Shown: one piece after another, positions 1 through 43,900 of the stretch | How the letters are laid out: each line of letters starts with the position of its first letter | Position numbering within the stretch: position 1 is the first letter of the stretch | Source: Escherichia phage slur05 | DNA: 43,900 nt | Sequence record: NC_028901.1 | Reading direction: 5' to 3' (one strand) | Made by a program: the position numbers and the translations under genes | The notes under the pieces: model-generated | What the model was told of the DNA's origin: nothing | The model's input: the letters and a program-made list of their open reading frames with translations, nothing else | The model's database searches: none

Positions 1-1192
1 GTTCTCATCCCTGCTGGTCGTAGACGGCACCGGACCGGAGAAGGACCGTATTGCCGCGCTTGAGAGCGACGCTAACGTGGTTTGTGTTAACTACGATGTG
101 GTTGAGTGGCTGGTCGACTATTACGGCGATGCGTGGCCCTTTACGGTCGTTGTTGCCGATGAATCGACTAAGCTGAAAGGCTATCGTAGCAAGCAGGGGA
201 GCAAGCGCGCCCGCGCACTGGCAGCGATTGCACATAAACACGTCAAGCGCTGGATTAACCTGACCGGCACACCAGCGCCAAACGGGCTAAAAGACCTGTG
301 GGGGCAGACGTGGTTTGTCGACGGTGGCGAACGACTCGGCAGTAGTTATAAGGCATTCACCGATCGCTGGTTCATTAGCAAGCCTGTTAAGCCTGGAAGC
401 TTCACGATGCAGCACGCCCCGCTAAAGAACTCCGAGAAAGAAATACAACAACGCCTGTCTGACGTATCACTAACCGTTGACGCGGCTGAATACTTCGGAT
501 GCGACAAGCCAATCTATACGCCGGTTGTTGTGGACCTGCCGAAGAAAGCCCGCAAGATCTACGACCAGTTTGAAAGCGAGCTATTTGCCGAACTGGAAAG
601 CGGAACAGTGGAAGCGGCGAACGCGGCATCGAAGACAATTAAGTGCCTTCAGCTTGCATCCGGGGCCGTGTATAAGGTGGATGAAGACGGCGAACGGACC
701 GACAAGTGGGTGAAGATTCACGACGCGAAGCTGGACGCGCTGGAAAGTATCGTGGAGGAGTTGAACGGTGCGCCGTTGCTCGTTGCGTATCAGTACAAGC
801 ATGACCTGGCACGTCTTAAGAAGAAATTTCCGCACGGCGTTGCGCTGGGTAAAGGTAAGCAGGGCAATAAGGATATGGAAGCGTGGAACAGAGGCGAGAT
901 CCCCATCATGTTTGCGCACCCGGCATCGGCGGGCCACGGCCTTAACTTGCAGGACGGCGGTCATCACCTGGCAATCTTCTCCGATACCTGGAACTTTGAG
1001 CACTTTTCGCAGATCGTTGAACGTATCGGGCCGGTTCGCCAGATGCAAGCAGGACACCCCCGTCCGGTATTCGTCTACATTATCCAGGCGCGCGGAACAC
1101 TGGACGAACTGGTCGCCGAGCGTCGCGACAGTAAGCGGGATATTCAGGACGACTTGATGGAATACATGAAAGCTAAAAAGGCGCGCAAATGA
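1..1192 (+). CDS. SNF2-family helicase, C-terminal part (5' end outside window)
   Basis: Frame is open from base 2 with no upstream stop, so the gene starts before the window. Translation shows SNF2 motifs: VVADEST (DExx box), LTGTPAPNGLKDLW (motif III), GLNLQ and QIVERIGPVRQ (C-terminal helicase motifs). Confidence 0.75.
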   Translation, partial: FSSLLVVDGTGPEKDRIAALESDANVVCVNYDVVEWLVDYYGDAWPFTVVVADESTKLKGYRSKQGSKRARALAAIAHKHVKRWINLTGTPAPNGLKDLWGQTWFVDGGERLGSSYKAFTDRWFISKPVKPGSFTMQHAPLKNSEKEIQQRLSDVSLTVDAAEYFGCDKPIYTPVVVDLPKKARKIYDQFESELFAELESGTVEAANAASKTIKCLQLASGAVYKVDEDGERTDKWVKIHDAKLDALESIVEELNGAPLLVAYQYKHDLARLKKKFPHGVALGKGKQGNKDMEAWNRGEIPIMFAHPASAGHGLNLQDGGHHLAIFSDTWNFEHFSQIVERIGPVRQMQAGHPRPVFVYIIQARGTLDELVAERRDSKRDIQDDLMEYMKAKKARK

Positions 1193-1884
1193 CAATCTGG
1201 TCACTGTTTGACGGCAGCGGCTTGATGATTGAGCGTGCGGCTGAGATGGGGCATAAGTGTTATTGCTTCAACTACTCCGAAGCCGATCACGGGTCTTACC
1301 TTGACTACCGGATTTATGGTCGCGGAATCCGGTATCGCAATGAGTTTATCGATCTGGACTTTGTAGACCGTGCGATGAATGGCGATTTCGGTACGCCAGA
1401 TATCATCTATGCGTTTCCTCCGTGCACGGATCTGGCAGTGAGCGGCGCGCCAGCTTTCCCGCGCAAACGTGCAAAAGACCCCGCCTTTCAGCTTAAGGCG
1501 GTGCGCACCGCGAAGATCGCCGCTTACCTGGGTGACTTCTTCGAAGTGCCATATATGATTGAGAATCCGCGCAGTGTGCTTTCCACCCAGTGGCGCAAGC
1601 CGGATCACTCGTTCGACCCGTGGGAGTATGGGGGGTATCTGCCGGAGGATGACGTACACCCGCTCTTCCCGGAATACATCAACGCCCGCGATTCATATCC
1701 GAAGCTGACTTGCTTATGGACCGGCAACGGCTTCCGTATGCCAGAGAAGAAACCTGTTTTCGTTGAAAAAGGGTACTCGAAACAGTATAGTCGCCTCGGT
1801 GGTAAATCCGCTCGTACAAAATTAATCCGCTCACTCACTCCGCGCGGCTTCGCGATAGCGGTTAACGAGGAAAATTTAAAATGA
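1189..1884 (+). CDS. Mini C5-cytosine methyltransferase-like protein (231 aa)
   Basis: ATG overlaps the helicase stop (ATGA). Ordered C5-MTase-like motifs: LFDGSG (motif I), FPPCTD (PC catalytic motif), IENPR (ENV-like), RSLTPRGFA (motif IX-like). Too short to carry a normal target-recognition domain. Confidence 0.45.
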   Translation: MTIWSLFDGSGLMIERAAEMGHKCYCFNYSEADHGSYLDYRIYGRGIRYRNEFIDLDFVDRAMNGDFGTPDIIYAFPPCTDLAVSGAPAFPRKRAKDPAFQLKAVRTAKIAAYLGDFFEVPYMIENPRSVLSTQWRKPDHSFDPWEYGGYLPEDDVHPLFPEYINARDSYPKLTCLWTGNGFRMPEKKPVFVEKGYSKQYSRLGGKSARTKLIRSLTPRGFAIAVNEENLK

Positions 1885-2204
1885 ACGCTACATACGAAAC
1901 CATCGATTTTTCGGTCGCAATGACTAACCAGCTATTCACCTACGACAGCAAAACCGGAGTCATCCGTCTGAAGTCCGCCGGCTGCAAGATTGGCAACATC
2001 AATACTGCCGACGGCGGAACACGTATCGAATGCAACGGAAAGACGCTGTCTGGCGCACGCGTGGCGTGGATTATTGAGACGGGCAATACAATCCCTCCAG
2101 GCTTCGCCGTTGTGTGCCGCCAGCGCACACCAGGGCACTACGGCAACCGAATCAGCAATCTGTATTTGGTAGACGTTGCACGCGACCCTAACTTTTATGC
2201 GTAA
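1881..2204 (+). CDS. HNH_3/homing-endonuclease-like protein, probably degenerate
   Basis: ATG overlaps the previous stop. Pattern IECNGKTLSGARVAWIIETGNTIPPGFAV...GNRISNLYLV resembles HNH_3 proteins, but the expected DH/HN catalytic residues are replaced. Confidence 0.3.
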   Translation: MNATYETIDFSVAMTNQLFTYDSKTGVIRLKSAGCKIGNINTADGGTRIECNGKTLSGARVAWIIETGNTIPPGFAVVCRQRTPGHYGNRISNLYLVDVARDPNFYA

Positions 2205-2238
2205 ATTGGTTGCATAATTAGATTGGTTGCATTATCTT
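2205..2238 (+). promoter_or_regulatory. Promoter-like element: tandem ATTGGTTGCAT boxes, TTGCAT-17-TATCTT
   Basis: ATTGGTTGCAT at 2205-2215 and 2222-2232; -35-like TTGCAT 2210-2215, -10-like TATCTT 2233-2238. Confidence 0.4.
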
Positions 2239-2284
2239 AAGGGTGTCCGGTTGGACGCCCTTTTTAATACCTGGAGACAACACG

Positions 2285-2749
2285 ATGAAAATTTTACAAG
2301 AAGAGAAAAATTACTGGGCCGCGCAATGCCTCGAAGCCCGCGAACAGGCCGAACGTGTTAGCGCGCTGGCGGACACCTACCTGGCGAGCTATGAAGGCGA
2401 GGAGAAGGCGCGCAAGGAATTAGAGGAGCGCTTCGAACTGCTGTATGAGTTGATGGGTATTATGCAGCGCACCGGGTACACAACCTCCGTCGCGCTAAAC
2501 CGCATCACTGCCGAAGGTCTGCGCGAGCATTGCAAACGGGCCGAGGCGTACGTGCGCCCCAAAGGTCGCCAGTCTAAGATCGACCGTAAAGACCTGGTAC
2601 GTATGGCATGGCGCAACCCCACAAACGGCAAATTCTACCCGGATGCGCGCCCTTTAGGTGTGTCGGAGACGCAGCGATTGCAGCGAATCCTGAAAAAAGG
2701 TGACAAGATTGCCCTGTACGCGATAGATCCAGATCATGCAGAAGAGTGA
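2285..2749 (+). CDS. Hypothetical protein (154 aa)
   Basis: ORF with GGAGA 7 nt upstream of ATG 2285; preceded by promoter-like tandem ATTGGTTGCAT boxes; predicted helical/coiled protein. Confidence 0.5.
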   Translation: MKILQEEKNYWAAQCLEAREQAERVSALADTYLASYEGEEKARKELEERFELLYELMGIMQRTGYTTSVALNRITAEGLREHCKRAEAYVRPKGRQSKIDRKDLVRMAWRNPTNGKFYPDARPLGVSETQRLQRILKKGDKIALYAIDPDHAEE

Positions 2750-3245
2750 GCAAAAAGATGGCTGGCGCACGCCGCCAGCTTTATTTAAACCACTGCGTCG
2801 GAAGTACCGATTCCGTTACGATATGGCGGCAAGCGATGCCAACCACCTGCTACCGCGTTACTTCACGGCGGAGCACAGCGCGCTTGATGTGGACTGGGCA
2901 GAGTTGAAAGGGTGGAAGTGGTGCAATCCGCCGTACTCCGATCCGCTGCCGTGGGTAGAGTGCGCTGCGCACGGACGCCGGACCGTCATGCTACTGAATC
3001 AGGACACGTCGACGAAGTGGGCGAAGCTGGCCAGGAAGACTGCAAACCTGATTATTTTGCTGGACTGGCGGATCCGGTTTATACACGCCGTCACCGGTAA
3101 GGTCGGGCCGAGCAACAACAAGTGCCAGCAATTGATAATCTTTGAAGAAGTGCCGCCAAACGGCAGCGCACAAATCGAAATAATGAGCGAAGGTGAATTA
3201 AATGAATATCTTAGTCGTCGACCGAAGTCCTCGCGTCGTGGATGA
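2736..3245 (+). CDS. Phage Dam-family N6-adenine DNA methyltransferase
   Basis: N-terminal WRTPP and the NPPY motif (CNPPYSD) typical of small phage N6-adenine methyltransferases; start overlaps the upstream gene. Confidence 0.65.
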   Translation: MQKSEQKDGWRTPPALFKPLRRKYRFRYDMAASDANHLLPRYFTAEHSALDVDWAELKGWKWCNPPYSDPLPWVECAAHGRRTVMLLNQDTSTKWAKLARKTANLIILLDWRIRFIHAVTGKVGPSNNKCQQLIIFEEVPPNGSAQIEIMSEGELNEYLSRRPKSSRRG

Positions 3246-3423
3246 AATAATTAAACGCTACCAGGTTTTCCCTGGAAATAAAGTAAGGCGCGCAAGCCAA
3301 CCTCATCAATTGCTGGGCCTTGACCTAACTGGCTGGCTTGTCATGACGGCGCGTTGCCATCTTGTGTGCGACGCATTCTCGGCCCGTATTGTACGTGAAA
3401 ATTTAATGGCGGAATTAAAATGA
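3202..3423 (+). CDS. Hypothetical small protein (73 aa)
   Basis: ORF overlapping both neighbours by a few bases, consistent with translational coupling; no recognisable motif. Confidence 0.3.
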   Translation: MNILVVDRSPRVVDEIIKRYQVFPGNKVRRASQPHQLLGLDLTGWLVMTARCHLVCDAFSARIVRENLMAELK

Positions 3424-3890
3424 AACTACTGATTTGCGATTTAGATGGCGTTATCAACGGGTCAAGCAGTGTGCGCGACGACCTAGTTCCGGGGATCAAG
3501 ACTAAATCAACGTTTTGGGCGAAGTGGCATAAGGCCCACGTCCGCGAAGACATTAATTATGACATGCTGCCGTTATTGCGCATGTACGCTAAACAGGGCT
3601 TCGACATTGCGTACCTGTCAAACCGCCAGTCAGATTGCTGGGAGTCAACGAAAGAGCAATTGGATAGATTCCCGAAAGGTCGTCTGTTCTTACGCCATAT
3701 GCTTGATGACACGCCGCCTCCAGAGTACAAGGCCCGTTCCGTATTTGGCCTGGTGTGCTATGCAGAAGTTAACGAACTGGTCATCATTGACGACTGCGCG
3801 AAGAACATCGCCGCCATCAAACGGGCGTGTGAAGAACTGGTCCCGCATATTTATTCTGTGAATCTTGCAAAATTCACTTGCAACCAATAA
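3420..3890 (+). CDS. HAD-superfamily hydrolase/phosphatase-like protein
   Basis: N-terminal DxDGV motif (LICDLDGVING) and a C-terminal aspartate motif (VIIDDCAKN), as in HAD phosphatases. Confidence 0.5.
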   Translation: MKLLICDLDGVINGSSSVRDDLVPGIKTKSTFWAKWHKAHVREDINYDMLPLLRMYAKQGFDIAYLSNRQSDCWESTKEQLDRFPKGRLFLRHMLDDTPPPEYKARSVFGLVCYAEVNELVIIDDCAKNIAAIKRACEELVPHIYSVNLAKFTCNQ

Positions 3891-3906
3891 TGCAACCAAC
3901 TATATT
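3878..3906 (+). promoter_or_regulatory. Sigma70-like promoter TTGCAA-17-TATATT
   Basis: -35 TTGCAA 3878-3883, 17 bp spacer containing TGCAACCAA, -10 TATATT 3901-3906; upstream of gene 3953-4474. Confidence 0.5.
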
Positions 3907-3952
3907 AACCACATCGGGAGGCAATACCGCCTCCCCTAAAAGGAGACAAACC

Positions 3953-4474
3953 ATGAAAGCATACGAATACTGCAAAAACGCCGCCACCACTATGGAACAG
4001 CGCGGGAAAGAAAACGGCTATGACAACGCGAAAGACGAACGCAGCGCTAAACAGGTCGCCGCCGTGTTTAACGCGCTTACCGGGCGCAACCTTACCGAGC
4101 AAGAAGCCTGGACCTTCCTGATCTGCCTGAAGCTGGTGCGCCAGCACCGTAAGCACCAGGAAGATAACATCGTGGACCTGGTAGCATATGCCGCACTGCT
4201 GGGTGAGTCTTACATGACCGTGCATGACGAGATTCAGATCGATACAACGGCAGCACAATTCGACAGCCTCAAAGGCTGGCCCATCTCCACCGGCGGAACG
4301 TGGCGTCCTTCGGCATCTGCGGGCAAGACTGTCAAAGCCGCCGATTTCGGCGTCGTAGCCCAGGACGTCCAGCCTATTGTCGTGCTCACTGGCGAGGATG
4401 GGTCCAAAATCCTCATGACGCCGGAAGATTTCCGTAATATGGAAAAAACACTGGTGACTGGCGCACTTAAATAA
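3953..4474 (+). CDS. Hypothetical protein (173 aa)
   Basis: AAGGAGA RBS before ATG 3953; upstream promoter TTGCAA-17-TATATT (3878-3906); followed by a UUCG-loop hairpin at 4483-4498. Confidence 0.5.
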   Translation: MKAYEYCKNAATTMEQRGKENGYDNAKDERSAKQVAAVFNALTGRNLTEQEAWTFLICLKLVRQHRKHQEDNIVDLVAYAALLGESYMTVHDEIQIDTTAAQFDSLKGWPISTGGTWRPSASAGKTVKAADFGVVAQDVQPIVVLTGEDGSKILMTPEDFRNMEKTLVTGALK

Positions 4475-4482
4475 TGCTAATA

Positions 4483-4498
4483 GCGGGCTTCGGCCCGC
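4483..4498 (+). other. Stable UUCG-tetraloop hairpin without a U-tract
   Basis: GCGGGC-TTCG-GCCCGC directly after the stop of gene 3953-4474; no T-run, so more likely a stability/processing element than a terminator. Confidence 0.35.
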
Positions 4499-4516
4499 AT
4501 CAATGAAGGATCCACA

Positions 4517-5092
4517 ATGTACGGCGAATACGAAATATCTGGTAAACAATTCCACCTGGCGGCAATGATAGCAAGCATCGAGTTTGACCAGTGGAGATAC
4601 AAGTCTGACGCGTGCAAGCAAAGCCGTCTTGTCGGTGTGCTGGGCGAGATGTTTGCAGGCATGTACCTCGAAGGGCAGGCGGGCGGGCGTAGCTGTATTC
4701 CACAAGGTTTGCTAATGCGTACCGGCATGTTTAGCGCTAACACTATCGACCGCGGCGATATTATCATGGTCGGCAAGCGCAAGGTTAAGTCCGGCCCCGA
4801 CTACAAAGAACACATGATTGATGCCGTCTGGACATATGAGGTTAAGGCCGCAAGCGGCATACGTCGCGGACTGGTAGAGGCGCGTTGCGCTCGCGAGTAT
4901 CTCACTCGTCGAGTTGCCGGTGTTATTCTGGTGGGGGTGTCGTTAGGGCCGCAAAGCGCGCATGGCGTGATTGAGGACATCGCAGAGCCATACGTGATTG
5001 TTAATGACTGGCCTTTAGTGGAAGTGGAAGGAAAGGAATACTACGAAAGCCCCCTGGTGCGGCGCAAAATGGACTGGGAAAACTCAAACTAA
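4517..5092 (+). CDS. Hypothetical protein (191 aa), possible PD-(D/E)XK-like nuclease fold
   Basis: ORF ending at a bidirectional terminator; segment PDYKEH...IDAVWTYEVK loosely resembles a D...(D/E)xK nuclease motif. Weak. Confidence 0.35.
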   Translation: MYGEYEISGKQFHLAAMIASIEFDQWRYKSDACKQSRLVGVLGEMFAGMYLEGQAGGRSCIPQGLLMRTGMFSANTIDRGDIIMVGKRKVKSGPDYKEHMIDAVWTYEVKAASGIRRGLVEARCAREYLTRRVAGVILVGVSLGPQSAHGVIEDIAEPYVIVNDWPLVEVEGKEYYESPLVRRKMDWENSN

Positions 5093-5115
5093 AAAAAGGG
5101 GCCGCACTGCCCCTT
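5089..5115 (-). terminator. Rho-independent terminator after the tail fiber gene (also faces the convergent plus-strand gene)
   Basis: Stem AAGGGGC/GCCCCTT with loop CGCACT, followed on the minus strand by a T7 tract. Confidence 0.6.
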
Positions 5116-5119
5116 CTCG

Positions 5120-6805
5120 TTATGCTTTAGTCAGTGCCTCGACCGCGACTTTCAAATCAGCTACGGCAGCTTTCAGTTCTGCAATCTCGGCCTTGTTCGC
5201 CTCGTCACGCGCTCTTAACGCTTTAATAGCTGCCAGGCAATCCGCGACAAGCGGGTTTAAGTCTAACGTCATCATCCCCGGCACTTCGTGGTCGTGCACA
5301 TATTCCCTGTCAACCGTTGCCGCTTGCTGTGCAATGATTCCGCGTCGCGTAGATCTCTCCGGTTCGTCAAACGTGTACCGGAACAACTTAAACTCAAGGC
5401 GGTTGATGTTATCCAGTGCCGCTTCCACATTTAAATTGCCCTTAATATCCTTCACACGGGCGTCAGACTTACCAGCATCTTGCACCCGCGACCATGTTTT
5501 CGTTGTGGAGGAGACTTGCGCGTTGCCGGAGTCGTTCCAACGATAGTAGAGCGCTGGCAGCGCGCCGACCATAACCTGTGCGACACGAGAGGGCGTGTAG
5601 GCAGATTGAAATCCTGCTCCGTTTACCGGTGCCCATGTAGGGGTGCTGATCGACTGCGAGAAAAAGCAAGCCTGCGTATTTGGGGGCGCGTATGAGTATT
5701 CAATCCCAAGTCCGTAGTCCCCCGGCTTCACCGCTTCGCACCAGTTCTGCAGCGCACCATTCTCTTTAGTTCTCCAGAAAAAACGGCTTTGACGTGCGGC
5801 GAACTGTACCGCGTAGTTTTCCTCAAACTTAACATGCAGACCCGCCGCCGAAGTACCCTCGATCGGTGATCCGAAGACGGTAGCGAGATAGGTGCTTCCG
5901 TCAACTTCGTTCCAACTTCCGCCAGGTGCGTTGCCGTTAATGCCATAATCCCCAACGCCGATTGCGTTGAGGGTCTGCCGTGCCGCTGATTTGTCAGTGA
6001 GGTCGGTTAGGTTGTTACTTACCTTAGCGTATTGAGACGGGTCAACCTCGTTTTTGAATTGTTCGGCCTCGTTCCTGTACCCCTGAGCGGCATCACGGGC
6101 GGCTTGCGCGTCCGTCTTCGCGGTGTTGGCCTGATCGCGAATAACTCCGGTATCCGTCTTAATTTGGTTGGTCTGGTCCTTGATGGCCTGCGTATCCGTC
6201 TTAATCTGGTTGGTCTGCGTCTTGATGGTATTGGTGGCGTCGTGGATAGCCTGTGTGTCCGTCTTAATCTGGTTGGTGTTGTTGTAGATGACCTGCGCGC
6301 CTTCCTTGAATCCTTTAGCTTCGTTCCTGGAATTCTGCGCGGCTGCTTCCGATGCGGCGGCTTGTTGCTGCAGGTCGCGCATTTCCACTGGGTCGATCTG
6401 TTTCATCAACTGCGACAGGTATCCCCATGACATACCCTGCATCACCTGCCCGTTCGGCAGCGTGACCGTGATTTCTTCAGCGTCGCCGAAGATTGCACGC
6501 CAGTTGTTTTCATCTGCAATCATCAAGCGCAATGCTTTTTGAGCCTGTACGGTAACGCCCATCGTTGCCAGTGACATGGTATCGCGCTTAACACCATCCC
6601 ACGCAAGGCCGGTTGCCGTTGGGCCGTCGAACGGCAACACCAGCGTGAGCGCGGTTGCGCTTTCAATGGACGCGATTGCCACGGTGTATGGGACTTGTCC
6701 TACCACCAGCGTCAAGAAGTCGCCAGCTTTAAACGCAGTAAACGTTGTGCCGACCCCTACTACAGCCTTGCTATTATTCGTTACAGATAGCGTACCCGCT
6801 GCCAT
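5120..6805 (-). CDS. Tail fiber protein
   Basis: 561 aa with Gly/Thr-rich N-terminus, tandem repeats TNQIKTDTQAI(K/H)DQ, C-terminal coiled coil; sits in the tail module with a strong terminator at 5089-5115. Confidence 0.65.
   Translation of the reverse strand: MAAGTLSVTNNSKAVVGVGTTFTAFKAGDFLTLVVGQVPYTVAIASIESATALTLVLPFDGPTATGLAWDGVKRDTMSLATMGVTVQAQKALRLMIADENNWRAIFGDAEEITVTLPNGQVMQGMSWGYLSQLMKQIDPVEMRDLQQQAAASEAAAQNSRNEAKGFKEGAQVIYNNTNQIKTDTQAIHDATNTIKTQTNQIKTDTQAIKDQTNQIKTDTGVIRDQANTAKTDAQAARDAAQGYRNEAEQFKNEVDPSQYAKVSNNLTDLTDKSAARQTLNAIGVGDYGINGNAPGGSWNEVDGSTYLATVFGSPIEGTSAAGLHVKFEENYAVQFAARQSRFFWRTKENGALQNWCEAVKPGDYGLGIEYSYAPPNTQACFFSQSISTPTWAPVNGAGFQSAYTPSRVAQVMVGALPALYYRWNDSGNAQVSSTTKTWSRVQDAGKSDARVKDIKGNLNVEAALDNINRLEFKLFRYTFDEPERSTRRGIIAQQAATVDREYVHDHEVPGMMTLDLNPLVADCLAAIKALRARDEANKAEIAELKAAVADLKVAVEALTKA
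6100..6300 (-). repeat. In-frame tandem repeats (~33 bp units) inside the tail fiber gene
   Basis: Repeated CCGTCTTAATCTGGTTGGTCTG-type units encoding TNQIKTDTQAIxDQ. Confidence 0.6.
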
Positions 6806-6826
6806 AGCTGAATCCTCTTAAATTGG

Positions 6827-6854
6827 TTGCAATCCTGGTTGAGCGGTGTAATAC
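6827..6854 (+). promoter_or_regulatory. Promoter-like element TTGCAA-16-TAATAC for the lipoprotein cassette
   Basis: ATTGGTTGCAA at 6822-6832 followed 16 bp later by TAATAC. Confidence 0.35.
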
Positions 6855-6885
6855 TAAAACTCAACCAAATATAGGGGATGATACC

Positions 6886-7107
6886 ATGAAAACTTTAATT
6901 ATGATTTGTGCGGTTCTTTTATCCGGTTGCGCCGTAGAACGCAACAACGGCGATTGCATTACGGTTGCGTACGGTAGCTGCATGTTGTGCTACGTTGATG
7001 GGCAAAAAGTCCCGGCAGGAGATGTGGACATGCGATTCACGGGGCTGTCTTCAGATAGCGACGGCAATTTCTCAGGCACAGTATCAGTTAAATCACGGGA
7101 GTGGTAA
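6886..7107 (+). CDS. Small lipoprotein (73 aa), Cor/Llp-like superinfection-exclusion candidate
   Basis: MKTLIMICAVLLSGC: signal peptide with lipobox LSGC; AGGGGA RBS; opposite strand to the flanking tail genes, with its own promoter-like element. Confidence 0.55.
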   Translation: MKTLIMICAVLLSGCAVERNNGDCITVAYGSCMLCYVDGQKVPAGDVDMRFTGLSSDSDGNFSGTVSVKSREW

Positions 7108-7109
7108 TA

Positions 7110-8075
7110 ATGGGCGCTGGAATACTTATCGACTATAACGACGGAAGACCGCGCATGGAGATCACCGCGGGACTTCGCGCGCCGTCATACTGCACCAGCT
7201 TTAACCAGCGGGCACAGTCCAATAAGACGTTAACCATTAACACCCCTCTTACGGCGGGGTCGCAGGTCGTCGTCGCTCTCACTCGCCCGGTAGAGGTGAT
7301 TGAGGTATTCGACCAGACACTGGTAATACCAGATCCGTTTTACGTTACGTCGGTTACTCGCAACGGTAATAGTGGTATCACCCTGCGCGGGGAGGATGCG
7401 TATGGCGCGTACTCTGGTTTACCACAATGGGCTGGCGTCATAATGGAAGTGCTGCCGGTTGGGTCGCGAAACGCAGGTTTACTGGTGGCTAACTCGACGG
7501 ACTTCACCGCCATATCCAACGTGTCTAAGCTAATGACCTGCCGATACGCACAGCGAGTACGCGTCAACGGTAGTATGGCCTTGCCCGTTAGCGGTGTCCC
7601 GTTCGCCCGCTGGGATGACGGCAACGTATCAGTAGGCTTCGATGGTGGCAGTATTATCGTCCGCAACGCGGCCTATGGTGGCATCGACGATGTGGCGGCT
7701 TCGGTGGACATGGACCTTGTCATATTCAACAATACACCACCCACGCCAGGGGCCGGGATCACTATGACAAATAACCAGAATCAGGTCACGTTCTCGACGG
7801 TGAACAAGCCGTTCGTATATGACCGCACGATTAACATCGGCACGGGCGACCAGAATATAGGAAACAGCCTGATCCAGCTTTCATACACCGGCGCGCTGAT
7901 TCAGAACAACGGGGGCTATAACCACGTCCGCATGAACGGAATACGCATGGCGGGTAATAATGTGCGCGTCGCTAAAAACCGCGTCATCGGCAACTACTCA
8001 CGGCAGCAATTCCAGATGCCAGGTAAAAATATTGCCGTACCCACCCCGCTACTCGTCATCCCGAATATGTATTGA
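7110..8075 (+). CDS. Hypothetical protein (321 aa) co-transcribed with the lipoprotein
   Basis: ATG 7110 with GGGAG RBS, 2 nt after the lipoprotein stop; Gly/Asn-rich, probably beta-rich; followed by hairpin 8077-8096. Confidence 0.45.
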   Translation: MGAGILIDYNDGRPRMEITAGLRAPSYCTSFNQRAQSNKTLTINTPLTAGSQVVVALTRPVEVIEVFDQTLVIPDPFYVTSVTRNGNSGITLRGEDAYGAYSGLPQWAGVIMEVLPVGSRNAGLLVANSTDFTAISNVSKLMTCRYAQRVRVNGSMALPVSGVPFARWDDGNVSVGFDGGSIIVRNAAYGGIDDVAASVDMDLVIFNNTPPTPGAGITMTNNQNQVTFSTVNKPFVYDRTINIGTGDQNIGNSLIQLSYTGALIQNNGGYNHVRMNGIRMAGNNVRVAKNRVIGNYSRQQFQMPGKNIAVPTPLLVIPNMY

Positions 8076-8100
8076 AAAGGGGCCGGATGGCCCCTTCGCA
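8074..8100. terminator. Bidirectional terminator-like hairpin between gene 7110-8075 and the J-like gene
   Basis: 8 bp stem AAGGGGCC/GGCCCCTT with 4 nt loop; T-rich flank on the minus strand. Confidence 0.5.
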
Positions 8101-8101
8101 T

Positions 8102-11100
8102 TTACCACGTCCCGACTTTCACCCTCCCCCCGCCAGGTAACGGCACGTTTACGCCTGTCTTGTCGATCGTCACGGTCCCACCAGAAAACCCGAAGTTACC
8201 CGATGTGGCGTACAGGTTGCCGCGGACCGTTACGTTGTTCAATTCCGCGTTACCCGATTTAGGCAGGTTCCACCCTGACGACCCCGCAACGAAGTTATTA
8301 GACCGCAGCGTGTCCGTGATCTGTGCGAAGTTAATGGACGCGTTCTTGATTCGTGCCGTGTCGATGTACACCTGTCCTCCGTCGACGATGAACGCGGACG
8401 AAAGCGACCCATTAGATGGGTGCATGATGTAGAACTGGTCGGCTTTGAACGCGATACGAGATTTAACCGCGCTGCCCGACGTTACAACGGAAAGCTGCAT
8501 ACCCGCATCATAGTAAGTACCGTTATACGTCACACCCGCCTTAAGGCTGTATGTGGCGCTACCACCGGAGTGGTTAAACGAGGACGTCATCTTCTGCTCG
8601 ATCGCGGCGGACTGCTGACCGAACTTAGCGGCAACAGTTTGTTGGTACTGGGCGAACGCTTGCTCGTGCGTGCTTTGCGCGGTCTGCAACGTGTGGATTG
8701 CCGCTTCCGCATCGTCAAGGCGAGTACCGATCAACGTTTCCAGTTGCGCTACCGCCTGGTGGGCATCTGCCGCCACGTTATACGCGACCGAGATTTCTGC
8801 ATAAATCCCCTTGTACTCGGCGCGGGCGTTAAACAATTGCTGTGCGTCGGTGAGCATAGCCTCATAAATGCCTTGCGGCATGGTGTCGATCGCTTCCTGG
8901 AAGCGTTTACCGTCCTCAGAAGTCAAGAACTCGTCGTCCAGCCCATTCATATACTCGTCAACATTGTCACTCACCTGCCCTTCAAACGGGTCCGACCAGT
9001 CCGACAGGTTGCCGATTTTATCCGCTACACGGGCGCGCAACTGCTGATAGATGCCGAACTCCAGCGACGTTTGCGCATACTCCGACCCCGGGTATGGGAC
9101 GTTGGTTAGGAATTTCCATTCCGTTTCACCCGTCTTGCGAACTTCAAGCTCGGTGTACGAAATATCCGTCGCGGCGTTATTGTGGTTCCACTTCCACAAA
9201 ATCTGGTGAAGGCCCGAAATCGCGTTGGTGATGATAGGCGCGTTAAGACCGCCGAGACGACCTTCCACCGGCGTGATGGCAGAAGACACCCACGGGGATG
9301 AAATCTCGCCCATACCGATCGCGCGGACGCGTGCCTGATAATTGCCTGAAAACACGTTAGGGATGTGCGCGCCGTTCGATGCCGTACGTGGGATGTTTAC
9401 CCAGTCGTTACCCCACTGGATTTCCATATTCTGCAAGCTGGTGCGTCGCCACTGGATTTCATACACCACGGCATCTTTCACCGGCGGGAATACAATATCA
9501 ACGTTGGTGATTAGCTGGCCTTGCGATGAAATCTGCGACGGGGTGATGGTCACGGATTCCGGCCCCTTCATTACACCGTCGGGCACTTGCGTAAAGATGC
9601 CTGGGTCAAGGCGAGCGCCATTATCAACGGCATCATATTTGCTATCGTTGTATTCGATCCCGCGCACTGAAAAAGTGCTGGTAGAGTCGTCATATTCCAG
9701 GTCGGTGATGCGGAACTTCTGCAACTGGATATCGTTGCCATCGACGCAAAACGGCTGATCAGGAATCGGGTCGGCGTCCAGTGCGGTTTTTAGCGTAACC
9801 TTGTTGCCGTTGACGCTGGCAATCTCGCGAGTCTCCACATTACCGCTATCGGTGCGTACCAGGAATTTATCACCTGGGCGGAACGTGATTTCGCTGTCCG
9901 TGTTAAGCACGGTACGCGTGCCAGGGTCCGACAACAGGCGACCGCCGCGTGTCTCGAAGCCGCCAGAAAAGTTTGTATCGGCGATCGCGACTACGCTACC
10001 CGGAATAAAGAAAAGTCCCTCCATGCCAACCTTAAAGCTAACTTGCTGGTCAAGCTGGTTGGAGATTAGCGCCCAGTGCCCGCGGCGTTGCGCTTCAGAT
10101 TCACGCGTACAGCCGATCGCCGTGATGTCCAGACGGTTAATCTTATGGCGGCGTACCAGTTCGACACGCTGCCCCGTAGCAATGGCATCTTCATAGTGGT
10201 TCTTCGGGTTGCCGTATGCTACCGCGAATGTGGAATATCGAGTTTTCTGGCTGCCGGACGCGTAGTCGAATCGACCATCAATGACCGAGGCGTTGGTGAT
10301 GGTGTGCGATACCGCTGCGACCGGCTGGTCACTGACGATATTCAACATCTGATTTCCCCACCAGGTCATACCGGCAAAGATAGCGGCTAAATCCTTAAGC
10401 ACGGTCCAGGCATCCGTCTGTGACTGAATGTACATATCATTCTTAAAGCGGATTTCTCGACCACCGTTGCCGTCGCTGACCAACTGATCGCAGCGCTGCG
10501 CAATCTGGTAGAGCGCGTATCGGTTTAGCATTTGCGGTTTGATACGCCGACCGAGGCCGAAGCGCTCAGTAATACAAATATCGTACCAGTGCCACGCAGG
10601 GTTATCCGTCCATGCGCGTTTAAACGTGCCGTCCCAGTCCCCGGAATAGGTATGATTGATCGGGTCGTAGTTGTTCGGTATTAGAACTTTGCGACCTTTG
10701 CACTTAATGGACACGCGCGGGATGTTCTGGAACGCTTTGGCGTCGAACTCCACAAACAACAGCGCGGTTAGCGGGTAACGCAGGCGGGCGTCAATAATCT
10801 CAGTGATGGACTGCACCCGGATATCATTAACCACTTTCGCCGATGTGGAGTCTGCCGTTATGCGGTGCACCTCCACGCGCCAGCCGGTGTTAACGTTCGG
10901 AGGTAATTCGATGCGGTGGTCGCGCTCATATAGCGACATTGTTTTACCAACGGCGGCGAATCTGAACTCACGCGGGTCGGCGTTATCCGTATACACAACT
11001 ATCTTATAGTCGATGCGCCCGCCCACCAGGTCGCCGTTGTCTTCGTTGGTGTACAGGGCCGGAATGCCGATTCGAATGCGCACGGCGTCAAGACTGGTGT

Positions 11101-11452
11101 CGTTAATCTGGCGCACCCACGGCGTGCCGTTTTCCAGTTTTACGCCTACGGATTGCTCACTTTCCACCGCTGAAAATCCGTGGATCACGTCCTGGTGCTG
11201 TGTGCCTGGGCGGAACTCCACGCGCGCGCCGGGGAAGTTTTCCGACAGGTCGGCGTTCTGGATCGGCGTGCCGTCCAGATATACACGCTGCCGTAATTCG
11301 CTGTCGCTGGTAATACTTTCGAATTCCCCTTCCCCTAGCGCAAGCAAGATGCGAATTTTAGCCAGGGAATGCAGGCTATCCGGCGTTTCCTGCGGGGTGT
11401 GCTGTTTGCCGCCGCCGCCTTTATGCCCAGTGACGTCGTAGATAATCGTCAT
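8102..11452 (-). CDS. Tail tip/central fiber protein (lambda J-like)
   Basis: 1116 aa; N-terminus (GGGGKQHTPQETPDSLHSLAKIRILLALGEGE) resembles the lambda J N-terminus; follows the I-like gene. Confidence 0.75.
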   Translation of the reverse strand: MTIIYDVTGHKGGGGKQHTPQETPDSLHSLAKIRILLALGEGEFESITSDSELRQRVYLDGTPIQNADLSENFPGARVEFRPGTQHQDVIHGFSAVESEQSVGVKLENGTPWVRQINDTSLDAVRIRIGIPALYTNEDNGDLVGGRIDYKIVVYTDNADPREFRFAAVGKTMSLYERDHRIELPPNVNTGWRVEVHRITADSTSAKVVNDIRVQSITEIIDARLRYPLTALLFVEFDAKAFQNIPRVSIKCKGRKVLIPNNYDPINHTYSGDWDGTFKRAWTDNPAWHWYDICITERFGLGRRIKPQMLNRYALYQIAQRCDQLVSDGNGGREIRFKNDMYIQSQTDAWTVLKDLAAIFAGMTWWGNQMLNIVSDQPVAAVSHTITNASVIDGRFDYASGSQKTRYSTFAVAYGNPKNHYEDAIATGQRVELVRRHKINRLDITAIGCTRESEAQRRGHWALISNQLDQQVSFKVGMEGLFFIPGSVVAIADTNFSGGFETRGGRLLSDPGTRTVLNTDSEITFRPGDKFLVRTDSGNVETREIASVNGNKVTLKTALDADPIPDQPFCVDGNDIQLQKFRITDLEYDDSTSTFSVRGIEYNDSKYDAVDNGARLDPGIFTQVPDGVMKGPESVTITPSQISSQGQLITNVDIVFPPVKDAVVYEIQWRRTSLQNMEIQWGNDWVNIPRTASNGAHIPNVFSGNYQARVRAIGMGEISSPWVSSAITPVEGRLGGLNAPIITNAISGLHQILWKWNHNNAATDISYTELEVRKTGETEWKFLTNVPYPGSEYAQTSLEFGIYQQLRARVADKIGNLSDWSDPFEGQVSDNVDEYMNGLDDEFLTSEDGKRFQEAIDTMPQGIYEAMLTDAQQLFNARAEYKGIYAEISVAYNVAADAHQAVAQLETLIGTRLDDAEAAIHTLQTAQSTHEQAFAQYQQTVAAKFGQQSAAIEQKMTSSFNHSGGSATYSLKAGVTYNGTYYDAGMQLSVVTSGSAVKSRIAFKADQFYIMHPSNGSLSSAFIVDGGQVYIDTARIKNASINFAQITDTLRSNNFVAGSSGWNLPKSGNAELNNVTVRGNLYATSGNFGFSGGTVTIDKTGVNVPLPGGGRVKVGTW

Positions 11453-12066
11453 TCGTTCAAGTCCTCGGTTACGATTCCGGCTGAAATAATAGCGCCGCCG
11501 ATCTCACGCTCGCCCCATAATACACCAAGCGCCGTGCCTTGCGCTGTTGTATTCACTGGCCCGCCGAACGCGTACGACGCTTTGTTATCCACGTCCTGCC
11601 GGGTCTGCAATCCTTTCGGCTGCGGCGACAGCAATTGCATAGCACCGCCCAGCGCAAGCGACATGCCAAACGAAAATGTAGCCGTACCGATAGCGGCAGC
11701 GGTTGCAGCCGAAGCCCCGAAAGCGGCAGTAGCAAGTCCGCCAGTATAGAACGACGCCACTACAATCGCGACACCCGCCAGCAATTGGCCCAGTCCGCTT
11801 TTTGCCCCCGTCATAACCGGCGCGATGGTAACGACGCGGTCGCCGTGGAACTCGCCAAGCTCATCATAACCGGTCATCGTGTGGTTGCCTTTGCGCACCT
11901 TGAACATCATATTGTCCAGGTGGGCCGACATTAAAAAGTCTTGTAACCCTGGCAACTTCACACACAGGCCGGTGATGCCTTCTCCCGGTGTGAAGCAGTC
12001 CAGCTTATGCACTTTACCAAAACGACGCCCTAAGACGCCGTACAATTTAAACGTGGTCATTGCCAT
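11449..12066 (-). CDS. Tail assembly protein (lambda I-like)
   Basis: 205 aa at the lambda I position; Gly/Ala-rich C-terminal half. Confidence 0.55.
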   Translation of the reverse strand: MAMTTFKLYGVLGRRFGKVHKLDCFTPGEGITGLCVKLPGLQDFLMSAHLDNMMFKVRKGNHTMTGYDELGEFHGDRVVTIAPVMTGAKSGLGQLLAGVAIVVASFYTGGLATAAFGASAATAAAIGTATFSFGMSLALGGAMQLLSPQPKGLQTRQDVDNKASYAFGGPVNTTAQGTALGVLWGEREIGGAIISAGIVTEDLNE

Positions 12067-12797
12067 TCTGTGATATTCCCTGTTAGGTCTTTATGACGTA
12101 CCCATTTAACCACATTGTCGCGGAAAAATCCTGCCCGGAAGGGAATCACGCTCGACAGGCTGCCGTAGATATGGTGTAGTAGTTGGTTGCCCGGAAGGAA
12201 TATCCCAGCGTGGTTAGGCACAGGCGCGCTAATCTGCATGATGACCATTGCCCCCGGCGTATTCTCCTCGCATTCCCTGAAGCCAGCACCGTACCAATTA
12301 TCCATATACAGATTTTCGCCTGTCTCCCACCAGTTATACGGCACGCGGAAGTCTGGCAGGTTTACACCCTGCTTTTTGTGCCAGTCCATGACGAGGCCAT
12401 AACAATCTGTAATTCCGAGAACAAATCGGCGGCCTACCAGCGGCGGGTCTTCAGGGTCGATCTCGATAAAGTCGCCATATTCGTTAGTGATGGTCCAGAC
12501 TACGCCGCTGCCGTTGCATCCGTTAACGTCGCCAAGTGAGGGTGTAAGCTCTCGCTGGCCTGGATGCGAGTGGACTACTCGCACGACGTCGCCCATATCC
12601 TCGGCATCCATCCAGGCCATATCACTAATCGTGAATGCGTCTCTGCGTGAGCGCACGCCGGTCGGGTCTTCGAATACGTTCATGCACGGGACAAATACTT
12701 GTTTGCGGCCCACCATGACAACCAGGCCACAGGCTTCTTCAGGCAGACATGCCGCAACGTGCGCGGCGATATCGCTTTTAACCTTTTTCGTTAACAT
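12057..12797 (-). CDS. Tail assembly protein (lambda K-like, JAB/MPN plus NlpC/P60)
   Basis: HSHPG motif (JAB/MPN metalloprotease-like) and Cys/His features; position between L-like and I-like genes. Confidence 0.6.
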   Translation of the reverse strand: MLTKKVKSDIAAHVAACLPEEACGLVVMVGRKQVFVPCMNVFEDPTGVRSRRDAFTISDMAWMDAEDMGDVVRVVHSHPGQRELTPSLGDVNGCNGSGVVWTITNEYGDFIEIDPEDPPLVGRRFVLGITDCYGLVMDWHKKQGVNLPDFRVPYNWWETGENLYMDNWYGAGFRECEENTPGAMVIMQISAPVPNHAGIFLPGNQLLHHIYGSLSSVIPFRAGFFRDNVVKWVRHKDLTGNITEWQ

Positions 12798-12799
12798 GG

Positions 12800-13588
12800 C
12801 TACCCCTTGATTAATTTGGACCCAGGAAAACCACCGAAGTCCAGCACCGCAGCTTTAGGGTCCGCAAGCCCTTGCCCAAAACGAAGATAGCAGTCGGACA
12901 AACAGCCGCCGCATCGGTCCATATTCATTGCAATGACTTCATTACCACGCTCGTCGTAATACTTGATGCCGGGCTTCGCAAGGTTCCACGTGCAACCGTC
13001 CCCGCTGGCGTACTTCCCATTTAACGCCCATTCGCACATGTTCATGATTTGGCGACGCGGGACGACCTGCCCTTCCATATCCGCAGGAGAGGATAGTGCG
13101 AAGGTGATTTGCTTGCCAGGATTGCGCCCGACCTGCGAGTCAATGTAATACTCCTGAACTCGTTTCTGCGTCGGGTCTGGATCTGTCCCGTTGTCCAGGA
13201 ACTTCGCGAACGTATCAATGATCTCAACCTTCGCGCCCAGTAGCTGGTCGTGATTCAGCGACAGCCGGGTTATTATGCCGCCAATATCGACAATAGTTAG
13301 CTGCGGTTCTGCTGCCGTTGATGTGGAGAAGTTAAGGCCGGACAAATCGAAGGGCCAAAATTCGAACTCCTGCCCGCCGAAGAAGATGGATTTAGGTTTT
13401 AGCTTGTCCTCGTCACCACCTGCGGCGGCAATATCCTCGGCAGTGTGCGGAATAAAGCAATAGTGAAAATAGTGATGGCCCGCGCCGATCGCGCCGTCGC
13501 CTGGTTCCACGTCCTGCGCATCAATGTGAATCAGGCGAACGCGTCCCGATGGGTCAAAGCGCGTCGCCTCGCGATATAGTTTATTCAT
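12800..13588 (-). CDS. Minor tail protein (lambda L-like)
   Basis: 262 aa, position and Cys-rich C-terminus (CGGCLSDC) consistent with L-like minor tail proteins. Confidence 0.55.
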   Translation of the reverse strand: MNKLYREATRFDPSGRVRLIHIDAQDVEPGDGAIGAGHHYFHYCFIPHTAEDIAAAGGDEDKLKPKSIFFGGQEFEFWPFDLSGLNFSTSTAAEPQLTIVDIGGIITRLSLNHDQLLGAKVEIIDTFAKFLDNGTDPDPTQKRVQEYYIDSQVGRNPGKQITFALSSPADMEGQVVPRRQIMNMCEWALNGKYASGDGCTWNLAKPGIKYYDERGNEVIAMNMDRCGGCLSDCYLRFGQGLADPKAAVLDFGGFPGSKLIKG

Positions 13589-14184
13589 CTTACGAATCCA
13601 ATAGCTGTCTTAAGGGTGGCGGACACAGTTGCCGTGTAGTGCCCGTTGTCAGTGTACGACAAGCTCGAACGCTCGACCACGAATAAACCTGTTTCGCCAT
13701 CCGGCGCGGTGACAACAAACGGCTTGACGAAGTGACCGCGAAGAAAGTTGTAAACCAGTTTAGGGTCGCACCACTTGTCAGTAGTAAGTCCGATGAATTG
13801 CACGGGGAACTGTTTCGTTTCGGCGTTCGGGCCGTCCGCGATGTTCTGACCGTAACCGTTACCAAATTGCAATTCCTCGGACCGGAAAGCTAACTGCACG
13901 TCCCCGCCGCCTTGCAATTGCATGTGCCAGTAATATGGCCATTCGTTTGACCGCGGGTCGTGCGCTTCGATTAGCTCATAAGCCACACCGGCTTTTGTCG
14001 GACCTGCCCAGTTATCCGCCAGGGTGATGACGGTGTTAGAGTTGAATGCTGCAATTTTGCCGGTGTAGTCGTTGCCGTCGATGCGGGCAAATACGCGGAC
14101 CTTCCCAATCTCGCTCAGGAACGCCGTCCCCGCGCCCGTTACGGTCTTACTTCCTTTCGTTAGTGTGATTGTACCTTGTGACAT
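13585..14184 (-). CDS. Minor tail protein (lambda M-like)
   Basis: Start refined to the ATG at 14184 (MSQGTITL...); directly downstream of the tape-measure gene. Confidence 0.5.
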   Translation of the reverse strand: MSQGTITLTKGSKTVTGAGTAFLSEIGKVRVFARIDGNDYTGKIAAFNSNTVITLADNWAGPTKAGVAYELIEAHDPRSNEWPYYWHMQLQGGGDVQLAFRSEELQFGNGYGQNIADGPNAETKQFPVQFIGLTTDKWCDPKLVYNFLRGHFVKPFVVTAPDGETGLFVVERSSLSYTDNGHYTATVSATLKTAIGFVR

Positions 14185-14219
14185 AAAAAAGCCCCCACGT
14201 TGTAGTGAGGGCCATTTTA

Positions 14220-16862
14220 TCATCGTTTGTAAAGTACACCACCCGGTTTCGTCGCCTTCACGATCTCGGCCTTGACCGACTCGGTGATTTGCTTCCCGAA
14301 CGCCTGCGCGGTGCGCGGGTCTGGTCCGCTAACACTGGTATCCGTCTTACCGGTCCCCATGTTAACGTTGGTCGTTACAATCATCCCCCCGCCTACACCG
14401 GCAGCGGCGACTCCAAGTTTGCCGTCCGGGCCGCGCTTCAGTGGCATGATGGCTTCGGGTCCGGCCTCACCCATCAATCCTGCGCCCTTAGCGAACGCCT
14501 TGACGCCATAACTGAAAAAGGTTGGCTGGCTTACCACCTGCCCCGAATAGGCCGCGAGATTGCCCCCTGCGTACGCTCCGCCGTCCGCATTCTTAGTGAG
14601 GCCGGAGAAGATAGCGCCGAACAATCCGTTTTTGCCGCCGTCGCCACCGAAAGCGCTAACGATGGACTTGAACGCCTGCGAGGTAGCCAGCTTTATTAAT
14701 TCGCTCAGAATGGACTTAACCATATCTTTTGCGTTCAGCTTGCCAGCCTCGAAAAACTCGTTCATCGTGTCCTGCATAGCGCCGAACGTGAATTTTGTGA
14801 GTGACGTCATCTGCGTGTAGCCGCTACCCATTTCATCCACGCTATCCTTAAGCCCGCGGCTGAAGCCATCCCATAGCGAGGCGTTAGCACCGGTCTGTGC
14901 TTCCTGCACTTCGCGCAGCTTAGACACCGCCAGGTCAATATCGGTATCGTTAGCACCAACGCGCTTAAGGCGGTCAATCAGCTGTAATTCTTCGCGCAGG
15001 TTAGCCGCTTCGCGAGTGGAAAGCGCATAGCCCGCCGCGGTGGCTTTTAGCTCGGCGTTCTGGTTCTTAACGAAGGAGTCGATCTGCGCGTGCGCCTTGA
15101 CCTGCTTCTCTTTCGCGTCCAGCAATTTGGCTTCTTCGACGATCTGCTCGCGTACTTCCTTCACGCGTCCGAATTCGACCATCTGCTGCTTTTCTGCTGC
15201 CGTTAGTGCTCTTTCTTTGCTTGCTGCGATTAACTGCTCATTATCCGCGATCAGCTTGTTTAGGGCCGCCTGCGCGCGTTGCGTGCGGGTCTGCGTCGAT
15301 GCGTTGGCTTCGATCTGCTTGCCGGATTCTCGAAGCTGGGCCAGTTCGCTCCGTGCTACTTCCAGCATTTTCAGCCCGGCATCGACTCGAACAGCGGCGG
15401 CCTTCTTCGGGGCGGGGTCTTTGTACCGCTCGTTGACCTGCTTCACCGCCTCGGCAAGCTCTTTCTCGTCAATCACGCCGCGCTTATTAAGCAAATTGAG
15501 GCGGGCGATCTCGTCGGCGCGCCTCTTCGCGTTGGTTGCGTACTCCTTCTCAAACGCGGCGCGGTCGCGGGCGGTGCGGTTTGCCTCTTCGTTCGCCTTT
15601 GCTGCTTCGTCAGCGGCACTTGCGTTGTCTCGCTCTGCACGGTTGCGCAGGGTGAGCGACGCCACTACTTTTTCCTGGGCTACCAGTTCGCTGTAAAGCA
15701 TGTTAATACGCGCTTTCTGCGCTTCGGTCATCACCCCACCGGCAGCGTTTACCGCTTTCATCTCGGCATAGTAAGCCGTGGTCAGTCGCTGCAATGATTC
15801 ACGCGCTTTCATCTCTGACTCATTCGAGGACTGCGCGCGCCCGACATCCAGGATGGCATCCCACATAGATTTAGCTGCCGATATAACGACGTTCATCGAC
15901 CGCTCAAGCGTACCCATGTTGGACTTGATCTCATTGGTCATAGTGGTAAACGACGCTGCGGCTGTTTTGTTAGCCAGCGCCACCGCTTCGGTTTCGCGAC
16001 CAGCCGTCACTAGTGACTGCACCTGCTGGATCTGCGCTTCGTTTACGACGTGATACTTATCCGCCAGCGCACGCAGTCCGCCAACGGGGTCGGTTGACAG
16101 CTTCGCCACCGCCGCCACCACATCCTCGATCGGCTGGCTGGACACCTTCGCAAAGTCATTAACTACCTTAGCCAATGCGCCGAAGTCACCACCCGCTTTC
16201 ACACCCGCCGCCGCCAGCGCCTGGATTGTGTCACGCGTCTTGCGGAATGATCCGCCCATGCGCTCGGCGTTCTCGGATAACACCAGGATCTGGTTTGCAG
16301 TGAGGCCGGAAATGTTACCTGACAGCGCCAGCGTCTTGTTAAGCGCGGCGACCTGGTTCTCTGCGCGGGACGTAATTGCCACGCCCACGCCTAACGTTGC
16401 CGTTACGGCGGCGAGGCCGATCCCTACTGGGCCGAGGAAGCCCGCAACATAACGCAGCGTGTTACCCAGTCCACCGAACGCCCCAGTTAGCTGCGGTAAC
16501 TGCTGAAGCATGACGCGGTGAACCGGCATCCCCATCTCAAGCGTTACCGCAATATCCTGTAGCTGGAATGCGGCGTTACGCGAGGCAAAGCCCAGGTTTT
16601 TAGTCGACATCCCTAACCTGTTGGCGAGTCGCTCCTGTTTAGTCATGCCATCGGCGGCGCGCTGCGATTCGTTTGCCAGCTTTTCCATTCCGCCCGCGGC
16701 GTCACTCGTCACCTTTTTGGATTTGCCGAGGGTGTCGTTTAATTTCTTAACCTTGTTTTCTGTGTTCTCGGATTTCTGTGCGAAGGAGTCCAGCACAGTA
16801 TTTGCCGTTCTGATTTGTGCAACATCAGCCTTTAGCGTGATGCCTGCTGCCTGATCTGCCAT
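14220..16862 (-). CDS. Tail tape measure protein
   Basis: 880 aa, long Ala/Glu/Lys-rich coiled coil and Gly-rich C-terminal region; between chaperone and minor tail genes. Confidence 0.8.
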   Translation of the reverse strand: MADQAAGITLKADVAQIRTANTVLDSFAQKSENTENKVKKLNDTLGKSKKVTSDAAGGMEKLANESQRAADGMTKQERLANRLGMSTKNLGFASRNAAFQLQDIAVTLEMGMPVHRVMLQQLPQLTGAFGGLGNTLRYVAGFLGPVGIGLAAVTATLGVGVAITSRAENQVAALNKTLALSGNISGLTANQILVLSENAERMGGSFRKTRDTIQALAAAGVKAGGDFGALAKVVNDFAKVSSQPIEDVVAAVAKLSTDPVGGLRALADKYHVVNEAQIQQVQSLVTAGRETEAVALANKTAAASFTTMTNEIKSNMGTLERSMNVVISAAKSMWDAILDVGRAQSSNESEMKARESLQRLTTAYYAEMKAVNAAGGVMTEAQKARINMLYSELVAQEKVVASLTLRNRAERDNASAADEAAKANEEANRTARDRAAFEKEYATNAKRRADEIARLNLLNKRGVIDEKELAEAVKQVNERYKDPAPKKAAAVRVDAGLKMLEVARSELAQLRESGKQIEANASTQTRTQRAQAALNKLIADNEQLIAASKERALTAAEKQQMVEFGRVKEVREQIVEEAKLLDAKEKQVKAHAQIDSFVKNQNAELKATAAGYALSTREAANLREELQLIDRLKRVGANDTDIDLAVSKLREVQEAQTGANASLWDGFSRGLKDSVDEMGSGYTQMTSLTKFTFGAMQDTMNEFFEAGKLNAKDMVKSILSELIKLATSQAFKSIVSAFGGDGGKNGLFGAIFSGLTKNADGGAYAGGNLAAYSGQVVSQPTFFSYGVKAFAKGAGLMGEAGPEAIMPLKRGPDGKLGVAAAGVGGGMIVTTNVNMGTGKTDTSVSGPDPRTAQAFGKQITESVKAEIVKATKPGGVLYKR

Positions 16863-16926
16863 TATGCAGTCCCCTTTTTTATGCAGTTGCCGATGGATAT
16901 TGTATCAGCTATTTCAAAACAAACCT

Positions 16927-17246
16927 TATTCAGTCTCAGACGAGGGGGGCCACTGACCCCCGTCTAGTCTGAAAGACTGGGGTGCTGTCCCGCTGTCCCG
17001 ATCGGCTGAAAACCGCGGCAGCACTGGCGGGGACGGGGTGCTGTCCCGCTTTGTCCCGCCTCTTGTTTGTCCCGCTTTCTGTCCCGTTTGTTTTATGCAC
17101 GAAAACCGAATACGTATGCACTTTTGTGGGGTGGGACAAAACGGGACGTCCCGCTTGTCCCGCTTTTTATTATGCAATGGAAGTGAGTAGGTATGCAGTT
17201 TCACAGGGGTGGGACAAAACGGGACGTCCCGCCTGTCCCGCTTCAT
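16927..17246. repeat. Structured non-coding repeat element, copy A: hairpin, GTCCCGC iterons and two GGGACGTCCC palindromes
   Basis: Core 16927-17100 is ~85% identical to 33700-33870; bulged stem-loop AGACGAGGGGGGCC...CCCCCGTCT, at least 6 GTCCCGC iterons, sub-repeat GGGTGGGACAAAACGGGACGTCCCGCNTGTCCCGCTT at 17127-17167 and 17207-17245. Confidence 0.8.
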
Positions 17247-17937
17247 TATGCGGGGTTCTGCTGCGCCATCTCATCAAGCGCGATTCGTTCCATTAGCTTG
17301 ATATCTTTAAACGCACGCTGCTCGTTTTCGATACCGTGCATCTTAAATAACCACTCCAGCACGCCGTAGTCGATGCCGTATGCGCCACCAAATCCGGTGC
17401 GCCATTGCGTGGCGCAATCTGTGAAGACTGCGACTATCTTCGCGTTGTCAGGCCACAGCGCAACAGGTGGACAAACATCTTCGGGGGCCGCACCCCATAA
17501 ACTTGCGGCTAAATCTTCGGAGGGTGGCGGCGGGCCATAAAAGCGTCGCGCCGCCTCAATTAGTTTTTTTCACGCAACCCCATCAGTTCGAGATAGTACG
17601 ACGTGTGGAACACACCGAACGCGCGTGGATAGTTGACCACCAGGCGGCGGACGTTCTCCGCGTTAAATTCGTCCGGCAGATTCCAGCCTTCTGCGACGTG
17701 CATGATGGCCTCGACCATAACGTTAAAGCCGTCCGGGTCATTGTCGTCATATTCCGACAACTTGCGTTCGGTGTCCTGCATGGTCTGCGAAAATTCGTCG
17801 ATAGGGCGGTGGCGGACGGTGAAAGTCATCTTCCCCGGCTCGTTCTCACCAGGGCGCGGGATCTCAATCGGCAGCTTAAAGGTCGGCTTAGGGTCAAGTG
17901 TAAATAGTGGTGCTTTAGCCATTGTAGTATTCTCCAA
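17247..17937 (-). CDS. Tail assembly chaperone G-T fusion made by -1 frameshift
   Basis: Minus-strand heptamer A_AAA_AAC (plus 17563-17569) at the end of the G-like ORF; the -1 frame stays open for ~105 codons (LIEAARRFYGPPPPSEDL...QQNPA) to a stop at 17247-17249. Confidence 0.6.
17560..17922 (-). CDS. Tail assembly chaperone (lambda G-like)
   Basis: Start refined to MAKAPLF with GGAGA RBS; acidic ~120 aa protein; ends at slippery heptamer A AAA AAC next to its stop codon. Confidence 0.65.
   Translation of the reverse strand: MAKAPLFTLDPKPTFKLPIEIPRPGENEPGKMTFTVRHRPIDEFSQTMQDTERKLSEYDDNDPDGFNVMVEAIMHVAEGWNLPDEFNAENVRRLVVNYPRAFGVFHTSYYLELMGLREKN
17563..17569 (-). other. Programmed -1 ribosomal frameshift site (A AAA AAC) for the G-T chaperone
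   Basis: Slippery heptamer in the last codons of the G-like ORF with an open -1 frame downstream (17247-17562). Confidence 0.6.
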
Positions 17938-17961
17938 TAAAAAAGGGGCCGTGCTGGCCCC
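17938..17961 (-). terminator. Rho-independent terminator/attenuator between major tail and chaperone genes
   Basis: Stem GGGGCC/GGCCCC with loop GTGCT, followed on the minus strand by a T6-7 tract. Confidence 0.6.
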
Positions 17962-17991
17962 ATATTATCACTCGCTATTTAAGCGACCAAA

Positions 17992-18717
17992 TCAAGACAA
18001 TGCCTCGACCAGATCCTTACGGTAGATAACCATATCAGACTGCATGGTCAGAGTGGATTGTACCGTTTCCACGTTGTTTACTTCAGCGGACGGAATCTTC
18101 TGGAAAGATACCTTAGCTGGGTAAATACGAATCTCACCTTTGCCGCTTGCTGCCGCTGGGTTAGTGAACTTAATCACAGTGGTTTTCTGTGTGTCGTCCA
18201 GGTCTTCCAGGATTGGGCGGATCGGGTCTTCTTCGTCGTGGGTGAAGGTGTAAGTCTGTACCAACGGGTTTTTCGTGGTGTTCAGACTGATCGCGGTATT
18301 CACCTGCAACGGCTGGAAGGTGGTGGTCTGCTGGTCGCCACCCGACACTGCAACGTTAGTGATAAACGGGAAGTCGATAAAGCTCGACACCTTCACCACT
18401 TCGCCCGGCGTGCCTACGCCGAAAGCGCCGGTAGGGTATTTTGTGACGTCTTGAGTATCGAAGCGCGCCAGCGTCACGTAGTTAGTATCCACTTTACCCA
18501 CGATGAACGCGCGGTTAAGCGCTCGGACCCACGGGGTTTTAGTGAACATAACAACGTCGCCAACAACCAGACCATGCGAAGCCGCGCAGGTAATTACGCA
18601 ACCTTGCGTAAGGTCTGAGATCGACGCGGCGGCGTTGGTAGCTGCCGTAACCGCGATGCCGCTGCCTAATACGGACCCGATCTGGACGCTGGACCCGTTG
18701 GGAAGTTGATAACCCAT
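17992..18717 (-). CDS. Major tail protein
   Basis: 241 aa upstream of the chaperone gene, with strong terminator 17938-17961 downstream. Confidence 0.65.
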   Translation of the reverse strand: MGYQLPNGSSVQIGSVLGSGIAVTAATNAAASISDLTQGCVITCAASHGLVVGDVVMFTKTPWVRALNRAFIVGKVDTNYVTLARFDTQDVTKYPTGAFGVGTPGEVVKVSSFIDFPFITNVAVSGGDQQTTTFQPLQVNTAISLNTTKNPLVQTYTFTHDEEDPIRPILEDLDDTQKTTVIKFTNPAAASGKGEIRIYPAKVSFQKIPSAEVNNVETVQSTLTMQSDMVIYRKDLVEALS

Positions 18718-18777
18718 AATAAAGCTCCTGTTTAGATATACGGTTTAATGATACAGCACGCGCAGAATTGCGCCAAA

Positions 18778-19200
18778 TCAGGCGCAACAGGTGTAGGGTA
18801 CTGTAACCACGATGCGGGCGCGATCAACATCCTCAATCACCGAACTGGTGTATGGCGCGTCTTGAAGCTGGAACGCAGCGCCGGTAAGCCTTACGGCCTG
18901 CCACTTGTCAGACGTCGCGATGGCGTCCGCCAGTTCGCTCGCATACTGTGTGCCAGTGCCCGCAGGAAATACCACAGCGACCTGATACACGCCTGCATAG
19001 ATCCGGCCCTTCTGCTGGAAGCCCACAAACTGGGTCGGGGCCGGAAGCAGATATGGTTCCAGGTAGACACCGCTGCCGTTTGCGTGGTCTCCGCTCACAT
19101 TCTCCCAGTTAACCTTTATCGGGCGCGTGCTAGTGCTCAGGCTTACCGATAACTCTTCTACTACGCTGTTAAGCGCCTTGCGGATTAGAGTATTGCTCAT
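18778..19200 (-). CDS. Tail terminator / tail completion protein (putative)
   Basis: 140 aa immediately upstream of the major tail gene; assigned by position only. Confidence 0.4.
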   Translation of the reverse strand: MSNTLIRKALNSVVEELSVSLSTSTRPIKVNWENVSGDHANGSGVYLEPYLLPAPTQFVGFQQKGRIYAGVYQVAVVFPAGTGTQYASELADAIATSDKWQAVRLTGAAFQLQDAPYTSSVIEDVDRARIVVTVPYTCCA

Positions 19201-19793
19201 TATTTCACCTTCGAATTGATTTCTGCCGCTACGACGCGAACAATCCCCGCGGGCGCTTGTTTACTCCAGCCATACTCGAGTCGCTGCGCATACGGCACAT
19301 TGTTAGTAAACCAGATAGACCCGTATTCACCGGAATCGTAATGCGCCAGCACTTCACGCCCTGCGGCTAATGTTGCCGTTCCGGCCTTGTCCACGCGGTC
19401 AATAGCGCCGACAGCCGGGCGGTCGAACGTAACCTGCCAGTTTCCCCGGAAGCGTCCGCCGGTGTAATTCTTCGCAGCCCAGCCACGCTGGCGGAACGTG
19501 ACGTTGCCGTTTTTAGTTTTGAATGAGATGAGCACACTGGCGTGCTTCTTCTGCCCGCGCTTCAGTTTGCCGCCATTCTTGCGGCGCTGCGCGGCGTTCA
19601 CCTTGTTCGCGTGTTCGCGTGCAAGCGCGTAGGCCTTGTTAATCTTCCACCGGCGTGGGTCGCCTACCGGGGAGATATCAATAAGGCGTCCGAGTATTTG
19701 CATACCGTACGCCCGCACCGCCTTATCGTTGTTCTCCTTCGTCTTATCCACCCACGTAGCAATAGTGGCGGCGAATGAGTAGACTTCAGCCAC
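19200..19793 (-). CDS. HK97 gp10-like head-tail joining protein (putative)
   Basis: C-terminal YAQRLEYGWSKQAPAG resembles the HK97 gp10 family signature; gene order. Confidence 0.45.
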   Translation of the reverse strand: MAEVYSFAATIATWVDKTKENNDKAVRAYGMQILGRLIDISPVGDPRRWKINKAYALAREHANKVNAAQRRKNGGKLKRGQKKHASVLISFKTKNGNVTFRQRGWAAKNYTGGRFRGNWQVTFDRPAVGAIDRVDKAGTATLAAGREVLAHYDSGEYGSIWFTNNVPYAQRLEYGWSKQAPAGIVRVVAAEINSKVK

Positions 19794-19794
19794 G

Positions 19795-20148
19795 TTAGCC
19801 CCTTAGCTGTAGTTGAAACAGCATGGTAGTGCCAGCCGGTTGCAGTGGGTTCGGGTTGACTACCCGGTAGTCAGTGCCGTTCAGGTTAACAAGGTCGCCC
19901 ACCCGCAATTGCTCAACCGCCCGACATAAAAACTTCACATCACCGGCAACGATACGCGTTCCGTCGATCTCGCTAGGCTTGTACTCCTCGCGAAGACCGA
20001 TGACGTCAAACGACGTTGGCGGGATTACCACTTCGTCGCCGTCTACACGGTCAACCGATCCCGGACGCGTAACCGTAACGGTCATGCCGAATTTTTTAAT
20101 CAGCGGATTCACTTTCCGCTTTAATCCTGCGTAATTAAAGCCCGCCAT
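19795..20148 (-). CDS. Head-tail adaptor / head closure protein (putative)
   Basis: 117 aa, position between connector and tail-completion genes. Confidence 0.4.
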   Translation of the reverse strand: MAGFNYAGLKRKVNPLIKKFGMTVTVTRPGSVDRVDGDEVVIPPTSFDVIGLREEYKPSEIDGTRIVAGDVKFLCRAVEQLRVGDLVNLNGTDYRVVNPNPLQPAGTTMLFQLQLRG

Positions 20149-20254
20149 CTTCTTCGCTCTCCTGTGCCGGTTGTACTGGTTCTGGCTCCGGTTCTTGTTC
20201 CGGCGGCTGTTTAGTGTTGGCGGCGATTATCGCCGCGAGTAATGCAGGATTCAT
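20135..20254 (-). CDS. Small Pro/Glu-rich protein (39 aa), hypothetical
   Basis: ATG 4 nt after a GGGGG SD; MNPALLAAIIAANTKQPPEQEPEPEPVQPAQESEEDGGL; overlaps the downstream gene start by 14 nt. Confidence 0.3.
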   Translation of the reverse strand: MNPALLAAIIAANTKQPPEQEPEPEPVQPAQESEEDGGL

Positions 20255-20255
20255 A

Positions 20256-20756
20256 TTACCCCCTGAATACGTCGAAATTGCCTGCGGCGTTGCCGCCAGA
20301 ATCAACCCAGTGCCCTAACAAGCCATCCCACCACGGGAACGACACCCCGCTACCAATCGACGCCGGGTCATATTCCATCGTTATCGGGCCGACCGTTTCG
20401 CGGATAGTCTCTTTACCATCGCCGACCGGAGAAATATCGATCTCGTCCGCCACCAACAGCGCCAGCCGGTAAACAGCTTGCTCAACGGCAACGGGGATTG
20501 ATGCAAAGTCTACGATTTGCCTGGCAGGCACTACCGCCACGACTTCGGTTAGCGTGTCGCGCACCGGCTTACCGTCCGATGGGTAATTGATGCGGGGCCA
20601 TGCGTCTATTCCTGTCTGGTCCGCCGGTTCGCCGATCCAGTTGATGCCGTTAAGGAAGTCATTAACGATGGTAAGGTGTCGCGTTGCATCGCTCAGCGTG
20701 ACTTCAACGCCTCGCGCAGCGGCATAATCAATAAAGGTTTGCGGGTCGCCATACAT
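20256..20756 (-). CDS. Head-tail connector protein (putative)
   Basis: Start refined to ATG 20756 (GGAG RBS); first gene after the capsid terminator. Confidence 0.4.
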   Translation of the reverse strand: MYGDPQTFIDYAAARGVEVTLSDATRHLTIVNDFLNGINWIGEPADQTGIDAWPRINYPSDGKPVRDTLTEVVAVVPARQIVDFASIPVAVEQAVYRLALLVADEIDISPVGDGKETIRETVGPITMEYDPASIGSGVSFPWWDGLLGHWVDSGGNAAGNFDVFRG

Positions 20757-20771
20757 TGTATTCACTCCTAT

Positions 20772-20797
20772 AAAAAAGGCGGGCATAAGCCCGCCCC
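20772..20797 (-). terminator. Rho-independent terminator after the major capsid gene
   Basis: Stem GGCGGGC/GCCCGCC, loop ATAA, followed on the minus strand by a T6 tract. Confidence 0.65.
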
Positions 20798-20814
20798 TTT
20801 GGGATTTGCGCCCG

Positions 20815-21915
20815 TTAAGACGCGGTAGTCGCAGTCAGCGTAACCAGTACGCCAGCCGTTTCCTTGATGTGGCGGGTAGGCACTGCCTGTGCGGCCTGGG
20901 TCTTACGACGGCCTTTAGTATCGCCATCCCCCACAGCGCCAACATCCTGCACGGTTGCCGGTGCGTTGTCTACCTGGCCCTGGTCCAGTTCCCAGTTAGC
21001 GGAAGTGGTGATATCGTCCAGCTTGAACGAGCGCACACCTTCGATCGGGGTACGAGCGGACGCCTTCAGACGGTAGCCTTTAACGGCCACGTTGAAGTCG
21101 AACTCGCCCTGCCACCAGCGTTCGATGTTCTCGTTACCGCCTTTCTCCTGCGCCAGCATATCGAGGCCGTTGGTGGTAACTGCAACCGCGCCAGGAACCA
21201 GACCCAGCATGTTACCAGCGCCCATAGAATCGGCAGCGGCATCGGAGATAATGAATCGACGGCCCAGGCCATCACCCATTACCTGTAGATCGCCAATTGC
21301 GAATACCTGTTCAGCGGAAGGGAGTGCCTGGTACGCAATGAAGTTTGCCCAGGTAACGCCGTCCATAAACCAGGACTTAATCAAAGACGCCTGATCGCCG
21401 AACTTAGAAGCCGCCAGCGGGAAGTCTGCCAGGGTCGGGAAGGTACGACCGCCAACGCCGTCAACGCGCGCCGGTTGGGTGTATTTTGCCGCTGCGTTGC
21501 TTTCGATCGCCGCTTTACTTGCGCCGATACCAGCTTTCAGGTAGTGCAGCATAATCGCTTGAGTAGCCTGTGCCGCAATCTCAGCCGCAACGCTGTTAAC
21601 GTTGGTTTCGATCTTAGCCATCATAGCCTTAGTGATTGCTACCGGACCCACTTTTGCGGAAAGGTTAACCGAGTTGGTCAGCATACGCGCCAGAACTTTC
21701 GCGGTTGCCGGAGTGCCGACAGGGGCGTAGGCGTTACGGTCGGTAACGAGGTTGGCGATCAAGCCTACGGACATTTTCTCAATAACATCCTTCAGCACTT
21801 CACCAGTACCGAGAACAACAGCGCCATTGGCGGCGGCGTTGAAAACGTTCAGGTTGTCGGGGATCATTTGCGTAACCGCGGTAACGAGTTTACGCTGGAA
21901 CACTGTTAAAGACAT
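20815..21915 (-). CDS. Major capsid protein
   Basis: 366 aa directly after the scaffold gene, followed by strong terminator 20772-20797; Ala/Gly/Val-rich composition. Confidence 0.7.
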   Translation of the reverse strand: MSLTVFQRKLVTAVTQMIPDNLNVFNAAANGAVVLGTGEVLKDVIEKMSVGLIANLVTDRNAYAPVGTPATAKVLARMLTNSVNLSAKVGPVAITKAMMAKIETNVNSVAAEIAAQATQAIMLHYLKAGIGASKAAIESNAAAKYTQPARVDGVGGRTFPTLADFPLAASKFGDQASLIKSWFMDGVTWANFIAYQALPSAEQVFAIGDLQVMGDGLGRRFIISDAAADSMGAGNMLGLVPGAVAVTTNGLDMLAQEKGGNENIERWWQGEFDFNVAVKGYRLKASARTPIEGVRSFKLDDITTSANWELDQGQVDNAPATVQDVGAVGDGDTKGRRKTQAAQAVPTRHIKETAGVLVTLTATTAS

Positions 21916-21983
21916 ATCGAAATCCTTTGAGTTGTGAGCATTCGCCCAGTGACGTTAATGTTACCTTAGATTTCCGCGCTAGC

Positions 21984-22010
21984 AAAATCGCCCGCTTTCG
22001 CGGGCGATCT
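21984..22010 (-). terminator. Terminator/attenuator hairpin between scaffold and capsid genes
   Basis: 9 bp stem ATCGCCCGC/GCGGGCGAT with loop TTTC, T4 tract on the minus strand. Confidence 0.45.
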
Positions 22011-22012
22011 GC

Positions 22013-22717
22013 TTACTCGTCGTCGCCCATCTTCGCGATGATATCCCCCGCCTGTTTCGTAAGGTCAGTGATACCGAAGCTATGGCCCATAGTGATTTTC
22101 GACTTCACATCTTCGACAACCTGCGTCGGTTTGCTAGGCGCGCCACCGGCTGGCGTGCCAGCCAGGACGGATGCAAAATCGGCGTTATTACGGAACTCTT
22201 TTTCAAGCTCTTCCATAGTCAGCGCGGACGGTTTGCCATCCTGCAAGACACGCACTTTCAAGCTGCCGTCTTCGCCGTCTTCCAGCGTCAGGCGGTCCAT
22301 TACGTGGCGTTGCATGATGCCCGCATTCTTACCGAATAGCTTCGATGCCAGGTCTTTGGCAGCGCTGCCGATGGTTAGGTCGTGGATCTGCTTGCGGTAG
22401 GCTTCGATTTTTCCCGATGTGTCTGCTTCGTGTTTCGCAAACTTATCTTTCCAGGACTTGTCGATTGCTTCGAGGTCGCCATTTTTGCGCGCTGCGGCTT
22501 CCTCTTTCTCTTTCGCAAGGCGCTCAGCTTCGGCGCGGCGTTCAGCTTCTGCTTTCTTCTCGCTCACCAGCTTCGCGTTGTTGTCTTTCAGACCCTTGAT
22601 TTCCGCCTGTACTTCTTCTGCGGTCATGAAAGTTGATTTATACCCGTCGCCATCGGCAACAAAAAGCGCCTTCATACCTTCCGGCAACGCGTCATATTCT
22701 GCTTTAGTAAGTTTCAT
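22013..22717 (-). CDS. Capsid scaffolding protein
   Basis: Start refined to MKLTKAEYDALPEG (GGGGGAT SD); central charged coiled coil (KKAEAERRAEAERLAKEKEEAAARK); upstream of the capsid gene. Confidence 0.65.
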   Translation of the reverse strand: MKLTKAEYDALPEGMKALFVADGDGYKSTFMTAEEVQAEIKGLKDNNAKLVSEKKAEAERRAEAERLAKEKEEAAARKNGDLEAIDKSWKDKFAKHEADTSGKIEAYRKQIHDLTIGSAAKDLASKLFGKNAGIMQRHVMDRLTLEDGEDGSLKVRVLQDGKPSALTMEELEKEFRNNADFASVLAGTPAGGAPSKPTQVVEDVKSKITMGHSFGITDLTKQAGDIIAKMGDDE

Positions 22718-22807
22718 GCTATCCCCCTGGGATTGTGGCAGAGCAGGCCACCCGCTCGACTTCACGCTTCTAATATTATCAGCGATAAAAATAATCGCAA
22801 AATTCGC

Positions 22808-22836
22808 TTGCAATCCTCGTATTGGTTGCATATATT
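22808..22836 (+). promoter_or_regulatory. Sigma70-like promoter TTGCAA-17-TATATT for moron 22866-23630
   Basis: -35 TTGCAA 22808-22813; spacer contains ATTGGTTGCA; -10 TATATT 22831-22836; second ATTGGTTGCA at 22834-22843. Confidence 0.5.
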
Positions 22837-22865
22837 GGTTGCACACCAACAACGAGGACACACTA

Positions 22866-23630
22866 ATGAGACTGACAAAAGACATTAAAAACCAGATTCT
22901 GGCTAACATCCTGCGCGACCATGAAATCGCGACCGAAGCAAAATCCATCATGATGGACTCTCGCGACTTGGCGTACGCCATTACGCTGGACTGTATGCCG
23001 GAAGGCATTCGCACGTTCGCCGAGTTACGCGCATATATCGCAGAAATCCGCGATAACCAGTCGCAGATGTATGGCGTTAGCGTTTACACCGACAAGGCGA
23101 CGTATAGCTATAACTCCGACCGGCCAAAAGGCATCGGCCGCGTTTATAGCGCCGGATTCGATATCAACGCAGGCGGTAATGTTCGCACCGTATCATTGAG
23201 CGGCGATGGATACCGATACCGCCTGCACCGCGGATACTGGGAAGAGAAATATATGAACAAGCTATCTCCCGATCTCGGTGATATCGTACCGGGGTACGAG
23301 GAAGTTATGCTGGCTTCAGTGTGCGAAGTGGACGAGGACGGAAAATCGCTGCCGATATATCTTCCGCGCGGTCGCGTAGACTACCCGGCGGACCATGATT
23401 TCTGTAAGTGCCTGGATCGCAACGACAAGTCCCGCCGCGAGTTGCGAGCTAAGTATGACGCGTTCAAACTAACCGTTACCGGTGTGCTGGATATGCACAA
23501 TACCGATAAGAAGCTGATCAAGGCGTGGCCTGAAGTGGAACAGTTCATTCCTTACCCGGACAAGCCAAAATCCACGGCGGTGGCGCTGGACGTGAAGACG
23601 TTAAACGAAATCTGCGGTATTCAGCGCTAA
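22866..23630 (+). CDS. Hypothetical protein (254 aa), plus-strand moron inside the head module
   Basis: GAGGA RBS; own promoter TTGCAA-17-TATATT (22808-22836); terminator hairpin 23636-23654; opposite strand to all neighbours. Confidence 0.55.
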   Translation: MRLTKDIKNQILANILRDHEIATEAKSIMMDSRDLAYAITLDCMPEGIRTFAELRAYIAEIRDNQSQMYGVSVYTDKATYSYNSDRPKGIGRVYSAGFDINAGGNVRTVSLSGDGYRYRLHRGYWEEKYMNKLSPDLGDIVPGYEEVMLASVCEVDEDGKSLPIYLPRGRVDYPADHDFCKCLDRNDKSRRELRAKYDAFKLTVTGVLDMHNTDKKLIKAWPEVEQFIPYPDKPKSTAVALDVKTLNEICGIQR

Positions 23631-23635
23631 CAAAA

Positions 23636-23660
23636 GGGGGCCATCACAGCCCCCGAATTA
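23636..23660. terminator. Bidirectional terminator between moron 22866-23630 and the spanin genes
   Basis: Stem GGGGGC/GCCCCC with 7 nt loop; T-rich flanks on both strands. Confidence 0.5.
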
Positions 23661-23874
23661 TTTTCTGCAAATCCAGCACTTGCGCCCTTAGCTTCGCGCC
23701 GCATTCCATATTTTTCACGTCAATCATCAAATCTTCGTCGGGGTCCGCAGACGGGTTATCGAACTTGCACGGCGGTCGCAGTGCCGACTCCGTTAGCGGC
23801 ATCAACGGCACGTTGCTTGATCCGCACGCGCTCAGCATCAAAACTACAATCAGGGCGGTTAGGGCGCGTAACAT
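23644..23874 (-). CDS. Outer-membrane lipoprotein, o-spanin (Rz1-like) candidate
   Basis: MLRALTALIVVLMLSACGSS: signal peptide with lipobox LSAC; Pro-rich mature part with Cys; overlaps the 3' end of the i-spanin candidate in another frame. Confidence 0.55.
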   Translation of the reverse strand: MLRALTALIVVLMLSACGSSNVPLMPLTESALRPPCKFDNPSADPDEDLMIDVKNMECGAKLRAQVLDLQKIIRGL

Positions 23875-24085
23875 ATTTAACAACCTCTTTCGTGATAGTC
23901 CGGTATTCTACGTCGCGGGCTTGTTCGGCCTGCACGGAGCGCTCAATAACTTTAGTTTGCTGCCGTTGGGCTTCTGCTTGCGCTTCTTGCGCCGCCTCCG
24001 CCACTACGCCAGCGCGATAGGAGTCACCTAGCCAGAATCCTACCACCAGACCGATAACCAGCCCAATCGCTGCATACTTAATCAC
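23756..24085 (-). CDS. i-spanin (Rz-like) candidate
   Basis: Probable GTG start after a GGGGG SD; N-terminal transmembrane segment (IKYAAIGLVIGLVVGFWLG) then coiled coil (AEAAQEAQAEAQRQQ); classic overlapped Rz/Rz1 arrangement. Confidence 0.5.
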   Translation of the reverse strand: MIKYAAIGLVIGLVVGFWLGDSYRAGVVAEAAQEAQAEAQRQQTKVIERSVQAEQARDVEYRTITKEVVKYVTRPNRPDCSFDAERVRIKQRAVDAANGVGTATAVQVR

Positions 24086-25181
24086 GCCATAACCCCCGGT
24101 TTTTAAGCTGTGCAATAGTCATTAGTTCGCCAGTATCGGTGAACATCTTCGGCACTTTCACGCCGCGCATAATCTGATCGGCGCGCTGCACCCCATATAA
24201 TTCCTCCAGAATATGGCGCGGCTGGCGCTGCACCCATGAGAAGAAATCAGTCTGCGCGTCGACCTGCTCACTCAGCAATCTGCCTGCGTCAGCCTTCAGT
24301 GCCGGACGCTTACCACTGGGCCAATCTTCCATACCTTTGACTTTCCACGTCTCCGTCGAACGGCAGCAATAATGCAGCTTGCCCGGACCAGCGCCATATT
24401 GTGACCCCGCCACCACTTTCCCGCCGCGCTTTCCTTTGGTGTCGGGGGTAACATCAACCGGATAAAACAGGCGATCGCGTAGCTGGCACATGGGAGAAGT
24501 ATGCGTGTCCAATGTAGCCAACCATTGGCGACCTTCGAGAATATCGTCATTAGCTTTTACCATTAATTCGCGGGCGGTCGCCGCATAGTGGTTGACCGCG
24601 GACTTAACAACGCTTGAGATTGCTTGCGCACTACGACCGCCTAGCGCGCGCCTCACATCCGCGATAATTTCCATCGTCGGCTTGCCCTGGATGAATCCAG
24701 CGCGCACCTGATTGCCGATCTGCGTCCTAGTCCACTCGGAAAGTGAATCAGGCCATTGCATCATGGTGTTTCCCTGGAACGGGTTTTTCATTGCAGTCGC
24801 TGCAATCTGCGCGCCCGTAACTACACCCACCACCTCAACCGCTGGTACAGCGACAGCGGGCTGGATCGCTGCCGTTAGTGTGTCCGCGAGATAATCAGCC
24901 TCGGTGTCGGCGAACTCCTGAAGGCTCTCCGCCAGCACTTTAAACTCGGCGCGCAGTTCCGTTTTGACGGTCTTGTCGATTTGGGTTAACAGTGTGGTAA
25001 GTGCCTTGTTGCTCATGGACTTTTTGCCATCAAGTAACTCGGTCAGCTTACCAAGTAAAGTGGGCCGGAACTTCTCCCACATAGCCAGCACCCTCCGCGC
25101 CTGATCATTGCTCAGGCGCTGGGTGAAGATGTGACGGCGAATCATTCGATCCGCCAAATGTTGATTAATTGTCTTCGCCAT
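24078..25181 (-). CDS. Head morphogenesis protein (SPP1 gp7 / Mu F-like)
   Basis: 367 aa after the portal gene; ATLDTHTSPMC motif characteristic of the gp7/MuF minor head protein family. Confidence 0.65.
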   Translation of the reverse strand: MAKTINQHLADRMIRRHIFTQRLSNDQARRVLAMWEKFRPTLLGKLTELLDGKKSMSNKALTTLLTQIDKTVKTELRAEFKVLAESLQEFADTEADYLADTLTAAIQPAVAVPAVEVVGVVTGAQIAATAMKNPFQGNTMMQWPDSLSEWTRTQIGNQVRAGFIQGKPTMEIIADVRRALGGRSAQAISSVVKSAVNHYAATARELMVKANDDILEGRQWLATLDTHTSPMCQLRDRLFYPVDVTPDTKGKRGGKVVAGSQYGAGPGKLHYCCRSTETWKVKGMEDWPSGKRPALKADAGRLLSEQVDAQTDFFSWVQRQPRHILEELYGVQRADQIMRGVKVPKMFTDTGELMTIAQLKNRGLWRD

Positions 25182-26685
25182 TGTCCGCTACCTTGTCCGG
25201 GTCTTCTTCGGTAGATTCTACCGCATCAGGGGACATTTGAGGCAATGGATTCTGATTTCGCAATTCGTCTTCCACCTGCTCGACGGTTTGCGAGTCGTCG
25301 ATGACACCCTGCGCCATCATCCACTTGATGAAGTCAGCCAGGCGGACCGTACCCGTCTGCACACCCGACATCATCGCGGTCATAAGCTGCGCATCAACCG
25401 TGATTTCGGTGTAGAACTTATTCAGCGTCACACGCTGGTCGGCGGTGTCGCCCGTGAATAGCTGGACGATTTGCAGCGCACGGTTGAAAGCCTTCTCGAC
25501 GTTACCGGCGATCAGTGACAGGATACTGTTATCAGTCTGCGCATCGTAGGCCGCTTCCGTTGCCGTCTTAGGTGCGGTCCCCTTCTCGACCAGGGCCGCG
25601 CCAAGTTTAGCCATTTGCAATTCGCGACGCTCACACAGTGCAACAGACAAGTTGCGCTCCTCCGCCTGGATCAGTTTAGCGTCCATGTTCTGGCCCAGGA
25701 TAACGCCCTTAGTCGCACCGAGGGCAATGCCGCCCTTCAGGTTCTTGTCCGCCCATGATTGGGTCAAGCCCGTCGCAACTAGGGTAGGCTGGCCCACGAT
25801 GTGCGCAATCTCGGCGACGTCCGCTTCGGCGTTGTAGTGCTTAATGTTGATGGATGCGATATCCGCCAGCGGAGCGGCGTCAGGCGTTGCGTTGTTGTCC
25901 ACCGCACCGCACCAGCAAAACGGTAGTTGCGTAAGCGCGTTACCGGCAGCATCCACCAGTGGTACAAGGTCGGTTCGGGTGAAGCCGCGCGGCAAGTCCA
26001 TTTGCACCTCGGACGTGTCCGCGTTGTAGTACCAGCGGCGGGCGTGTGCCGCACCGTTAATCATGCGAAGCTCGGTCCAGATTGTTACTTCGTGGTTTGC
26101 GAAGTCGTCCGGGTCTTCGGTGCTGATTTCGTCCGTTTCCTTCAGCACAATTAGCGTATCGACGCCGTTGGTCTGCCGCCAGTTGATGATCTGTTCTGCC
26201 GTGTACAGGCGGATAAGAGGGCGGTGTGACGCCATCTCGGCGGCTGTCTGCGGAACTACGTTACCCAGTTCATCAAAATGCGCCTGGCGATCGTAGTCCA
26301 CCATAAAGCCCGCACGGCCTGATTGCAGCACTTCCGACATAGCACCGCGCAGGAGTTGCGCCAGTGGCATCCCGCTGCCGTCTACGTCATCAATCAGGTC
26401 AGCCATTGCCCCGGAAAGGTCAATACTCACCGGCTTCGCGAAGGCCACGCCTAACAGTGCGTTAAGGGTTCTGGCGGTGGCGTTCAGGAAGACGGCGCGC
26501 TGCTTATACGCCTTATAACGCGCACGCGATTTAGGGTCGGTGGTGTCGCCGCTTGCTGGGTGTGGCAGGTATAATGGGCCGCACGCCTTCACGGCGCGCT
26601 CCCCTGCTACGCAGTCACGGATCATTTTCCACTCTGGCGCGATGCGCGCATAGAGCGGGTGCTGGTTGTCTACGTTAACGGTCAT
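25165..26685 (-). CDS. Portal protein
   Basis: 506 aa between terminase large subunit and the MuF-like gene; acidic C-terminus. Confidence 0.65.
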   Translation of the reverse strand: MTVNVDNQHPLYARIAPEWKMIRDCVAGERAVKACGPLYLPHPASGDTTDPKSRARYKAYKQRAVFLNATARTLNALLGVAFAKPVSIDLSGAMADLIDDVDGSGMPLAQLLRGAMSEVLQSGRAGFMVDYDRQAHFDELGNVVPQTAAEMASHRPLIRLYTAEQIINWRQTNGVDTLIVLKETDEISTEDPDDFANHEVTIWTELRMINGAAHARRWYYNADTSEVQMDLPRGFTRTDLVPLVDAAGNALTQLPFCWCGAVDNNATPDAAPLADIASINIKHYNAEADVAEIAHIVGQPTLVATGLTQSWADKNLKGGIALGATKGVILGQNMDAKLIQAEERNLSVALCERRELQMAKLGAALVEKGTAPKTATEAAYDAQTDNSILSLIAGNVEKAFNRALQIVQLFTGDTADQRVTLNKFYTEITVDAQLMTAMMSGVQTGTVRLADFIKWMMAQGVIDDSQTVEQVEDELRNQNPLPQMSPDAVESTEEDPDKVADNGEDN

Positions 26686-26695
26686 GGTCGTTTCC

Positions 26696-28081
26696 TTAGT
26701 AGAAGTCTACAGTTGGAACAACGGCGATTGGGCGAATCACTGGGAACAGGTGCGCAATTGGATAGCCCGCGGCATCGTTCATGTGGTCCACACCGGCGGT
26801 TTTATCCGGCTCGCCTTTCTTCAGGTCGTAAACCTGCTGTTCCAGACATTTCGCTAGTGTAGGGCATTTATCCAGGTTGACAAAATACTGGCGCACACCC
26901 TTCGAGTTGCACATCATAGTATTCATCGCGATCAATCGGTCTTTCACAGGTGGGTTAACACTGTCGTATTCCACCTCGAAGCCCGCGTCTTCCAGTTGTG
27001 CGATATCTGACGACGATGCGTTAACAGTCTTGCGAGACTTGCCGCTGCTATCCGGGTAAACGACAACACGACCGGCAGCACAATGATCGGGGTAGCGCTC
27101 CTCGATCGCCTCAATCATAGCCGGGGTATCAAACAGGTCCACAAATTCATCCACTGCGTGGATCTCGTCGCGGAACTCCTTGTTTTCGGTGATGCGCTGC
27201 CGTCTGACGTACACGACCGCCGCCATCTTCGTGACGTTAAAGTCCATGCCGATAATCAGCGTGTCTTCCGGCTGCACTTCTTCGGTGCTGGCGTTCTCCT
27301 CCCGGTTGAACATCTTGTACACCGCGCCCGACGTAAGGTTGACAAACAGGCCGTTCAAGTACGCATCAATCAGGTTAGCCGGGTATTGGCTGCGCAGCGT
27401 GTCGATAAAGTCTGCCGGTAAGTGGTGGTTATCGGTGGTCTTCGCCCGGATCAAACGCTTCTGGCTATCCTTCTCCACTTCGAAAATTTGATACATCGCC
27501 CGGTAGCCTTCAGGCGTTGACACGATGACGAACTGGCGGACGAAGCCAGCACGCAGACGACCGAGCAATTTGTGATATGCCGCCAGCGCGACGTCTTGCT
27601 TCGTGGTATCGAACTCGTCGGCAACAATCCACGCGGCATTAACCCCGATCAGGCGGGTATAGTTCTCCATTGACTCACAGATAACGCGGGTCCATTTGCC
27701 TTTCACAAGCACGTTATAGATCTTGTCCTGCTTATTGAACTTCCACCGGAAGCCCGCCTCGTCGAATGCCTTTTCCAATTCCGGATACATGATTTTAACC
27801 AGGAGGGGAATCGTCGGTTCTGTTACGATGCCATCATGACCGGGGTTAAGTGTCAGAAGCTGGATTACCTTACGGGCTGCGACCCACGACTTCCCACCAC
27901 CGAAGCCGGAACACAGGCCGAGGATTTTAGTCTTCGTGTCACGCAGCAGTTCGACCTGGTGCGGAAGGCAATCTGGCTGGTAAAGGCGGACGGCCTGCGC
28001 AACGCGTGTCGGGCGTGGCGGTCGGTTACGCTTTGCGATCGCGCGTTCCAGTGCGCGGTGTTCTGCCGCATAGTTACGCAT
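26696..28081 (-). CDS. Terminase large subunit
   Basis: Walker A-like LGLCSGFGGGKS, Walker B-like IVADEFD, C-terminal nuclease-like Asp motifs; start overlaps the small-subunit stop. Confidence 0.8.
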   Translation of the reverse strand: MRNYAAEHRALERAIAKRNRPPRPTRVAQAVRLYQPDCLPHQVELLRDTKTKILGLCSGFGGGKSWVAARKVIQLLTLNPGHDGIVTEPTIPLLVKIMYPELEKAFDEAGFRWKFNKQDKIYNVLVKGKWTRVICESMENYTRLIGVNAAWIVADEFDTTKQDVALAAYHKLLGRLRAGFVRQFVIVSTPEGYRAMYQIFEVEKDSQKRLIRAKTTDNHHLPADFIDTLRSQYPANLIDAYLNGLFVNLTSGAVYKMFNREENASTEEVQPEDTLIIGMDFNVTKMAAVVYVRRQRITENKEFRDEIHAVDEFVDLFDTPAMIEAIEERYPDHCAAGRVVVYPDSSGKSRKTVNASSSDIAQLEDAGFEVEYDSVNPPVKDRLIAMNTMMCNSKGVRQYFVNLDKCPTLAKCLEQQVYDLKKGEPDKTAGVDHMNDAAGYPIAHLFPVIRPIAVVPTVDFY

Positions 28082-28653
28082 TATTCACCCTGACCTTTGC
28101 CGGAAGGTTCGACAACTACGTCGCCGTTATCATCTTCGTCGTCATCCAGCGGTACATCGTCGCGGACGCCGTGGTTTGCTTTAAGCAGGAACGTAGCGAA
28201 GCCCGCCGCGATGGTTACGCCGCCAGCTTCCATCAGGAAAGTTTTCTGCAACTCCATTGCGTCCGCCATCGCCTCGGCAAACTCCTCATGCGCACGCGCC
28301 CAGCGATACAAGCAAGCTACACCCACGCCGATTTCAGCGGCAAATCGGCCGAAGGTTGGCATTTTGTTCCGGGGGATTACTTGCGCAGCGCCTTTATCGG
28401 AGTAGTTGACCTGCCATGCGTCGGCGTCGGCAAAATAGCGGCGAAGCTGGTCGCAGTAAACGGATCGGTAGTCAGTAGGGCGTCCACATTTGCCGCCTTT
28501 ACGGCGCTTTCCGTACTCGATTTCAGGTCCGAGATTGGTGTGCTCGGTTTGCTCGCCTGGTTTACGGCGCGGGGTAACTGCTACTCGTCCGTCCAGTTTA
28601 GCGCGACGGCCTTTAACTTTAATTTCTGCCATGATATAAGCCCTTTTGTGCAT
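28081..28653 (-). CDS. Terminase small subunit
   Basis: Terminase_2-like signature (PTDYRSVYCDQLRRY...FAAEIGVGVACLYRWARAHEEF) and acidic C-terminus; directly upstream of the large subunit. Confidence 0.6.
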   Translation of the reverse strand: MHKRAYIMAEIKVKGRRAKLDGRVAVTPRRKPGEQTEHTNLGPEIEYGKRRKGGKCGRPTDYRSVYCDQLRRYFADADAWQVNYSDKGAAQVIPRNKMPTFGRFAAEIGVGVACLYRWARAHEEFAEAMADAMELQKTFLMEAGGVTIAAGFATFLLKANHGVRDDVPLDDDEDDNGDVVVEPSGKGQGE

Positions 28654-28714
28654 ATGCGCCGACCATCGGCAACATAAGAGACGGCCCTGCCATCTAAGGG
28701 GATTATAACAGGCA

Positions 28715-28740
28715 CAAAAAAGCCCACCAAATCGGTGGGC
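28715..28740 (-). terminator. Rho-independent terminator upstream of the terminase genes
   Basis: Stem GCCCACC/GGTGGGC, loop AAATC, T6 tract on the minus strand. Confidence 0.6.
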
Positions 28741-28749
28741 CTCTGTGGT

Positions 28750-28962
28750 TTAAACGTCGCGCCCGTAGTATCGGGTTAACATGCTTTGTACTTCTCTTAT
28801 CGCGCCTTCTGTGTAGCGTATTTGCGACAGTATTTCGATCCTCTCGTCCATCGACATTCCGACTGCCGCTGCCGTTCGTTCAAATCGGCGCAAGCCTTCG
28901 AGTTGCTTGCGTAGTTCTTTCAGGCGGGTGGCCTGCGTGCTCATGAATACTTGTCTGATCAT
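28750..28962 (-). CDS. Hypothetical small protein (70 aa)
   Basis: ORF overlapping the end of the upstream gene (ATGA-type), followed by terminator 28715-28740. Confidence 0.35.
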   Translation of the reverse strand: MIRQVFMSTQATRLKELRKQLEGLRRFERTAAAVGMSMDERIEILSQIRYTEGAIREVQSMLTRYYGRDV

Positions 28963-30101
28963 TTCAACATTTCCGGGCTAATGGTTAAGCGCGCTACTTC
29001 GCCGTAGTTGGCGCTATAGGTTATCACGTTTGCACTGCGTCCGCTCATCCAACCGCCTCGGCTGGCGTAGGCATCCTTCGCGGCAAGCGTGCGGTGCTGT
29101 TCAACAATCATGTTGCGCGATTCGACAATCTTCTGGTGGTGCAGGTGTCCTACGTGCGCATAGCTGTACTGGCTGGACCCGAACGCCTCACGAAATTTCG
29201 AAATCATGACCGGCTCGATAGCGTCAAATCGCGCTTTGTGCCCGTGGTGGAAAAATAGTGTGGTCTTACCGTGCTGCACCATTTTGTAGACGTCCGGGGA
29301 CGTATCCACATCGACGCGCGGCTCGTTCTCGTACAGCGTGTTGAACATCTCAGCAAGCCAAATCATGCCTGACTCGTCATGATTACCCTGGACGATTAGC
29401 AGTTTGACTTTGTGGTGTTTTTGCAGCGCCAGGTCTACCACGTTGCGCACCATGCGGATCATGTAGCGGACTAACTTCTGGTATCGGGTGTCGGCGTCCA
29501 ATACGTGACCGCTTGCCGGTGTGACGGCATCAAGGCTATCAAAGTGCGCCATATCGCCGAGGATATTGATCACGGCAGTGCCTGCGTCCGGTGCGCGGGC
29601 GAAGGCTTCGACAAACCAGCGGTAGAACAGGTCTTCGGCGATCGCCATATCCCAATCTTCGCCAGTCTCCTCGCCCCATGCCAGCATACCCAGGTGGAAG
29701 TCGGACACGGTGTACAGGTTGAGCAAGTCTAGCGCCTGGATCGGTACTGGCGGGGCGTTTACTGGCGCTGCCGGTGTGATTTCGCTGTTCATACCCTCGA
29801 CAACAGCGCGCATAGCTTCGAGTTGGCGCTCCTTGTCCTGCTCAGTGATGACCCACGACATGACCTCTTCGCCATTACCGCGCACCAGGGCCGATACGCG
29901 CTTAACCCCAAAGCCATCGGCAACGCGCTTACGGATCACGGCATAATTGCCATGACCAATCCCCTTTTTCGACAGGCGGGCTTTGCGCATATAGACATTT
30001 CGAAGTGCAATGCCGTATTTCTTCGCAATCTCTTTAACCGTAGTCCCTGCCTGAATTTCTGTGATCAATTGCTCATCGGTAATTTTAGTTTGCGGGTGCA
30101 T
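28959..30101 (-). CDS. HTH domain fused to calcineurin-like metallophosphoesterase
   Basis: N-terminal HTH-like segment (TVKEIAKKYGIALRNVYMRKARL); phosphoesterase motifs GDMAHFD (GDxxH-like), GNHDESG (GNHD/E) and GHLHH. Confidence 0.55.
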   Translation of the reverse strand: MHPQTKITDEQLITEIQAGTTVKEIAKKYGIALRNVYMRKARLSKKGIGHGNYAVIRKRVADGFGVKRVSALVRGNGEEVMSWVITEQDKERQLEAMRAVVEGMNSEITPAAPVNAPPVPIQALDLLNLYTVSDFHLGMLAWGEETGEDWDMAIAEDLFYRWFVEAFARAPDAGTAVINILGDMAHFDSLDAVTPASGHVLDADTRYQKLVRYMIRMVRNVVDLALQKHHKVKLLIVQGNHDESGMIWLAEMFNTLYENEPRVDVDTSPDVYKMVQHGKTTLFFHHGHKARFDAIEPVMISKFREAFGSSQYSYAHVGHLHHQKIVESRNMIVEQHRTLAAKDAYASRGGWMSGRSANVITYSANYGEVARLTISPEMLK

Positions 30102-30124
30102 ATTTAATTAATTCCTGATTAGTT

Positions 30125-30148
30125 GACCGTGGACAATATACCACGGTC
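30125..30148. promoter_or_regulatory. Inverted repeat GACCGTGG-N8-CCACGGTC upstream of the HTH-phosphoesterase gene
   Basis: Perfect 8 bp arms, 8 nt spacer, ~25 bp upstream of start 30101; no flanking T-tract, so operator-like rather than terminator-like. Confidence 0.35.
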
Positions 30149-30304
30149 CATATGGCGGCGGGCTATATCAATTCGCAAATAACCATGCCGATGAAAGCTG
30201 CGGTGGTCCAGATTGCCAATACCCAAATATCTTTACGTGCCATCTTGATTACTCCTCTCGTTGGTTGGTTGCAGTATGGCCCCTATGTTGGTTGCGAGTC
30301 AAGC

Positions 30305-30333
30305 AATAAAAAGCCCGGTATTATCCGGGCTTG
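30305..30333 (-). terminator. Rho-independent terminator at the end of the lysis cassette
   Basis: Stem AGCCCGG/CCGGGCT, loop TATTAT, T5 tract on the minus strand. Confidence 0.6.
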
Positions 30334-30338
30334 ATTGT

Positions 30339-30506
30339 TTACGCTGCGGGGCCGGGTTCTTCCGGCGGTGGTGGGCTTGGCAGCTTCGCATCAAAGACCC
30401 CCGCGTGGTTGATAGAGTCCGCGATGATAGCGCGTGCGCCTGGGTCTTCGGTTTTAGCCAGTGCGGCAAGCGCGTCCGCATTATGATCAAGAATACTTTT
30501 TAACAT
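30339..30506 (-). CDS. Hypothetical small protein (55 aa) downstream of endolysin
   Basis: ATG 30506 after a GAGGGGA SD; MLKSILDHNADALAALAKTEDPG...PPPPEEPGPAA; followed by terminator 30305-30333. The longer overlapping ORF (30339-30743) is rejected. Confidence 0.4.
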   Translation of the reverse strand: MLKSILDHNADALAALAKTEDPGARAIIADSINHAGVFDAKLPSPPPPEEPGPAA

Positions 30507-30522
30507 ATCGTGTCCCCTCGTA

Positions 30523-31014
30523 TTATGCAGCGTTACGACCGATTCGTTCGGCAACGTCCCACTGCTTACCATCAAACAACGCCTGTCTGCCGATTGCACG
30601 GCGTACCAGACCCTTAAGCACTTCGCCGCCTTGCTTGCGGAACTGCGGCAGCGTAGCACGGACCTTCGCCCAGTCGCCCAAGCGCACCGCGTCGTCGAAG
30701 TCATTGGCAATATGGTCCGGTACGATCGGACCTTGACCTGCATTGATAACCAGGTCCACCAGCGCGTCGAATTGCGCCTGGTTAATGCTATTATGCGCGT
30801 ATTTGTTCACCCAGTCCTCAGCATACGCCACATCGCGCTTAAGTAGCTCCAGCGCTTCCGCGCGGGTAATGCTTCGAGGCGGGTTAGTGCCAGTGTGACC
30901 ATAACCCCAGGTGTACAGGCCGCGGGCCTGCTCTTTCTTAGTCGCGAAATACGGCACCGGGCTAAACGTCTCCCATGCTGCCGTAAATCGTAGACCGTTG
31001 TCACTGAATCGCAT
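30523..31014 (-). CDS. Endolysin (GH24-type lysozyme)
   Basis: 163 aa; GLYTWGYGHTG and the general layout resemble phage lysozymes; adjacent to membrane (holin-like) ORFs. Confidence 0.65.
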   Translation of the reverse strand: MRFSDNGLRFTAAWETFSPVPYFATKKEQARGLYTWGYGHTGTNPPRSITRAEALELLKRDVAYAEDWVNKYAHNSINQAQFDALVDLVINAGQGPIVPDHIANDFDDAVRLGDWAKVRATLPQFRKQGGEVLKGLVRRAIGRQALFDGKQWDVAERIGRNAA

Positions 31015-31246
31015 GTTTTACCCCATTCAAAACAGCATTACGCAGCGTGCGCAATGCAAACAGCCAGATTAACGCGGTCCAGGTGGTGTCAGATACGTCT
31101 CCTGTTTGCAACAATCCGATAACGCAGATCATCGCCGTTAGCAGATATAGCACCCGGCCTAAAATGCCATCCTGGACGGACGGCGCATACACGTTAAACA
31201 GGGACGAAGCCCCGATGATAACAAACAACAGGACGGAGATAATCAT
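31001..31246 (-). CDS. Holin-like small membrane protein
   Basis: Probable start at MIISVLLFVIIG...; 2-3 predicted transmembrane segments; overlaps the endolysin start. Confidence 0.45.
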   Translation of the reverse strand: MIISVLLFVIIGASSLFNVYAPSVQDGILGRVLYLLTAMICVIGLLQTGDVSDTTWTALIWLFALRTLRNAVLNGVKHAIQ

Positions 31247-31532
31247 TTTGCGCCCCCGGAAGTCGGAACGACTCAATAGTCTCCCTGATCCGGGCGGCTA
31301 TTGGCATCCAGAAGATTGCAGTTACGAACCCCAAACCGGCGACAGTGCGCTCACCAGATAAGCCCGCCCACTCGGCAATCGCTGGAGCGCCAAAAACGGC
31401 ACACAAGAAGCCGACCACGATATATAACACGAAGTTTAGCGGCCCTTTCGTAGCCTCGCCATGAATGCGTGCGCCTACGAAGCCGCCAGCCAGACATGCG
31501 AGGGCGAATAACCACTCGTTTAGCTTATCCAT
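31194..31532 (-). CDS. Membrane protein (holin or antiholin candidate)
   Basis: 112 aa with ~3 hydrophobic segments; in the lysis cassette. Confidence 0.45.
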   Translation of the reverse strand: MDKLNEWLFALACLAGGFVGARIHGEATKGPLNFVLYIVVGFLCAVFGAPAIAEWAGLSGERTVAGLGFVTAIFWMPIAARIRETIESFRLPGAQNDYLRPVVCYHRGFVPV

Positions 31533-31584
31533 AAAAAAGTCCCAGTAAGTTTTATCTCACTGGGACTATATCACGCTTGCATAA

Positions 31585-31884
31585 TTAATCGAAAATGGAC
31601 CACTTGCCGACGCCTTTCCACTCCCATCCACTCGACCGGACGGCCTCGAATGTTCGCCCGCCTATCATATCCCGATACCACAGCCACCACATGCGCAACC
31701 TGGTCGGGTGCTCCGTGATCCCGCGGCGCTTGTATACCTCGAACGTCATGCGGGTAATACTGGCGGCTTCCACTGCAGGCCATACGACGAACATCAGGAT
31801 GCCCAACAGCACCGCGGTAAGCAGGCATAGCCCGCAGATCAAACCAAACCAATAAATCACATCATGAATCATAATCTGCCCCAT
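31585..31884 (-). CDS. Membrane protein with N-terminal transmembrane anchor
   Basis: 99 aa; hydrophobic N-terminus (VIYWFGLICGLCLLTAVLLGILMFVVW) then a Trp/Arg-rich soluble domain. Confidence 0.4.
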   Translation of the reverse strand: MGQIMIHDVIYWFGLICGLCLLTAVLLGILMFVVWPAVEAASITRMTFEVYKRRGITEHPTRLRMWWLWYRDMIGGRTFEAVRSSGWEWKGVGKWSIFD

Positions 31885-32091
31885 AGGTATTTAACCAGAC
31901 TAATAACCGACGCCAACAGCACCAGGGCCGCCAGACTACCGCCACATACTACCGCGAAGACGTATAGCATCGAATTGCCCCTTCCGGTTTGCCAATATGG
32001 CGCGCCCATGCACGCGCCACGAAGTAATTGCGAAACACCCGACCGCCTATCTCAAAGCGGTTGTGCATGAGCATATCACGGATAGACGCAC

Positions 32092-32664
32092 TCATTTCAT
32101 AATCACCGAGCGCGGGTCGATGGCCTTCATGCTGCCGTCTGGTTCGACACGGATAAATCCCACACCGTATTCCCGCGCCTGGCGCTGTGCATTCGTCACG
32201 GCATCAAAGCGATTGACTATCTCACGCGTGGCCTGGCGGATCGGCTCCATCACTTTGCTCGCGTCGTAAGTGGCATACGCGGGCTGCGACTTGCGGAACT
32301 CAACGCGCTCATGAGGCTGGCGGTCGCGCAGGCTGTACTTGCGCCCCACTCGCTCGTAGTTGATTAGCCCAAAGTACGTCATACCCCTCTGTATGTTACC
32401 CACTACGCCATCCTTGCGGGATTGCATACGCAGGCCATGACGGCCGACATACTCGACGACCCACAATCCGCCGTCGCGAATATCACGCAGCACATCGCCG
32501 CGCTCGATATCGTGAGTTAGTACGTCGAAGTTTTCCGGCAGCGTGTATTTCTTTGCCCACCACACCCGACCGCCAGCCGCGTTTTGTAAGCGGACGTGGG
32601 AATCCAGGGTTTGGATCGGCTTCAGGATACGGCCATCGTGCTTACGGCGGAATAGTAATTTCAT
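32092..32664 (-). CDS. Hypothetical protein (190 aa)
   Basis: Long ORF with consistent coding appearance; no recognisable motif. Confidence 0.45.
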   Translation of the reverse strand: MKLLFRRKHDGRILKPIQTLDSHVRLQNAAGGRVWWAKKYTLPENFDVLTHDIERGDVLRDIRDGGLWVVEYVGRHGLRMQSRKDGVVGNIQRGMTYFGLINYERVGRKYSLRDRQPHERVEFRKSQPAYATYDASKVMEPIRQATREIVNRFDAVTNAQRQAREYGVGFIRVEPDGSMKAIDPRSVIMK

Positions 32665-32736
32665 TGTTCTGTCTCCTTAAAGTTTAACCGTGCTGCGGGG
32701 AAGTTTAATGTTTTGCTAATCGATGCTTTCATAATC

Positions 32737-32991
32737 TTACTTTCTGTACCTGTACATGTTGTCGCCGTCTGCGGCTAGTGGGGACTCTTTCGCCCATACA
32801 GGCACGCCGCACATCAGCGCGCAAAGTTCCTCGGTAGTGTAGTCGTCGACCTCATCAAGCTCGTCGGCTGTAAGGTTGTCGCCGTCGCATACCGTAGCGA
32901 TGCCGTAATGGGTGTAGTCGTCATAGCAGGATACGAGGTCGATAAACTCCTGCGAATACCCTGCCATTAGCGTTATTTGCATTGGCGTCAT
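32737..32991 (-). CDS. Small protein paralogous to the DNA polymerase C-terminus
   Basis: Last ~36 aa (DDYTTEELCALMCGVPVWAKESPLAADGDNMYRYRK) nearly identical to the polymerase C-terminus; upstream LVSCYDD aligns to polymerase motif C LSVHDE with catalytic residues changed. Confidence 0.5.
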   Translation of the reverse strand: MTPMQITLMAGYSQEFIDLVSCYDDYTHYGIATVCDGDNLTADELDEVDDYTTEELCALMCGVPVWAKESPLAADGDNMYRYRK

Positions 32992-33151
32992 TTGCTCAGT
33001 CTCCAGTGTTTGCCTACCCGCTCAACGGCGGGCTTCCGGCGTAATGTAATACGAATTCCCATTGGTTGCAAGGAAGTCCGCACCCTGAAATCGTGTTGCG
33101 CTGCGAACTGGTGCAAGTAGCGAGTCTGCGTCAACGGCTCATTTTGGCCCC

Positions 33152-33478
33152 TTATTTCGCAAGCTGGGCGAATAGTTCACGCTGGGCTTTAATCCGGGCG
33201 ACGTTTGTCACTGCCGTCTCGCCGATCCCGAAGCGATACGCAAGGCGCTCACGGGCAAATGCAAGCGCGTAGTCCTGGATTGCGTTCGCCAGTGGCTGGA
33301 TCTCCGCCATCGTGTCGAAGCGGCGCTCCAGCATACAAGCGATGGCCTGCTGCGTGACGCGAACAACGGACCACGCTGCCGATAGTCTTTCGACCGCTTC
33401 CGCTCCTTCACCGGCGAACTCCGCCGCTTCTTGTGCCGCCGCCATAGCCATTGCGTAATTCCAGATAATCGCTTTCAT
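33152..33478 (-). CDS. Hypothetical protein (108 aa)
   Basis: Ala-rich helical ORF, first gene downstream of the 33.5-34.0 kb regulatory region. Confidence 0.4.
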   Translation of the reverse strand: MKAIIWNYAMAMAAAQEAAEFAGEGAEAVERLSAAWSVVRVTQQAIACMLERRFDTMAEIQPLANAIQDYALAFARERLAYRFGIGETAVTNVARIKAQRELFAQLAK

Positions 33479-33699
33479 TGTTCAGTCCTCATGTTGGGGT
33501 GCAACCAATATAGCAAGGTGCCAGGCGGAACGCAACCAATATTAATCACGCGCATGAAAAAGTTGATCGCTATCTGCTGTGACTGCAAACCGCATTTTTC
33601 ACTTCGCATAATGCAACTCGCATTGGTTGCCTAGTTCATCCGCGACCGCACTTCGCATCATGCTGCCGTGTATTTTGCAATCCCCGGATTTTATTCAGT

Positions 33700-33870
33700 C
33701 TCAGACGAGGGGGGCCGCTGACCCCCGTCTAGTCTGAAAGACTGGGGGTTGTCCCGCCTGTCCCGCTCCTCTCCAGGCCGCGCCATACGGGGCGGGACGG
33801 GGGTGCTGTCCCGCTTTGTCCCGCCCCTTGTTTGTCCCGCTTTCTGTCCCGCTTACTTTATGCAATAAAA
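33700..33870. repeat. Structured non-coding repeat element, copy B
   Basis: Same hairpin and GTCCCGC iteron series as copy A, with inverted GGGAC...GTCCC pairs; lies in the 533 bp non-coding region beside the primase-helicase gene. Confidence 0.8.
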
Positions 33871-33973
33871 CTGCATAACTATTCATTATATTTACACTAC
33901 ACGGCAACCAATACGACCCGATAAAAACACTCAAAATGGCAACCAATGCGCGCAAAATTTAACCTTTTAGCGA

Positions 33974-33989
33974 TATGGGAATTCCCATA
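33974..33989. promoter_or_regulatory. Perfect 16 bp palindrome TATGGGAATTCCCATA flanked by direct repeats
   Basis: Self-complementary 16-mer; GGCAACCAATGCGCGCA occurs on both sides (33938-33954 and 33992-34008); just 3' of the primase-helicase gene. Confidence 0.5.
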
Positions 33990-34012
33990 CCGGCAACCAA
34001 TGCGCGCAGGAT

Positions 34013-36277
34013 TTAATCTTTCAGATCGTCATCGGTCGCAGAAAGCGTGATGGGTATATTCGTTTTAATGACGATATTCGACGACCCATAGATGGCCCCG
34101 GTGTGCGGATCTGTATAAAAACCGAGCACGCCGCGCTCCACCATATCGTCTATTGCCTTCGTCGATGTGCCACCTTTTGCCAATCCCGCCTGGCGGACAA
34201 TTGCCGATTTACTGAATCCGGTATGGTCCGGGTTATCTTCCATCAGTTTTTCCAGTGCCGCATAAAGCACTTTCTCTTTTTCATTGCGCGGTCCTGCGGC
34301 GTTCTCATCCTTAACTGCGGCCTTGCCCGCGGCCTTCGCCTGTTCGATGGCGAACGGTGCCAGGGCGACAGGTACGAGATAAAGAGTCTCGTCGCGTGGC
34401 GTGGATGCAATTGGCTTGACGTCCCAACCGGCAACCACGTCGCCGAAGTCAGGCCCGGTGCTGGTGGACTGGTGTGATTCGAACGCTTCGGACTTGCGGA
34501 GATCCACCTTAACCTTGCACTTGAGCAGGACGAAGCCGCGCGGCGCTTGCTTGATGCCGTTACGCGCCTTTTCGTGATACAGGTTCAATTGGCCCGGCTG
34601 ATTGTCGTCCGGTTGCTCGAGGAAGAACGCAGAATCGACAGCGCCATGCAGCGCGCCGGACCCACGGGGAGATCTGCTGCCGTTTGCACCCTTCGCCGGG
34701 TGGTGGATGACGCCCGCACTGCCGCCTGTATTTTCCGCAATGGCCTTCAGCGCTTTGACCACTTCACCCATATCGCTGGCGTTGTTCTCGTCGAACGGTT
34801 TAGCATCGGCGGACCGCAGCGCAACAGTCTGGTTGAGTGAGTCGAACGCCACCAGGCCAACCGGCTCGCCGTTAGCGGTGCGGTTGATGAAGCTGATAAC
34901 TTCACGCAAGCCGGATTTGCTGGTGATATCCCAGCCGCGTGATTGCAGATCGATAATGTGCAGCTTGTCCAGGTCGTGCTCATATTTAATCTGCAATGCT
35001 TCCTTACGCTGGTTGGAGGCTTCGCCACCTTCCGCGTCGAAATAGAAGCAATGAGACTGGACGACCTTCGCGCCGCCGAACGGAATCCCCGCGGCAACCG
35101 CACCCATTTGCCCCAGCACATAGAACGACTTACCGATGTTCGACTCACCGGCAAGATACCAGGTCGATTTAAAGTTAATCAACCCCTCGATGATCGGGTC
35201 GTGCTTGCTGAACAGTGCAACCGGCTCGTTGTCCAAGTCTGCGTCCGTACATCCGCCGTACTCGTCGCCGTCTCCGACCGCATCAACGATATGCGCATAG
35301 CACGATTCCACTTCCTCGTCGTCCAGTCCTGGGAGGATGGCGGCGATTTGCTTACGTGACATGTTGTGCGGTTCGACGTTCAGGTGGTCCGGGATCCCGA
35401 TAAGACGTAGCGCCAGGTGCTGGTGTCTGTTCAGTTCGGAACAGCACTCGTTGCCGGTGTGCATACACTTGAAACGGATCTCGCCATCCTTAACCATGAT
35501 AGCGGTGGACCCTTCGCCACTATGCAGATGTTCGTTCGGGCACGGCACTTCATAACCGCGACCAGAAGATAACTCCTCGAATCCGGCCTGGAAGCACCAG
35601 TCCAGAATGCCGTCTGCCACTGCGTCGTCGCCATGGGTAAGCTCGCGGCGTACTTCCTCTTTTTCCACTCCCAGCTTATCAGCCAGGCGAAGCAGACGAC
35701 GGACGCGGGCACGTTTGCCGTAGTGACACTTAACAACCGATTGCTGGTGAGGCAGGTACATAAGGCGGTTTGTGTCTTTCGTGCAATCGTCGAAGTCCAC
35801 ATCTGACAGGCCCAGTTGGTGTAATAGTGCATACTGGACGCGGCCCAGGTCTTCAGCCGGTACAGGCTTGTCAGTGAGCACCAGGAAACGAGCGCAACGC
35901 GTGCCACCTTTCAGCGGGTGGCGATCGCCGGTTGTGGTGTGAAATACATGTTCCAGTCCCGCGTCGATGAACGCCTTACGGCAGCGGCGCAGGGTGCGGG
36001 TGTCGGTACGGTCAATATCGAAGAACAGGATCGAGCGATCCACCGCACTGGTCTTGCGGCGTAATCCGTCACTGGTATAAGCCACAATCCCATCAGCCTT
36101 ACGCTTGCGGCGCGCATACTCCGCTTTATCTTCCGTTTTGTTGATATGCACCGAGGAGATTTCTTTCGCATCATTGATAAATTCGAAAAACTCTTCGGTA
36201 GTCATCTGGAAGTTTTCCGCCCTGGCTTTTTCGCCTTTTTTAGCGGGTCGTGTTACAGCGAATTTAATCAAGCTCAT
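34013..36277 (-). CDS. Primase-helicase (primase/prim-pol-like N-terminus plus P-loop helicase)
   Basis: 754 aa; N-terminal Asp-rich motif (LFFDIDRTD), Cys/His cluster (CPNEHLH...C...NECC), Walker A LAGESNIGKS, Walker B-like LVAFDSLNQ, sensor GVIHHPAKG. Confidence 0.7.
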   Translation of the reverse strand: MSLIKFAVTRPAKKGEKARAENFQMTTEEFFEFINDAKEISSVHINKTEDKAEYARRKRKADGIVAYTSDGLRRKTSAVDRSILFFDIDRTDTRTLRRCRKAFIDAGLEHVFHTTTGDRHPLKGGTRCARFLVLTDKPVPAEDLGRVQYALLHQLGLSDVDFDDCTKDTNRLMYLPHQQSVVKCHYGKRARVRRLLRLADKLGVEKEEVRRELTHGDDAVADGILDWCFQAGFEELSSGRGYEVPCPNEHLHSGEGSTAIMVKDGEIRFKCMHTGNECCSELNRHQHLALRLIGIPDHLNVEPHNMSRKQIAAILPGLDDEEVESCYAHIVDAVGDGDEYGGCTDADLDNEPVALFSKHDPIIEGLINFKSTWYLAGESNIGKSFYVLGQMGAVAAGIPFGGAKVVQSHCFYFDAEGGEASNQRKEALQIKYEHDLDKLHIIDLQSRGWDITSKSGLREVISFINRTANGEPVGLVAFDSLNQTVALRSADAKPFDENNASDMGEVVKALKAIAENTGGSAGVIHHPAKGANGSRSPRGSGALHGAVDSAFFLEQPDDNQPGQLNLYHEKARNGIKQAPRGFVLLKCKVKVDLRKSEAFESHQSTSTGPDFGDVVAGWDVKPIASTPRDETLYLVPVALAPFAIEQAKAAGKAAVKDENAAGPRNEKEKVLYAALEKLMEDNPDHTGFSKSAIVRQAGLAKGGTSTKAIDDMVERGVLGFYTDPHTGAIYGSSNIVIKTNIPITLSATDDDLKD

Positions 36278-36287
36278 TGCCGTTGCC

Positions 36288-36617
36288 TTACTTTGAAGTT
36301 TTATTATTGCGTACCCAGGAGCGCACTGTGCTCTGATTAATTCCGGTCAACTCGGCGATCATTGCCCATGACTTTCCCTCATTGCGCAAACGGATAACCT
36401 GCTTTTTGTATTCTTCCATTTCTTCATTGTGTTTTTGCAGCTTGCTTGCTGCCGTGCCGTTGAGCAATTCCAGCTTCGCGGTAAGCTCCTTCTCAGCACG
36501 CGATAATCTGGACACTTCAAATAACAGAGTATCCACCGCATTTGTGTAATACCAGGATTTACCCGCTTCGCCGCGGATTGCATTAGATAACACTTCAATT
36601 GCTTCTTTGATATTCAT
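36288..36617 (-). CDS. HTH DNA-binding protein (putative transcriptional regulator)
   Basis: C-terminal helix-turn-helix (SWAMIAELTGINQSTVRSWV); coiled-coil middle; heads a divergent regulatory region carrying an operator-like palindrome. Confidence 0.55.
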   Translation of the reverse strand: MNIKEAIEVLSNAIRGEAGKSWYYTNAVDTLLFEVSRLSRAEKELTAKLELLNGTAASKLQKHNEEMEEYKKQVIRLRNEGKSWAMIAELTGINQSTVRSWVRNNKTSK

Positions 36618-36630
36618 AATTCAGTCTCCT

Positions 36631-36647
36631 GTTGGTTAATGACCAAC
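36631..36647. promoter_or_regulatory. Operator-like inverted repeat GTTGGT-N5-ACCAAC in the leader of the HTH regulator gene
   Basis: Perfect 6 bp arms separated by 5 bp, between the putative promoter (TTGACA at 36671-36676 on minus strand) and the RBS. Confidence 0.4.
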
Positions 36648-36746
36648 GAAACTACACCTAAAACTGCATGGTGTCAAATCCTTTGGATATTGAAACGGGC
36701 GCGCACGCGTGTAATAATAATTCCCGTCTCATTGTCTCTTATTGGT

Positions 36747-36782
36747 TAGCGCCGTCGCATTTTGCCTCGGCGCTTTTTTTTT
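36747..36782 (+). terminator. Plus-strand intrinsic terminator inside the divergent regulatory region
   Basis: Stem AGCGCCG/CGGCGCT followed by T10; no annotated plus-strand gene upstream. Confidence 0.5.
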
Positions 36783-36793
36783 GAAATTAGTTG

Positions 36794-36823
36794 TTGACAC
36801 CCATCCTGCAACCAATCTATCAT
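36794..36823 (+). promoter_or_regulatory. Sigma70-like promoter TTGACA-18-TATCAT for the charged-protein operon
   Basis: Consensus -35 TTGACA 36794-36799, -10 TATCAT 36818-36823; spacer contains TGCAACCAAT. Confidence 0.55.
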
Positions 36824-37019
36824 TCACTCCGTCGACAGGATGCAGGACGCAAACTGGAGAGGGGCAACGCAGGGGCCGGATCGAAGTGTCAGGATTCCCA
36901 ACCGTGATTATATAACCAGGTCCACTACCCGAACGGGAGAACGCGCAACCTGGCAATATGTTAAGGCCACCGACGAAGTTAACTGCCGACACCTAAACTT
37001 AACCAATCGGAGATATACC

Positions 37020-37538
37020 ATGTTTGAGCAAATCGTAAACCTGATCACTCGCGGCGTAGTAGCACTGGAAGTCATCGCTAAGCATTATGAAACCGTTGGC
37101 GCTGCCGTTGGTAAGCAGGACGACAAGAAGCCGTCTAAGGCCAAAAAAGAAGTTGTCGAAGATGGCGACGATGAAGCCGAAGACGAAAAACCGGCTAAAG
37201 CTAAAAAAGCACCGGCGAAGGGTAAGGCCAAAAAAGAAGTCGTAGAAGATGACGACGACGAAGACGCCGAAGACGAAAAACCGGCTAAGGCTAAAAAAGC
37301 ACCGGCGAAAGGCAAAGGTAAGAAAGATGCCGATCCGCTGGCAGAGATGCGCGACGAAATCAAACAGTATGCCGCGATTATCGCCGGTGGTGATGACGAC
37401 GATGCTAACGACGAATTTGACGACCTGCTGGAAGCGTTCGAGATCAAATCAATCGCCAAGCTGGAAGACGACGACGTCGAAGACTTCCACAAAGATTTAA
37501 AAGAAATCGTCGAGACTTATTTCGAACTGGAAGACTAA
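37020..37538 (+). CDS. Charged repetitive protein (Lys/Ala-rich repeats alternating with acidic blocks)
   Basis: GGAGA RBS; promoter TTGACA-18-TATCAT upstream; internal repeat KKEVVEDxDDExEDEKPAKAKKAPAKGK x2; acidic C-terminal half. Confidence 0.6.
   Translation: MFEQIVNLITRGVVALEVIAKHYETVGAAVGKQDDKKPSKAKKEVVEDGDDEAEDEKPAKAKKAPAKGKAKKEVVEDDDDEDAEDEKPAKAKKAPAKGKGKKDADPLAEMRDEIKQYAAIIAGGDDDDANDEFDDLLEAFEIKSIAKLEDDDVEDFHKDLKEIVETYFELED
37140..37300 (+). repeat. Direct ~75 bp tandem repeat inside the charged-protein gene
   Basis: AAAAAAGAAGT(T/C)GT(C/A)GAAGATG...GAAGACGAAAAACCGGCTAA(A/G)GCTAAAAAAGCACCGGCGAA occurs twice. Confidence 0.6.
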
Positions 37539-37542
37539 TATC

Positions 37543-37668
37543 ATGGACTATGAAATGAGAATCATGCTCGATTTCATAGCAGAAAATTGGGCGGCATTCA
37601 CCGCCTTCTGCGAAGAAAGAGGCGACGACCCGGACGAGGTTTATAAACAACTCGGCGGTGAAGATTAA
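37543..37668 (+). CDS. Hypothetical small acidic protein (41 aa)
   Basis: ATG 4 nt after the upstream stop; followed by intrinsic terminator 37676-37704. Confidence 0.35.
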   Translation: MDYEMRIMLDFIAENWAAFTAFCEERGDDPDEVYKQLGGED

Positions 37669-37675
37669 TATTATC

Positions 37676-37704
37676 CGGCCCGCATATTAGCGGGCCTCTT
37701 TTTA
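37676..37704 (+). terminator. Rho-independent terminator after the charged-protein operon
   Basis: Stem GGCCCGC/GCGGGCC, loop ATATTA, then TCTTTTT. Confidence 0.65.
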
Positions 37705-37716
37705 GAGGACGAGACA

Positions 37717-37968
37717 ATGGCACGCTTCACGCTAATCGAGGCGGTGGACTCCCGCGACCAACGCCCATATTATTGGCTATTCGAACGCATCGGCAATTTT
37801 CGGTCGCGCGTGGCTGTAATAGACAAACGCCGCAACACCCCCGCGCAAATTAAGCGCACCACCTTTACTAATCCCGACTTTTATATTTGGGCCGATTCCA
37901 ATCTGGAATATGTTCGCTTCGCCGTTGCATCAGAAGCAAGAACAATTGACCGCTGGGAGACAAAATAA
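37717..37968 (+). CDS. Hypothetical protein (83 aa)
   Basis: GAGGA RBS (GAGGACGAGACAATG); basic protein. Confidence 0.45.
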   Translation: MARFTLIEAVDSRDQRPYYWLFERIGNFRSRVAVIDKRRNTPAQIKRTTFTNPDFYIWADSNLEYVRFAVASEARTIDRWETK

Positions 37969-38147
37969 TGAAATTCTTCGTCCTGGCAACATGCCACAAA
38001 TTAGACGACCATTGCTCTTTTATTGTTGAAAACACCAACGAAAGCAATTGCTTTGCGGACGCACAAAATGAAGTTAAGCGCCGCGGCGAAAAAGCGGGCA
38101 AGGCTAATGTGAAATATGTAATTGTCCAGTTTACACGGGTGGAATAA
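37968..38147 (+). CDS. Hypothetical small Cys/His-containing protein (59 aa)
   Basis: ATG overlaps the upstream stop; stop overlaps the downstream ATG (TAATG); below the 60 aa cutoff of the supplied ORF track. Confidence 0.35.
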   Translation: MKFFVLATCHKLDDHCSFIVENTNESNCFADAQNEVKRRGEKAGKANVKYVIVQFTRVE

Positions 38148-39577
38148 TGGCGATTAAACCAAAACGTAAAACGCAATCCGGTAGCAACACGGAGCATTCA
38201 TTACTCGGCCCGTCCGGGTCTAAAAAATGGATGGGTTGCCCCGCCGCCCTGGTGGTGGAAAAAGATATCCCGAACGAATCCGGGCAAGCGGCGATTAACG
38301 GTACGAGTATGCACACCGTATCTGAAGTCGTGCTCAACCGCATCATTGCCGGTGAGAAGATGATAACCGCGAAGACGTACAAAGGGTGCTACGTCGAGAA
38401 TGAAGGCAAGGGGCCAGTAAAGGCGCACCCGAAAGCGCCGAAAGGCGGCGTACTGGTCAACGACGACATGGTGAAACAGTGCGATGCGTACATCGACCAC
38501 TGGCGACCGCTCCTCGAAGTGGCAGAGTTTGTCCAGCTTGAGATGCGCGCCGATCTGACCCGCGTCCTTCACTCAGACTACGAGATCGACGGCAACCGGG
38601 TTAAGACGTTCGGTACTGCAGATATGGTCATGGTCATGAAGAAGACCGACGGTACGTACATGCTGATTGTTGGCGACCTGAAGACTGGGTGGCATAAGGT
38701 CGAGGCGAAAGAAAACAAACAGCTTATGTTGTATGCGCTGGGCCTGCTGCGCAAGCTGAAAACCATGTACGACATTACGACCGTGCGCCTGGTTATCTTC
38801 CAGCCGTATTGCGGCGGGGCGTCGGAGTGGGATATTTCGGTAGAAGCCCTGGAGATATTCGCGAAGTTTGCGTCCAAGCGTGCTATCGCCGCCCTGGAAG
38901 CGTACGCCCGCGGCAAAAAGGGACTAACCCGTGCCGACTTCCGACCGAGCGTTGATGCGTGTCAGTGGTGCAGATTTGCGGATCAGTGTAGCGCCCGCGC
39001 TAAGGCTGCAATCGACACGATGACCCCACCAACGGCAACAGACGAAGACCTGGGCGACGACGTGAGTATTGCGACAGAGGAAGAATGCGCCAATCACGAC
39101 CGCAATATGGCCCGCGAAGCCCGCAAAGCGGCACGACGTGCTAAGCGTGGCAAGAAAGAAGCGGCCCCCGGCGCTATGACCGCCGCAGAACTGCGCAAGG
39201 CTTATGAAGGCCTGGACGCAATGCGCCAGCACATCAAAGCTATCGAGTCCGCGGTATTCAAAGCGGTAATGGCGGGCGATGGCGAATCGCTGGGCCTCAA
39301 GATGGTTGCCGGTAAGGAAGGGATCCGTAAGTGGGCGGACGAGAGCGAAGTTATTGAAATCTTCACGAAGGCCCGGATCAAGCGCGATGTGATGTACAAA
39401 GAAACATTGCTCAGCCCTACGGATGCCGAGAAGGTACTGAAGGACGAAAAACCGAAAGTGTGGGCGAAGCTGTGTGATAAAATCACGCGCGCACCTGCCA
39501 AACCGGTGTTAGCACCAATCGACGACCCGCGCCCTGCGTGGTCGGAAGCTACTGACGAGGACTTAAGCAATGAATAA
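38147..39577 (+). CDS. PD-(D/E)XK nuclease, DUF2800/Cas4-like
   Basis: N-terminal LLGPSGSKKWMGCP, nuclease core (GTADMVMV...GDLKTGWHKVEAKENKQLMLYALG), Cas4-like Cys cluster (CQWCRFADQC); charged C-terminal extension. Confidence 0.6.
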   Translation: MAIKPKRKTQSGSNTEHSLLGPSGSKKWMGCPAALVVEKDIPNESGQAAINGTSMHTVSEVVLNRIIAGEKMITAKTYKGCYVENEGKGPVKAHPKAPKGGVLVNDDMVKQCDAYIDHWRPLLEVAEFVQLEMRADLTRVLHSDYEIDGNRVKTFGTADMVMVMKKTDGTYMLIVGDLKTGWHKVEAKENKQLMLYALGLLRKLKTMYDITTVRLVIFQPYCGGASEWDISVEALEIFAKFASKRAIAALEAYARGKKGLTRADFRPSVDACQWCRFADQCSARAKAAIDTMTPPTATDEDLGDDVSIATEEECANHDRNMAREARKAARRAKRGKKEAAPGAMTAAELRKAYEGLDAMRQHIKAIESAVFKAVMAGDGESLGLKMVAGKEGIRKWADESEVIEIFTKARIKRDVMYKETLLSPTDAEKVLKDEKPKVWAKLCDKITRAPAKPVLAPIDDPRPAWSEATDEDLSNE

Positions 39578-39812
39578 AGTATTCGCAATCTTATTGATGT
39601 TTTTGCTCGGAGCGCTGGGCTTTATCCTGCATTGCGTGCAAGGCGTGTTAATGGTGGCGTGGATGATTCGGCATCCGACCCGCTGGCTGGATGACGGCTA
39701 TAGCGAAGTTGCCGTCGATTGGGTGGGGACGAACATCGACCGCCCGCCGTTAAGCTGGATCGAGAACGCTACCGACTACGTTACCAGAAATCTTTTTAAT
39801 GAAAATGCTTGA
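39570..39812 (+). CDS. Small membrane protein (80 aa)
   Basis: Hydrophobic N-terminus (VFAILLMFLLGALGFILHCVQGVLMVAWMI); overlaps the upstream stop. Confidence 0.4.
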   Translation: MNKVFAILLMFLLGALGFILHCVQGVLMVAWMIRHPTRWLDDGYSEVAVDWVGTNIDRPPLSWIENATDYVTRNLFNENA

Positions 39813-39837
39813 CCGCTTAGGCGCAACCAAGTAAATT
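39809..39837 (+). promoter_or_regulatory. Promoter-like element TTGACC-17-TAAATT upstream of the SSB gene
   Basis: -35 TTGACC 39809-39814, -10 TAAATT 39832-39837; GCAACCAA motifs in and after the spacer. Confidence 0.4.
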
Positions 39838-39902
39838 GGCAACCAAGCCGAACGGGGTGGCTTCCAATAACCCCGATGCATGTGAAAATGAGGAATTGGA
39901 AA

Positions 39903-40685
39903 ATGGCTAAAGTCAACCTGAAAAATGTGCGCGTATGCTTCCTGAAAATTTGGGAACGTGATACCCCTAAACAGGATGGACAAAAACCGGCATACCGTGC
40001 CGTGATTCTTCTGGATAAAGAAGATCCGCAGGTGGACAAAGTGGAAGCGGCAGCGCGCGCAGTGCTCACCGACAAGCTGAAATCCGAGAAGAATGCCGAT
40101 AAGTGGATGGACCGCCACTACGCCCAGGATTCTAAGGAATGCGCAGTGCGCGACGGCGACGAGCGCGATGAAGTAACCGAAGAATTCGAAGGCATGTTGT
40201 ATATCAACGCCAAATCGTTCAAACAACCAATCATTCAAACGTCACTCGGCGAGAAGCAGACTGAACAAGGTCTGACCATCGACGGCGACGAGATTGAAGG
40301 CCAGGAGATCTACTCCGGTTGTTATTGCAACGTGTCCCTTGATATTTGGGCGTGGAACAACACCAACGGCAAGGGACTCGGTGCTGGCTTGCTGGGTTTA
40401 CGCTTCCGTGATGACGGTGAAGCCTTCGGCGGTGGCGGGTCTTCATGCTCCGATGAAGACCTGGACAACGACGACGAAGACGAAGCACCGCGCAAGGCTA
40501 AGAAGTCAAAACGTCGTGATGACGATGATGAAGATGACAAGCCGCGCAAGTCCAAGAAATCCAAGCGCCGCGATGACGACGACGATGAGGAAGATGAAAA
40601 ACCTCGCAAACGTCGTAAGCCACGCGATGACGAAGATGAGGACGACGACGAAGACGAAGCACCACGCAAACGTCGCCGCCGTTAA
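39903..40685 (+). CDS. ssDNA-binding protein (DUF2815-like) with charged repeat tail
   Basis: GAGGA RBS; promoter TTGACC-17-TAAATT (39809-39837); partner of DUF2800 nucleases; C-terminus has DDDEDE/PRKxKKSKRR repeats; terminator 40704-40727. Confidence 0.5.
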   Translation: MAKVNLKNVRVCFLKIWERDTPKQDGQKPAYRAVILLDKEDPQVDKVEAAARAVLTDKLKSEKNADKWMDRHYAQDSKECAVRDGDERDEVTEEFEGMLYINAKSFKQPIIQTSLGEKQTEQGLTIDGDEIEGQEIYSGCYCNVSLDIWAWNNTNGKGLGAGLLGLRFRDDGEAFGGGGSSCSDEDLDNDDEDEAPRKAKKSKRRDDDDEDDKPRKSKKSKRRDDDDDEEDEKPRKRRKPRDDEDEDDDEDEAPRKRRRR

Positions 40686-40703
40686 GGGCAAAGCCCACTA
40701 TTC

Positions 40704-40727
40704 AAGCCCGCTTAATGCGGGCTTTTT
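40704..40727 (+). terminator. Rho-independent terminator after the SSB gene
   Basis: Stem AAGCCCGC/GCGGGCTT, loop TTAAT, then TTTTT. Confidence 0.65.
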
Positions 40728-40743
40728 AATAGGACAATGAAAA

Positions 40744-40914
40744 ATGCGTATTAAAGCCAGCGAAGTAAAAGTCGGGATGAAAGTATGGTCCAAGCTACTG
40801 GGGGAATATTTCACAGTTGCCGAGATTCGCAACAACGGCGAAGAGATCACCCTGTCAGACGGCATCTTCTCCATGATCGGCAGCGCTGACGCCGTAGTGA
40901 GGATAAAGCAATGA
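40744..40914 (+). CDS. Hypothetical small protein (56 aa)
   Basis: ORF whose stop overlaps the polymerase ATG (ATGA); below the ORF-track cutoff. Confidence 0.35.
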   Translation: MRIKASEVKVGMKVWSKLLGEYFTVAEIRNNGEEITLSDGIFSMIGSADAVVRIKQ

Positions 40915-43202
40915 AAGACTTCGAACGTCTGTTTCTCGACACCGAGACATTTAGCGGGGTGGACCTGAAGAAAGTGGGGGCGTACGCCTACGCAGAGCAC
41001 CCAACCACCGAGATTATGATTTGCACCTACGCCATCGACGAAGGCCGCGTGCAGACATGGGATTGCACTGAATCCCCCACAATGCCGCGTGAACTGCGCA
41101 AGGCGCTCCGCCATGTATCCCGCAAGAAAGCAAAAATAGTGATGGCTAACGGCCTCCTGTTTGACCGCCTGGTTATCCGCGAGAAGTGGGGCATCGACCT
41201 GCCGGTAAGCCAGATCGAAGACACCATGATTATGGCCTTTCGCCACGCGCTGCCCGGTAGCCTCGATATGCAGTGCCAGGTGCTGGGCGTTGACGCAGAG
41301 CACGCGAAAGATAAGGCAGGCAAGGCGCTGATTAAACGATTCTGTAAGCCCACCCCTAAGACCTACAAAATCCGCCGCTACACACGCGAGACGCACCCCG
41401 AAGAATGGGCCAAATTCTTGCGCTATGCCGCGCTGGATATTGTTGCCATGCGTGAAGTCTACTGGCGCATACCGGACTGGGGCAACTCACCGAAGGAAGA
41501 TGAAATCCTGCTCATCGACCAGTTGATTAACGACCGCGGCTTCTACGTTGACGTTGACCTGGCGAACGCCGCGATCAAAGCGGTACAGGCGCATAAGGAA
41601 GAATTGAAGGAAGAAGCCTGGGAGCGATTTGGCGGTAAGCTGACAGGCAATGACTTCCTGCCAATCCTGCGTGATATCGCCCCGGCGTTCACGATCCACA
41701 ACGCGCAAAAATCCACGCTTAACGACCTTCTTGAAGACCCGGACTTCCCCGACGAAGGCAAAGCGCTTATCGAAATGCGCCTCGGCGCGTCATCAACGGC
41801 ATCGACTAAATACAATCCGCTCGTTAATGGCCTGTCTGCCGATGGTCGCCGTCGTGGGTGTCTTCAGTACGGCGGCGCAAAGCGCACGCTACGCTGGGCC
41901 GGTAAAGGCTTCCAGCCGCAAAACCTGGCACGCGGCGAGTACAGCGACGACCACGAAGGGAAGATTAAGCGCCGCGAAGGCGAGAGCGACGTCGCTTTTT
42001 GGGTCCGGTCGCACATGCTCACCAACGGCATCAACTCCCTGTTACGCGGGACTGCACACTGGGCGTATGACATATCGAAGTTAACGGCCTCGACCGTTCG
42101 CGGGTGCATTATTCCGGCTAAGGGTAAGAAGTTTGTTGTAGCTGACTATTCTAACGTGGAAGGGCGTGGCCTCGCCTGGATCGCTGGTGAGAAAACCGCG
42201 CTAATGGTGTTTAGGGCCGGTCGCGATATTTATTGTGAAACTGCCGGTAAGATGTTCGGCCTTGACCCGGAATACATTAAAGCCAACCGCAAAGACCTAC
42301 GCCAGATTGGTAAGGCGTGTGAGTTGGGACTTGGCTATGGCGGCGGCGTGGCTGCGTTCTTGCAGTTCGCTAAAAACCTGGGCCTCGACCTTTACGCGAT
42401 GGCGGACGTCATGAAGGGCACATTCCCCGATCACATTTGGGCAGCGGCTAAACGGGGTTATGAGTACGCCCGCATTAACGAAGCGAAGCGACCGCCGAAG
42501 CCGGGCAAGAAGGACGAGCGCCCGACTTACATACTGCCTAAAAACGTTTGGCTGACCTGCGACGCGATCAAACGCATGTGGCGTGAGGCCCACCCGAAGA
42601 CGGTAGCCTTTTGGGCCGAGCTTGAGGACGCGGTGTTGTGTGCAATCCGCAATCCTGGCAAAGCGTACTGGGCTGGCGCGAACGTTCGCCCGGATGGTAA
42701 GAAAGCGCTCAAGATAGTCCGCACGAAGGCGAAGCATGACCCAACCTTCGACGAGGAACGCGACGACCCGAACGCCGCGGGGTGGTGGTTGAAAATTGAG
42801 TTGCCGTCGGGGCGTATTATGAGTTATCCGGGCATTGCGCTGTCTGTCACTACCGAGATCGACGAAGATACTGGCAAGAAACGCACCAGCACCCGCATTA
42901 AATATCAGGGCGAGAATCAGACGACCCGCCAGTGGGGCTTCCAGTACACCTACGGCGGCAAACTCACGGAAAACATCGTACAGGCGCTGTGTCGCGATAT
43001 CCTCGCATGGTCCATGCCTGGCGTTGAAGCTGCGGGATATGAGATCGTACTGTCCGTACACGATGAACTGATAACCGAAGTGCCGGATACTGACGACTAC
43101 ACAACCGAGGAGTTGTGCGCGCTGATGTGCGACCTGCCTGTTTGGGCGAAAGGCTTCCCGCTTGCCGCGGAAGGCGACATTATGTACAGGTACAGGAAGT
43201 AA
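40911..43202 (+). CDS. Family A DNA polymerase with N-terminal 3'-5' exonuclease domain
   Basis: Exo motif LFLDTETFS; polymerase motif A DYSNVEGRGLAWIAGE, motif B RQIGKACELGLGYGGG, motif C LSVHDEL. Confidence 0.85.
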   Translation: MKDFERLFLDTETFSGVDLKKVGAYAYAEHPTTEIMICTYAIDEGRVQTWDCTESPTMPRELRKALRHVSRKKAKIVMANGLLFDRLVIREKWGIDLPVSQIEDTMIMAFRHALPGSLDMQCQVLGVDAEHAKDKAGKALIKRFCKPTPKTYKIRRYTRETHPEEWAKFLRYAALDIVAMREVYWRIPDWGNSPKEDEILLIDQLINDRGFYVDVDLANAAIKAVQAHKEELKEEAWERFGGKLTGNDFLPILRDIAPAFTIHNAQKSTLNDLLEDPDFPDEGKALIEMRLGASSTASTKYNPLVNGLSADGRRRGCLQYGGAKRTLRWAGKGFQPQNLARGEYSDDHEGKIKRREGESDVAFWVRSHMLTNGINSLLRGTAHWAYDISKLTASTVRGCIIPAKGKKFVVADYSNVEGRGLAWIAGEKTALMVFRAGRDIYCETAGKMFGLDPEYIKANRKDLRQIGKACELGLGYGGGVAAFLQFAKNLGLDLYAMADVMKGTFPDHIWAAAKRGYEYARINEAKRPPKPGKKDERPTYILPKNVWLTCDAIKRMWREAHPKTVAFWAELEDAVLCAIRNPGKAYWAGANVRPDGKKALKIVRTKAKHDPTFDEERDDPNAAGWWLKIELPSGRIMSYPGIALSVTTEIDEDTGKKRTSTRIKYQGENQTTRQWGFQYTYGGKLTENIVQALCRDILAWSMPGVEAAGYEIVLSVHDELITEVPDTDDYTTEELCALMCDLPVWAKGFPLAAEGDIMYRYRK

Positions 43203-43206
43203 GATT

Positions 43207-43398
43207 ATGAAAGCAGAAATGAGCATTATGCGCGCTGGCGCGACGGACAATGACGAGATTCGAATCGTCATTAGACTGGAACGTGGCAAGACCATTACGG
43301 CACTCGTCACGCCTGAAAACCTGGCGCTGGCACTAACCGTGCGATCGGATATACCGGTAGACCTTCGTCTGCGTAACGTGGAATTGCAGACCAAATGA
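43207..43398 (+). CDS. Hypothetical small protein (63 aa)
   Basis: ATG 5 nt after the polymerase stop; overlaps the downstream start. Confidence 0.35.
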   Translation: MKAEMSIMRAGATDNDEIRIVIRLERGKTITALVTPENLALALTVRSDIPVDLRLRNVELQTK

Positions 43399-43673
43399 CA
43401 CCAGAAGGCAAGATTCAAAGTCACCTGATGCGACGGGTGAAAGAGGTGGGCGGATTCTGCCGCAAACTGGCATGGGAGGGGCGCGCAGGTGCGCCCGATC
43501 TGATTATCATCATCAACGGCAGAATAGTTTTCGTCGAAGTGAAGCGCCCCGGAGGCAAACCGAAGCCGCACCAGGTGCGCGAACATGAACGTATGGCCCG
43601 CCGCGGTGCTGACGTTCGCGTTATCGACACGATAGCCGACTGCGATTTATTGGTTGCTGAATTGGTCGCGTAA
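43395..43673 (+). CDS. VRR-NUC domain nuclease
   Basis: 92 aa with a PD-(D/E)XK core (GAPDLIIIINGRIVFVEVKRPGGKP), typical of VRR-NUC proteins. Confidence 0.65.
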   Translation: MTPEGKIQSHLMRRVKEVGGFCRKLAWEGRAGAPDLIIIINGRIVFVEVKRPGGKPKPHQVREHERMARRGADVRVIDTIADCDLLVAELVA

Positions 43674-43713
43674 CGGTATAGTGTGCAGGTTGGCACTATC
43701 GAGGATTTTAGAA

Positions 43714-43887
43714 ATGGTTGAAGAAAAACGTTGTAGTAATTGCGGATGCATCAAGCCGCTATCCCAGTTCCACAAGTACACCGGCAAGACTGCGCGAAGT
43801 CCAGACGGTCATCGGGCCGAGTGCAAGTCGTGCCGCAATAAAAAAGAGCGCGAACGGCAGCGCCGCTATCGCGCAGAACAAGAATAA
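43714..43887 (+). CDS. Small zinc-ribbon protein (57 aa)
   Basis: GAGGA RBS; four Cys in CxxC...CxxC arrangement (CSNCGC...CKSC); basic C-terminus. Confidence 0.4.
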   Translation: MVEEKRCSNCGCIKPLSQFHKYTGKTARSPDGHRAECKSCRNKKERERQRRYRAEQE

Positions 43888-43900
43888 TCAATACGGCGGG

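Follow-up and report, generated by a model that had tools for sequence, protein, structure and literature searches.

A probable compact Dcm-like DNA cytosine-5 methyltransferase in Escherichia phage slur05

The beginning of the window, by which we mean the entire stretch of 43,900 nucleotides analysed from Escherichia phage slur05 (NC_028901.1), holds an open reading frame of 231 aa (1189..1884, plus strand) that overlaps the stop codon of a SNF2 helicase gene. The first-pass annotation had recognized cytosine-5 (C5) methyltransferase motifs in this protein, had seen no space for a normal target-recognition domain, and had proposed an unusual, helicase-coupled fold that could be something other than a standard methylase. 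The locus raises two questions, namely whether so small a protein is a DNA methyltransferase and whether the adjacent helicase takes part in its activity. We conclude that the product of the ORF is very probably an orphan DNA cytosine-5 methyltransferase that depends on SAM and belongs to a compact 'Dcm-like' family. This family is found in many enterobacterial phages, and the 231-aa protein is an ordinary, already annotated member of it.

Motifs, fold and size of the 231-aa protein

Four motifs of the catalytic type were found in the 231-aa protein: LFDGSG (residues 6-11), PPC (77-79), ENP (125-127) and RSLTPR (214-219). Motif I reads F7-D-G9-S-G11 and does not vary among 42 close relatives; in the wider family this stretch is (F/Y)D(Y/H)(T/S)G. 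Motif IV is P77-P78-C79, with C79 as the catalytic cysteine, and lines up with the PC motif in M.HaeIII and in seven canonical enzymes. Motif VI, E125-N126-P127, lies on a strand spanning residues 122-127, and its hhalign pairing with the canonical ENV is of low confidence. In a set of 99 representatives at 50% identity (205-265 aa, 32-55% identity), C79 is conserved in 97%, E125 in 99%, N126 in 94% and P127 in 98%. These representatives can be aligned over their whole length, and the small size is real and family-wide.

No QxRxR of motif VIII is present in the 231-aa protein. The conserved block there is D168-x-Y170-x-K172-x-T174, which includes a conserved YPK172, and the pairing of YPKLT with the canonical PQHRER was non-significant in hhalign. 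Within the C-terminal block, LGGKSxRTKxIRSLTPRG (203-220), the stretch RSLTPRGFA is similar to motif IX (RRLTPxE), yet it is the final conserved block before the C-terminus, like motif X; the GNxV of motif X was found in no family member, the longer ones included. The spacing between K172 and R214 is about 40 residues, where the corresponding motifs in E. coli Dcm lie about 120 residues apart. This agrees with the earlier observation that a normal target-recognition domain, which takes up about 80-120 aa from motif VIII to motif IX, has no room here. The variable slot covers only residues ~186-202, and it is at this position that longer members carry insertions of roughly 25-45 aa. Canonical phage C5-methyltransferases have 302-360 aa.

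The 231-aa protein has no match in Pfam, NCBIfam or PADLOC, and the gene is labelled 'hypothetical protein' in the record of slur06, the Dhillonvirus to which the window was assigned, which suggests that automated pipelines under-call an abundant family. Among its 42 close relatives, 22 match PF00145, but just three exceed the gathering cutoff of 22 bits (P0021, 28.5; P0026, 24.7; P0057, 25.4), and the matches of these three cover profile positions 4-94 only, corresponding to motifs I-IV. Likewise, comparison of the family with seven canonical C5-methyltransferases by hhalign gave an E value of 2e-5 over motifs I-IV, with sequence likeness ending after motif IV; the family profile matches M.HaeIII in register. 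The profile and structure search that the first-pass annotation had proposed gave a match to PHROG 757 (phrog_757, 'DNA methyltransferase') at 9.8e-83 and, for an AF2 model with a pLDDT of 90.5, Foldseek matches to DNMT3A/B and HaeIII at 1e-6 to 2e-5. The assignment of C5-methyltransferase motifs and of the corresponding three-dimensional fold is thereby upheld. The fold is not unusual, however, as had been suggested: homologues form 2,880 clusters, far beyond chance, and occur in 1,510 phage records, all at ~210-260 aa, and its members, the orthologous gene of sister phages included, routinely carry the annotation 'cytosine methyltransferase'.

The 231-aa protein resembles the PF00145 enzymes M.HhaI, M.HaeIII and E. 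coli Dcm in its fold, in motifs I, IV and VI and in the chemistry predicted for it, but those enzymes have 300-470 aa, a target-recognition domain of ~80-120 aa, and clear motifs VIII, IX and X. E. coli Dcm additionally has an N-terminal PF18284 domain that is absent here. We rejected orthology with Dcm, as the hhalign alignment of the family with it is confined to 25 columns in the region of motif IV (E 0.28). The best structural matches are the catalytic domains of DNMT3A and DNMT3B, at 13-16% identity. These domains are larger (~280 aa) and act at CpG as oligomers with DNMT3L or 3B3.

Predicted activity, recognition and role

Experimental evidence comes from the K42 variant of a Dcm-like protein of phage KarlJaspers; to the KarlJaspers protein, the 231-aa protein is 54% identical over its full length (3e-86). 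The enzyme of KarlJaspers and K42 (Drexlerviridae; bas06_0055) is the trigger of retron Ec86/Eco1, K42 being a phage 95% identical to KarlJaspers. The KarlJaspers protein has 236 aa, its C82, E128 and K175 correspond to C79, E125 and K172 of the 231-aa protein, and the C-terminal LGGKS..RSLTPRGFA block is present in both. The two proteins differ in that K176 of KarlJaspers is L173 here, and the phages differ in family and gene order, KarlJaspers having the methyltransferase, two small genes and a DUF3987 gene, without a SNF2 helicase. In the K42 work, which was later published (Cell Rep 2024;43:114857), the Dcm-like enzyme raised 5mC on the msDNA of retron Ec86, as determined by LC-MS, and the quadruple mutant C82A/E128A/K175A/K176A was dead. 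Given that a 54%-identical relative makes 5mC and that the catalytic residues match, the 231-aa protein is best regarded as a compact C5-methyltransferase of the working type. The earlier proposal of a function other than that of a standard methylase is not compatible with a close homologue that makes 5mC.

The conserved motifs and the fold suggest how the reaction may proceed. A cytosine flipped out of the DNA would be attacked at C6 by C79 of the PPC loop, the ENP residue E125 would hold N3/N4 of the same base, and SAM, held in the F-x-G-x-G loop, would donate the methyl group; the dead quadruple mutant of the homologue argues for this standard C5 route. In place of a large target-recognition domain, the enzyme would use the short, partly variable segment at ~186-202. 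The segment is flanked by the conserved basic blocks YPK172, LGGKSxRTK and RSLTPRG, which presumably touch DNA.

A CCWGG-like target for the 231-aa enzyme is possible. In the K42 study, the CCWGG target was taken from the name 'Dcm', with mutation of the msDNA site as the only support. It is also conceivable, though rather unlikely, that DNA is recognized in a manner unlike that of solved C5-methyltransferases, through the ~15-20-residue segment and the basic C-terminal blocks, perhaps in DNMT3-like oligomers, such that specificity or substrate (relaxed sites, hairpin or replicating DNA) would differ from CCWGG. If this were true, the enzyme might act at the replication fork, and this could be why its gene recurs beside that of the SNF2 helicase in Dhillonvirus and in Kagunavirus-like phages.

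Together with the phage Dam, the 231-aa methyltransferase likely modifies phage DNA during replication, at short sites that are frequent and not avoided in the genome. CCWGG occurs at 145 sites in the window (O/E 0.92, essentially no avoidance) and GATC at 161 (O/E 0.76, a mild under-representation only), while several six-base palindromes are almost missing. Methylation could shield the phage DNA from matching restriction enzymes. In the BASEL collection, phage methyltransferase genes were unlinked to restriction resistance in related Drexlerviridae, and Dhillonviruses were more RM-sensitive than Queuovirinae. As a side effect, an enzyme of this kind may be able to trigger retron Eco1/Ec86, by analogy with the homologue for which this was shown.

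The gene is an orthologue of already annotated phage cytosine methyltransferases, and with a characterized family member it must be considered already known. It carries little weight as a discovery, and its practical value lies in annotation and naming: the 'Dcm-like' label implies CCWGG specificity, though the enzyme is without the recognition domain of Dcm. A specificity map and a structure of a minimal C5-methyltransferase in complex with DNA would be useful for enzyme engineering, and would help to predict which phages trigger retron Eco1.

Other activities for a protein with this fold were weighed against methylation of duplex phage DNA. CmoX, a C5-carboxymethyltransferase (PDB 8yf3), raises the idea that carboxymethyl is transferred from Cx-SAM made by host CmoA, giving 5-carboxymethylcytosine instead of or besides 5mC. 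E. coli does supply Cx-SAM, and in CmoX the motif X position that is Asn304 in HhaI is taken by an Arg, to which R214, conserved in 93% of the family, might be equivalent, although its pairing with CmoX R350 is only a candidate. We nevertheless consider this activity highly improbable and do not class the protein with CmoX, since the K42 homologue increased the 5mC signal and the 231-aa protein has FPPC rather than the SPPC signature of CmoX. CmoX, moreover, has 333 aa and needs a neighbouring phage CmoA; 4,257 of 5,615 CmoX candidates have CmoA or an amide ligase nearby, and the annotation of Oekolampad, a close relative within Dhillonvirus, lists no gene for either. It seems scarcely credible that the protein is a catalytically dead methyltransferase fold with a binding role only, be it towards DNA or towards a host factor, such as that of a decoy against restriction. 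Such a reading could appeal to the lack of recognizable motifs VIII and X and of a Pfam match, and to residue 28, which is N here and D in 91% of the wider family, but the active KarlJaspers/K42-type enzyme likewise has N at this position, and the catalytic residues are 94-99% conserved family-wide. We would give equally little credence to a substrate other than duplex phage DNA, whether RNA, as for the DNMT2-like tRNA m5C methyltransferases, or single-stranded or hairpin DNA. The sole demonstrated substrate of a homologue is indeed msDNA, a hairpin ssDNA that was barely methylated by a dcm+ host, and a family member is present in a filamentous ssDNA Pseudomonas phage. However, the msDNA target lies within a base-paired stem, DNMT2 was outscored by DNMT3 and bacterial DNA methyltransferases, and the family is placed in replication modules beside Dam.

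The SNF2 helicase and the surrounding operon

The upstream gene (1..1192, plus strand) encodes the C-terminal ~390 codons of a SNF2-family DNA helicase, whose N-terminus is cut by the start of the window (phrog_62, 2e-124). The full-length orthologue from Oekolampad matches PF00176 above threshold (1.6e-11, 44 bits), and PADLOC classes the helicase as ZorD/DpdE/DrmD-like. As noted in the first-pass annotation, the helicase stop and the methyltransferase start share an ATGA (1189-1192). If the two proteins formed a functional unit, an ATP-driven methylase coupled to remodelling in analogy to the SNF2-methyltransferase fusion DNMT5, this overlap would mean stoichiometric co-production. We consider such a unit highly improbable. 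The methyltransferase stop shares an ATGA (1881-1884) with the next ORF in the same way, further overlaps join the 154-aa ORF to Dam (2736-2749), Dam to the 73-aa ORF (3202-3245) and the latter to the HAD gene (3420-3423), and as most junctions in the operon overlap, the one with the helicase is nothing special. Across the family, we found neither fusion to a SNF2 domain nor conserved adjacency: of 80 related loci, only 15 have a SNF2 helicase within 6 kb of the gene, and the order is helicase-methyltransferase in Dhillonvirus but methyltransferase-helicase in Kagunavirus-like phages. In 27 of the related loci a DUF3987 protein is encoded ~0.85 kb downstream instead, and in lambdoid prophages the gene sits between DUF6378 and NinG. 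Furthermore, plasmid expression of the K42 homologue by itself was enough for DNA methylation. The proximity to SNF2 reflects how genes are arranged in a few phage lineages and not a conserved machine, and a 'helicase-coupled' module is not supported.

The genes of this region close the operon of the replication module, and the ORFs are located where the first-pass annotation had put them. Its calls of a degenerate HNH_3-like ORF, a Dam and a HAD protein hold as well. The HNH_3-like ORF (1881..2204, plus strand; 107 aa) is a relic without catalytic histidines. It matches phrog_99 (3.3e-16) and, with 13 bits (E 0.082), stays well below the Pfam HNH_3 cutoff of 24.8. In a pairwise alignment with a real HNH_3 homing endonuclease, AHR pairs with GAR and IDH with CRQ, which puts A and Q/R in the places of the AHR and DH histidines. 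The ORF is 92-93% conserved among Dhillonviruses. The Dam-type N6-adenine DNA methyltransferase (2736..3245, plus strand) has an NPPY motif and a clear PF05869 match (1.7e-35; 122.7 bits, cutoff 28.1), and scores 87 bits with TIGR01712, slightly below the cutoff of that model. The HAD-superfamily phosphatase (3420..3890, plus strand) has DLDGV at residues 7-11, matches phrog_415 (1.2e-30), and is similar to the phosphatase domain of polynucleotide kinase/phosphatase; every HAD-clan Pfam match is below threshold.

The remaining genes had been counted as three unknown proteins; non-obvious proteins are indeed present, but there are four. The first (2285..2749, plus strand) has 154 aa, or 168 aa from an alternative GTG start at 2243, and residues 15-168 of the long form match phrog_10530 (7e-96). 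We found no support for the name 'DNA ligase' that PHROG gives to it, and no match in Pfam, NCBIfam or PADLOC. A 73-aa protein (3202..3423, plus strand) matches phrog_10685 (1.9e-41) and nothing else. The third is a DUF6378 protein (3953..4474, plus strand; PF19905, 4.9e-9, 36.8 bits) with 173 aa from the ATG at 3953, the longest ORF starting from a TTG at 3878; its phrog_9871 match begins at residue 26. In the nin regions of lambdoid phages, too, DUF6378 is found in the company of Dam and of the C5-methyltransferase. The fourth (4517..5092, plus strand; 191 aa) is a predicted PD-(D/E)xK nuclease with the E...D...ExK signature on a restriction-endonuclease-like fold, and is confined to Dhillonvirus-like phages. 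Between the operon and a convergent tail-fibre gene lies a GC-rich hairpin with a 10-pair stem (5093..5118) and a T-run on the minus strand, which is likely a terminator.

A compact C5-methyltransferase family in phages

The first-pass annotation had taken the 231-aa product of ORF 1189-1884 (+) for an unusual, minimal C5-methyltransferase fold. Our analysis upholds the fold but not its rarity: phage genes of this kind are known, abundant and already annotated. The compact family to which the protein belongs has 2,880 homologue clusters when grouped at 90% identity, or 1,914 representatives when the cutoff is 50%, and matches occur in 1,510 phage records from Dhillonvirus, Drexlerviridae, rV5-like and T4-like myoviruses, and Klebsiella siphoviruses. 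Several sister Dhillonvirus records label the gene "C-5 cytosine-specific DNA methylase" or "Dcm-like C5 cytosine methyltransferase"; the slur06 record labels the same gene hypothetical. A 214-aa family member is also encoded by the filamentous ssDNA Pseudomonas phage 99-2 (Tubulavirales; locus L087, 2339-2983).

Pfam, NCBIfam and PADLOC scans of the 231-aa protein gave no match, and a phmmer search of the PDB returned nothing meaningful, with one chance kinase match. The assignment instead comes from PHROG 757, "DNA methyltransferase" (1e-82), and from profile and structure comparisons. PF00145 was matched by 22 of 42 close relatives at E values up to 10 (best 1.3e-6), three of which passed the gathering score, over profile positions 4-94 (motifs I-IV) only, and the family profile recovered M.HaeIII in register across these positions. 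Because E. coli Dcm by itself gave too weak a profile comparison, seven canonical C5-methyltransferases from E. coli and phage records were assembled into a reference alignment; hhalign of the family against this set gave an E value of 2e-5 over motifs I-IV and nothing further. A forced hhalign of the C-terminal part against the canonical enzymes yielded no significant alignment, and a search restricted to the last 36 residues gave no useful information. AlphaFold models the protein with high confidence (pLDDT 90.5), and a Foldseek search with the model agrees with a C5-methyltransferase.

Family lengths cluster at 210-260 aa; compactness is thus native to the family architecture, and the protein is not truncated. 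In a set of 99 representatives with 32-55% identity, the residues kept in at least 90% are P77, the catalytic C79, G86, K93, E125-N126-P127 (the ENP motif), R136, P144, D168, Y170, K172, T174, W177, P185, R214 and G220. In the wider family, the SAM loop reads (F/Y)D(Y/H)(T/S)G, not FxGxG, with Asp at position 28; the slur06/KarlJaspers clade has FDGSG in this loop and Asn at position 28.

In the same 99-representative alignment, variability beyond the catalytic core is confined to residues ~186-202, the slot that holds the target-recognition domain in canonical enzymes. K172 and R214 are separated by ~40 residues, whereas the corresponding motifs of E. coli Dcm lie ~120 residues apart, so the first-pass annotation was right that a normal target-recognition domain has no room here. 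Longer family members owe their extra length to a C-terminal tail or to a ~25-45-aa insertion at residues 190-202, and a search of them for fused domains found none. The QxRxR and GNxV motifs are absent from every family member examined. RSLTPR, which begins at R214, resembles motif IX in sequence but occupies the position at which motif X would complete the fold, and may be either.

Operon layout and the neighbouring helicase

The first 6 kb of the window are 100% identical to slur06 (LN881731) and 85-93% identical to ~150 other Dhillonvirus genomes. ORF 1189-1884 starts with ATG within an ATGA shared with the helicase stop, as the earlier ORF positions and overlap had it, and ends in a second ATGA shared with the next ORF; an in-frame TAA at 1174-1176 precludes a longer start. 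The upstream gene, cut by the window start, encodes an SNF2-type helicase whose full-length orthologue matches PF00176 at 44 bits. In Oekolampad, a sister phage with full annotation, the island genes lie at the distal end of a single long replication-module operon, which runs from nuclease, SSB and DNA polymerase I to helicase, methyltransferase and onward. A hairpin at 5093-5118 lies between the operon and the convergent tail-fibre gene (5120-6805, -), the central part of whose product carries a series of imperfect NQIKTDTQAIKD-type repeats.

The helicase overlap had been read as a sign of coupling, and a functional machine formed by the two proteins would be one explanation for it. However, the junctions between the genes for the 154-aa protein (2285-2749) and Dam (2736-3245), Dam and a 73-aa protein (3202-3423), and the 73-aa protein and the HAD protein (3420-3890) are packed equally tightly, and the overlap is therefore a matter of operon style with no sign of special pairing. 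Among 80 related viral loci, a homologous SNF2 helicase adjoins the methyltransferase in only 15, with the helicase first in Dhillonviruses and the order reversed in Kagunavirus-like phages. At 27 Drexlerviridae-type loci the methyltransferase is instead followed by two small genes and then a DUF3987 protein, while lambdoid prophages have the order Dam, DUF6378, methyltransferase, NinG, RusA, Q. Moreover, the homologue from phage K42 is active when expressed alone. Given these counts, the opposite orders and the solitary activity of the K42 enzyme, we regard a helicase-methyltransferase machine as very improbable, and the "helicase-coupled" description does not stand. In the Kagunavirus-like Raoultella phage RP180 (locus L018, 6001-8613), the methyltransferase gene precedes that of the SNF2 helicase with a 20-base overlap, and a Toprim-domain protein comes next.

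Activity, specificity and a possible role

The 231-aa protein is 54% identical over its full length (E 3e-86) to bas06_0055 of the Drexlerviridae phage KarlJaspers. A study of retron Ec86 (bioRxiv 10.1101/2023.08.16.553469; according to a reference list, later Cell Rep 2024;43:114857) worked with strain K42, which shares 95% identity with KarlJaspers. All escape mutants disrupted a 711-bp Dcm-like gene, LC-MS showed that expressing this gene raised 5mC on msDNA, and activity was lost in a C82A/E128A/K175A/K176A mutant (bioRxiv 10.1101/2023.08.16.553469). These four positions correspond to C79, E125, K172 and L173 in the slur06 protein. CCWGG as the K42 target was taken from the name "Dcm", with an msDNA site mutation as its sole support (bioRxiv 10.1101/2023.08.16.553469). 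The family resembles E. coli Dcm at the level of motif IV only and lacks the Dcm N-terminal and recognition domains, and specificity thus cannot be inferred by homology.

Taken together, the 231-aa protein is most likely a working orphan C5-methyltransferase with standard chemistry, produced alongside the replication proteins; a CmoX-like carboxymethyltransferase, instead of a plain methyltransferase, is unlikely. With the phage Dam, the compact enzyme would methylate progeny DNA. In the window, CCWGG is not avoided (145 sites, observed/expected 0.92) and GATC is only mildly low (161 sites, 0.76). Several six-base palindromes are nearly purged (observed/expected: GGCGCC 0/20, GCCGGC 1/20, AAGCTT 1/18, TCCGGA 1/14, CAGCTG 1/14, GGGCCC 0/11). 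This pattern fits a mixed strategy in which rare sites are avoided and frequent sites methylated. In BASEL phenotyping, methyltransferase genes were not associated with restriction resistance in the related Drexlerviridae, and Dhillonviruses were more RM-sensitive than Queuovirinae. CTAG is also strongly under-represented in the window, with 17 sites observed and 53 expected.

Other genes of the island

Three further calls of the first-pass annotation, the degenerate HNH-like ORF, the Dam-type methyltransferase and the HAD phosphatase, were sustained. ORF 1881-2204 (+) is an HNH_3 relic: in an alignment with a genuine HNH_3 homing endonuclease, the His of AHR and that of DH are both replaced, and the protein ends early, lacking the C-terminal half. 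Despite the lost catalytic histidines, its conservation among Dhillonviruses is 92-93%, and it may therefore have a non-nuclease role. Dam (2736-3245) was identified by Pfam; the HAD-type phosphatase (3420-3890) has a DLDGV motif and a match to PHROG 415, with Pfam matches below threshold. The PHROG label "polynucleotide kinase" for the HAD protein is without support in other libraries.

The 154-aa protein (2285-2749, +) belongs to phrog_10530, whose label "DNA ligase" is backed by no Pfam, NCBIfam or PADLOC match and has propagated into several GenBank records. Its N-terminal half looks like a coiled coil. Pfam identifies a DUF6378-domain protein at 3953-4474 (+), for which the PHROG label "phosphofructokinase" is likewise without support in other libraries. 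Sequence searches of the PDB gave no match for the HNH-like, the DUF6378 or the 191-aa protein. Dam, the compact methyltransferase and the DUF6378 protein occur together both in Dhillonvirus and in lambdoid nin regions (loci L042, L050-L054, L056, L061 and L066), settings that are unrelated to each other, which hints at a link between the DUF6378 protein and DNA methylation.

Follow-up and report, generated by a model that had tools for sequence, protein, structure and literature searches.

The window is the whole stretch of DNA that was analysed, 43,900 nucleotides of Escherichia phage slur05 (NC_028901.1). Its gene annotation was transferred from the record of Escherichia phage slur06 (LN881731.1), a reverse-complemented circular permutation that is 100% identical to the window over the two stretches compared, and 54 of the 58 CDS are found exactly in the window. 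After the transfer, coding DNA makes up 91.7% of the window and non-coding DNA 8.3%. Slur06 is a virulent, HK578-like siphovirus of the genus Dhillonvirus, which is handled as lytic in the literature found. An integrase is absent from the slur06 record, and the 37 window proteins scanned against Pfam and PHROGs gave no match to an integrase or a CI-type repressor; Rfam and tRNA scans of the window likewise gave no matches. The transferred annotation places the genes as follows:

37020-43900, running on into 1-5092, + strand: early and replication gene block, with an exonuclease, the ssDNA-binding protein, DNA polymerase, a VRR-NUC nuclease, an SNF2 helicase, methylases and a ligase-like gene.
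8102-22717 and 23756-36617, - strand: tail, head and terminase genes, the lysis cluster, the helicase-primase gene g38 and the gene for the HTH protein g37.

A short word, ATTGGTTGC, recurs in almost all promoters and beside the ori-like region of the window, and it is present at every position that an earlier reading of the bare letters had given for it. Written as TTGGTTGCA, it occurs in 11 exact copies in the window against 0.50 expected, and as ATTGGTTGCA with at most one mismatch it occurs 17 times against 2.9 expected. The 8-mer core, TTGGTTGC, has 22 exact copies in the window, of which 18 are intergenic. Two more, at 3880 and 43650, fall in the final 3 and 16 nt of genes, and the remaining two, deep inside coding DNA (12183 and 15532), are probably there by chance. 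The bias towards non-coding DNA that had been proposed holds when intergenic and coding DNA are compared, with a core density of 4.95 per kb against 0.099 per kb (Fisher p = 1.7e-16), or about 50-fold, while Markov simulations of intergenic DNA gave a mean of 0.23 copies. Among the 8-mers of the window, the core has the highest intergenic enrichment. Its one-mismatch variants show no intergenic enrichment in the window, which argues that the exact word is required. The motif is 50% G+C and is not palindromic; the base before the core is usually A (15 of 20 copies) and the base after it is usually A or C. We found no prior description of this motif in the literature searched, nor a relevant Dhillonvirus or HK578 promoter study, a transcriptome or mapped transcription start sites.

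Twenty copies are spread over 12 intergenic loci, which are listed here with the promoter-like elements that surround them:

2205-2238, + strand: cores 2206-2213 and 2223-2230, in direct orientation, in the gap that separates the HNH gene g21 from the ligase-like gene g20.
3878-3906, + strand: g16 promoter TTGCAA-17-TATATT, with two - strand cores (3880-3887 and 3892-3899).
6822-6869, + strand: promoter of the lipoprotein gene g13, assigned by eye, between the divergent g14 and g13; core 6823-6830.
22808-22842, + strand: promoter of the Nmad5 gene g54, TTGCAA-17-TATATT, with two direct copies.
30265-30302, - strand: promoter TTGACT-18-CATACT, preceded by a terminator and followed by a small unannotated ORF and g47.
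33043-33071, - strand: promoter upstream of g40, assigned by eye; core 33062-33069 on the + strand.
33501-33539, - strand: g39 promoter, with two copies (cores 33532-33539 and 33501-33508).
33623-34000, both strands: four ATTGGTTGCC copies, with cores at 33623-33630 (+) and at 33904-33911, 33939-33946 and 33993-34000 (-).
36632-36646, no strand: palindrome TTGGT-TAATG-ACCAA, read from the sequence and kept in four genomes.
36794-36823, + strand: rightward early promoter TTGACA-18-TATCAT, with one reversed core (36808-36815, - strand) in the spacer.
39809-39846, + strand: promoter of the ssDNA-binding protein gene g30, TTGACC-17-TAAATT, with two reversed copies.
43649-43682, + strand: promoter of the zinc-ribbon gene g25, assigned by eye; core 43650-43657.

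By eye, ten of the 12 loci fit one of a few positions within the promoter. From -39 to -32, in forward orientation, the TTGC of the motif starts the -35 hexamer, as seen upstream of g20, g13, g39 and g25. Ahead of g20, in a promoter read by eye, the first copy gives the -35 hexamer TTGCAT (2210-2215) and the second takes up the spacer that leads to TATCTT (2233-2238), with a terminator-like hairpin beyond it at about 2240-2262. The g13 copy gives TTGCAA (6827-6832), followed by a 16-nt spacer and TAATAC (6849-6854), and the g14/g13 gap also holds a one-mismatch inverted copy, TTGGTTGA, at 6861-6868 on the - strand. At g39 the upstream copy gives TTGCGT with a 17-nt spacer and TGC-TATATT, and the second copy overlaps the -10/+1 region. 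At g25 the exact copy gives TTGCTG, and the 17-nt spacer up to TATAGT (43677-43682) contains a one-mismatch copy, TTGGTCGC (43662-43669). From -33 to -26, in reverse orientation, the TTGCAA of the motif is itself the -35 hexamer: at g16 the first copy forms it and the second sits in the spacer, and at g40 it lies at 33066-33071, 17 nt from TACATT.

The other copies fall in the spacer (-29 to -14), in either orientation, or from -8 to +3, again in either orientation, at g54, g39, the g47 leader and g30. At g54 the core at 22822-22829 occupies the spacer and the one at 22835-22842 runs across the -10/+1 region, where it belongs to a near-palindrome, TTGGT-TGCAC-ACCAA. Both copies of the g47-side promoter are on the + strand, reversed with respect to transcription, with core 30288-30295 in the spacer and 30265-30272 just past the -10 hexamer; the g30 promoter is laid out in a similar manner, with 39823-39830 in the spacer and 39839-39846 just past the -10 hexamer. 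The early promoter at 36794 is the best sigma70 consensus match in the window (11/12), and the HK578 record annotates a promoter at the matching place, the HK578 promoters there being generic sigma70 promoters only. Two loci lie outside these positions, namely the four ATTGGTTGCC copies, which stand beside iterons, and the half-site palindrome at g37, which is just downstream of the -10 hexamer of a leftward g37 promoter read by eye (TTGACA-17-TAGTTT) and shares only TTGGT with the motif. With respect to transcription, five loci are co-oriented and four are reversed.

Between one and three copies are found in the core of most sigma70-like promoters that we located in intergenic regions by scan and by eye. 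A scan with the sigma70 consensus returned about eight intergenic matches, five of which hold the motif (3878, 22808, 36794, 39809 and 30302 on the - strand), and none of its matches in coding DNA holds it. The scan yields no more promoter-like sites than shuffled sequence, and half of the promoter assignments were made by eye, so the matches serve as consistency checks and not as proof. Within these bounds the link to sigma70-like promoters made in the sequence-only reading stands. That reading had also described copies on or abutting the -35 hexamer of TTGCAA-17-TATATT promoters at 3878 and 22808; both promoters were returned by the scan, but at 22808 the -35 hexamer lies outside any copy. 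Intergenic promoter-like sites without the motif also exist, for example at 18776, upstream of the major tail gene, and the structural gene block is otherwise without copies.

This layout bears on what may read the motif. A further proposal, that it is a promoter upstream element, does not agree with the positions, since the copies occupy the core promoter itself (about -39 to +3), where both their position and their orientation vary. Nor does the motif resemble an UP element, being 50% G+C and placed at about -39 to +3, whereas UP elements are A/T-rich and placed at -40 to -60. It does not behave as a plain -35 hexamer either, with only about 7 of the 20 copies having a fixed orientation and 16-18 bp to a -10 hexamer. 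Copies that are always within the polymerase footprint, at variable positions, fit an operator and not an element read by the polymerase or an upstream activator site.

Each of four complete Dhillonvirus genomes carries 18-22 copies at orthologous places. Across 10-14 distinct Dhillonvirus genomes, the eight core positions are about 100% identical at nearly every site, compared with 56%-95% for the 30-nt flanks. For example, the two copies at 2205-2238 are kept in four genomes, with core identities of 1.00 and 0.99 (12-13 distinct genomes), and the core identity is 1.00 at the 6822 locus (12 genomes) and at the g40 promoter (10 genomes). The copy at 3892 is inverted yet perfect (GCAACCAAtaggTTGGTTGC) in phages WFI, SO-1 and YD-2008.s. 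Distances between paired copies vary (12, 13 or 14, 16, 17, 23 and 31), and at the g54 promoter the pair is spaced by 13 bp in slur06 and by 14 bp in relatives. An invariant core, a flipped copy and a drifting spacing indicate that double-stranded DNA is recognised site by site, and speak against an RNA signal.

The word is also found beyond the genus. In Klebsiella phage VLCpiS11a (Guernseyvirinae), where 7.9% of the genome is non-coding, it occurs in the context atGTTGGTTGCAAt with 10 intergenic and 3 coding copies, an intergenic enrichment that is also seen in seven metagenomic relatives, whose polymerase is about 65% identical to that of the window. In these phages the motif again stands at orthologous places: in the spacer of a TTGACA promoter of the ssDNA-binding protein gene, ahead of the zinc-ribbon gene, behind the helicase-primase gene and in the divergent early region. 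The motif is absent from 16 other relatives at 55-70% polymerase identity (Jersey-like phages, TS6 and Hafnia phage TS33) and from 45 more distant ones.

Some lineages carry a variant in its place. The 49-kb contig L210, which has the same gene order, has no TTGGTTGC and instead has ten copies of TTGGCCGC with unchanged flanks (atgTTGGCCGCaa), at orthologous sites in the promoter spacer of the ssDNA-binding protein gene, ahead of the zinc-ribbon gene and in the ori-like region. In that promoter spacer, VLCpiS11a reads TTGACA...GCAACCAA and L210 reads TTGACA...GCGGCCAA. Contigs L293 and L294 have CTGGTTGC/TGGTTGC in matching two-copy promoter layouts; the L294 promoter TTGCAA-17-TATATTGGTTGCAC is identical in design to the g39 promoter of the window, although the contig is unrelated. 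The TS6/TS33 clade has only two or three copies of a variant, TTGGCTGC, all beside the helicase-primase gene. Positions that are kept while the central bases change between lineages are the signature of a co-evolving DNA-binding protein and are hard to square with reading by the conserved host polymerase, and the TT-to-CC change between lineages points to a phage-encoded rather than a host binder. Occurrences of TTGGTAGC in contig L141 and of TTGGCCGC in Jersey-like loci were set aside as coding or chance copies. When viral contigs were scanned for pairs of closely placed copies, most of the matches were tandem repeats in coding DNA, and a contig with 12 copies of TAATTGGTTGCATCC next to an HTH-looking ORF was dropped, the ORF having neither a Pfam match nor similarity to g37.

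We propose that (A)TTGGTTGC(A) is the asymmetric recognition site, of operator type, of a phage-encoded sequence-specific DNA-binding protein, and we give this reading a probability of about 50%. That the motif could be the binding site of a phage regulator had been suggested from the letters, and the sites do behave as such, with an invariant core, flips of orientation and lineage variants at orthologous places. In the proposed mechanism, a phage protein would bind each copy as a separate site and would compete with RNA polymerase. Because the sites overlap the footprint of RNA polymerase, their occupancy would most likely hinder the host enzyme. Binding is predicted to repress or time-gate the early, replication, accessory and lysis-cluster operons as well as the binder's own operon, and the binder may also mark the origin region. 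The sign of regulation is the weakest step of this mechanism. If a single repressor covered almost every promoter, among them the promoter that precedes g47 and the terminase and head genes, the expression of late genes would have no explanation unless affinities or site numbers differ between promoters.

The best candidate for the binder is a small protein encoded next to one of the copies:

43714-43887, + strand: g25, 57 aa, a CxxC...CxxC zinc ribbon followed by a basic C-terminal helix.

All lineages that carry the motif or one of its variants also have the g25 family, which the Jersey-like and more distant relatives without the motif lack, a co-occurrence that rests on about six lineages which are phylogenetically non-independent. 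A motif copy lies directly upstream of the g25 gene in four lineages. In the R-A-x-C stretch of g25, A35 accompanies TGGTTGC (Dhillonvirus, VLCpiS11a-like phages, L293 and L294), and N at position 35 accompanies TTGGC(C/T)GC (L210 and the TS6/TS33 clade). The g25 protein of VLCpiS11a is closer to that of Dhillonvirus than to that of L210 (8 versus 5 discordant columns), a relationship that is opposite to the one shown by the polymerase, helicase-primase, ssDNA-binding protein, VRR-NUC and Nmad5; the exonuclease gene shows a discordance similar to that of g25. Counting against the link, the TS6/TS33 clade carries a g25 homolog despite having only two or three variant copies.

The AlphaFold model of g25 has a zinc ribbon and a 19-residue basic helix (pLDDT 80). 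A Foldseek search with this model gave no significant structural relative (best E = 0.75), and a search of g25 against Pfam gave no Ogr_Delta match at E <= 0.1. Longer phage proteins carry the same zinc-ribbon module at their N-terminus, and the module is matched by PHROG families of the HNH and endonuclease VII types. A hunt for further zinc-ribbon lineages returned only such longer proteins with an N-terminal ribbon and added no points to the co-variation. We therefore name g25 as the most likely binder only tentatively, with a small share of the expectation going to g37 and the rest to some other protein, because the lineages are few and related, the column counts are small, the exonuclease is discordant too and there is no significant fold relative.

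The sequence-only reading had named a different protein as the binder:

36288-36617, - strand: g37, 109 aa, a long helix followed by a C-terminal HTH (HTH_23 / Sigma70_r4_2).

It is conceivable that the motif is the operator of g37, a Cro-like protein from the divergent early region that would bind TTGGT-containing sites, but we consider this unlikely. No other protein of the genome is clearly of HTH type (g37 matches HTH_23 and Sigma70_r4_2, E about 2e-6), and the search of the 37 window proteins against Pfam and PHROGs gave no known transcription-factor family besides the HTH of g37. The model of g37 shows a long helix, a possible dimerising coiled coil, and then the HTH (pLDDT 84), and its fold search against the PDB found resolvase-, LuxR- and IstA-type HTHs nearest, none of them significant. 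The HTH is conserved across all Dhillonviruses, including the divergent allele of HK578, and all of them retain the motif. In addition, the TTGGT-N5-ACCAA palindrome lies just past the -10 hexamer of the g37 promoter read by eye, and similar near-palindromes lie at the g54 and g39 starts. However, the identical 8-mer is used by the VLCpiS11a-like phages and by contigs of the L293/L294 type. Because g37 is found only in Dhillonvirus, it does not explain a motif that is shared; the VLCpiS11a-like phages have the identical motif and neither a homolog of g37 nor a similar recognition helix, as searches of their genomes with the g37 HTH profile and the recognition-helix pattern returned no matches. 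These genomes have an HTH_3 Cro-like protein at the g37 position, and motif-negative clades have an HTH_3 protein too. The palindrome, moreover, shares only five of the eight invariant bases. Within Dhillonvirus g37 may still be a binder of the motif, and it may well bind this palindrome (36632-36646). The protein g36 was rejected as an implausible sequence-specific binder, being of low complexity with KAKK repeats and acidic stretches.

The ori-like region offers a second alternative that we also regard as improbable, namely that the motif is primarily a replication-origin element like the DnaA box, bound by an initiator or primosome protein, with the promoter copies being secondary. Six copies (33501, 33532, 33623, 33904, 33939 and 33993), irregularly spaced and in both orientations, are found in the 534-bp non-coding gap that follows the helicase-primase gene g38. 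They flank a regular iteron family, GCGGGACA, whose six copies at 33750-33852 occupy the centre of the gap and are ringed by the motif. The iteron forms a second cluster at 16986-17241, and the record of Sodalis phage SO-1 annotates both clusters as related repeat regions, the 33623-34000 stretch being its repeat "region B". The earlier placement of the motif in an ori-like region is thus reasonable in its label and in the six copies there, although the main iteron of the region is GCGGGACA and not the motif. In favour of an origin element, copies or variants lie within about 500 bp of the 3' end of the helicase-primase gene in every clade with the zinc-ribbon gene, and in the TS6/TS33 clade the copies near helicase-primase are the only ones. 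An asymmetric 9-mer site used in either orientation is also DnaA-box-like. The promoter copies would then couple replication to transcription or serve as extra loading sites. Yet 14 of the 20 copies are elsewhere, each overlapping a promoter-like core, and the iterons differ completely between Dhillonvirus (GCGGGACA) and VLCpiS11a (TTGCGAGT) while the motif is the same.

Less probable still is a direct reading of the motif by the host sigma70 RNA polymerase, as a core promoter element of the extended -35 form TTGG-TTGCAA. At about seven promoters (the 2205, 3878, 6822, 33043, 33501 and 43649 loci, and L294) TTGCA(A/T) is a -35 hexamer at 16-17 bp from a -10-like hexamer, and several VLCpiS11a copies read TTGCAA-17-TATAGT. 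On the other hand, most copies (13 of 20) occupy the spacer or the start site, with both orientations represented, and the copy at 3892 flips between genomes. In the TTGGCCGC variant of L210 the -35-like TTGCAA loses its TTGC, and still the site is retained. An invariant 8-mer that tolerates no mismatch is also unlike the sigma70 hexamers.

We think it very improbable that the motif is the target of a phage DNA modification by Nmad5 (g54) or the Dam-like methylase g19. Both genes follow the motif across clades, being present where it occurs and missing from the 16 relatives without it (55-70% polymerase identity) and from the 45 more distant ones, and in L293 the Nmad5 gene adjoins the zinc-ribbon gene. 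But both genes are also found in L210, whose word is TTGGCCGC, and the Nmad5 proteins of L210 and of VLCpiS11a, a user of TTGGTTGC, are 89% identical. GATC is absent from the motif, the restriction of the sites to promoters would be left unexplained, and a phage with Nmad5 deleted is still viable (PMC11846954), which counts against the motif as a modification target. The methylase-like protein g22, first flagged together with g19 and Nmad5 by phylogenetic profiling, proved too widespread (1,510 phage records). Finally, an action in RNA, as a 5' leader hairpin or translational enhancer, is hardly credible, since the copies stand in both orientations with respect to transcription, many are upstream of the predicted start and orientation flips between genomes, even though the +1 copies at the g54 and g39 promoters would form a 5'-UUGGU...ACCAA hairpin and ACCAA(C/T) recurs just 5' of several Shine-Dalgarno sequences.

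Returning to the phage operator, its behaviour would by analogy be closest to that of the asymmetric operators scattered for P1 C1 and of the mycobacteriophage L5 stoperators, with DnaA boxes being similar in logic. The P1 C1 operators and the L5/Bxb1 gp71 stoperators are short asymmetric sites present in about 15-30 copies, mostly in short intergenic regions and many of them on promoters. The window resembles these systems in its 20 asymmetric copies at 12 intergenic loci, which are apparent single sites without strict dyads. P1 and L5/Bxb1 are, however, temperate, with an immunity repressor as the binder, while the window phage is virulent and no repressor homolog is evident. The L5 stoperators also have one orientation with respect to transcription, whereas the window motif has both, and the P1 C1 and L5 sites are 13-17 bp long compared to 8-10 bp here.

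Other systems share single traits with the motif. The MotA box of phage T4 is a 9-bp word at about -30 in fixed orientation that replaces the -35 hexamer, works with a sigma70 -10 hexamer and is read by a phage protein. The likeness lies in a phage-specific word tied to sigma70 -10 elements in a virulent phage, but the position and orientation of the window motif vary and consensus-like -35 hexamers (TTGACA, TTGACC and TTGACT) coexist with it. DnaA boxes are asymmetric 9-mers in either orientation, clustered at the origin and also found in promoters, where their position sets their effect; the window motif differs from them in sequence, and the ori-like region has separate iterons. The zinc-finger late activators Ogr of P2 and Delta of P4 use dyad TGT-N12-ACA sites at about -55. 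If g25 is the binder, it would be Ogr/Delta-like in being a very small stand-alone zinc-binding phage protein acting over many sigma70 promoters, although its candidate sites are asymmetric and inside the core promoter, and Ogr activates. Among host regulators, GntR-family proteins (PdhR/UxuR-type) have TTGGT-N3-ACCAA operators, and CytR has GTTGCATT octamers flanked by CRP sites. The dyads of the window are all spaced by 5 bp, and single half-sites make up the majority of the sites.

Dhillonviruses count among the most frequently isolated E. coli phages and are used in the BASEL collection, in studies of defence systems and in phage engineering. For these phages, one invariant word at about 12 promoter and origin loci provides a map of the transcription units and a handle on the master regulator, and the promoters together with the operator are ready parts for engineering. 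The natural variants TTGGTTGC, TTGGCCGC and CTGGTTGC at orthologous sites represent a built-in specificity swap. The finding would gain further interest if the zinc-ribbon protein proves to be the regulator. In that case, which we put forward as a tentative possibility, the stand-alone 57-aa g25 would represent a new class of global phage DNA-binding regulator. In Dhillonvirus and some Guernseyvirinae-like siphoviruses it would recognise an asymmetric 8-bp word in almost every promoter as well as at the origin, by a simple and evolvable code in which A or N by its second zinc knuckle would correspond to TT or C(C/T) in the middle of the site.

The repeat (AA)GCGGGACA occurs in 12 exact copies in the window, all of them intergenic and on the minus strand, and its copies are gathered into two clusters:

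16986-17241, minus strand: cluster 1, between the tape-measure and tail-chaperone genes
33750-33852, minus strand: cluster 2, after the helicase-primase gene

A block of ~150 nt, ending in '...cagtctttcagactagacgggggtcag.ggcccccctcgtctgagactgaataa', is common to both clusters, and the annotation of the Dhillonvirus relative SO-1 marks the two as related repeat regions. A counterpart of the repeat, TTGCGAGT, is found in the Klebsiella phage VLCpiS11a and in contig L210, which carries a variant of the operator-like motif. The repeats are probably origin iterons in two parts, a layout reminiscent of the ori/crr arrangement of P4. An iteron-like array holding the same word as the window's own 8-bp promoter motif is present in an unrelated virus, where an IMGVR_UViG contig (L111) carries 12 copies of (c)TAATTGGTTGCATCC in both orientations within 430 bp (2750-3180), adjoining an ORF with an HTH-looking segment.

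A second recurrent sequence, the octamer GCTGCCGT, lies within coding regions (for example at 11287, 12159, 12507, 13311, and 15196) and numbers 29 copies in the whole window compared to 2.05 expected; the related ACGGCAAC has 20. Its strand bias is strong, with 20 of the 22 copies within 8102-36617 on the plus strand, and it is also ~10-fold over-represented in VLCpiS11a and in the Hafnia phage TS33 (28 copies in each). Possible readings of the octamer are a polar sequence of the Chi type and an effect of codons or peptides.

The ~190 nt that follow the early promoter (36830-37019) are homologous over their full length to sequence between genes in the T1-like phage ityhuna (Warwickvirus), where that region carries no annotation. 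The two share long stretches without a mismatch, GATCGAAGTGTCAGGATTCCCAACCGTGA among them, and Klebsiella and Salmonella phages also match in short pieces. The region is missing from the Dhillonvirus relative YD-2008.s; it showed no Rfam family, its folding energy is ordinary (z = +0.8), and the reading frame is not kept. It is followed by g36 (37020-37538), which opens the rightward early operon and encodes a low-complexity protein with PAKAKKAPAKGKAKK repeats similar to histone H1, flanked by long acidic runs. The gene is kept in VLCpiS11a and L210, and its product may be a nucleoid-binding or DNA-mimic protein of host takeover.

The 84-residue product of g40 (32737-32991) is similar, over its C-terminal ~40 residues (ending ...VPVWAKESPLAADGDNMYRYRK), to the C-terminal end of the DNA polymerase that the phage itself encodes, and tblastn against relatives matched the 3′ end of the polymerase gene; g40 could act as a decoy or competitor for a partner of the polymerase tail. 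One further small reading frame is unannotated:

about 30154-30237, minus strand: small ORF (MARKDIWVLAIWTTAAFIGMVICELI), directly downstream of a motif-bearing promoter

This ORF is kept in the relative WFI, part-deleted in SO-1, and absent from YD-2008.s.

The slur06 record LN881731.1, of which the window is a circular permutation, seems to have been deposited with a 128-bp terminal redundancy, since its coordinate offsets to the window differ by 44,387 while its length is 44,515 bp.

The exonuclease encoded by g32 (38147-39577) was compared with L006 and L210. L210 is a nearer relative of VLCpiS11a than Dhillonvirus is, yet the VLCpiS11a exonuclease is equally close to the Dhillonvirus and L210 proteins (62 vs. 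57 discordant columns, compared to a ratio of ~0.35 for core proteins). This equal closeness suggests that the exonuclease module was swapped between lineages.

Follow-up and report, generated by a model that had tools for sequence, protein, structure and literature searches.

An Oekolampad-type host-recognition locus in Escherichia phage slur05: a predicted LptD-specific receptor-binding protein and a probable exclusion lipoprotein

The tail module of Escherichia phage slur05 contains two coupled genes that run against the genes around them. In our reading, which we hold with a probability of roughly 0.9, they form the host-recognition locus of Dhillonvirus in its Oekolampad-type, LptD-specific allele and encode a receptor-binding protein (RBP) together with an exclusion lipoprotein. 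The locus type is already known and is ordinary for Dhillonvirus coliphages. Since both the host-range module and the targeting of LptD have been published, the slur05 stretch is another near-identical example and brings no new biology.

Loci of this kind, with an RBP encoded downstream of gpJ and a cognate exclusion protein, were described by Maffei et al.; their alleles agree with the receptor in every case and spread by horizontal transfer, and LptD was identified by experiment as the receptor of Bas18 (PMC8594841). A 2026 preprint confirms the logic of the locus as well as LptD for Bas18, and reports receptor-specific C-terminal domains of GpJ (10.64898/2026.04.02.716166).

The window, that is the whole stretch of 43,900 nucleotides that was analysed (NC_028901.1), was recognized by megablast against phage genomes as the genome of a Dhillonvirus. 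The locus is 100% identical to that of Escherichia phage slur06, identity to Escherichia phage Oekolampad (Bas18) is 96% over the locus, and nearly all of about 150 further matches belong to the genus Dhillonvirus. Both the listing of open reading frames and the raw sequence bear out the earlier description of a two-gene plus-strand unit between a tail fibre gene and a J-like gene on the minus strand. To its left, divergent from it across 80 bp, starts the gene of the lateral tail fibre (5120-6805, minus strand, 561 aa), which matches PF13884 and phrog_1980, carries an S74 intramolecular chaperone domain at its C-terminus and bears the lateral tail fibre label in Oekolampad. To its right, the gene encoding the J-like protein of the central tail fibre or tail tip (8102-11452, minus strand, 1116 aa; PF24801, PF13550, PF09327; phrog_31) converges on the unit and ends 26 bp from it. 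In Oekolampad the same four genes are labelled as a lateral tail fibre, two hypothetical proteins and a J-like tail tip protein. The two open reading frames of the unit are genes and not chance ORFs, as indicated by their scores against PF24052 (72 bits) and PF20051 (404 bits) and by a PDB match with an E-value of 1.6e-209. NCBIfam and PADLOC searches gave no useful result.

The closest named system is the Oekolampad locus itself. It comes from the same genus, and its genes agree in order, orientation and spacing; identity is 98% for the RBP and 99% for the lipoprotein, and both the 3′ hairpin and the intergenic region are identical to those of the slur05 stretch. The differences amount to six substitutions in the RBP, R35C in the lipoprotein, and a J protein whose last 62 residues are 84% identical and which is without a 32-aa coiled-coil unit in slur05.

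The second gene of the unit, which we assign to the RBP (DUF6453; 7110-8075, plus strand, 321 aa), begins with ATG 2 nt past the TAA stop of the lipoprotein gene and has its own GGGAG upstream. Its product is rich in glycine (10.3%) and asparagine (9.7%), so that the tightly coupled, Gly/Asn-rich partner of the earlier note is present as described. That note could name no counterpart for it, and here the picture changes: counterparts exist in Rtp44 and RBPOeko, and the family is Pfam DUF6453, for which the score given above compares with a cutoff of 25. The protein also matches PHROG 1265. A single distinct PDB sequence was matched, the chain that is named "tail fiber protein" in entries 9RPT, 9RPW and 9RQI, and 315 of the 321 residues are identical to Oekolampad bas18_0025 (RBPOeko), which is chain C of 9RPT. 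Neither a signal peptide nor a transmembrane segment was found in the protein.

The three entries are cryo-EM structures of the Oekolampad RBP bound to LptDE, the lipopolysaccharide translocon (PMC12685063). RBPOeko was obtained in soluble form on purification and attaches to LptDE at its extracellular face, and point mutants of LptD lose both RBPOeko binding and infection (PMC12685063). Changes in LptD that block Oekolampad include the EL11 deletion Δ(R657-Y678), Δ(L394-N397)::Y, D352Y and Y671N. Given such close homology to solved structures, the fold and LptD binding should carry over to the slur05 protein, which we predict to be an RBP that binds LptD and sits at the tip of the central tail fibre. 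Of the two roles that had been offered for it, receptor binding or exclusion, it is the receptor-binding one that stood, on 98% identity to the LptDE-bound RBPOeko.

We consider it quite improbable that the RBP recognizes a different receptor, either in place of LptD or alongside it. Six positions do differ from RBPOeko (E95D, S139A, Q148K, A188S, A215T and G246S), the J terminus is only 84% identical to that of Oekolampad over its last 62 residues, and Bas01 has a dual receptor, NupG and LptD, through domains of J (10.64898/2026.04.02.716166). However, the six changes are conservative in a protein that is otherwise the same, the groups studying Bas84 and Bas85 still predict LptD specificity for them even though their RBPs are 88-92% identical, and the J protein here is without a C-terminal extension. 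With the RBP read as LptD-specific, the locus yields a confident prediction of LptD as the receptor of slur06-like phages.

The first gene of the unit (6886-7107, plus strand) encodes the predicted superinfection-exclusion lipoprotein of 73 aa and is preceded by an AGGGG Shine-Dalgarno sequence 8 nt upstream of its start. The protein begins with MKTLIMICAVLLSGC and contains the lipobox LSGC. Its signal peptide is encoded at 6886-6927, and the codon of Cys15, the residue expected to be lipidated, lies at 6928-6930. The lipobox context is MKTLIMICAVLLSG followed by C-A-V, which places alanine at position +2. A residue other than aspartate at this position directs a lipoprotein to the outer membrane, so that outer-membrane sorting is expected. 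The open reading frame, the signal peptide and the Pfam match all agree with the lipoprotein proposed earlier.

The match to PF24052 (Phage_lipoprotein; cutoff 27, E 4.1e-20) extends over residues 3-73; Rtp45 itself scores 128 bits against the same profile. The protein also matches phrog_4281 (E 1.4e-32), is identical to Oekolampad bas18_0026 (SEOeko) at 72 of 73 residues, and finds Rtp45 (PDB 9RPS chain D) in a PDB sequence search with E 8.8e-8. Identity to Rtp45 is about 35-40% (39% in the mature part), and Cys24 and Cys32 align with Cys30 and Cys38, which form a disulfide in Rtp45. By homology, then, the 73-aa protein is a member of the Rtp45/PF24052 family.

In entry 9RPS, Rtp45 sits on LptDE at the periplasmic outer-membrane interface of LptD, between LptE and LptM (PMC12685063). 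Its hairpin enters the lumen of LptD and shifts extracellular loop 4 by up to 20 Å, which is incompatible with RBP binding; the mechanism is steric displacement of the loop and not long-range allostery (PMC12685063). From its 99% identity to SEOeko and its 35-40% identity to Rtp45 we infer an exclusion role for the slur05 lipoprotein, which very probably blocks LptD from inside and would in this way stop further phage attachment. The suggestion of a receptor-blocking exclusion factor is thus supported by both homologies and by the Rtp45-LptDE structure.

The kinship with Cor and Llp that was suggested alongside it did not hold. The family is of the Rtp45 type, and the blocked receptor would be LptD and not FhuA. 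The profile of Cor (phrog_1119) matched with E 0.0015 and over residues 1-30 only, which is the signal peptide. As to Llp, no chain of it occurs among the PDB sequence matches up to E = 10, and the protein has no Pfam match besides PF24052. What is shared with Cor (of phi80, N15, T1 and the FhuA-type Dhillonvirus allele) and with Llp (of T5) is the idea of a small outer-membrane lipoprotein whose gene adjoins that of the RBP and which acts from the periplasmic side to block the receptor. The Cor-like gene of Dhillonvirus even has the same position, strand, promoter region and signal peptide as the 73-aa gene, but the mature sequence is unrelated and the target is LptD rather than FhuA.

A lysis function, as a unimolecular or outer-membrane spanin, is highly improbable for this lipoprotein. 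It is a small outer-membrane lipoprotein, and 'u-spanin' is the label given to its homologue in the T1-like phage Chapo, but the N-terminal signal peptide is its sole hydrophobic stretch, no hydrophobic segment and hence no C-terminal transmembrane segment follows it, and the adjacent gene encodes a soluble RBP and not an i-spanin partner. Moreover, the gene belongs to a host-recognition locus, is exchanged together with the RBP allele, and has a homologue in Rtp45, whose structure on LptDE was solved.

To compare alleles, we used KarlBarth, PaulFeyerabend and UDS3lw, three Dhillonviruses with a Cor-like lipoprotein at the locus. We take these to be FhuA-type, a label that comes from the Cor annotation and from Maffei et al. 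DNA homology to them covers the tail fibre gene and the intergenic region, breaks off at 6929-6934, at the lipobox cysteine codon, and sets in again at 8290, where 62 codons of J remain to its end. The signal peptide does not differ from that of the FhuA-type lipoproteins, the mature lipoproteins are unrelated and unalignable, and the J C-termini diverge from the FhuA-type ends over the last ~60 residues. These break points delimit a swappable module, which begins at the codon of the lipobox cysteine, extends into J as far as its last ~62 codons, and comprises the mature lipoprotein, the RBP and the tip of J. Within the Oekolampad-type allele, the mature lipoprotein is 95-98% conserved versus 88-98% for the RBP. 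The T1-like Tunavirus Chapo carries a copy that is 78%/68% identical, which shows transfer of the locus across families.

The allele-specific C-terminal segment of J (8102-8290, minus strand, ~62 codons) travels with the DUF6453 RBP. A motif in it, RGxLYAxxGxFxFxG...GGRVxVGxW, is common to DUF6453-carrying phages of different families (the slur05 stretch, Oekolampad, Rtp, ACG-M12, Chapo, TheodorHerzl, Salmonella SPN3UB and Klebsiella Solomon) and absent from the FhuA-type ends, and podovirus ECBP2 has only a reduced form of it. This co-variation of the J C-terminus with the RBP supports, without proving, docking of the RBP on J, and makes the segment its probable docking site. A match over the N-terminal 34 residues in Citrobacter phage HCF1 was considered as evidence for a J-docking adaptor and rejected, the locus there being a decayed or misassembled remnant.

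Rtp, ACG-M12, Chapo, TheodorHerzl and six other Dhillonviruses likewise have a lipoprotein gene followed by a DUF6453 gene, tightly coupled to each other and convergent on J. Of the locus genes in the FhuA-type allele, just the one for the lipoprotein is found on the plus strand, and the other two (99 and 223 aa) run with J. The opposite strand is thus a property of the exclusion gene slot, behind which the LptD-type RBP gene sits. In SPN3UB, Solomon and ECBP2 there is no lipoprotein partner within 4 kb, and the DUF6453 gene directly follows J on the same strand.

That the 321-aa protein is instead a host-membrane 'moron', which aids exclusion by the lipoprotein and is not part of the virion, would fit the label of PHROG 1265 ('membrane protein; moron, auxiliary metabolic gene and host takeover'), repeated in RefSeq, and its co-transcription with the lipoprotein gene against the direction of the tail genes, but is hardly credible for a protein with no signal peptide or transmembrane segment, whose 98% identical relative is soluble and binds LptDE from the extracellular side, and whose homologues stand directly after J in phages that have no lipoprotein. 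As an RBP, the protein is expected in the virion as a structural component. The earlier note mistakenly counted a place in the virion among the grounds for giving up the exclusion idea; it is no argument against exclusion by the lipoprotein.

Rtp (Drexlerviridae) offers a more distant version of the same arrangement. Its rtp45/rtp44 pair shares both Pfam families (PF24052 and PF20051), with the lipoprotein first and the genes coupled, and it converges in the same way on a J homologue with a related C-terminus. In contrast, its RBP is only 35% and its mature lipoprotein 39% identical, and both the signal peptide and the neighbouring genes differ.

While the core of the cassette was found as described earlier, its regulatory details were confirmed only in part: the downstream hairpin held up, the promoter is weak, and the upstream hairpin did not hold up. 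A candidate sigma-70 promoter can be read in the sequence at 6827-6855 (plus strand), with TTGCAA at 6827-6832, a 17-nt spacer that ends in TGT at 6847-6849, and AATACT at 6850-6855. The hexamers match at 8 of 12 positions, and there is an extended -10 TG. Use of this promoter would put the transcription start at about 6862. Across five Dhillonviruses, three of them with a different receptor allele, identity in the 80-bp intergenic region is ~95%, and this conservation across receptor alleles counts in favour of a promoter; among the few positions of the region that vary is the base that follows the TG. Against it, the candidate falls below the threshold of a consensus promoter/terminator scan and is left uncalled, and promoter-like motifs are not enriched in the window (4 matches versus 3.0 expected from shuffles).

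The upstream inverted repeat (8 bp, 6836-6843/6860-6867, with a 16-nt loop) overlaps the putative promoter. On folding, it is no more stable than shuffled sequences (z -1.1), and KarlBarth has an uncompensated change within it. A longer, imperfect inverted repeat of 18 nt (6812-6829/6862-6879) was also considered and set aside, as it merely pairs the two divergent Shine-Dalgarno regions. The GC-rich hairpin at the other end (8077-8096, 8 perfect bp with a 4-nt loop) folds at -18.6/-18.9 kcal/mol, with z -3.0 on the plus strand and -3.35 on the minus strand relative to shuffles. Analogous GC hairpins are present in Rtp, ACG-M12, KarlBarth and Solomon, and the counterpart in WFI and Chapo carries a terminator label. 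The T-run is too short, so that the hairpin fails the terminator rule of the scan on either strand. Lying between the convergent RBP and J genes, it is likely a bidirectional transcription stop.

Put together, these elements suggest how the locus may work. The cassette is probably transcribed from its own promoter in the divergent intergenic region, and transcription would end at the hairpin shared with the convergent J gene; the lipoprotein and RBP genes are translationally coupled. The RBP would assemble non-covalently on the J-like tail-tip protein, at its C-terminal ~60 residues, and, placed at the tail tip, bind LptD. The prolipoprotein, lipidated at Cys15, would be sorted to the inner leaflet of the outer membrane, where it may bind LptD from the periplasm, push extracellular loop 4 outward and block the open state. 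In this way later RBPs would be kept off LptD, whether they belong to a superinfecting phage or to progeny meeting cell debris. Promoter use, the timing of expression and the docking of the RBP on the J C-terminus are points that we infer.

The assignment corrects several labels, since the 321-aa protein should be called an RBP and not a 'membrane protein / moron', and the 73-aa protein an exclusion lipoprotein and not 'hypothetical' or 'u-spanin'. The earlier inference, drawn from the sequence alone, was a good one. The locus represents a type of small, exchangeable host-range module that has been put forward for phage engineering, and LptD as a target is essential and conserved.

An additional effect, which we regard as unlikely, would be that the Oekolampad-type lipoprotein, by wedging into LptD from the periplasm, also shuts down or re-gates the export of lipopolysaccharide. 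If it did, an essential antibiotic target would have a natural inhibitor in this protein, and a block of export could explain why expression of SEOeko in E. coli failed (PMC12685063). Residue 35 is cysteine in the lipoprotein of the slur05 stretch and arginine in six relatives, and in such a case R35C of slur06 would provide a natural allele for comparison.

Compared with the Dhillonviruses that encode a Cor-like lipoprotein, the exchanged segment begins inside the lipoprotein gene, where the lipobox cysteine is encoded (window 6929-6934), and ends at 8290, 62 codons short of the end of the J-like gene. The comparison was made with the loci of KarlBarth, PaulFeyerabend and UDS3lw (L007 1973-3187, L008 2052-3265 and L009 2082-3297), which we call FhuA-type on the basis of their Cor annotation. 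Both alleles have the promoter region and the signal peptide in common, and it is the mature part of the lipoprotein that differs and has been swapped. The layout of the genes differs as well. In the three FhuA-type loci the strand opposite to J holds the Cor-like lipoprotein gene only, whereas in the LptD-type allele that gene is followed by the RBP gene. The remaining two genes of the FhuA-type locus run in the same direction as J, and their products, of 99 aa and 223 aa, have no match in Pfam.

The locus of another Dhillonvirus, TheodorHerzl (Bas14; lipoprotein locus L017 2271-2501), carries the Rtp-type LptD allele, with an RBP that is 33% identical to that of the window. Its signal peptide looks like a hybrid, starting with MKTLI like those of other Dhillonviruses and continuing in an Rtp-like manner, which suggests a recombination junction within the signal-peptide coding region of the lipoprotein gene.

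Citrobacter phage HCF1 (L018 2272-2620; UNVERIFIED_ASMBLY) has a lipoprotein/DUF6453 locus that seems to be either decayed or wrongly assembled. Its PF24052-like lipoprotein appears to be out of frame beyond about 40 residues, and only 39 codons of the DUF6453 gene are left, followed by a longer J gene.

DUF6453 genes are also found without an adjoining lipoprotein gene. In the temperate Salmonella phage SPN3UB (L004 4001-4960), the Klebsiella Webervirus Solomon (L005 4001-4957) and the podovirus ECBP2 (L006 3971-4963), they lie directly after J and are co-directional with it. In such podoviruses, the Gordonclarkvirinae (phiEco32-like), where the DUF6453 match scores 93 bits, the gene comes after that of a 336-aa protein with a Phage_Tail_Tip domain.

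The database labels of both proteins are misleading. In the lipoprotein-RBP locus of the T1-like Tunavirus Chapo (L016 2268-3466), the homologue of the lipoprotein is annotated as a u-spanin. For the RBP the label is "membrane protein / moron" (PHROG 1265; RefSeq records of EK99P-1, SO-1 and Bas84/85), even though it has no transmembrane segment and has been solved as a soluble RBP.

In the lipoprotein of the window, codon 35 (TGC, 6988-6990) specifies Cys, where Arg is found in six other lipoproteins of the Oekolampad type. The mature protein thereby has a third non-lipidated cysteine, an odd number; the difference could be a true variant or a sequencing error.

The J proteins of Oekolampad and KarlBarth contain a coiled-coil repeat unit of 32 residues (FSEQEAAIQSVQTATADVAGALAEYKTQVAAQ) that is missing from the J-like protein of the window, at about 8594-8625. 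Its absence has the appearance of a deletion between two direct repeats, VAAKF and VAAQF.

The lateral tail fibre (5120-6805, minus strand) has a coiled-coil shaft with a run of short TNQIKTDTQAI-like repeats (TRF: 6155-6223, period 21 nt, 3.3 copies) and a C-terminal S74 intramolecular chaperone domain. Plus-strand genes lie on either side of its gene, which must therefore have a promoter of its own or depend on read-through of the hairpin at 8077-8096.

Follow-up and report, generated by a model that had tools for sequence, protein, structure and literature searches.

A repeat and palindrome module in two copies in Escherichia phage slur05 and other Dhillonviruses: a candidate iteron-type origin beside the primase-helicase gene

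The tail-operon spacer and its repeats

The DNA analysed here (hereafter the window) is a stretch of 43,900 nucleotides from Escherichia phage slur05 (NC_028901.1), a Dhillonvirus whose sequence is identical to that of Escherichia phage slur06. Within its tail operon, the gene for the tail assembly chaperone and that for the tape-measure protein are separated by a non-coding spacer, designated region A, with the following features:

14220–16862, minus strand: tape-measure gene, the downstream neighbour of region A (ORF start at 16862)
16863–17245, minus strand: region A, the whole non-coding T/tape-measure spacer, 383 bases
16926–17120, minus strand: core A, a 195-bp module in common with region B
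16931–16979, no strand assigned: 49-nt imperfect palindrome A, CAGTCTCAGACGAGGGGGGCC-ACTGA-CCCCCGTCTAGTCTGAAAGACTG, stem of about 20 bp
17128–17165, minus strand: unit 2 repeat quartet, 97% identical to that of unit 1
17169–17197, minus strand: box pair TGCATA-N17-CATAAT, between units 1 and 2
17206–17243, minus strand: unit 1 repeat quartet, on the sense strand GCGGGACAGGCGGGAC, then GTCCCG-TTTT-GTCCCACCCC
17246–17937, minus strand: tail assembly chaperone G with its frameshifted T extension, the upstream neighbour of region A

The T frame is of the DUF1799 type, is reached from the Phage_TAC_4 chaperone ORF at 17560–17937 on the minus strand, and ends with a TAA at 17246–17248. Read on the minus strand, which is the sense of the late genes, region A consists of three tandem units, the third of which is the core in common with region B. 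The quartet of unit 1 comprises two direct and two inverted repeats and includes the palindrome CGGGACGTCCCG, which a scan of the window located only at 17142 and 17220. Core A begins on the sense strand with a box pair (17092–17120), followed by four direct CGGGACA repeats with start-to-start distances of 12, 16 and 10 bp, an inverted repeat (17030), about 30 variable bases, two further direct repeats, the 49-nt palindrome and AATAA. Region A as a whole holds 11 direct and 5 inverted GGGAC cores. The heptamer GTCCCGC occurs 22 times in the window versus 8.3 ± 2.9 times in dinucleotide shuffles, none of 100 of which reached 22; eight sites lie in 16987–17241 and seven in 33751–33852, and the remaining seven equal the chance expectation. 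The composite motif TG[AC]ATA-N16-18-CATAA[AT] was located at just three places in the genome, each of them on the sense strand and within region A or B.

An earlier note on this DNA, made from the letters alone, had placed all of its listed features correctly or within a few bases. Its non-coding gap of about 380 bp, its six or more GTCCCGC iterons, its two copies of a perfect palindrome and its sub-repeat of 37–41 bp correspond to the spacer, the eight heptamers, CGGGACGTCCCG and the two quartets described above. The bulged stem-loop and the second small hairpin that it listed as separate elements are likewise present, but they are parts of the one 49-nt palindrome, which has a twin at 33696–33744. 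An ORF spanning 16926–17246 (106 aa) was considered as a gene and rejected: Pfam gave no match for it, and five genomes preserve neither its frame nor its length nor its start, such variation between phages indicating that it is not a gene.

Region B and the comparison of the two copies

The counterpart of core A, together with the neighbouring replication genes, is arranged as follows:

33691–33885, minus strand: core B, 128 bp downstream of the primase-helicase stop codon
33696–33744, no strand assigned: 49-nt imperfect palindrome B, with the loop as its sole difference from palindrome A
34013–36277, minus strand: primase-helicase gene, 754 aa, with a central RepA-like AAA_25 domain (PHROG "replicative helicase-primase"); proposed initiator
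34016–34375, minus strand: the C-terminal 120 residues of the primase-helicase, with a winged helix at about residues 666–737; proposed repeat-recognition domain
36288–36617, minus strand: small HTH regulator gene (HTH_23/sigma-70 region 4-like), the first of the operon

The second copy, 16.8 kb away and about 85% identical according to the earlier note, was borne out by alignment: 16926–17120 and 33691–33885 are 82% identical without gaps, and BLAST aligned them at 85.3% identity over 197 bp (E 5e-56). The two cores share sharp boundaries, both beginning ...TTATTCAGTCTCAGAC, carry the same repeat word and have the same orientation inside a minus-strand transcription unit. Region B contains six direct GGGAC cores and one inverted (33792–33798), and its box pair (33857–33885) lies within a stretch of 77% A+T. 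As single-stranded DNA, the 49-nt palindrome folds with z-scores of −3.1 to −3.3 on either strand. Region B is located at the switch from the early replication genes to the lysis and structural genes, and promoter-type boxes with the motif ATTGGTTGC flank it; since region A in this phage has none of these boxes, they rather than the shared core are the promoter-type element.

Distribution and history in related phages

About 150 Dhillonvirus genomes have both copies, always at the same two sites, and so does a lineage with a 68% identical primase-helicase. The identity between copies A and B is about 85% in every canonical genome compared, which indicates an old duplication, and 74% in the 68% lineage. 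In a diverged genome (L291/L271), both copies carry one and the same repeat word. The stems of the palindrome are invariant across canonical Dhillonvirus cores, with one change in the 68% lineage, and the loop is variable. The earlier note had held that its reading would fail if close relatives all carried the spacer as ordinary intergenic DNA; all of them do carry it, but not as DNA without conserved structure, the motifs of the region being far better conserved than ordinary spacer DNA in the relatives compared. Its view of the spacer as an insertion, in contrast to the usual abutment of T and the tape-measure gene, is borne out by Salmonella phage FSL SP-031 and Klebsiella phage VLCpiS11a, in both of which T frame and tape-measure gene overlap and the copy adjacent to the primase-helicase gene is the only one.

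In canonical Dhillonvirus, as well as in L271, L272, L273, L274 and L275 (67–72% identical proteins), a module of the same architecture directly follows the stop codon of the primase-helicase gene, and it is found at the same position in Guernseyvirinae-like phages with 44–49% protein identity (FSL SP-031, L213, L208 and L415). In VLCpiS11a, repeats and a long hairpin follow the primase-helicase gene without the box pair. In L196, the module lies inside a replication cassette, where the upstream gene encodes a RepA-like helicase, the C-terminal sequence of which resembles a winged helix, and a separate primase gene lies downstream. The repeat word differs by lineage (CGGGACA, GTGTGGCA, GTGTGCCA, GGTGCCA, CGGACAA, GGGGAGA and GGGATAA), and between lineages all repeats of an array switch word together while the order of the parts is unchanged. 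A long hairpin is found at the same place in L213, L273 and L415 despite a wholly or partly different sequence.

L213, L208 and L196 were obtained by filtering the IMG/VR matches listed for the 14-mer GTGAATAGTTATGC. The matches listed there for GTCCCGC pairs, for this 14-mer and for GTGTGGCA pairs were mostly chance or unrelated sequences. Copy A was read in CGGGACA lineages, the L272 contig ending before the T/tape-measure junction; two scans of JGI metagenomes found no tail-operon copy of a non-CGGGACA lineage, and a search with the chaperone protein for non-CGGGACA relatives returned canonical Dhillonviruses alone.

The two regions have a precedent in the record of Sodalis phage SO-1 (GQ502199/NC_013600), where the orthologous sequences appear as the repeat_region features "Region A" and "region B"; the depositors noted direct, inverted and palindromic repeats as well as the mutual similarity of both regions, with a "possible" function. 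That entry is annotation only, to which the present analysis adds the comparison across lineages and the link to the winged helix of the primase-helicase. A literature search yielded no paper describing or testing regions A and B, and the literature searched contained no replication, binding or transcription experiments for any Dhillonvirus.

The primase-helicase and its C-terminal winged helix

In the primase-helicase, the sole domain found by Pfam is PF13481 (AAA_25, RepA-like; E 5e-20), with no domain detected by Pfam in the N-terminal 342 residues. The last 120 residues were modelled by AlphaFold with a core pLDDT of 80–86 and the H1-b-H2-H3-wing topology of a winged helix. The top Foldseek matches of this model are all winged-helix DNA binders, at weak E-values (0.008 or higher), and the domain of P4 alpha is not among the matches listed.

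This C-terminus diverges faster than the rest of the protein. Between SP-031 and L213, which have different iterons, identity is 79–87% over the first 600 alignment columns and 39% in the last 100 or so, where L213 and L208, which have the same iteron, are 98% identical. In both CGGGACA lineages, helix H2 and the beginning of H3 have the sequence FSKSAI..KGGT; both GTGGCA lineages have FSRRAI..GGSSTKP, and the GTGCCA and GGTGCCA lineages have yet other residues. Where the helices are related (..GG[NKG]RRPA..), in three lineages, the repeats all have a GGGAT core. Putative recognition residues of the winged helix track the repeat word in these sequences, a co-variation that is qualitative: slur06 and L271 both have CGGGACA, yet their C-terminal domains are only 54% identical. 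The winged-helix domain is proposed as the candidate binder of the iterons.

The small HTH regulator gene, 10 bp upstream of the primase-helicase gene, was also considered as the source of a repeat binder. Every lineage examined pairs a regulator gene with the primase-helicase gene, the regulator of the Guernsey-like clade being of the XRE type. While the repeat words change, the HTH stays the same under all repeat types, so the regulator is not the repeat binder; it is part of the genomic context of the module. Among other lineage-variable proteins that could supply a binder, the small subunit of the terminase varies between clades.

A proposed origin module and the alternatives

The location of the module beside the primase-helicase gene, the wholesale change of repeat words and the fast evolution of the winged helix together favour an origin-type binding array. 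It seems somewhat more probable than its negation that the module is an iteron-type origin, copy B being the origin itself and copy A either another origin or an accessory site. Regions A and B would then be two copies of an origin module recognised by the phage's own primase-helicase, each comprising an A+T-rich stretch with two conserved boxes about 21 bp apart, short direct repeats in an array (the iterons, CGGGACA here) with one inverted copy, and a long, sequence-invariant imperfect palindrome. The winged-helix domains of the primase-helicase subunits would dock on the iterons, concentrating the protein and aiding assembly of its ring; the A+T-rich DNA beside the iterons would next melt and/or the palindrome extrude, and the exposed strands would be where the fused primase begins DNA synthesis. 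The ancestral origin would be copy B, which directly follows the primase-helicase gene on its 3′ side. Copy A would stem from a duplication that reached the tail operon in the ancestor of Dhillonvirus and was later enlarged by two further partial units; it would serve as a second origin or, like crr of P4, as an auxiliary cis site. The firing of replication by the module and the contribution of copy A are both proposals. The earlier note had listed a binding-site array, a structured RNA and a mobile insertion without choosing among them; the origin-type array is now favoured, the RNA has little support and the mobile insertion is unsupported.

Two further observations concern the placing of an origin. 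The GC skew reaches its minimum at the divergent promoter region (36–37 kb), but it is dominated by gene orientation and is therefore uninformative on the origin. By inspection, the conserved box TGTGAATAG matches a DnaA box at 8/9 positions in SP-031 and L213 and at 6–7/9 in Dhillonvirus, too weak a likeness to claim.

To find an origin midway through a tail operon is unusual and calls for an explanation. In a further reading, quite unlikely as it stands, copy A would be more than a spare origin and would couple occupancy by the replication protein to expression of the distal tail genes, the primase-helicase doubling as a late-gene regulator. Acting as a roadblock or gate, copy A could set the ratio of the major tail and chaperone proteins to the tape-measure and tip proteins or, alternatively, make expression of the distal tail genes coincide with the end of DNA synthesis. 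A role in transcription control, which is unlikely, would make the repeats operators through which a phage regulator ends, blocks or activates transcription at the boundaries of two operons, namely that between early and late genes after the primase-helicase gene and that between proximal and distal tail genes before the tape-measure gene; the hairpins would be terminators or attenuators, and the TG[AC]ATA-N17-CATAA[AT] boxes promoters. The position of region B where early replication genes yield to lysis and structural genes agrees with such a role, and a drop in expression after the major tail and chaperone genes would be sensible on stoichiometric grounds. The box pair bears a loose likeness to −35/−10 hexamers, with a repeat 3–5 nt downstream of each pair, but a consensus scan found no sigma-70-like promoter in the core, the second box in SP-031 and L213 offers no plausible −10 hexamer, and none is kept across genera; promoter-like sites around region B are instead supplied by the distinct conserved ATTGGTTGC motif, which region A lacks. 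The record of phage HK578 labels the unit-1 hairpin a rho-independent terminator. This label was rejected, the sense strand having only a 4-bp inner stem (CGGG/CCCG) before TTTTG; terminator-like sites occur on the antisense (plus) strand only (17030, 17142 and 17220), and no T-run follows the 49-nt palindrome on either strand. The sole dedicated regulator nearby, with its invariant HTH, cannot read the changing words. Transcription control could nevertheless coexist with an origin role, as some origins also need transcription.

The remaining alternatives are less probable still. A structured RNA in the long late transcript is very unlikely; the 49-nt hairpin would be a processing or stabilising site of the RNase III type, comparable to the intergenic sites of T7, and the GGGAC repeats would bind an RNA-binding protein or serve as a GGA-rich sponge. 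The hairpin, at about 20 bp with internal loops, has the size of an RNase III substrate, its stems are kept while the loop varies, and both copies have the same orientation within the minus-strand unit. The stems, however, are invariant in sequence rather than compensating, the whole core folds with z-scores of only −1.4 to −2.2, alike on both strands, and Rfam 15 returned no family for the window at the gathering threshold and, with E-values up to 5 allowed, only chance-level matches to miRNA-type hairpins (E 0.2–4). ARAGORN found no tRNA. Repeat words that switch whole between lineages fit protein–DNA recognition rather than base pairing, and inverted copies and perfect DNA palindromes fit duplex binding by a dimer. 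A packaging site, with the repeats bound by the small terminase subunit in the manner of pac or cosB, is highly improbable. Clustered short repeats do flank the special site in P1 pac, SPP1 pac and lambda cosB, and the clusters here resemble them; the small terminase also differs between clades, and several database assemblies start or end within region A or B. Such breaks at a 195-bp repeat are nonetheless expected assembler behaviour, the conserved position is beside the primase-helicase gene and 5 kb from the terminase genes (in L196, within the replication cassette), and there are two copies, 16.8 kb apart. PhageTerm called headful packaging for Dhillonvirus Opt-212 (PMC9022532) and, for Dhillonvirus EE09, the cos end ATCTTAAGGG (PMC10673088), a sequence found at position 2234 of the window, outside regions A and B. 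A miniature mobile element, or its relic, inserted between T and the tape-measure gene is largely refuted and retains a near-negligible probability. Two copies with sharp common boundaries and relatives outside the genus without the tail-operon copy speak for it, but there are exactly two copies per genome, at fixed sites, in about 150 genomes and the 68% lineage; the divergence between A and B indicates an old duplication, and copy B is orthologous to modules of other genera. Neither a transposase partner, nor terminal inverted repeats around the unit, nor a target-site duplication accompanies the module, and a collection of 100,044 bacterial and archaeal species genomes does not contain the 17-nt left arm of the hairpin.

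Resemblance to known replication systems

The proposed origin module is probably, by a slight margin, comparable in its mode of action to P4 ori/crr, pRN1 and RSF1010 oriV, but it is a member of none of these families. P4 needs two separated cis regions with the same octamer iterons, ori and crr, the latter made of tandem direct repeats. This arrangement matches the A/B pair, and the tandem repeats of crr match the tandem units of region A, although the P4 and module sequences are unrelated and, unlike in P4, the two sites in this phage are 16.8 kb apart with one in the tail operon. P4 is not known to have a counterpart of the invariant 49-nt palindrome. The P4 alpha protein combines primase, helicase and a C-terminal winged helix in one polypeptide, and the winged helix binds the origin repeats (PMC4234260, PMC2777425). 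Alpha has a DnaG/Toprim-type primase and an SF3 helicase, whereas the phage protein has a RepA-like helicase (PF13481), with no Toprim or D5_N found; a PDB sequence search with the primase-helicase gave no match to P4 alpha.

The Sulfolobus plasmid pRN1 encodes a small repressor and a primase-helicase-winged-helix protein, the gene for the latter being followed by an essential stem-loop (PMC4234260, PMC2777425), and its authors pointed to similar arrangements in some bacteriophages (PMC4234260). Its gene order (orf56/ORF904/stem-loop origin) is the same as in this phage. In contrast to the phage module, pRN1 is without iterons, its replication protein combines prim/pol and SF3 helicase domains, neither of which Pfam finds in the phage protein (PF09250, SF3), and its stem-loop of about 100 nt is conserved in shape, whereas the phage palindrome of 49 nt is conserved in sequence within the genus.

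The oriV of RSF1010 has direct iterons beside G+C-rich and A+T-rich DNA, with hairpin priming sites (ssiA/ssiB) exposed after unwinding, and is served by RepC, RepA and RepB′. This IncQ origin pairs iterons with exposed priming sites (PMC4234260, PMC2777425). By its PF13481 domain, the phage helicase appears to belong to the same broad RepA-like family as RSF1010 RepA, the phmmer match between the two (1G8Y) being not significant (E 0.49). RSF1010 uses three separate proteins, whereas the binding, helicase and primase functions of the phage appear fused; no separate RepC-like gene for an iteron-binding initiator was identified in the phage, where the winged helix is fused to the helicase. The hairpin priming sites of RSF1010 are on both strands, and the phage palindrome, which folds on both strands (z −3.3 and −3.2), is their putative counterpart.

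Implications

No replication origin has so far been defined for Dhillonvirus or its Guernseyvirinae relatives. These groups comprise common coliphages and Salmonella phages that serve in therapy, in biocontrol and in studies of defence systems. If true, the origin reading would provide testable origin coordinates and a candidate initiator domain, and it would explain the frequent assembly breaks at two particular places in these phages. It would also offer at least seven naturally matched pairs of iteron and winged helix for studying the evolution of initiator specificity, pairs that would suit the building of orthogonal phage replicons, and it would raise the question of why the tail operon gained and retained a duplicated origin module.

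Architecture of the two repeat regions

Region A, the non-coding spacer at 16863-17245, lies in the tail operon among late genes on the minus strand, and region B, at 33691-33885, holds a second copy of its 195-bp core (16926-17120) 3' of the primase-helicase gene (34013-36277, minus strand). The features concerned are as follows.

17560-17937, minus: chaperone ORF, matching Phage_TAC_4
stop TAA at 17246-17248, minus: T extension, frameshifted from the chaperone ORF
start at 16862, minus: tape-measure ORF, 880 aa
16931-16979, with a twin at 33696-33744: 49-nt imperfect palindrome

All features listed in the earlier note were present in region A or B. The GTCCCGC iterons it pointed out occur 22 times in the window, against 8.3 +/- 2.9 expected and with no shuffle reaching 22; 15 copies fall in two clusters that together occupy <1% of the window. 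The palindrome CGGGACGTCCCG has its two reported copies, at 17142 and 17220, and none elsewhere in the window, while a repeat finder recovered both the sub-repeat of region A (38 nt) and the second copy at 33691-33885 (195 nt; BLAST 85.3% identity, E 5e-56). The "bulged stem-loop" and "small hairpin" both exist, but as pieces of the one 49-nt palindrome rather than as separate structures. A 106-codon ORF over the region A element is an artefact of repeat translation, since its length, frame and start are different in every genome compared.

Read along the minus strand, which is the sense strand, region A consists of three tandem units, each opening with the box pair TG(C/A)ATA-N17-CATAA(T/A), followed after 3-5 nt by CGGGACA repeats; the genome contains this composite pair three times, each time in sense orientation and inside region A or B. 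In units 1 and 2 there are two direct repeats and two inverted ones apiece, and unit 3 is the core also present in region B. The first part of unit 3 contains four direct repeats, spaced by 12, 16 and 10 bp, and then one inverted repeat, which pairs with the third direct repeat in an 8-10 bp stem; the second part comprises ~30 variable bases, two further direct repeats, then the 49-nt palindrome and finally AATAA. A comparison of 36 distinct cores from ~20 phages showed no change in the GCATAAA box; the CGGGAC words and the stems of the palindrome are nearly invariant, with one substitution each, and the spacers and hairpin loop are variable. The stretch beside the iterons in region B is 77% A+T.

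The box GAATAGTTATGCA(G), mostly in two copies 21 bp apart, is found at 33857-33885 and 17092-17120, and in database loci (L156, 13781-13816; L213, 5319-5353; L415, about 3110-3145). It is near-identical in Dhillonvirus, Salmonella phage FSL SP-031, L213, L415 and the unrelated-looking L196, the iterons of which all differ. Judged from sequence, a conserved factor must read this box, which would involve a host protein, a primase start site or an unwinding element. A DnaA-box likeness (TGTGAATAG, 8/9) occurs in some lineages only. The small palindrome at 33857-33880 has two strain versions, TTATGCA-GTTTTAT-TGCATAA and TTATGCA-ATAAAAC-TGCATAA (compared with SO-1, Zar3M and others), with the loop exactly reverse-complemented between strains, a hallmark of template switching that "flips" a hairpin.

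History and spread of the two copies

The stretch 16880-17260 is 100% identical in Escherichia phage slur06 and 77-98% identical in ~150 other Dhillonvirus genomes, at a constant position. FSL SP-031 and Klebsiella phage VLCpiS11a have a single module copy, after the primase-helicase gene, and in both the T frame and the tape-measure gene overlap. Region A thus represents a duplication into the tail operon that is specific to Dhillonvirus. This duplication is old, as regions A and B are 84-87% identical in every canonical genome compared with 85-95% between orthologous copies. Both copies, with the same word (the short repeat of the array), are also present in the L271/L291 lineage, whose primase-helicase is 68% identical. 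In IMG/VR, the exact hairpin 19-mer AGTCTTTCAGACTAGACGG is confined to Dhillonvirus contigs of ~44 kb, most of which have it twice, and none of 100,044 species genomes of bacteria and archaea contains the 17-nt left arm of the hairpin. Taken together, these observations show that the element is not a recent mobile insertion, and the two sites are fixed; the small mobile insertion raised in the earlier note finds no support here.

In phage Ioannina, the region B copy is closer to A-type copies than to the B copies of other phages, a pattern pointing to gene conversion at least once. Both places already carry an annotation in the record of Sodalis phage SO-1, as mutually similar repeat regions named "region A" and "region B", for which a literature search found no paper; the HK578 record labels one small hairpin a terminator.

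Related modules with different words

In relatives, a module of the same architecture lies directly 3' of the primase-helicase stop codon, with a different repeat word.

Words of the modules, by phage or lineage
Dhillonvirus, L271: CGGGACA
L272, L273: GTGTGGCA
L274: GTGTGCCA
L275: GGTGCCA
L213, L208: CGGACAA
FSL SP-031: GGGGAGA
L415: GGGATAA
L413, L414, L416: GGGAT-core words
VLCpiS11a: TTGCGAG-type
L196: TGGACAT

L196 is a different phage, in which the upstream gene encodes a RepA-like helicase with a winged-helix-like end and the primase is a separate gene downstream. Most lineages show one order, in which a pair of boxes ~21 bp apart is followed by direct repeats, then by an inverted repeat and further direct repeats, and last by a long hairpin; the L275 contig stops short of the hairpin position, and the box pair is absent from VLCpiS11a, L413, L414 and L416. 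The hairpin keeps its position across genera with differing sequence (fold z -2.4 to -4.1).

Direct GTGTGGCA repeats with inverted copies also lie in A+T-rich intergenic DNA of many unrelated IMG/VR phage contigs among the matches listed (L300, L307, L311, L313, L331, L345, L356, L376, L396 and others), and unrelated phages appear to have taken up this word on repeated occasions.

Candidate reader of the repeats

The small HTH protein whose gene (36288-36617) directly precedes that of the primase-helicase cannot be the reader, because its HTH is identical in all Dhillon-like lineages whatever their word. The most divergent part of the primase-helicase is its last ~120 residues. FSL SP-031 and L213, which have different words, share 79-87% identity in the first 600 alignment columns and 39% in the last ~100, where L213 and L208, sharing a word, are 98% identical. 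An AlphaFold model gives this C-terminus a winged-helix topology (core pLDDT 80-86), in which residues of H2 and the start of H3 track the word.

Words and residues of H2 / start of H3
CGGGACA (both lineages): FSKSAI..KGGT
GTGGCA (both lineages): FSRRAI..GGSSTKP
GTGCCA: FSARQI..PGGSTSKP
GGTGCCA: FSKAAI..KGGSTTT

GGGAT-core words occur in all three lineages with related helices. This is a qualitative correlation; across the domain, identity between the two CGGGACA lineages is only 54%.

The winged-helix profile (34016-34375) matches every repeat of TALE-like BurrH (PDB 4CJ9; summed E-value 1e-27, single repeats each weak), and H2-turn-H3 resembles a single TALE/BuD repeat through the common motif GFSxA(D/E)IVKIAGxxGG. 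This likeness may reflect chance or a distant link.

Other repeats in the window

The conserved 9-mer ATTGGTTGC (GCAACCAAT on the opposite strand) occurs 13-17 times per Dhillonvirus genome and 15 times in the window, at the following positions.

2205, 2222, 3880, 6822, 22821, 22834, 33061, 33501
33532, 33622, 33904, 33939, 33993, 36808, 43649

It lies mainly in intergenic DNA, often as a pair just 5' of a ribosome-binding site; it also overlaps promoter-like hexamers and forms clusters flanking region B on both sides. All Dhillon-like lineages retain it and have an invariant HTH_23-type regulator as well, and the Guernsey-like clade has GTTGGC(A/T)GC boxes and an XRE-type regulator instead. 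On sequence grounds, ATTGGTTGC is probably that HTH_23-type regulator's operator or a promoter element. The T-frame/region A junction is a hotspot for insertions; in L291, of the 68%-identity lineage, two reverse-strand genes (18899-19647; 126 and 123 aa) lie between the T frame and region A and bring their own ATTGGTTGC-type box.

Coding repeats comprise a 21/42-nt periodic repeat (6107-6316) in the 561-aa minus-strand ORF 5120-6805, by position the tail-fibre gene, and acidic Asp/Glu-rich repeats of 45-90 nt in two plus-strand early ORFs (37143-37322; 40451-40669).

A predicted duplicated origin module

The best explanation, to which we give a modest preference, is a predicted iteron-type origin module, duplicated and read by the winged helix of the primase-helicase. 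Of the interpretations in the earlier note, the binding-site array, with an origin flavour, receives partial support. Control of transcription may also play a part and could coexist with an origin. No consensus promoter was found in the cores, the only terminator-like sites are on the antisense strand, the 49-nt palindrome has no T-run, and promoter-like sites around region B carry a separate conserved motif, ATTGGTTGC, that is missing from region A. The structured RNA also raised in that note has little in its favour: Rfam returned no match, fold z-scores are weak, and the words switch whole with no compensating pairs.

A packaging site is opposed by position, by the presence of two copies and by published termini. 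PhageTerm placed the 5' cohesive end of Dhillonvirus EE09 at ATCTTAAGGG (PMC10673088), whereas headful packaging has been reported for the genus (PMC9022532). In the window, ATCTTAAGGG occurs once (2234-2243), directly after a ATTGGTTGC box pair and before a terminator-like hairpin (GGGTGTCCGGTTGGACGCCCTTTTT).

The predicted origin module resembles described replication systems in its combination of parts, with a regulator gene and a primase-helicase bearing a winged helix, iterons by an A+T-rich stretch, and a long palindrome just 3' of the primase-helicase gene. P4 requires a second cis region, crr, with tandem repeats of the same iterons, and region A resembles it. The protein P4 alpha uses a C-terminal winged helix to bind origin repeats; pRN1 encodes a small repressor as well as a primase-helicase-winged-helix protein, whose gene is followed by an essential stem-loop; and in RSF1010 iterons occur together with hairpin priming sites and the RepA helicase (PMC4234260, PMC2777425). 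Membership of these families fails on protein homology, and Pfam found only RepA-like AAA_25 in the primase-helicase, with no Toprim, D5_N or prim/pol. By analogy, the primase-helicase and its module would work like the P4, pRN1 and RSF1010 systems rather than belong to them.

Follow-up and report, generated by a model that had tools for sequence, protein, structure and literature searches.

A predicted −1 ribosomal frameshift of the G/GT type in the tail assembly chaperone genes of Escherichia phage slur05

Phages of the G/GT class produce a tail assembly protein G together with an extended form GT at a fixed low GT:G ratio, and both proteins are needed for tail assembly and are absent from virions. 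Frameshifting of the G-T genes is widely conserved in long-tailed phages (PMC5009743). For Escherichia phage slur05 (NC_028901.1) an earlier note had proposed a −1 frameshift of this lambda-like type at positions 17247-17937, together with a separation of the chaperone from the tape measure gene. Does this locus encode a G-T fusion protein, and what stands between the chaperone and the tape measure gene? The locus was analyzed within the whole stretch of 43,900 nucleotides, which is called the window here. The comparison with related phages makes it very probable that ribosomes undergo a programmed −1 shift of the G/GT type at the heptamer A_AAA_AAC.

The structural and tail genes of the window are located on the minus strand. 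Tail terminator (PF13554), tail tube (PF08813), G, T, a gap of 383 nt and the tape measure gene (PF06791) follow each other in this order. With tube, G, T and tape measure in order on one strand, the assignment to a tail module made in the earlier note was borne out. The surroundings of the chaperone pair contain the following features:

17992..18717, minus strand: gene of the tail tube (major tail) protein, directly 5' of G (Pfam PF08813 Phage_tail_3, E 2.7e-32)
17935..17961, minus strand: terminator-like GC hairpin (17961..17945) with T-run in the interval between tube gene and G (consensus scan)
17930..17935, minus strand: Shine-Dalgarno-like GGAGAA, 7 nt 5' of the G start codon (read from the sequence)
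14220..16862, minus strand: gene of the tape measure protein, 880 aa (Pfam PF06791 TMP_2, E 2.3e-43; PF09718, E 1.4e-11)

The counterpart of the hairpin site between tube gene and G is annotated as a putative terminator in the record of phage WFI. The 1.2 kb around the slip site are 100% identical to Escherichia phage slur06 (LN881731.1) and share 81-98% identity with 157 phage records, practically all of which belong to Dhillonvirus.

Two overlapping reading frames lie between the tail tube gene and the gap:

17560..17922, minus strand: G, tail assembly chaperone open reading frame of 120 aa, ATG at 17922, TAA at 17562..17560 (Pfam, PHROGs)
17246..17563, minus strand: T, extension in the −1 frame with 105 sense codons (17563..17249) and TAA at 17248..17246 (Pfam, PHROGs)
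17246..17922, minus strand: GT fusion product of 225 aa, predicted from the reading frames

G matched the Pfam family PF08748 (Phage_TAC_4) with an E-value of 1.4e-23 and 83.9 bits (cut-off 21.1) at profile positions 1-124 of 124. T matched PF08809 (DUF1799) with an E-value of 6.8e-21 and 74.7 bits (cut-off 26) at profile positions 1-80 of 80. Both scores exceed Pfam's curated gathering thresholds, and each match covers the whole domain. In PHROGs, G belongs to phrog_569 (E 9.8e-41) and T to phrog_680 (E 3.5e-30), which places both halves in tail families. A further family of 213 positions, phrog_17368, aligned with G at profile positions 1-107 and with T at 150-212. Since this family spans both halves, fused homologues exist in the databases. 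A sequence search of the PDB revealed no relative. The likely start codon of G is the ATG at 17922, which is preceded by GGAGAA 7 nt upstream; the TTG at 17937 merely opens the mechanical open reading frame. The GT stop codon ends at 17246 and is directly followed by a second TAA. Consequently, the boundaries proposed before have to be moved slightly, from 17247 to 17246 at the GT stop and probably from 17937 to 17922 at the start of G.

The junction of the two frames is defined by two elements:

17563..17569, minus strand: slippery heptamer A_AAA_AAC in phase with G (read from the sequence; kept in relatives)
17570..17572, minus strand: −1 frame stop codon TGA, adjoining the heptamer on its 5' side (−1 frame translation)

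In the 0-frame G ends with ...CGT GAA AAA AAC TAA, so that its stop codon TAA (17562..17560) lies directly 3' of A_AAA_AAC. The −1 frame reads GCG TGA AAA AAA CTA ATT... at the same place. The heptamer that had been reported at the end of the G-like open reading frame is indeed present at 17569..17563, followed by TAA, and the reported opening of about 105 codons in the −1 frame amounts to exactly 105 sense codons counted from 17563. The two frames overlap at the heptamer only (7 nt). Because of this and of the −1 TGA directly upstream, a productive shift is possible nowhere but at the heptamer.

Most ribosomes would produce the 120-aa G and terminate at the TAA adjoining A_AAA_AAC. A small fraction would slip back by one base on the heptamer, either by re-pairing of tRNA-Lys and tRNA-Asn from AAA-AAC to AAA-AAA or by slippage of tRNA-Asn in the P site while the stop codon occupies the A site. 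The shifted ribosomes would read CUA and go on for 105 codons to the 225-aa G-T fusion with the C-terminal DUF1799 as its T domain. The predicted junction is ...REKN-LIEAAR after a tandem or Asn-tRNA slip and ...REKK-LIEAAR after a slip of Lys-tRNA only. If lambda is taken as a model, the tape measure protein would carry a coat of G and of the G part of GT, and T would recruit the tail tube protein. We infer the slippage itself, its efficiency, the roles of hairpin and stop codon and the functions of the proteins from the sequence and its comparison with relatives. The low GT:G ratio would be set by an intrinsically weak heptamer and may be tuned by the adjacent stop codon and a downstream GC hairpin. 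A stop codon of G directly after the heptamer is an invariable trait of this chaperone family, and it could serve as a pause that favors slippage of the P-site tRNA-Asn. In E. coli, A_AAA_AAC as well as G_GGA_AAC are low-efficiency −1 motifs that are still used for programmed frameshifting, and IS1 is the proven case for A_AAA_AAC (PMC4066793). The molar ratio of G to GT in lambda is approximately 30:1 (PMC5009743). A weak motif fits a chaperone pair whose long form must be rare. On the other side, so inefficient a heptamer may yield very little GT in E. coli.

In order to judge the site within its own genome the window was scanned for in-phase X_XXY_YYZ heptamers near the end of an open reading frame of at least 80 codons that are followed by at least 80 open codons in the −1 frame. 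The scan returned the G/T site and three trivial others, two of them at the ordinary ATGA gene junction at 1872-1881 and one in an antisense open reading frame. Mononucleotide shuffles gave a mean of 0.26 hits per shuffled window. The evidence from one genome alone is only modest, and the comparative data are decisive.

A tblastn search with the conceptual fusion matched 1160 phage records, 756 of which cover at least 80% of the query. Among the matches listed, the well-covered records align in two frame-shifted pieces. Most of the matches are T1-like Drexlerviridae and Klebsiella Webervirus; phages of Ralstonia, Pseudomonas, Aeromonas and Vibrio were found as well. All Dhillonvirus loci carry the identical heptamer A_AAA_AAC, as do 35 of 37 remote loci, whose T is approximately 33-39% identical. 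An in-phase A_AAA_AAC with an adjacent 0-frame stop codon was observed in 49 of the 51 IMG/VR loci that encode a T relative. Two loci deviate: L053 is cut off by the end of its contig, and L051 is complete but has no in-phase heptamer in the overlap. Aeromonas phage pAEv1818 also possesses an in-phase A_AAA_AAC with a stop codon and has a 15-nt context (CGTGAAAAAAACTAA) in common with the window. In Ralstonia phage YO374_2, Pseudomonas phage PS-1 and Vibrio phage Marilyn the same place is taken by G_GGA_AAC, directly followed by TGA or TAG. The layout of the window recurs identically in all 157 Dhillonvirus records and in 25 independent assemblies from metagenomes or IMG/VR; in distant families, too, the heptamer is flanked by a −1 TGA and a 0-frame stop codon. 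A −1 frame lacking conservation in related phages had been named in the earlier note as the finding that would speak against the frameshift. This point was examined, and the frame is conserved as far as the T1-like and the metagenomic relatives.

The same fusion could in principle arise during transcription. Seven consecutive A residues (GAAAAAAAC) are present at the site in the window and in all Dhillonvirus loci; a polymerase stuttering on this run would add one A to some of the mRNAs and create the junction ...REKK-LIEAA. Transcriptional slippage on A/T runs is a known bacterial route to the same outcome (PMC5009743). However, A residues at the homologous site number only six in some other lineages (AGAGAAAAAAC, GTAAAAAAC) and three in others (G_GGA_AAC), and all of these sites keep X_XXY_YYZ in phase with G, which is needed for ribosomal tandem slippage only. 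For efficient slippage the E. coli polymerase as a rule requires longer runs, of approximately nine residues or more. Since the G_GGA_AAC sites keep the phase without a long homopolymer, they argue for tandem slippage of the ribosome, and stuttering of the polymerase is quite improbable.

Selection on the −1 frame was followed among 17 Dhillonvirus sequences. The split of variable sites over the three codon positions is 10/6/74 within G. Beyond the slip site it becomes 22/9/68 in the −1 frame, corresponding to 9/68/22 when read in the frame of G. This switch of the third-position pattern to the −1 frame indicates purifying selection on that frame from its very first codons. The first approximately 67 codons of the −1 open reading frame, which precede its first possible start codon, likewise vary mainly at third positions. 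These codons also bear on the proposal that no recoding takes place, with T translated from an internal start as a 38-aa GTG open reading frame or with the upstream −1 open reading frame left untranslated. Several GenBank records do annotate short independent open reading frames in the T stretch, but the annotated starts disagree between records. Most of the DUF1799 domain (residues 23-99 of the 105) lies upstream of the internal start, its match beginning approximately 45 codons 5' of the first possible start codon, and the whole −1 open reading frame is kept together with the heptamer in remote relatives. This proposal is very improbable. The window's own list of open reading frames contains none of at least 40 aa that ends at 17246. 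A sequencing error or a recent frameshift mutation in a single G-T gene with a coincidental heptamer could be suspected because homopolymer runs are error-prone in sequencing and three other combinations of heptamer and open frame occur in the window by chance, but this reading is effectively refuted by the identical layout in 157 Dhillonvirus records, 25 independent assemblies and distant families, with the heptamer flanked by −1 TGA and 0-frame TAA every time.

The programmed ribosomal frameshift can be compared with known systems. Between tail tube gene and tape measure gene the window contains two open reading frames on the same strand. The second is read in the −1 frame, shares 7 nt with the first and lacks a start codon or RBS of its own close to its 5' end. 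A canonical in-phase X_XXY_YYZ heptamer is located inside the overlap, and slip site and both frames are conserved in diverged relatives. T does not directly adjoin the tape measure gene, an adjacency that is typical synteny and not strictly defining. Judged by its sequence features, the system is a G/GT frameshift of the class of Xu, Hendrix and Duda, with tape measure adjacency as the only feature lacking.

One of the closest described counterparts is the pair of genes 045/046 of the T1-like phage U136B (Drexlerviridae). It shows approximately 39% identity over GT residues 1-223 in two frame-shifted pieces and lies, as in the window, between the tail tube and tape measure genes. It also shares A_AAA_AAC followed by TAA (GTA AAA AAC TAA), a −1 extension of approximately 105 codons and a hairpin 7 nt downstream. 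In contrast to the window, where the GT stop codon and the tape measure start are 383 nt apart, U136B has only approximately 23 nt between them, and its frames overlap by 73 nt instead of 7 nt. Its record describes the pair as a joined 'tape measure chaperone frameshift product', whereas no such entry stands in the Dhillonvirus records examined. The T part of the window is homologous to the T of such T1-like products. Thus, the lambda-like G/G-T frameshift proposed before is supported by the Phage_TAC_4 and DUF1799 matches, by the conserved site and by the joined annotation in U136B.

The slip site of lambda is G_GGA_AAG, in contrast to A_AAA_AAC in the window. In lambda T directly precedes H, whereas a non-coding cassette of 383 nt is inserted in the window; moreover, the G stop codon of the window directly abuts the heptamer, unlike that of lambda. 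Both have the pair at the same gene position, shift by −1 close to where G ends and add a T extension of comparable size (PMC5009743). Lambda gpG/gpGT was studied by Levin, Hendrix & Casjens 1993 and by Xu, Hendrix & Duda 2004, 2013 and 2014 (summarised in PMC5009743). Its logic, in which G is abundant and a rare GT bridges tape measure and tube proteins, is presumably shared by the window (PMC5009743). The Pfam families of lambda gpG and gpT gave no match to G, T or the fusion at E-values up to 0.1; only PF08748 and PF08809 were reported. The comparison with lambda drawn in the earlier note therefore holds for the arrangement and fails for the protein families. In terms of sequence families the pair is an analogue or a distant relative of lambda G-T and not a member of the same family.

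Two non-phage systems resemble the slip site. IS1 insA-insB' has the same A_AAA_AAC, the same host E. coli and a rare fusion from a proven frameshift of low efficiency (PMC4066793). In contrast, its protein is an unrelated transposase and no stimulator is established, whereas the window possesses the adjacent stop codon and a candidate hairpin. E. coli dnaX (gamma/tau) shares an A-rich heptamer read by a single tRNA-Lys and a downstream stem-loop stimulator; the SD-like GGGAG upstream of the heptamer in metagenomic relatives adds a further likeness (PMC5009743). In dnaX, by contrast, the heptamer is A_AAA_AAG, which is highly efficient, and the product is a shorter one; the window has no conserved SD-like element.

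One candidate stimulator is located downstream of the slip site:

17526..17555, minus strand: candidate stimulatory hairpin, 7 nt 3' of the heptamer (RNAfold)

Its 5' arm GGCGGCG (17555..17549) and its 3' arm CGCCGCC (17532..17526) enclose a loop of 16 nt and form a GC stem of 7 bp. Among 26 unique Dhillonvirus sequences with pairwise identities of 81-100%, 70% of the third positions in the 222 codons of G-T vary. This variability is lowest at the slip site and the next 12 codons, where 2 of 12 vary. Several lineages form hairpins 7-8 nt downstream, each from different codons: EAA..PPP in the window, AA..GGG in metagenomic relatives and others in U136B and Marilyn. The hairpin of the metagenomic clade (GCCGCCG/CGGCGGC) has 93.9% of its cells paired and two pairs with compensatory changes. 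U136B has GGCGGUU/AACCGCC 7 nt downstream, and the hairpin of Vibrio phage Marilyn reaches −21.3 kcal/mol. The first 16 T codons were recoded synonymously with local codon usage. The natural structure was rarely matched by the recoded sequences for U136B (p 0.0005), Marilyn (0/2000) and the loci L022 (p 0.019) and L050 (p 0.012). No significance was obtained for the window (p 0.18), pAEv1818 (p 0.16) and the locus L086 (p 0.28); the hairpin of the window is no stronger than amino acid sequence and codon usage predict. The fold energy of the 111 nt around the site was no better than that of shuffles (z 0.04), and a convincing hairpin was not found in some T1-like relatives (Braunvirinae). When all 34 unique slip-site regions were given to RNAalifold together, no common structure resulted, since the register of the 3' arm differs from lineage to lineage; each lineage was then analyzed by itself. 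An Rfam search of 16700-18000 returned nothing relevant (best E-values 0.12 and 1, far below the gathering scores). The GC hairpin of the window is a plausible candidate for a modulator of the frameshift. An upstream SD-like stimulator was rejected for the Dhillonviruses, as the 5' Gly codon varies between GGA, GGC and GGG. In the metagenomic clade GGGAGC is kept invariant upstream of the heptamer, where an SD-like stimulator is possible.

A joined GT coding sequence is annotated in none of the six Dhillonvirus records examined, slur06 included. In these six records G is called 'hypothetical' or 'tail assembly chaperone', and T is omitted or replaced by arbitrary short open reading frames. The record of phage JLBYU37 contains only a 38-aa GTG open reading frame as 'DUF1799 domain-containing protein'. 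A literature search for a chaperone frameshift in Dhillonvirus or HK578 found nothing pertinent. The Dhillonvirus frameshift is an unannotated instance of the well-known G/GT type, ordinary and unsurprising to a specialist. Its description corrects an annotation gap in the Dhillonvirus records and brings one more genus under the rule that long-tailed phages keep the G/GT frameshift. Throughout the Phage_TAC_4 and DUF1799 family (Dhillonvirus, T1-like, Aeromonas, Ralstonia, Pseudomonas, Vibrio and uncultured phages) the same compact signal is found, X_XXA_AAC directly followed by the G stop codon, with heptamers that are weak in E. coli, as suits a chaperone pair requiring little GT. Only one point is mildly unusual, namely that this signal is unchanged though a repeat-rich non-coding cassette uncouples the chaperone from the tape measure gene. 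This cassette, and not the frameshift, is the more interesting object:

16863..17245, minus strand: non-coding spacer of 383 nt from the GT stop codon to the tape measure ATG, with repeats, hairpin, −10 element and SD

The gap measures 357-406 nt in 13 Dhillonvirus loci. The claimed separation of the chaperone from the tape measure gene is thus real, with 383 nt in the window versus 1-9 nt in 33 of 35 measurable remote loci; the two others (L050 and L051) overlap the tape measure open reading frame by 1 and 11 nt. The gap of pAEv1818 is 39 nt, and Pseudomonas phage PS-1 forms another exception with genes inserted at this position. The spacer contains 16 GGGAC/GTCCC pentamers versus 0.55 expected. 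It further includes a pair of 78-nt direct repeats, each carrying the palindrome GGGACAAAACGGGAC/GTCCCGCTTGTCCC, and a 48-nt hairpin at 16975..16928 (−36.5 kcal/mol for the 91-nt context, z −3.2). An invariant extended −10 element TGATACAAT (16907..16899) is located upstream of the tape measure SD. The spacer sequence was found only in the 157 Dhillonvirus records. An open reading frame of 106 codons in the gap (17246..16926), whose ATG overlaps the T stop codon, was rejected as a gene because the length of the gap (380-406 nt) changes among relatives by amounts not divisible by 3 and its longest open stretch covers anything from 59 to 105 codons.

The cassette may consist of an array of regulator-binding sites, a hairpin for termination or processing and a promoter; it may also be a signal for packaging. 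One tentative reading, which we consider rather doubtful, is that in Dhillonvirus the 16 GGGAC/GTCCC pentamers, two putative palindromic operators, hairpin and promoter split the almost universal block of G, GT and tape measure. The tape measure gene would then be transcribed or regulated apart from the chaperones; the frameshift signal alone, with weak heptamer, adjoining stop codon and hairpin, would fix G:GT, and the cassette would fix the ratio of chaperone to tape measure. Alternatively, the cassette would act as a regulator-binding array or in pac recognition. If the tentative reading is true, tail-length determination needs no cis-coupled expression of chaperone and tape measure.

Approximately 205 nt of the spacer are duplicated at 33695-33870, behind the gene of a 754-aa AAA_25 protein. 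Seven contigs of nearly full length, from metagenomes or IMG/VR, terminate within the spacer, which suggested that the physical ends of the genome might lie there. Dhillonvirus is reported to package by a headful/pac mechanism with permuted genomes (PMC10059673). The spacer was therefore judged unlikely to represent physical genome ends, and the contig ends are read as assembly breaks at the duplicated repeat.

The spacer between the GT stop codon and the tape measure gene contains 16 GGGAC/GTCCC pentamers, compared with 0.55 expected. It also holds two direct repeats of 78 nt each, both of which include the palindrome GGGACAAAACGGGAC|GTCCCGCTTGTCCC. Conservation reaches 94% in the motif columns versus 86% in the spacer columns separating the motifs. 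The GGGAC/GTCCC motifs look like an array of protein-binding sites. The spacer and its second copy are located as follows.

16863-17245, minus strand: non-coding, Dhillonvirus-specific spacer separating GT from the tape measure gene
33695-33870, same orientation: second copy of part of the spacer, ~205 nt, ~90% identical
16928-16975, minus strand, with a copy at ~33693-33740: long conserved hairpin CAGUCUUUCAGACUAGACGGGGGUCAGUGGCCCCCCUCGUCUGAGACUG

The second copy corresponds to the promoter-proximal half of the spacer, contains both the GGGAC repeats and the large hairpin, and lies just downstream of a gene encoding a 754-aa AAA_25 (helicase/primase-like) protein. Most Dhillonvirus records contain 2-3 places matching the spacer. 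The fold energy of the hairpin is -36.5 kcal/mol in a 91-nt context (z -3.2). A canonical U-tract was absent directly 3' of it. Therefore, the hairpin could represent a variant form of terminator, a site of RNA processing or an element that acts at the DNA level.

Seven independent contigs of ~44 kb from metagenomes or IMG/VR (L013, L059, L062, L064, L065, L066 and L067) end within this spacer, 16-304 nt past the T stop codon. Dhillonvirus genomes are reported to be permuted and packaged by a headful (pac) mechanism (PMC10059673). These ends probably arose where the assembly of a permuted headful genome broke at the duplicated repeat; a packaging-related end is a possible alternative.

The 9-mer GCAACCAAT was found 15 times in the window, compared with 0.45 expected occurrences. 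Six copies cluster in the intergenic region at 33.5-34.0 kb (33501-34001), which adjoins the second GGGAC cassette, and the scattered sites are at 2205, 2222, 3880, 6822, 22821, 22834, 33061, 36808 and 43649. This 9-mer may represent a promoter motif or an iteron.

Putative transcription signals were located on both sides of the chaperone genes.

16899-16907, minus strand: extended -10-like element TGATACAAT, ~35 nt 5' of the Shine-Dalgarno sequence and ATG of the tape measure gene
17935-17961, minus strand: terminator-like hairpin GGGGCCAGCACGGCCCC + TTTTTTATT, downstream of the tail tube gene and upstream of G, found by the consensus scan

The extended -10-like element is invariant in 17 relatives, which suggests that the tape measure gene is transcribed from a promoter of its own. 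The consensus scan of the window did not report this element because a -35 hexamer is absent. The hairpin upstream of G has the canonical form of an intrinsic terminator, and its equivalent in the record of phage WFI is annotated as a putative terminator. This putative terminator could lower the expression of G/GT relative to that of the tube protein.

In a remote clade of metagenomic relatives (L017-L050) a Shine-Dalgarno-like GGGAGC is located 7 nt 5' of the heptamer. It encodes Gly-Ala with essentially invariant third positions and is reminiscent of the upstream stimulator of dnaX. Dhillonviruses lack this SD-like GGGAGC upstream of the heptamer. Pseudomonas phage PS-1 (L089, AP014684.1 33232-35433) carries a G/GT pair with G_GGA_AAC and TAG. 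As in the window phage, its tape measure gene does not directly follow G/GT. The pair is followed instead by an ORF on the reverse strand, a small ORF and a gene for an antirepressor.

As a chance control for the frameshift-site scan, two in-phase heptamers were considered.

1872-1881, plus strand: AAATTTA and TTTAAAA where ORFs 1189..1884 and 1881..2204 meet

Since the downstream ORF 1881..2204 has its own ATG within an ATGA overlap, this is an ordinary gene junction.

Follow-up and report, generated by a model that had tools for sequence, protein, structure and literature searches.

Why a single plus-strand gene should stand among the late genes of a Dhillonvirus, and whether it is a self-contained accessory unit directed at the host, are the questions raised by one locus of Escherichia phage slur05 (NC_028901.1). 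The stretch that was analysed, hereafter the window, comprises 43,900 nucleotides and its DNA is 100% identical to that of Escherichia phage slur06, a Dhillonvirus. The gene, nmad5, encodes 254 amino acids (aa) on the plus strand (ATG at 22866, TAA at 23628-23630), and its flanking genes are on the minus strand throughout. The divergent upstream neighbour is the head scaffolding gene (22013-22717). The nearest convergent downstream neighbour encodes an o-spanin with the lipobox LSAC (23644-23874); it is overlapped by the i-spanin gene (23756-24085), also convergent, and the head-morphogenesis gene (24078-25181) lies beyond the spanins. The original prediction of a 254-aa gene read against the late head genes is borne out, but its placement between scaffold and head-morphogenesis genes holds for the scaffold side only, since the adjoining downstream genes are the two spanin genes.

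The gene is confirmed as real because its product matches the Pfam family Nmad5 (PF18757, E=9.5e-55) and PHROG 1965 (E=3.5e-59) and because its dN/dS against five other Dhillonviruses is 0.12-0.15; purifying selection acts on it. The Pfam match scores 186.3 bits against a cut-off of 27 bits and covers residues 1-252 and profile positions 1-205 of 206. The product is a full-length member of this family, and the earlier statement that it carries no recognisable motif does not survive the profile search. Both gene and family were thus already catalogued: this is a known gene. The family, whose RefSeq name is "putative nucleotide modification protein", was reportedly defined by Iyer et al. in 2013. 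An exhaustive HMMER search gives 812 family representatives at 50% identity, and conservation of the motifs was measured on 110 of them. The window protein has all of these motifs: the N-terminal R-L-T..I...I..N-A, the central G104 and G113, and the C-terminal T-x-x-K-L-x3-W-P-E-x3-[LF]-x-P and L-N-x3-G-[LI]-P. Insertions in the middle make the Dhillonvirus proteins about 50 aa longer than a typical member, whose length is about 200 aa.

The most conserved motif of all is T213-x-x-K216-L217-x3-W221-P222-E223, and 97 of the 110 representatives have K, Q or R at position 216. The conserved columns are mostly hydrophobic, together with R2, T4, N14, T213, K216, E223 and N247, and no His, Cys, Asp or Ser is conserved across the 110-representative alignment. 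The Cys/His-containing C-terminal part (DHDFCKCLD) to which attention had first been drawn is not a conserved feature: neither C180 nor C182 is conserved, and most Dhillonviruses have FCKRLD. A metal-binding Cys/His motif was rejected, as C182 is Arg in most Dhillonviruses and distant homologues lack C180 and H177 and have neither Cys of the motif. The protein is predicted to be a soluble alpha+beta protein of 29 kDa, mildly acidic (pI 6.1). Its AlphaFold model reached a pLDDT of 56.6 from a 10-sequence alignment and of 91.8 from a 110-sequence alignment, and its secondary structure includes a beta-bridge between residues 2 and 213, from which it appears that the N- and C-terminal motifs may share a single surface. 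A Foldseek search of the PDB with this model matched no solved structure (best E=1.8), a sequence-profile search of the PDB gave nothing below E=0.1, and the BFVD returned other Nmad5 proteins and nothing else. The ECF sigma factor model of NCBIfam gave a weak match (E=0.06; 13.5 bits, the cut-off being 247 bits), which was discarded as noise, and the PADLOC defence-system models yielded 0 families at E<=1.

The gene was said to have its own promoter, ribosome-binding site (RBS) and terminator, and all the parts of such a self-contained unit could be located, the promoter and the terminator being predictions from sequence. The putative promoter consists of a -35 hexamer TTGCAA (22808-22813, plus strand; TTGCAATCC is also found at 6827 and 33675) and a -10 hexamer TATATT (22831-22836), with a spacer of 17 nt, or 18 nt in phages WFI and Bas84. 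It is sigma-70-like, with 9 of 12 consensus matches, which taken alone is at chance level (2 sites in 2.5 kb, with 2.1 expected). The promoter is nevertheless supported by its conservation in six Dhillonviruses, by the identity of the surrounding intergenic region and by homologous promoters in Edwardsiella phage eiAU-183. The 148 nt between the divergent starts of scaffold gene and nmad5 (22718-22865, 46.6% GC) are 91-98.6% identical among Dhillonviruses and therefore more conserved than nmad5 itself, the DNA identity of the region as a whole being about 89-90% in most relatives. In eiAU-183, gp31 and gp32 (the latter being Nmad5) are preceded by homologous TTGCAA/TTGCAC-17-TATAGT promoters, that of gp31 being a homologous CTTGCAATCC...TATAGT. 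Two exact copies of TATTGGTTGCA (22820-22830 and 22833-22843, plus strand), members of the genome-wide TTGGTTGC motif, are superimposed on the promoter: the first occupies the spacer and abuts the -10 hexamer, and the second overlaps the -10 hexamer and the likely transcription start. As a pair they are a candidate operator. It seems unlikely that Nmad5 itself binds the TTGGTTGC motif, which is absent from the Nmad5-carrying loci of HK542 and Pseudomonas phage M6.

The predicted Shine-Dalgarno sequence GAGGA was found on the plus strand at 22854-22858, 7 nt before the ATG, with an CAACAACGAGGA stretch that recurs in the Nmad5 leader of eiAU-183. At the other end, a GC-rich hairpin (GGGGGC-CATCACA-GCCCCC, 23636-23654) is called as a terminator for either strand. 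Of its two T-runs, that of the minus strand (TTTTGTT) is better than that of the plus strand (GAATTATTTT), the stop codon of the o-spanin gene (23644-23646) falls within the hairpin, and in phage WFI the same hairpin is annotated as a minus-strand terminator. The terminator claimed for the gene is thus present but is not private: it would be a bidirectional one, shared with the convergent spanin/head-morphogenesis transcript.

Whether such a unit deserves to be called a moron depends on its history. In the classical sense of Juhala and Hendrix, a moron is an additional gene that brings a promoter and a terminator of its own and lies between genes that are adjacent in relatives. The head module of eiAU-183 is otherwise collinear with that of the window, and its head-morphogenesis gene gp44 and scaffold gene gp45 are adjacent; both spanins and Nmad5 are found elsewhere, the latter (gp32) in the early-right region behind its own TTGCAC-17-TATAGT promoter. 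This supports the nmad5 site as an insertion relative to the sister genus. The site also holds further cargo in some relatives: a 104-aa open reading frame (ORF) without a Pfam match is found between promoter and nmad5 in phage welsh, and a 170-aa gene follows nmad5 at the same site in a 42%-identical relative. Like the classical lambdoid morons, nmad5 has its own promoter and a terminator, an opposite orientation, flanks that are adjacent in eiAU-183, and it is dispensable (PMC11846954). Unlike them, it has an ordinary base composition (GC 52.5%, the window having 54.5%; GC3 64%, the neighbours having 61-69%), it resides in a virulent phage, where there is no prophage expression, its terminator is shared with a convergent operon, and it is nearly universal within its genus: of about 155 Dhillonvirus records, about 148-152 contain it. 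The original reading as a moron is therefore apt for the architecture and the insertion, but the sporadic distribution and deviant composition of a moron are lacking, and nmad5 is not a sporadic add-on. Across the five relatives compared, the identity of the Nmad5 protein is 87.5-89% in four and 96.5% in the fifth, with 96-100% identity for the capsid, scaffold and head-morphogenesis proteins in the same comparison, and the dN/dS of nmad5 is about 2-5 times that of their genes. The variability is concentrated at residues 41-100. This faster divergence may be the signature of an arms race.

The experiments that bear on function come from the orthologues CDS7 of phiSMA8 and CDS6 of phiSMS22 (Yamashita et al. 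2025, Commun Biol, PMC11846954). These phages belong to the same genus, and their nmad5 encodes 254 aa and lies near the capsid gene, two CDS before that of the scaffold protein; their proteins are expected to be 84-97% identical to that of the window, which is the range of other Dhillonviruses. Deletion of nmad5 is viable and plaques are formed without it, whereas its cloning in E. coli failed, a failure attributed by the authors to toxicity (PMC11846954). The charge-reversing substitutions K216E in phiSMA8 and K296E in phiSMS22 allow escape from the Tmn defence and their reversion restores sensitivity, yet phages deleted for nmad5 remain Tmn-sensitive (PMC11846954). The escape is thus due to a gain-of-function (neomorphic) K216E allele and not to an anti-defence activity of the wild type. 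K216 of phiSMA8 is also present in the window protein. The numbering of K296 in phiSMS22 implies a start 80 codons upstream, whose equivalent in the window is the ATG at 22626, antisense over the scaffold gene. This long form is probably an annotation artefact, because all 110 representatives align from M-R-L-T. In the window, both the 334-aa form from ATG 22626 and a 403-aa stop-to-stop ORF were rejected, since they overlap the scaffold gene in antisense and the MRLT with which family members begin falls at 22866, just after GAGGA. The suggestion that genes at such a site have defence or host-interaction functions thus gains a genetic link to Tmn, but the sole experiment behind it concerns a gain-of-function escape allele, and for the wild-type gene we infer such a role with corresponding caution.

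The sampled relatives of nmad5 are found in several genomic settings. The lambdoid homologue, in phages and prophages alike, comes right after the gene for the antiterminator N; in one PGAP-annotated example, N is not named. HK542_033, directly downstream of N in a lambdoid prophage, belongs to the Nmad5 family (E=8e-55 when the family profile is used in hmmsearch), and the lambdoid homologue is about 31-32% identical to the window protein over the C-terminal 96 residues. Genes of the HK542_033 type are part of the pL operon of a temperate phage, in contrast to the self-promoted nmad5 of the virulent window phage. Of 5,426 complete E. coli genomes, 211 carry one and the same lambdoid allele. 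Among the IMG/VR loci kept, 76 of 80 belong to Nmad5 clusters whose representatives show the order cI - N - Nmad5 - bet/exo, a proportion which reflects a 14-sequence query subset and the dominance of redundant lambdoid prophages (74 of the 80 fall in two clusters). In this region downstream of N lambda carries ea10/ral, and the slot occupied by the accessory lambdoid homologue is used in lambda for host-interaction genes. Other contexts include early-gene arrays and tail modules.

Several scenarios may explain these observations. The one we prefer, at a confidence somewhat short of even, is that nmad5 is an autonomous cassette encoding a non-virion, early or mid-infection protein that acts as a binding or adaptor protein for a host or phage partner. 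The host sigma-70 RNA polymerase would transcribe the gene from a promoter class common to early and replication-region genes; given this similarity, Nmad5 is probably made early or in mid-infection and not with the head proteins. The leader that nmad5 has in common with a 108-aa gene beside the primase-helicase region, the self-promoted copy in the early-right region of eiAU-183 and the position after N in the lambdoid pL operon all fit such timing. The product would be neither a virion component nor an assembly factor and would act inside the infected cell, but not by hypermodifying bases as a stand-alone enzyme. The N-terminal R2-L3-T4, packed against the C-terminal T213/K216/W221-P222-E223, may form the working surface of the protein, and the fast-evolving middle (residues about 45-125) could tune specificity. 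The target may be a factor of host or phage origin where the phage meets bacterial immunity or takes over the cell early, which would account for the effect of the single K216E change on the outcome with Tmn. Some observations sit less easily with this proposal. A nucleotide or phosphate could be the ligand of the conserved Arg/Lys/Thr/Asn/Glu cluster, the lack of conserved catalytic-type residues is compatible with an enzyme, and near-universal presence would be expected of a core function more than of an optional counter-defence gene.

The first alternative is that Nmad5 is a DNA-base- or nucleotide-modifying enzyme, or an obligatory cofactor of one, acting alone or with the phage methyltransferases, and that Tmn escape reflects an altered modification state. 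The authors of PMC11846954 favour a nucleotide-modification function, as does the RefSeq family name; R2, T4, N14, T213, K216, E223 and N247 could form a ligand site, and an enzyme that acts on host DNA or nucleotides would likewise be compatible with the cloning toxicity. A further argument comes from Pseudomonas phage M6, whose gp056 belongs to the same family, sharing the N-terminal RLT and the C-terminal T-x-x-K-L-x3-WPE and L-N-x3-G-[LI]-P, and lies inside a thymidine-hypermodification cassette. The M6 and SN1 homologues adjoin genes for aGPT-Pplase, a kinase, radical-SAM and PLP enzymes and a ThyA-like hydroxymethylase (PMC9476957), and one metagenomic homologue adjoins DNA polymerase A and a faint ThyX match. 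Yet the M6 protein aligns with that of the window over the C-terminal third alone (38% identity), and when the eight M6 cassette proteins were compared with the window by tblastn, Nmad5 alone was matched (E=6e-10): no homologue of the aGPT-Pplase, kinase, radical-SAM, PLP, ThyA-like or HD proteins was found there. In an annotated relative, methyltransferases are the sole modification genes listed. The genomic association with base modification, on which the family name is based, is thus not seen in the window; this weakens the functional label and leaves membership of the family by sequence unaffected. Most sampled contexts are likewise without modification genes, the name derives from gene neighbourhood only, no similarity of the model to a transferase, glycosylase or kinase fold was found, and type I and II restriction is reported to affect Dhillonviruses comparatively strongly. 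Moreover, since deletion leaves Tmn sensitivity unchanged and K216E escapes, the loss of a modification is hard to invoke. On balance, a modifying enzyme seems unlikely.

Less probable still is that Nmad5 is a replication or recombination accessory, for example a replisome- or DNA-end-associated protein, which Tmn would sense as it does RIIB of phage T2. That protein was reported to trigger Tmn and described as a replisome component (PMC13001434). Homologues do lie beside primase-helicase or D5-like genes, RusA, RdgC and RecT or Bet/Exo/Erf operons, and nmad5 of eiAU-183 is preceded by a primase-helicase gene and by an extended non-coding stretch in which TTGGTTGC is abundant. However, this neighbourhood link is loose, as early operons mix many functions; plaques form without nmad5, which in the window phage is distant from the replication module, and its acidic product has no recognisable DNA-binding fold. 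That Nmad5 is instead a head-assembly or packaged virion protein, sited where it acts, is scarcely credible: its place between scaffold and spanin/head-morphogenesis genes, shared by the 42%-identical relative, the presence of homologues in the tail modules of both a myovirus-like contig and Vibrio phage 1.093.O, and a scaffold mutation carried by one Tmn escaper as well (PMC11846954) are outweighed by the opposite strand, own promoter and dispensability of the gene, by its absence from the collinear head-module position of eiAU-183, by the early operons in which most family members lie, by the lack of homology to assembly or structural proteins in Pfam, PHROGs, NCBIfam, PDB and BFVD, and by the absence of the 254-aa protein from the 24 phage proteins listed for cell-free lysates, not purified virions, of another Dhillonvirus, EE09, among which capsid, scaffold, head-morphogenesis and portal proteins are present (PMC10673088).

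The binding or adaptor protein preferred here may be extended to the whole family, although we regard this extension as doubtful. Nmad5 would then be a misnomer for an early host-interaction or counter-defence family whose K216 surface contacts immune sensors or phage triggers, and the Dhillonvirus copy would be a relocated, self-promoted one under a phage-wide TTGGTTGC operator regulon. If true, this would concern a widespread family of 812 representatives, of which one allele follows N in about 4% of complete E. coli genomes, and whose name may mislead annotation; nmad5 is already used in the phage-engineering literature as a handle for Tmn evasion. As most of the sampled members are found in early or accessory positions that lack modification enzymes, and no solved structure resembles the fold, experiments are better directed to binding partners and expression timing than to searches for DNA chemistry alone. 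No new kind of system is implied, but rather sharper tests for a common coliphage and E. coli prophage protein of unknown function.

Some neighbouring cases should be kept apart from nmad5. In the Dhillonvirus SECphi18, Nmad5 is neither the KpAvs2 trigger, Ksap1 being a 74-aa protein located elsewhere, nor the RAZR trigger, which is the portal protein. The 104-aa ORF of phage welsh is not established as the published anti-Tmn gene, which is ORF35 of phiSMS22, where nmad5 is CDS6. Finally, the nmad5 leader has a counterpart in the window itself: a near-identical CAACATGAGGAC is found in the leader of a 108-aa gene (33152-33478) adjoining the primase-helicase region, before which the arrangement TATATTGGTTGCAC.CCAACA..GAGGAC recurs.

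The window corresponds in essence to the genome of Escherichia phage slur06, a Dhillonvirus, and the plus-strand gene nmad5 (22866-23630) lies in a region (22700-23700) that is 100% identical to it (LN881731). Its 254 codons run from an ATG at 22866 to a TAA at 23628-23630, GAGGA is found at 22854-22858, 7 nt 5' of the start, and all neighbours are on the minus strand, so that the original prediction had delimited the gene correctly. Its placement between scaffold and head-morphogenesis genes is right on the scaffold side (scaffold 22013-22717, capsid 20815-21915), but the immediate downstream neighbours are the o-spanin (23644-23874) and i-spanin (23756-24085) genes; head morphogenesis (24078-25181) follows, with portal and large terminase beyond. 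The ORF is certainly real and not due to chance, since its product matches Pfam PF18757 (Nmad5) over its whole length (E = 9.5e-55) and PHROG 1965 (3.5e-59), and its dN/dS against five other Dhillonviruses is 0.12-0.15. This is an already described gene whose product belongs to a catalogued family, and the earlier impression that the protein has no motif does not survive the full-length Pfam match. The numbering of one lysine as K296 in phage phiSMS22 and K216 in phiSMA8 reflects an ATG further upstream, equivalent to 22626 in the window, 80 codons earlier. The longer gene would overlap the scaffold gene in antisense, and the family N-terminus and ribosome-binding site favour 22866. Since the family aligns from M-R-L-T (110/110 representatives, with R2, L3 and T4 conserved) and a ribosome-binding site precedes 22866, the real product is probably the 254-aa protein.

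An exhaustive HMMER search yields 812 family representatives at 50% clustering, mostly of about 200 aa. The conserved positions comprise an N-terminus (R-L-T..I...I..N-A), two glycines (G104, G113) and a C-terminal block (T213-x-x-K216-L-x3-W-P-E-x3-[LF]-x-P), followed after a variable linker by L-N-x3-G-[LI]-P. The alignment contains no family-wide conserved His, Cys, Asp or Ser, and the Cys/His-containing patch DHDFCKCLD, previously singled out, is unconserved even within the genus. The profile and structure searches proposed as a check recovered the Pfam and PHROG family and no solved fold relative in the PDB (best Foldseek E = 1.8; no sequence-profile match); BFVD returned only other Nmad5 proteins. 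The AlphaFold model from a 110-sequence alignment is confident (pLDDT 91.8, pTM 0.85). It starts with three helices, continues with a four-stranded sheet and a variable insert, and ends with a long helix (178-209) and short helices at the C-terminus. Because residues 2 and 213 form a beta-bridge in this model, it suggests that the two conserved termini may make up one surface.

A promoter scan recovers the previously proposed TTGCAA-17-TATATT at 22808-22836, a match that by itself is at chance level (2 sites found vs 2.1 expected). It gains credibility from its conservation in six phages, from the 148-nt intergenic region (91-98.6% identical, vs about 89-90% for the surrounding kilobase in most relatives) and from homologous promoters in the Edwardsiella phage eiAU-183, located before gp31 (CTTGCAATCC...TATAGT) and gp32 (TTGCAC-17-TATAGT), the latter being that phage's own Nmad5 gene, which shares the AACAACGAGGA leader with nmad5. 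The terminator hairpin (GGGGGC/GCCCCC, 23636-23654) is also present, but it is not private to nmad5: as it overlaps the o-spanin stop codon, has its better T-run on the minus strand and is annotated as a minus-strand terminator in phage WFI, it is best read as a putative bidirectional terminator shared with the convergent minus-strand genes.

The promoter is overlapped by two exact copies of TATTGGTTGCA, one in its spacer and the other across the -10 and probable +1. Its core 8-mer, TTGGTTGC, has 22 copies in the window (expected from length: about 1.3), mainly in intergenic regions and often paired 12-54 nt apart (2206, 2223, 3880, 3892, 6823, 12183, 15532, 22822, 22835, 30265, 30288, 33062, 33501, 33532, 33623, 33904, 33939, 33993, 36808, 39823, 39839 and 43650), with a cluster at 33.0-34.0 kb directly downstream of the primase-helicase gene. 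Phage Bas84 has 21 copies, conserved in number and relative position, and eiAU-183 is enriched too (19 copies, clustered right downstream of its primase-helicase gene). The motif may act as an operator or an iteron, within a phage-wide regulon or an origin. The nmad5 leader TATATTGGTTGCAC.CCAACA..GAGGAC recurs almost unchanged ahead of a 108-aa gene (33152-33478) adjoining the primase-helicase region, and we infer from these sequences that nmad5 may share one regulon with early-region genes. Only one further exact TTGCA-N17-TATANT match exists in the window (3878-3906, plus strand). Situated in the gap between convergent genes at 3420-3890 (plus) and 3905-4705 (minus), it is made up of two opposite-strand copies of TTGGTTGC and may be either an antisense promoter or a pair of operators.

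The description of nmad5 as a moron is partly borne out: its own promoter and terminator, its insertion relative to eiAU-183 and the extra cargo in relatives speak for it, whereas its near-universal presence among Dhillonviruses and unremarkable base composition speak against it. The nearest outgroup is eiAU-183, with 58% identity in head morphogenesis. There, the head-morphogenesis gene directly neighbours the scaffold gene, the Nmad5 gene comes after the primase-helicase region and the spanin lies together with holins and endolysin. In the window, the two overlapping spanin genes (23644-24085, minus) are part of the head module, where they come after head morphogenesis; the holin and endolysin genes (about 30.5-31.9 kb) are some 6.5 kb away. 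Compared with eiAU-183, these placements put the spanins and nmad5 in one block inserted in Dhillonviruses. In phage welsh, the conserved promoter is separated from nmad5 by a 104-aa ORF (1674-1988, excerpt coordinates) that matches nothing in Pfam; nmad5 there keeps its own ribosome-binding site. Two-piece matches at this site also occur in ZCEC10, ZCEC11, Zar3M and P-GXEC-L2P5, and in a 42%-identical relative nmad5 occupies this position too, with a 170-aa gene behind it. The site looks like a hot spot for accessory cargo. Nmad5 is less conserved (87.5-89% identity in four of five relatives, 96.5% in the fifth) than the capsid, scaffold and head-morphogenesis proteins (96-100%); both its dS and dN/dS exceed those of its neighbours, hence a faster evolution, and its variability falls mostly at residues 41-100.

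Yamashita et al. 2025 studied nmad5 in sister Dhillonviruses (PMC11846954). Phages escaping the Tmn defence carried K216E (K296E by the other numbering); sensitivity returned on reversion, and phage into which the change was introduced became resistant, while a deletion phage was viable and still Tmn-sensitive. Cloning attempts were unsuccessful, which the authors explained by toxicity; they took the protein for a DNA-modification enzyme by its family name, but remarked that the mutation resembles a gain of function (PMC11846954). K216 falls within the most conserved Nmad5 motif. According to a 2026 preprint, phage T2 triggers Tmn via direct recognition of RIIB, and Nmad5 is absent from its text (PMC13001434). 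A host-interaction reading is plausible, with the K216E escape as its single genetic tie to a defence system, and we tentatively favour a non-virion binding protein acting in early or mid-infection at the phage-host interface.

A genuine role in nucleotide or DNA modification seems rather unlikely. A homologue does lie inside the thymidine-hypermodification cassette of Pseudomonas phage M6 and of SN1 (PMC9476957), but the window has no counterpart to any of M6's seven other cassette proteins (0/7; only Nmad5 matches, E = 6e-10), a fully annotated relative shows methyltransferases alone, and the BASEL study describes comparatively high sensitivity to type I and II restriction in Dhillonviruses. 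In the pL operon of the lambdoid phage HK542, the homologue is placed behind N; of 80 IMG/VR loci kept, 76 belong to Nmad5 clusters with representatives showing the order repressor - N - Nmad5 - bet/exo. This early-left context recurs in a PGAP-annotated E. coli prophage, and one allele of this type is present in 211/5,426 complete E. coli genomes. Further members occur among small early genes, beside RusA or primase, before holin, or inside tail modules, one on the opposite strand. These contexts mostly lack a link to modification, so that the genomic setting from which the name derives is that of a minority of family members. An accessory function in replication or recombination is less probable still. 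A head-assembly or virion role is very improbable. In cell-free lysates of Dhillonvirus EE09, 24 phage proteins were detected, among them capsid, portal and head-morphogenesis proteins and fragments of the scaffold, but none of 254 aa, which is weak negative evidence (PMC10673088).

On metagenomic contig SRR33471207_25014 (4158-4944), a distant homologue lies directly downstream of genes with HD, YAcAr and NADAR domains. These domains are tied to NAD/ADP-ribose conflict systems, and this single example hints at a counter-defence context. A second cassette running against a structural module (6823-8075, plus) stands between the tail fibre (5120-6805, minus) and tail protein J (8102-11452, minus) genes; it encodes a small ORF and a 324-aa protein annotated 'membrane protein; moron' in Bas84, and is preceded by ATTGGTTGCAATCC, whose -35 region TTGCAATCC is common to the nmad5 promoter. 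Finally, a 73-aa ORF (3202-3423, plus), flanked by a gene of the methyltransferase region and one in the polynucleotide-kinase/phosphatase position, is by position only a candidate for Ksap1, a Dhillonvirus protein of 74 aa and a direct activator of the Klebsiella Avs2 defence (bioRxiv 10.1101/2024.01.31.578182).
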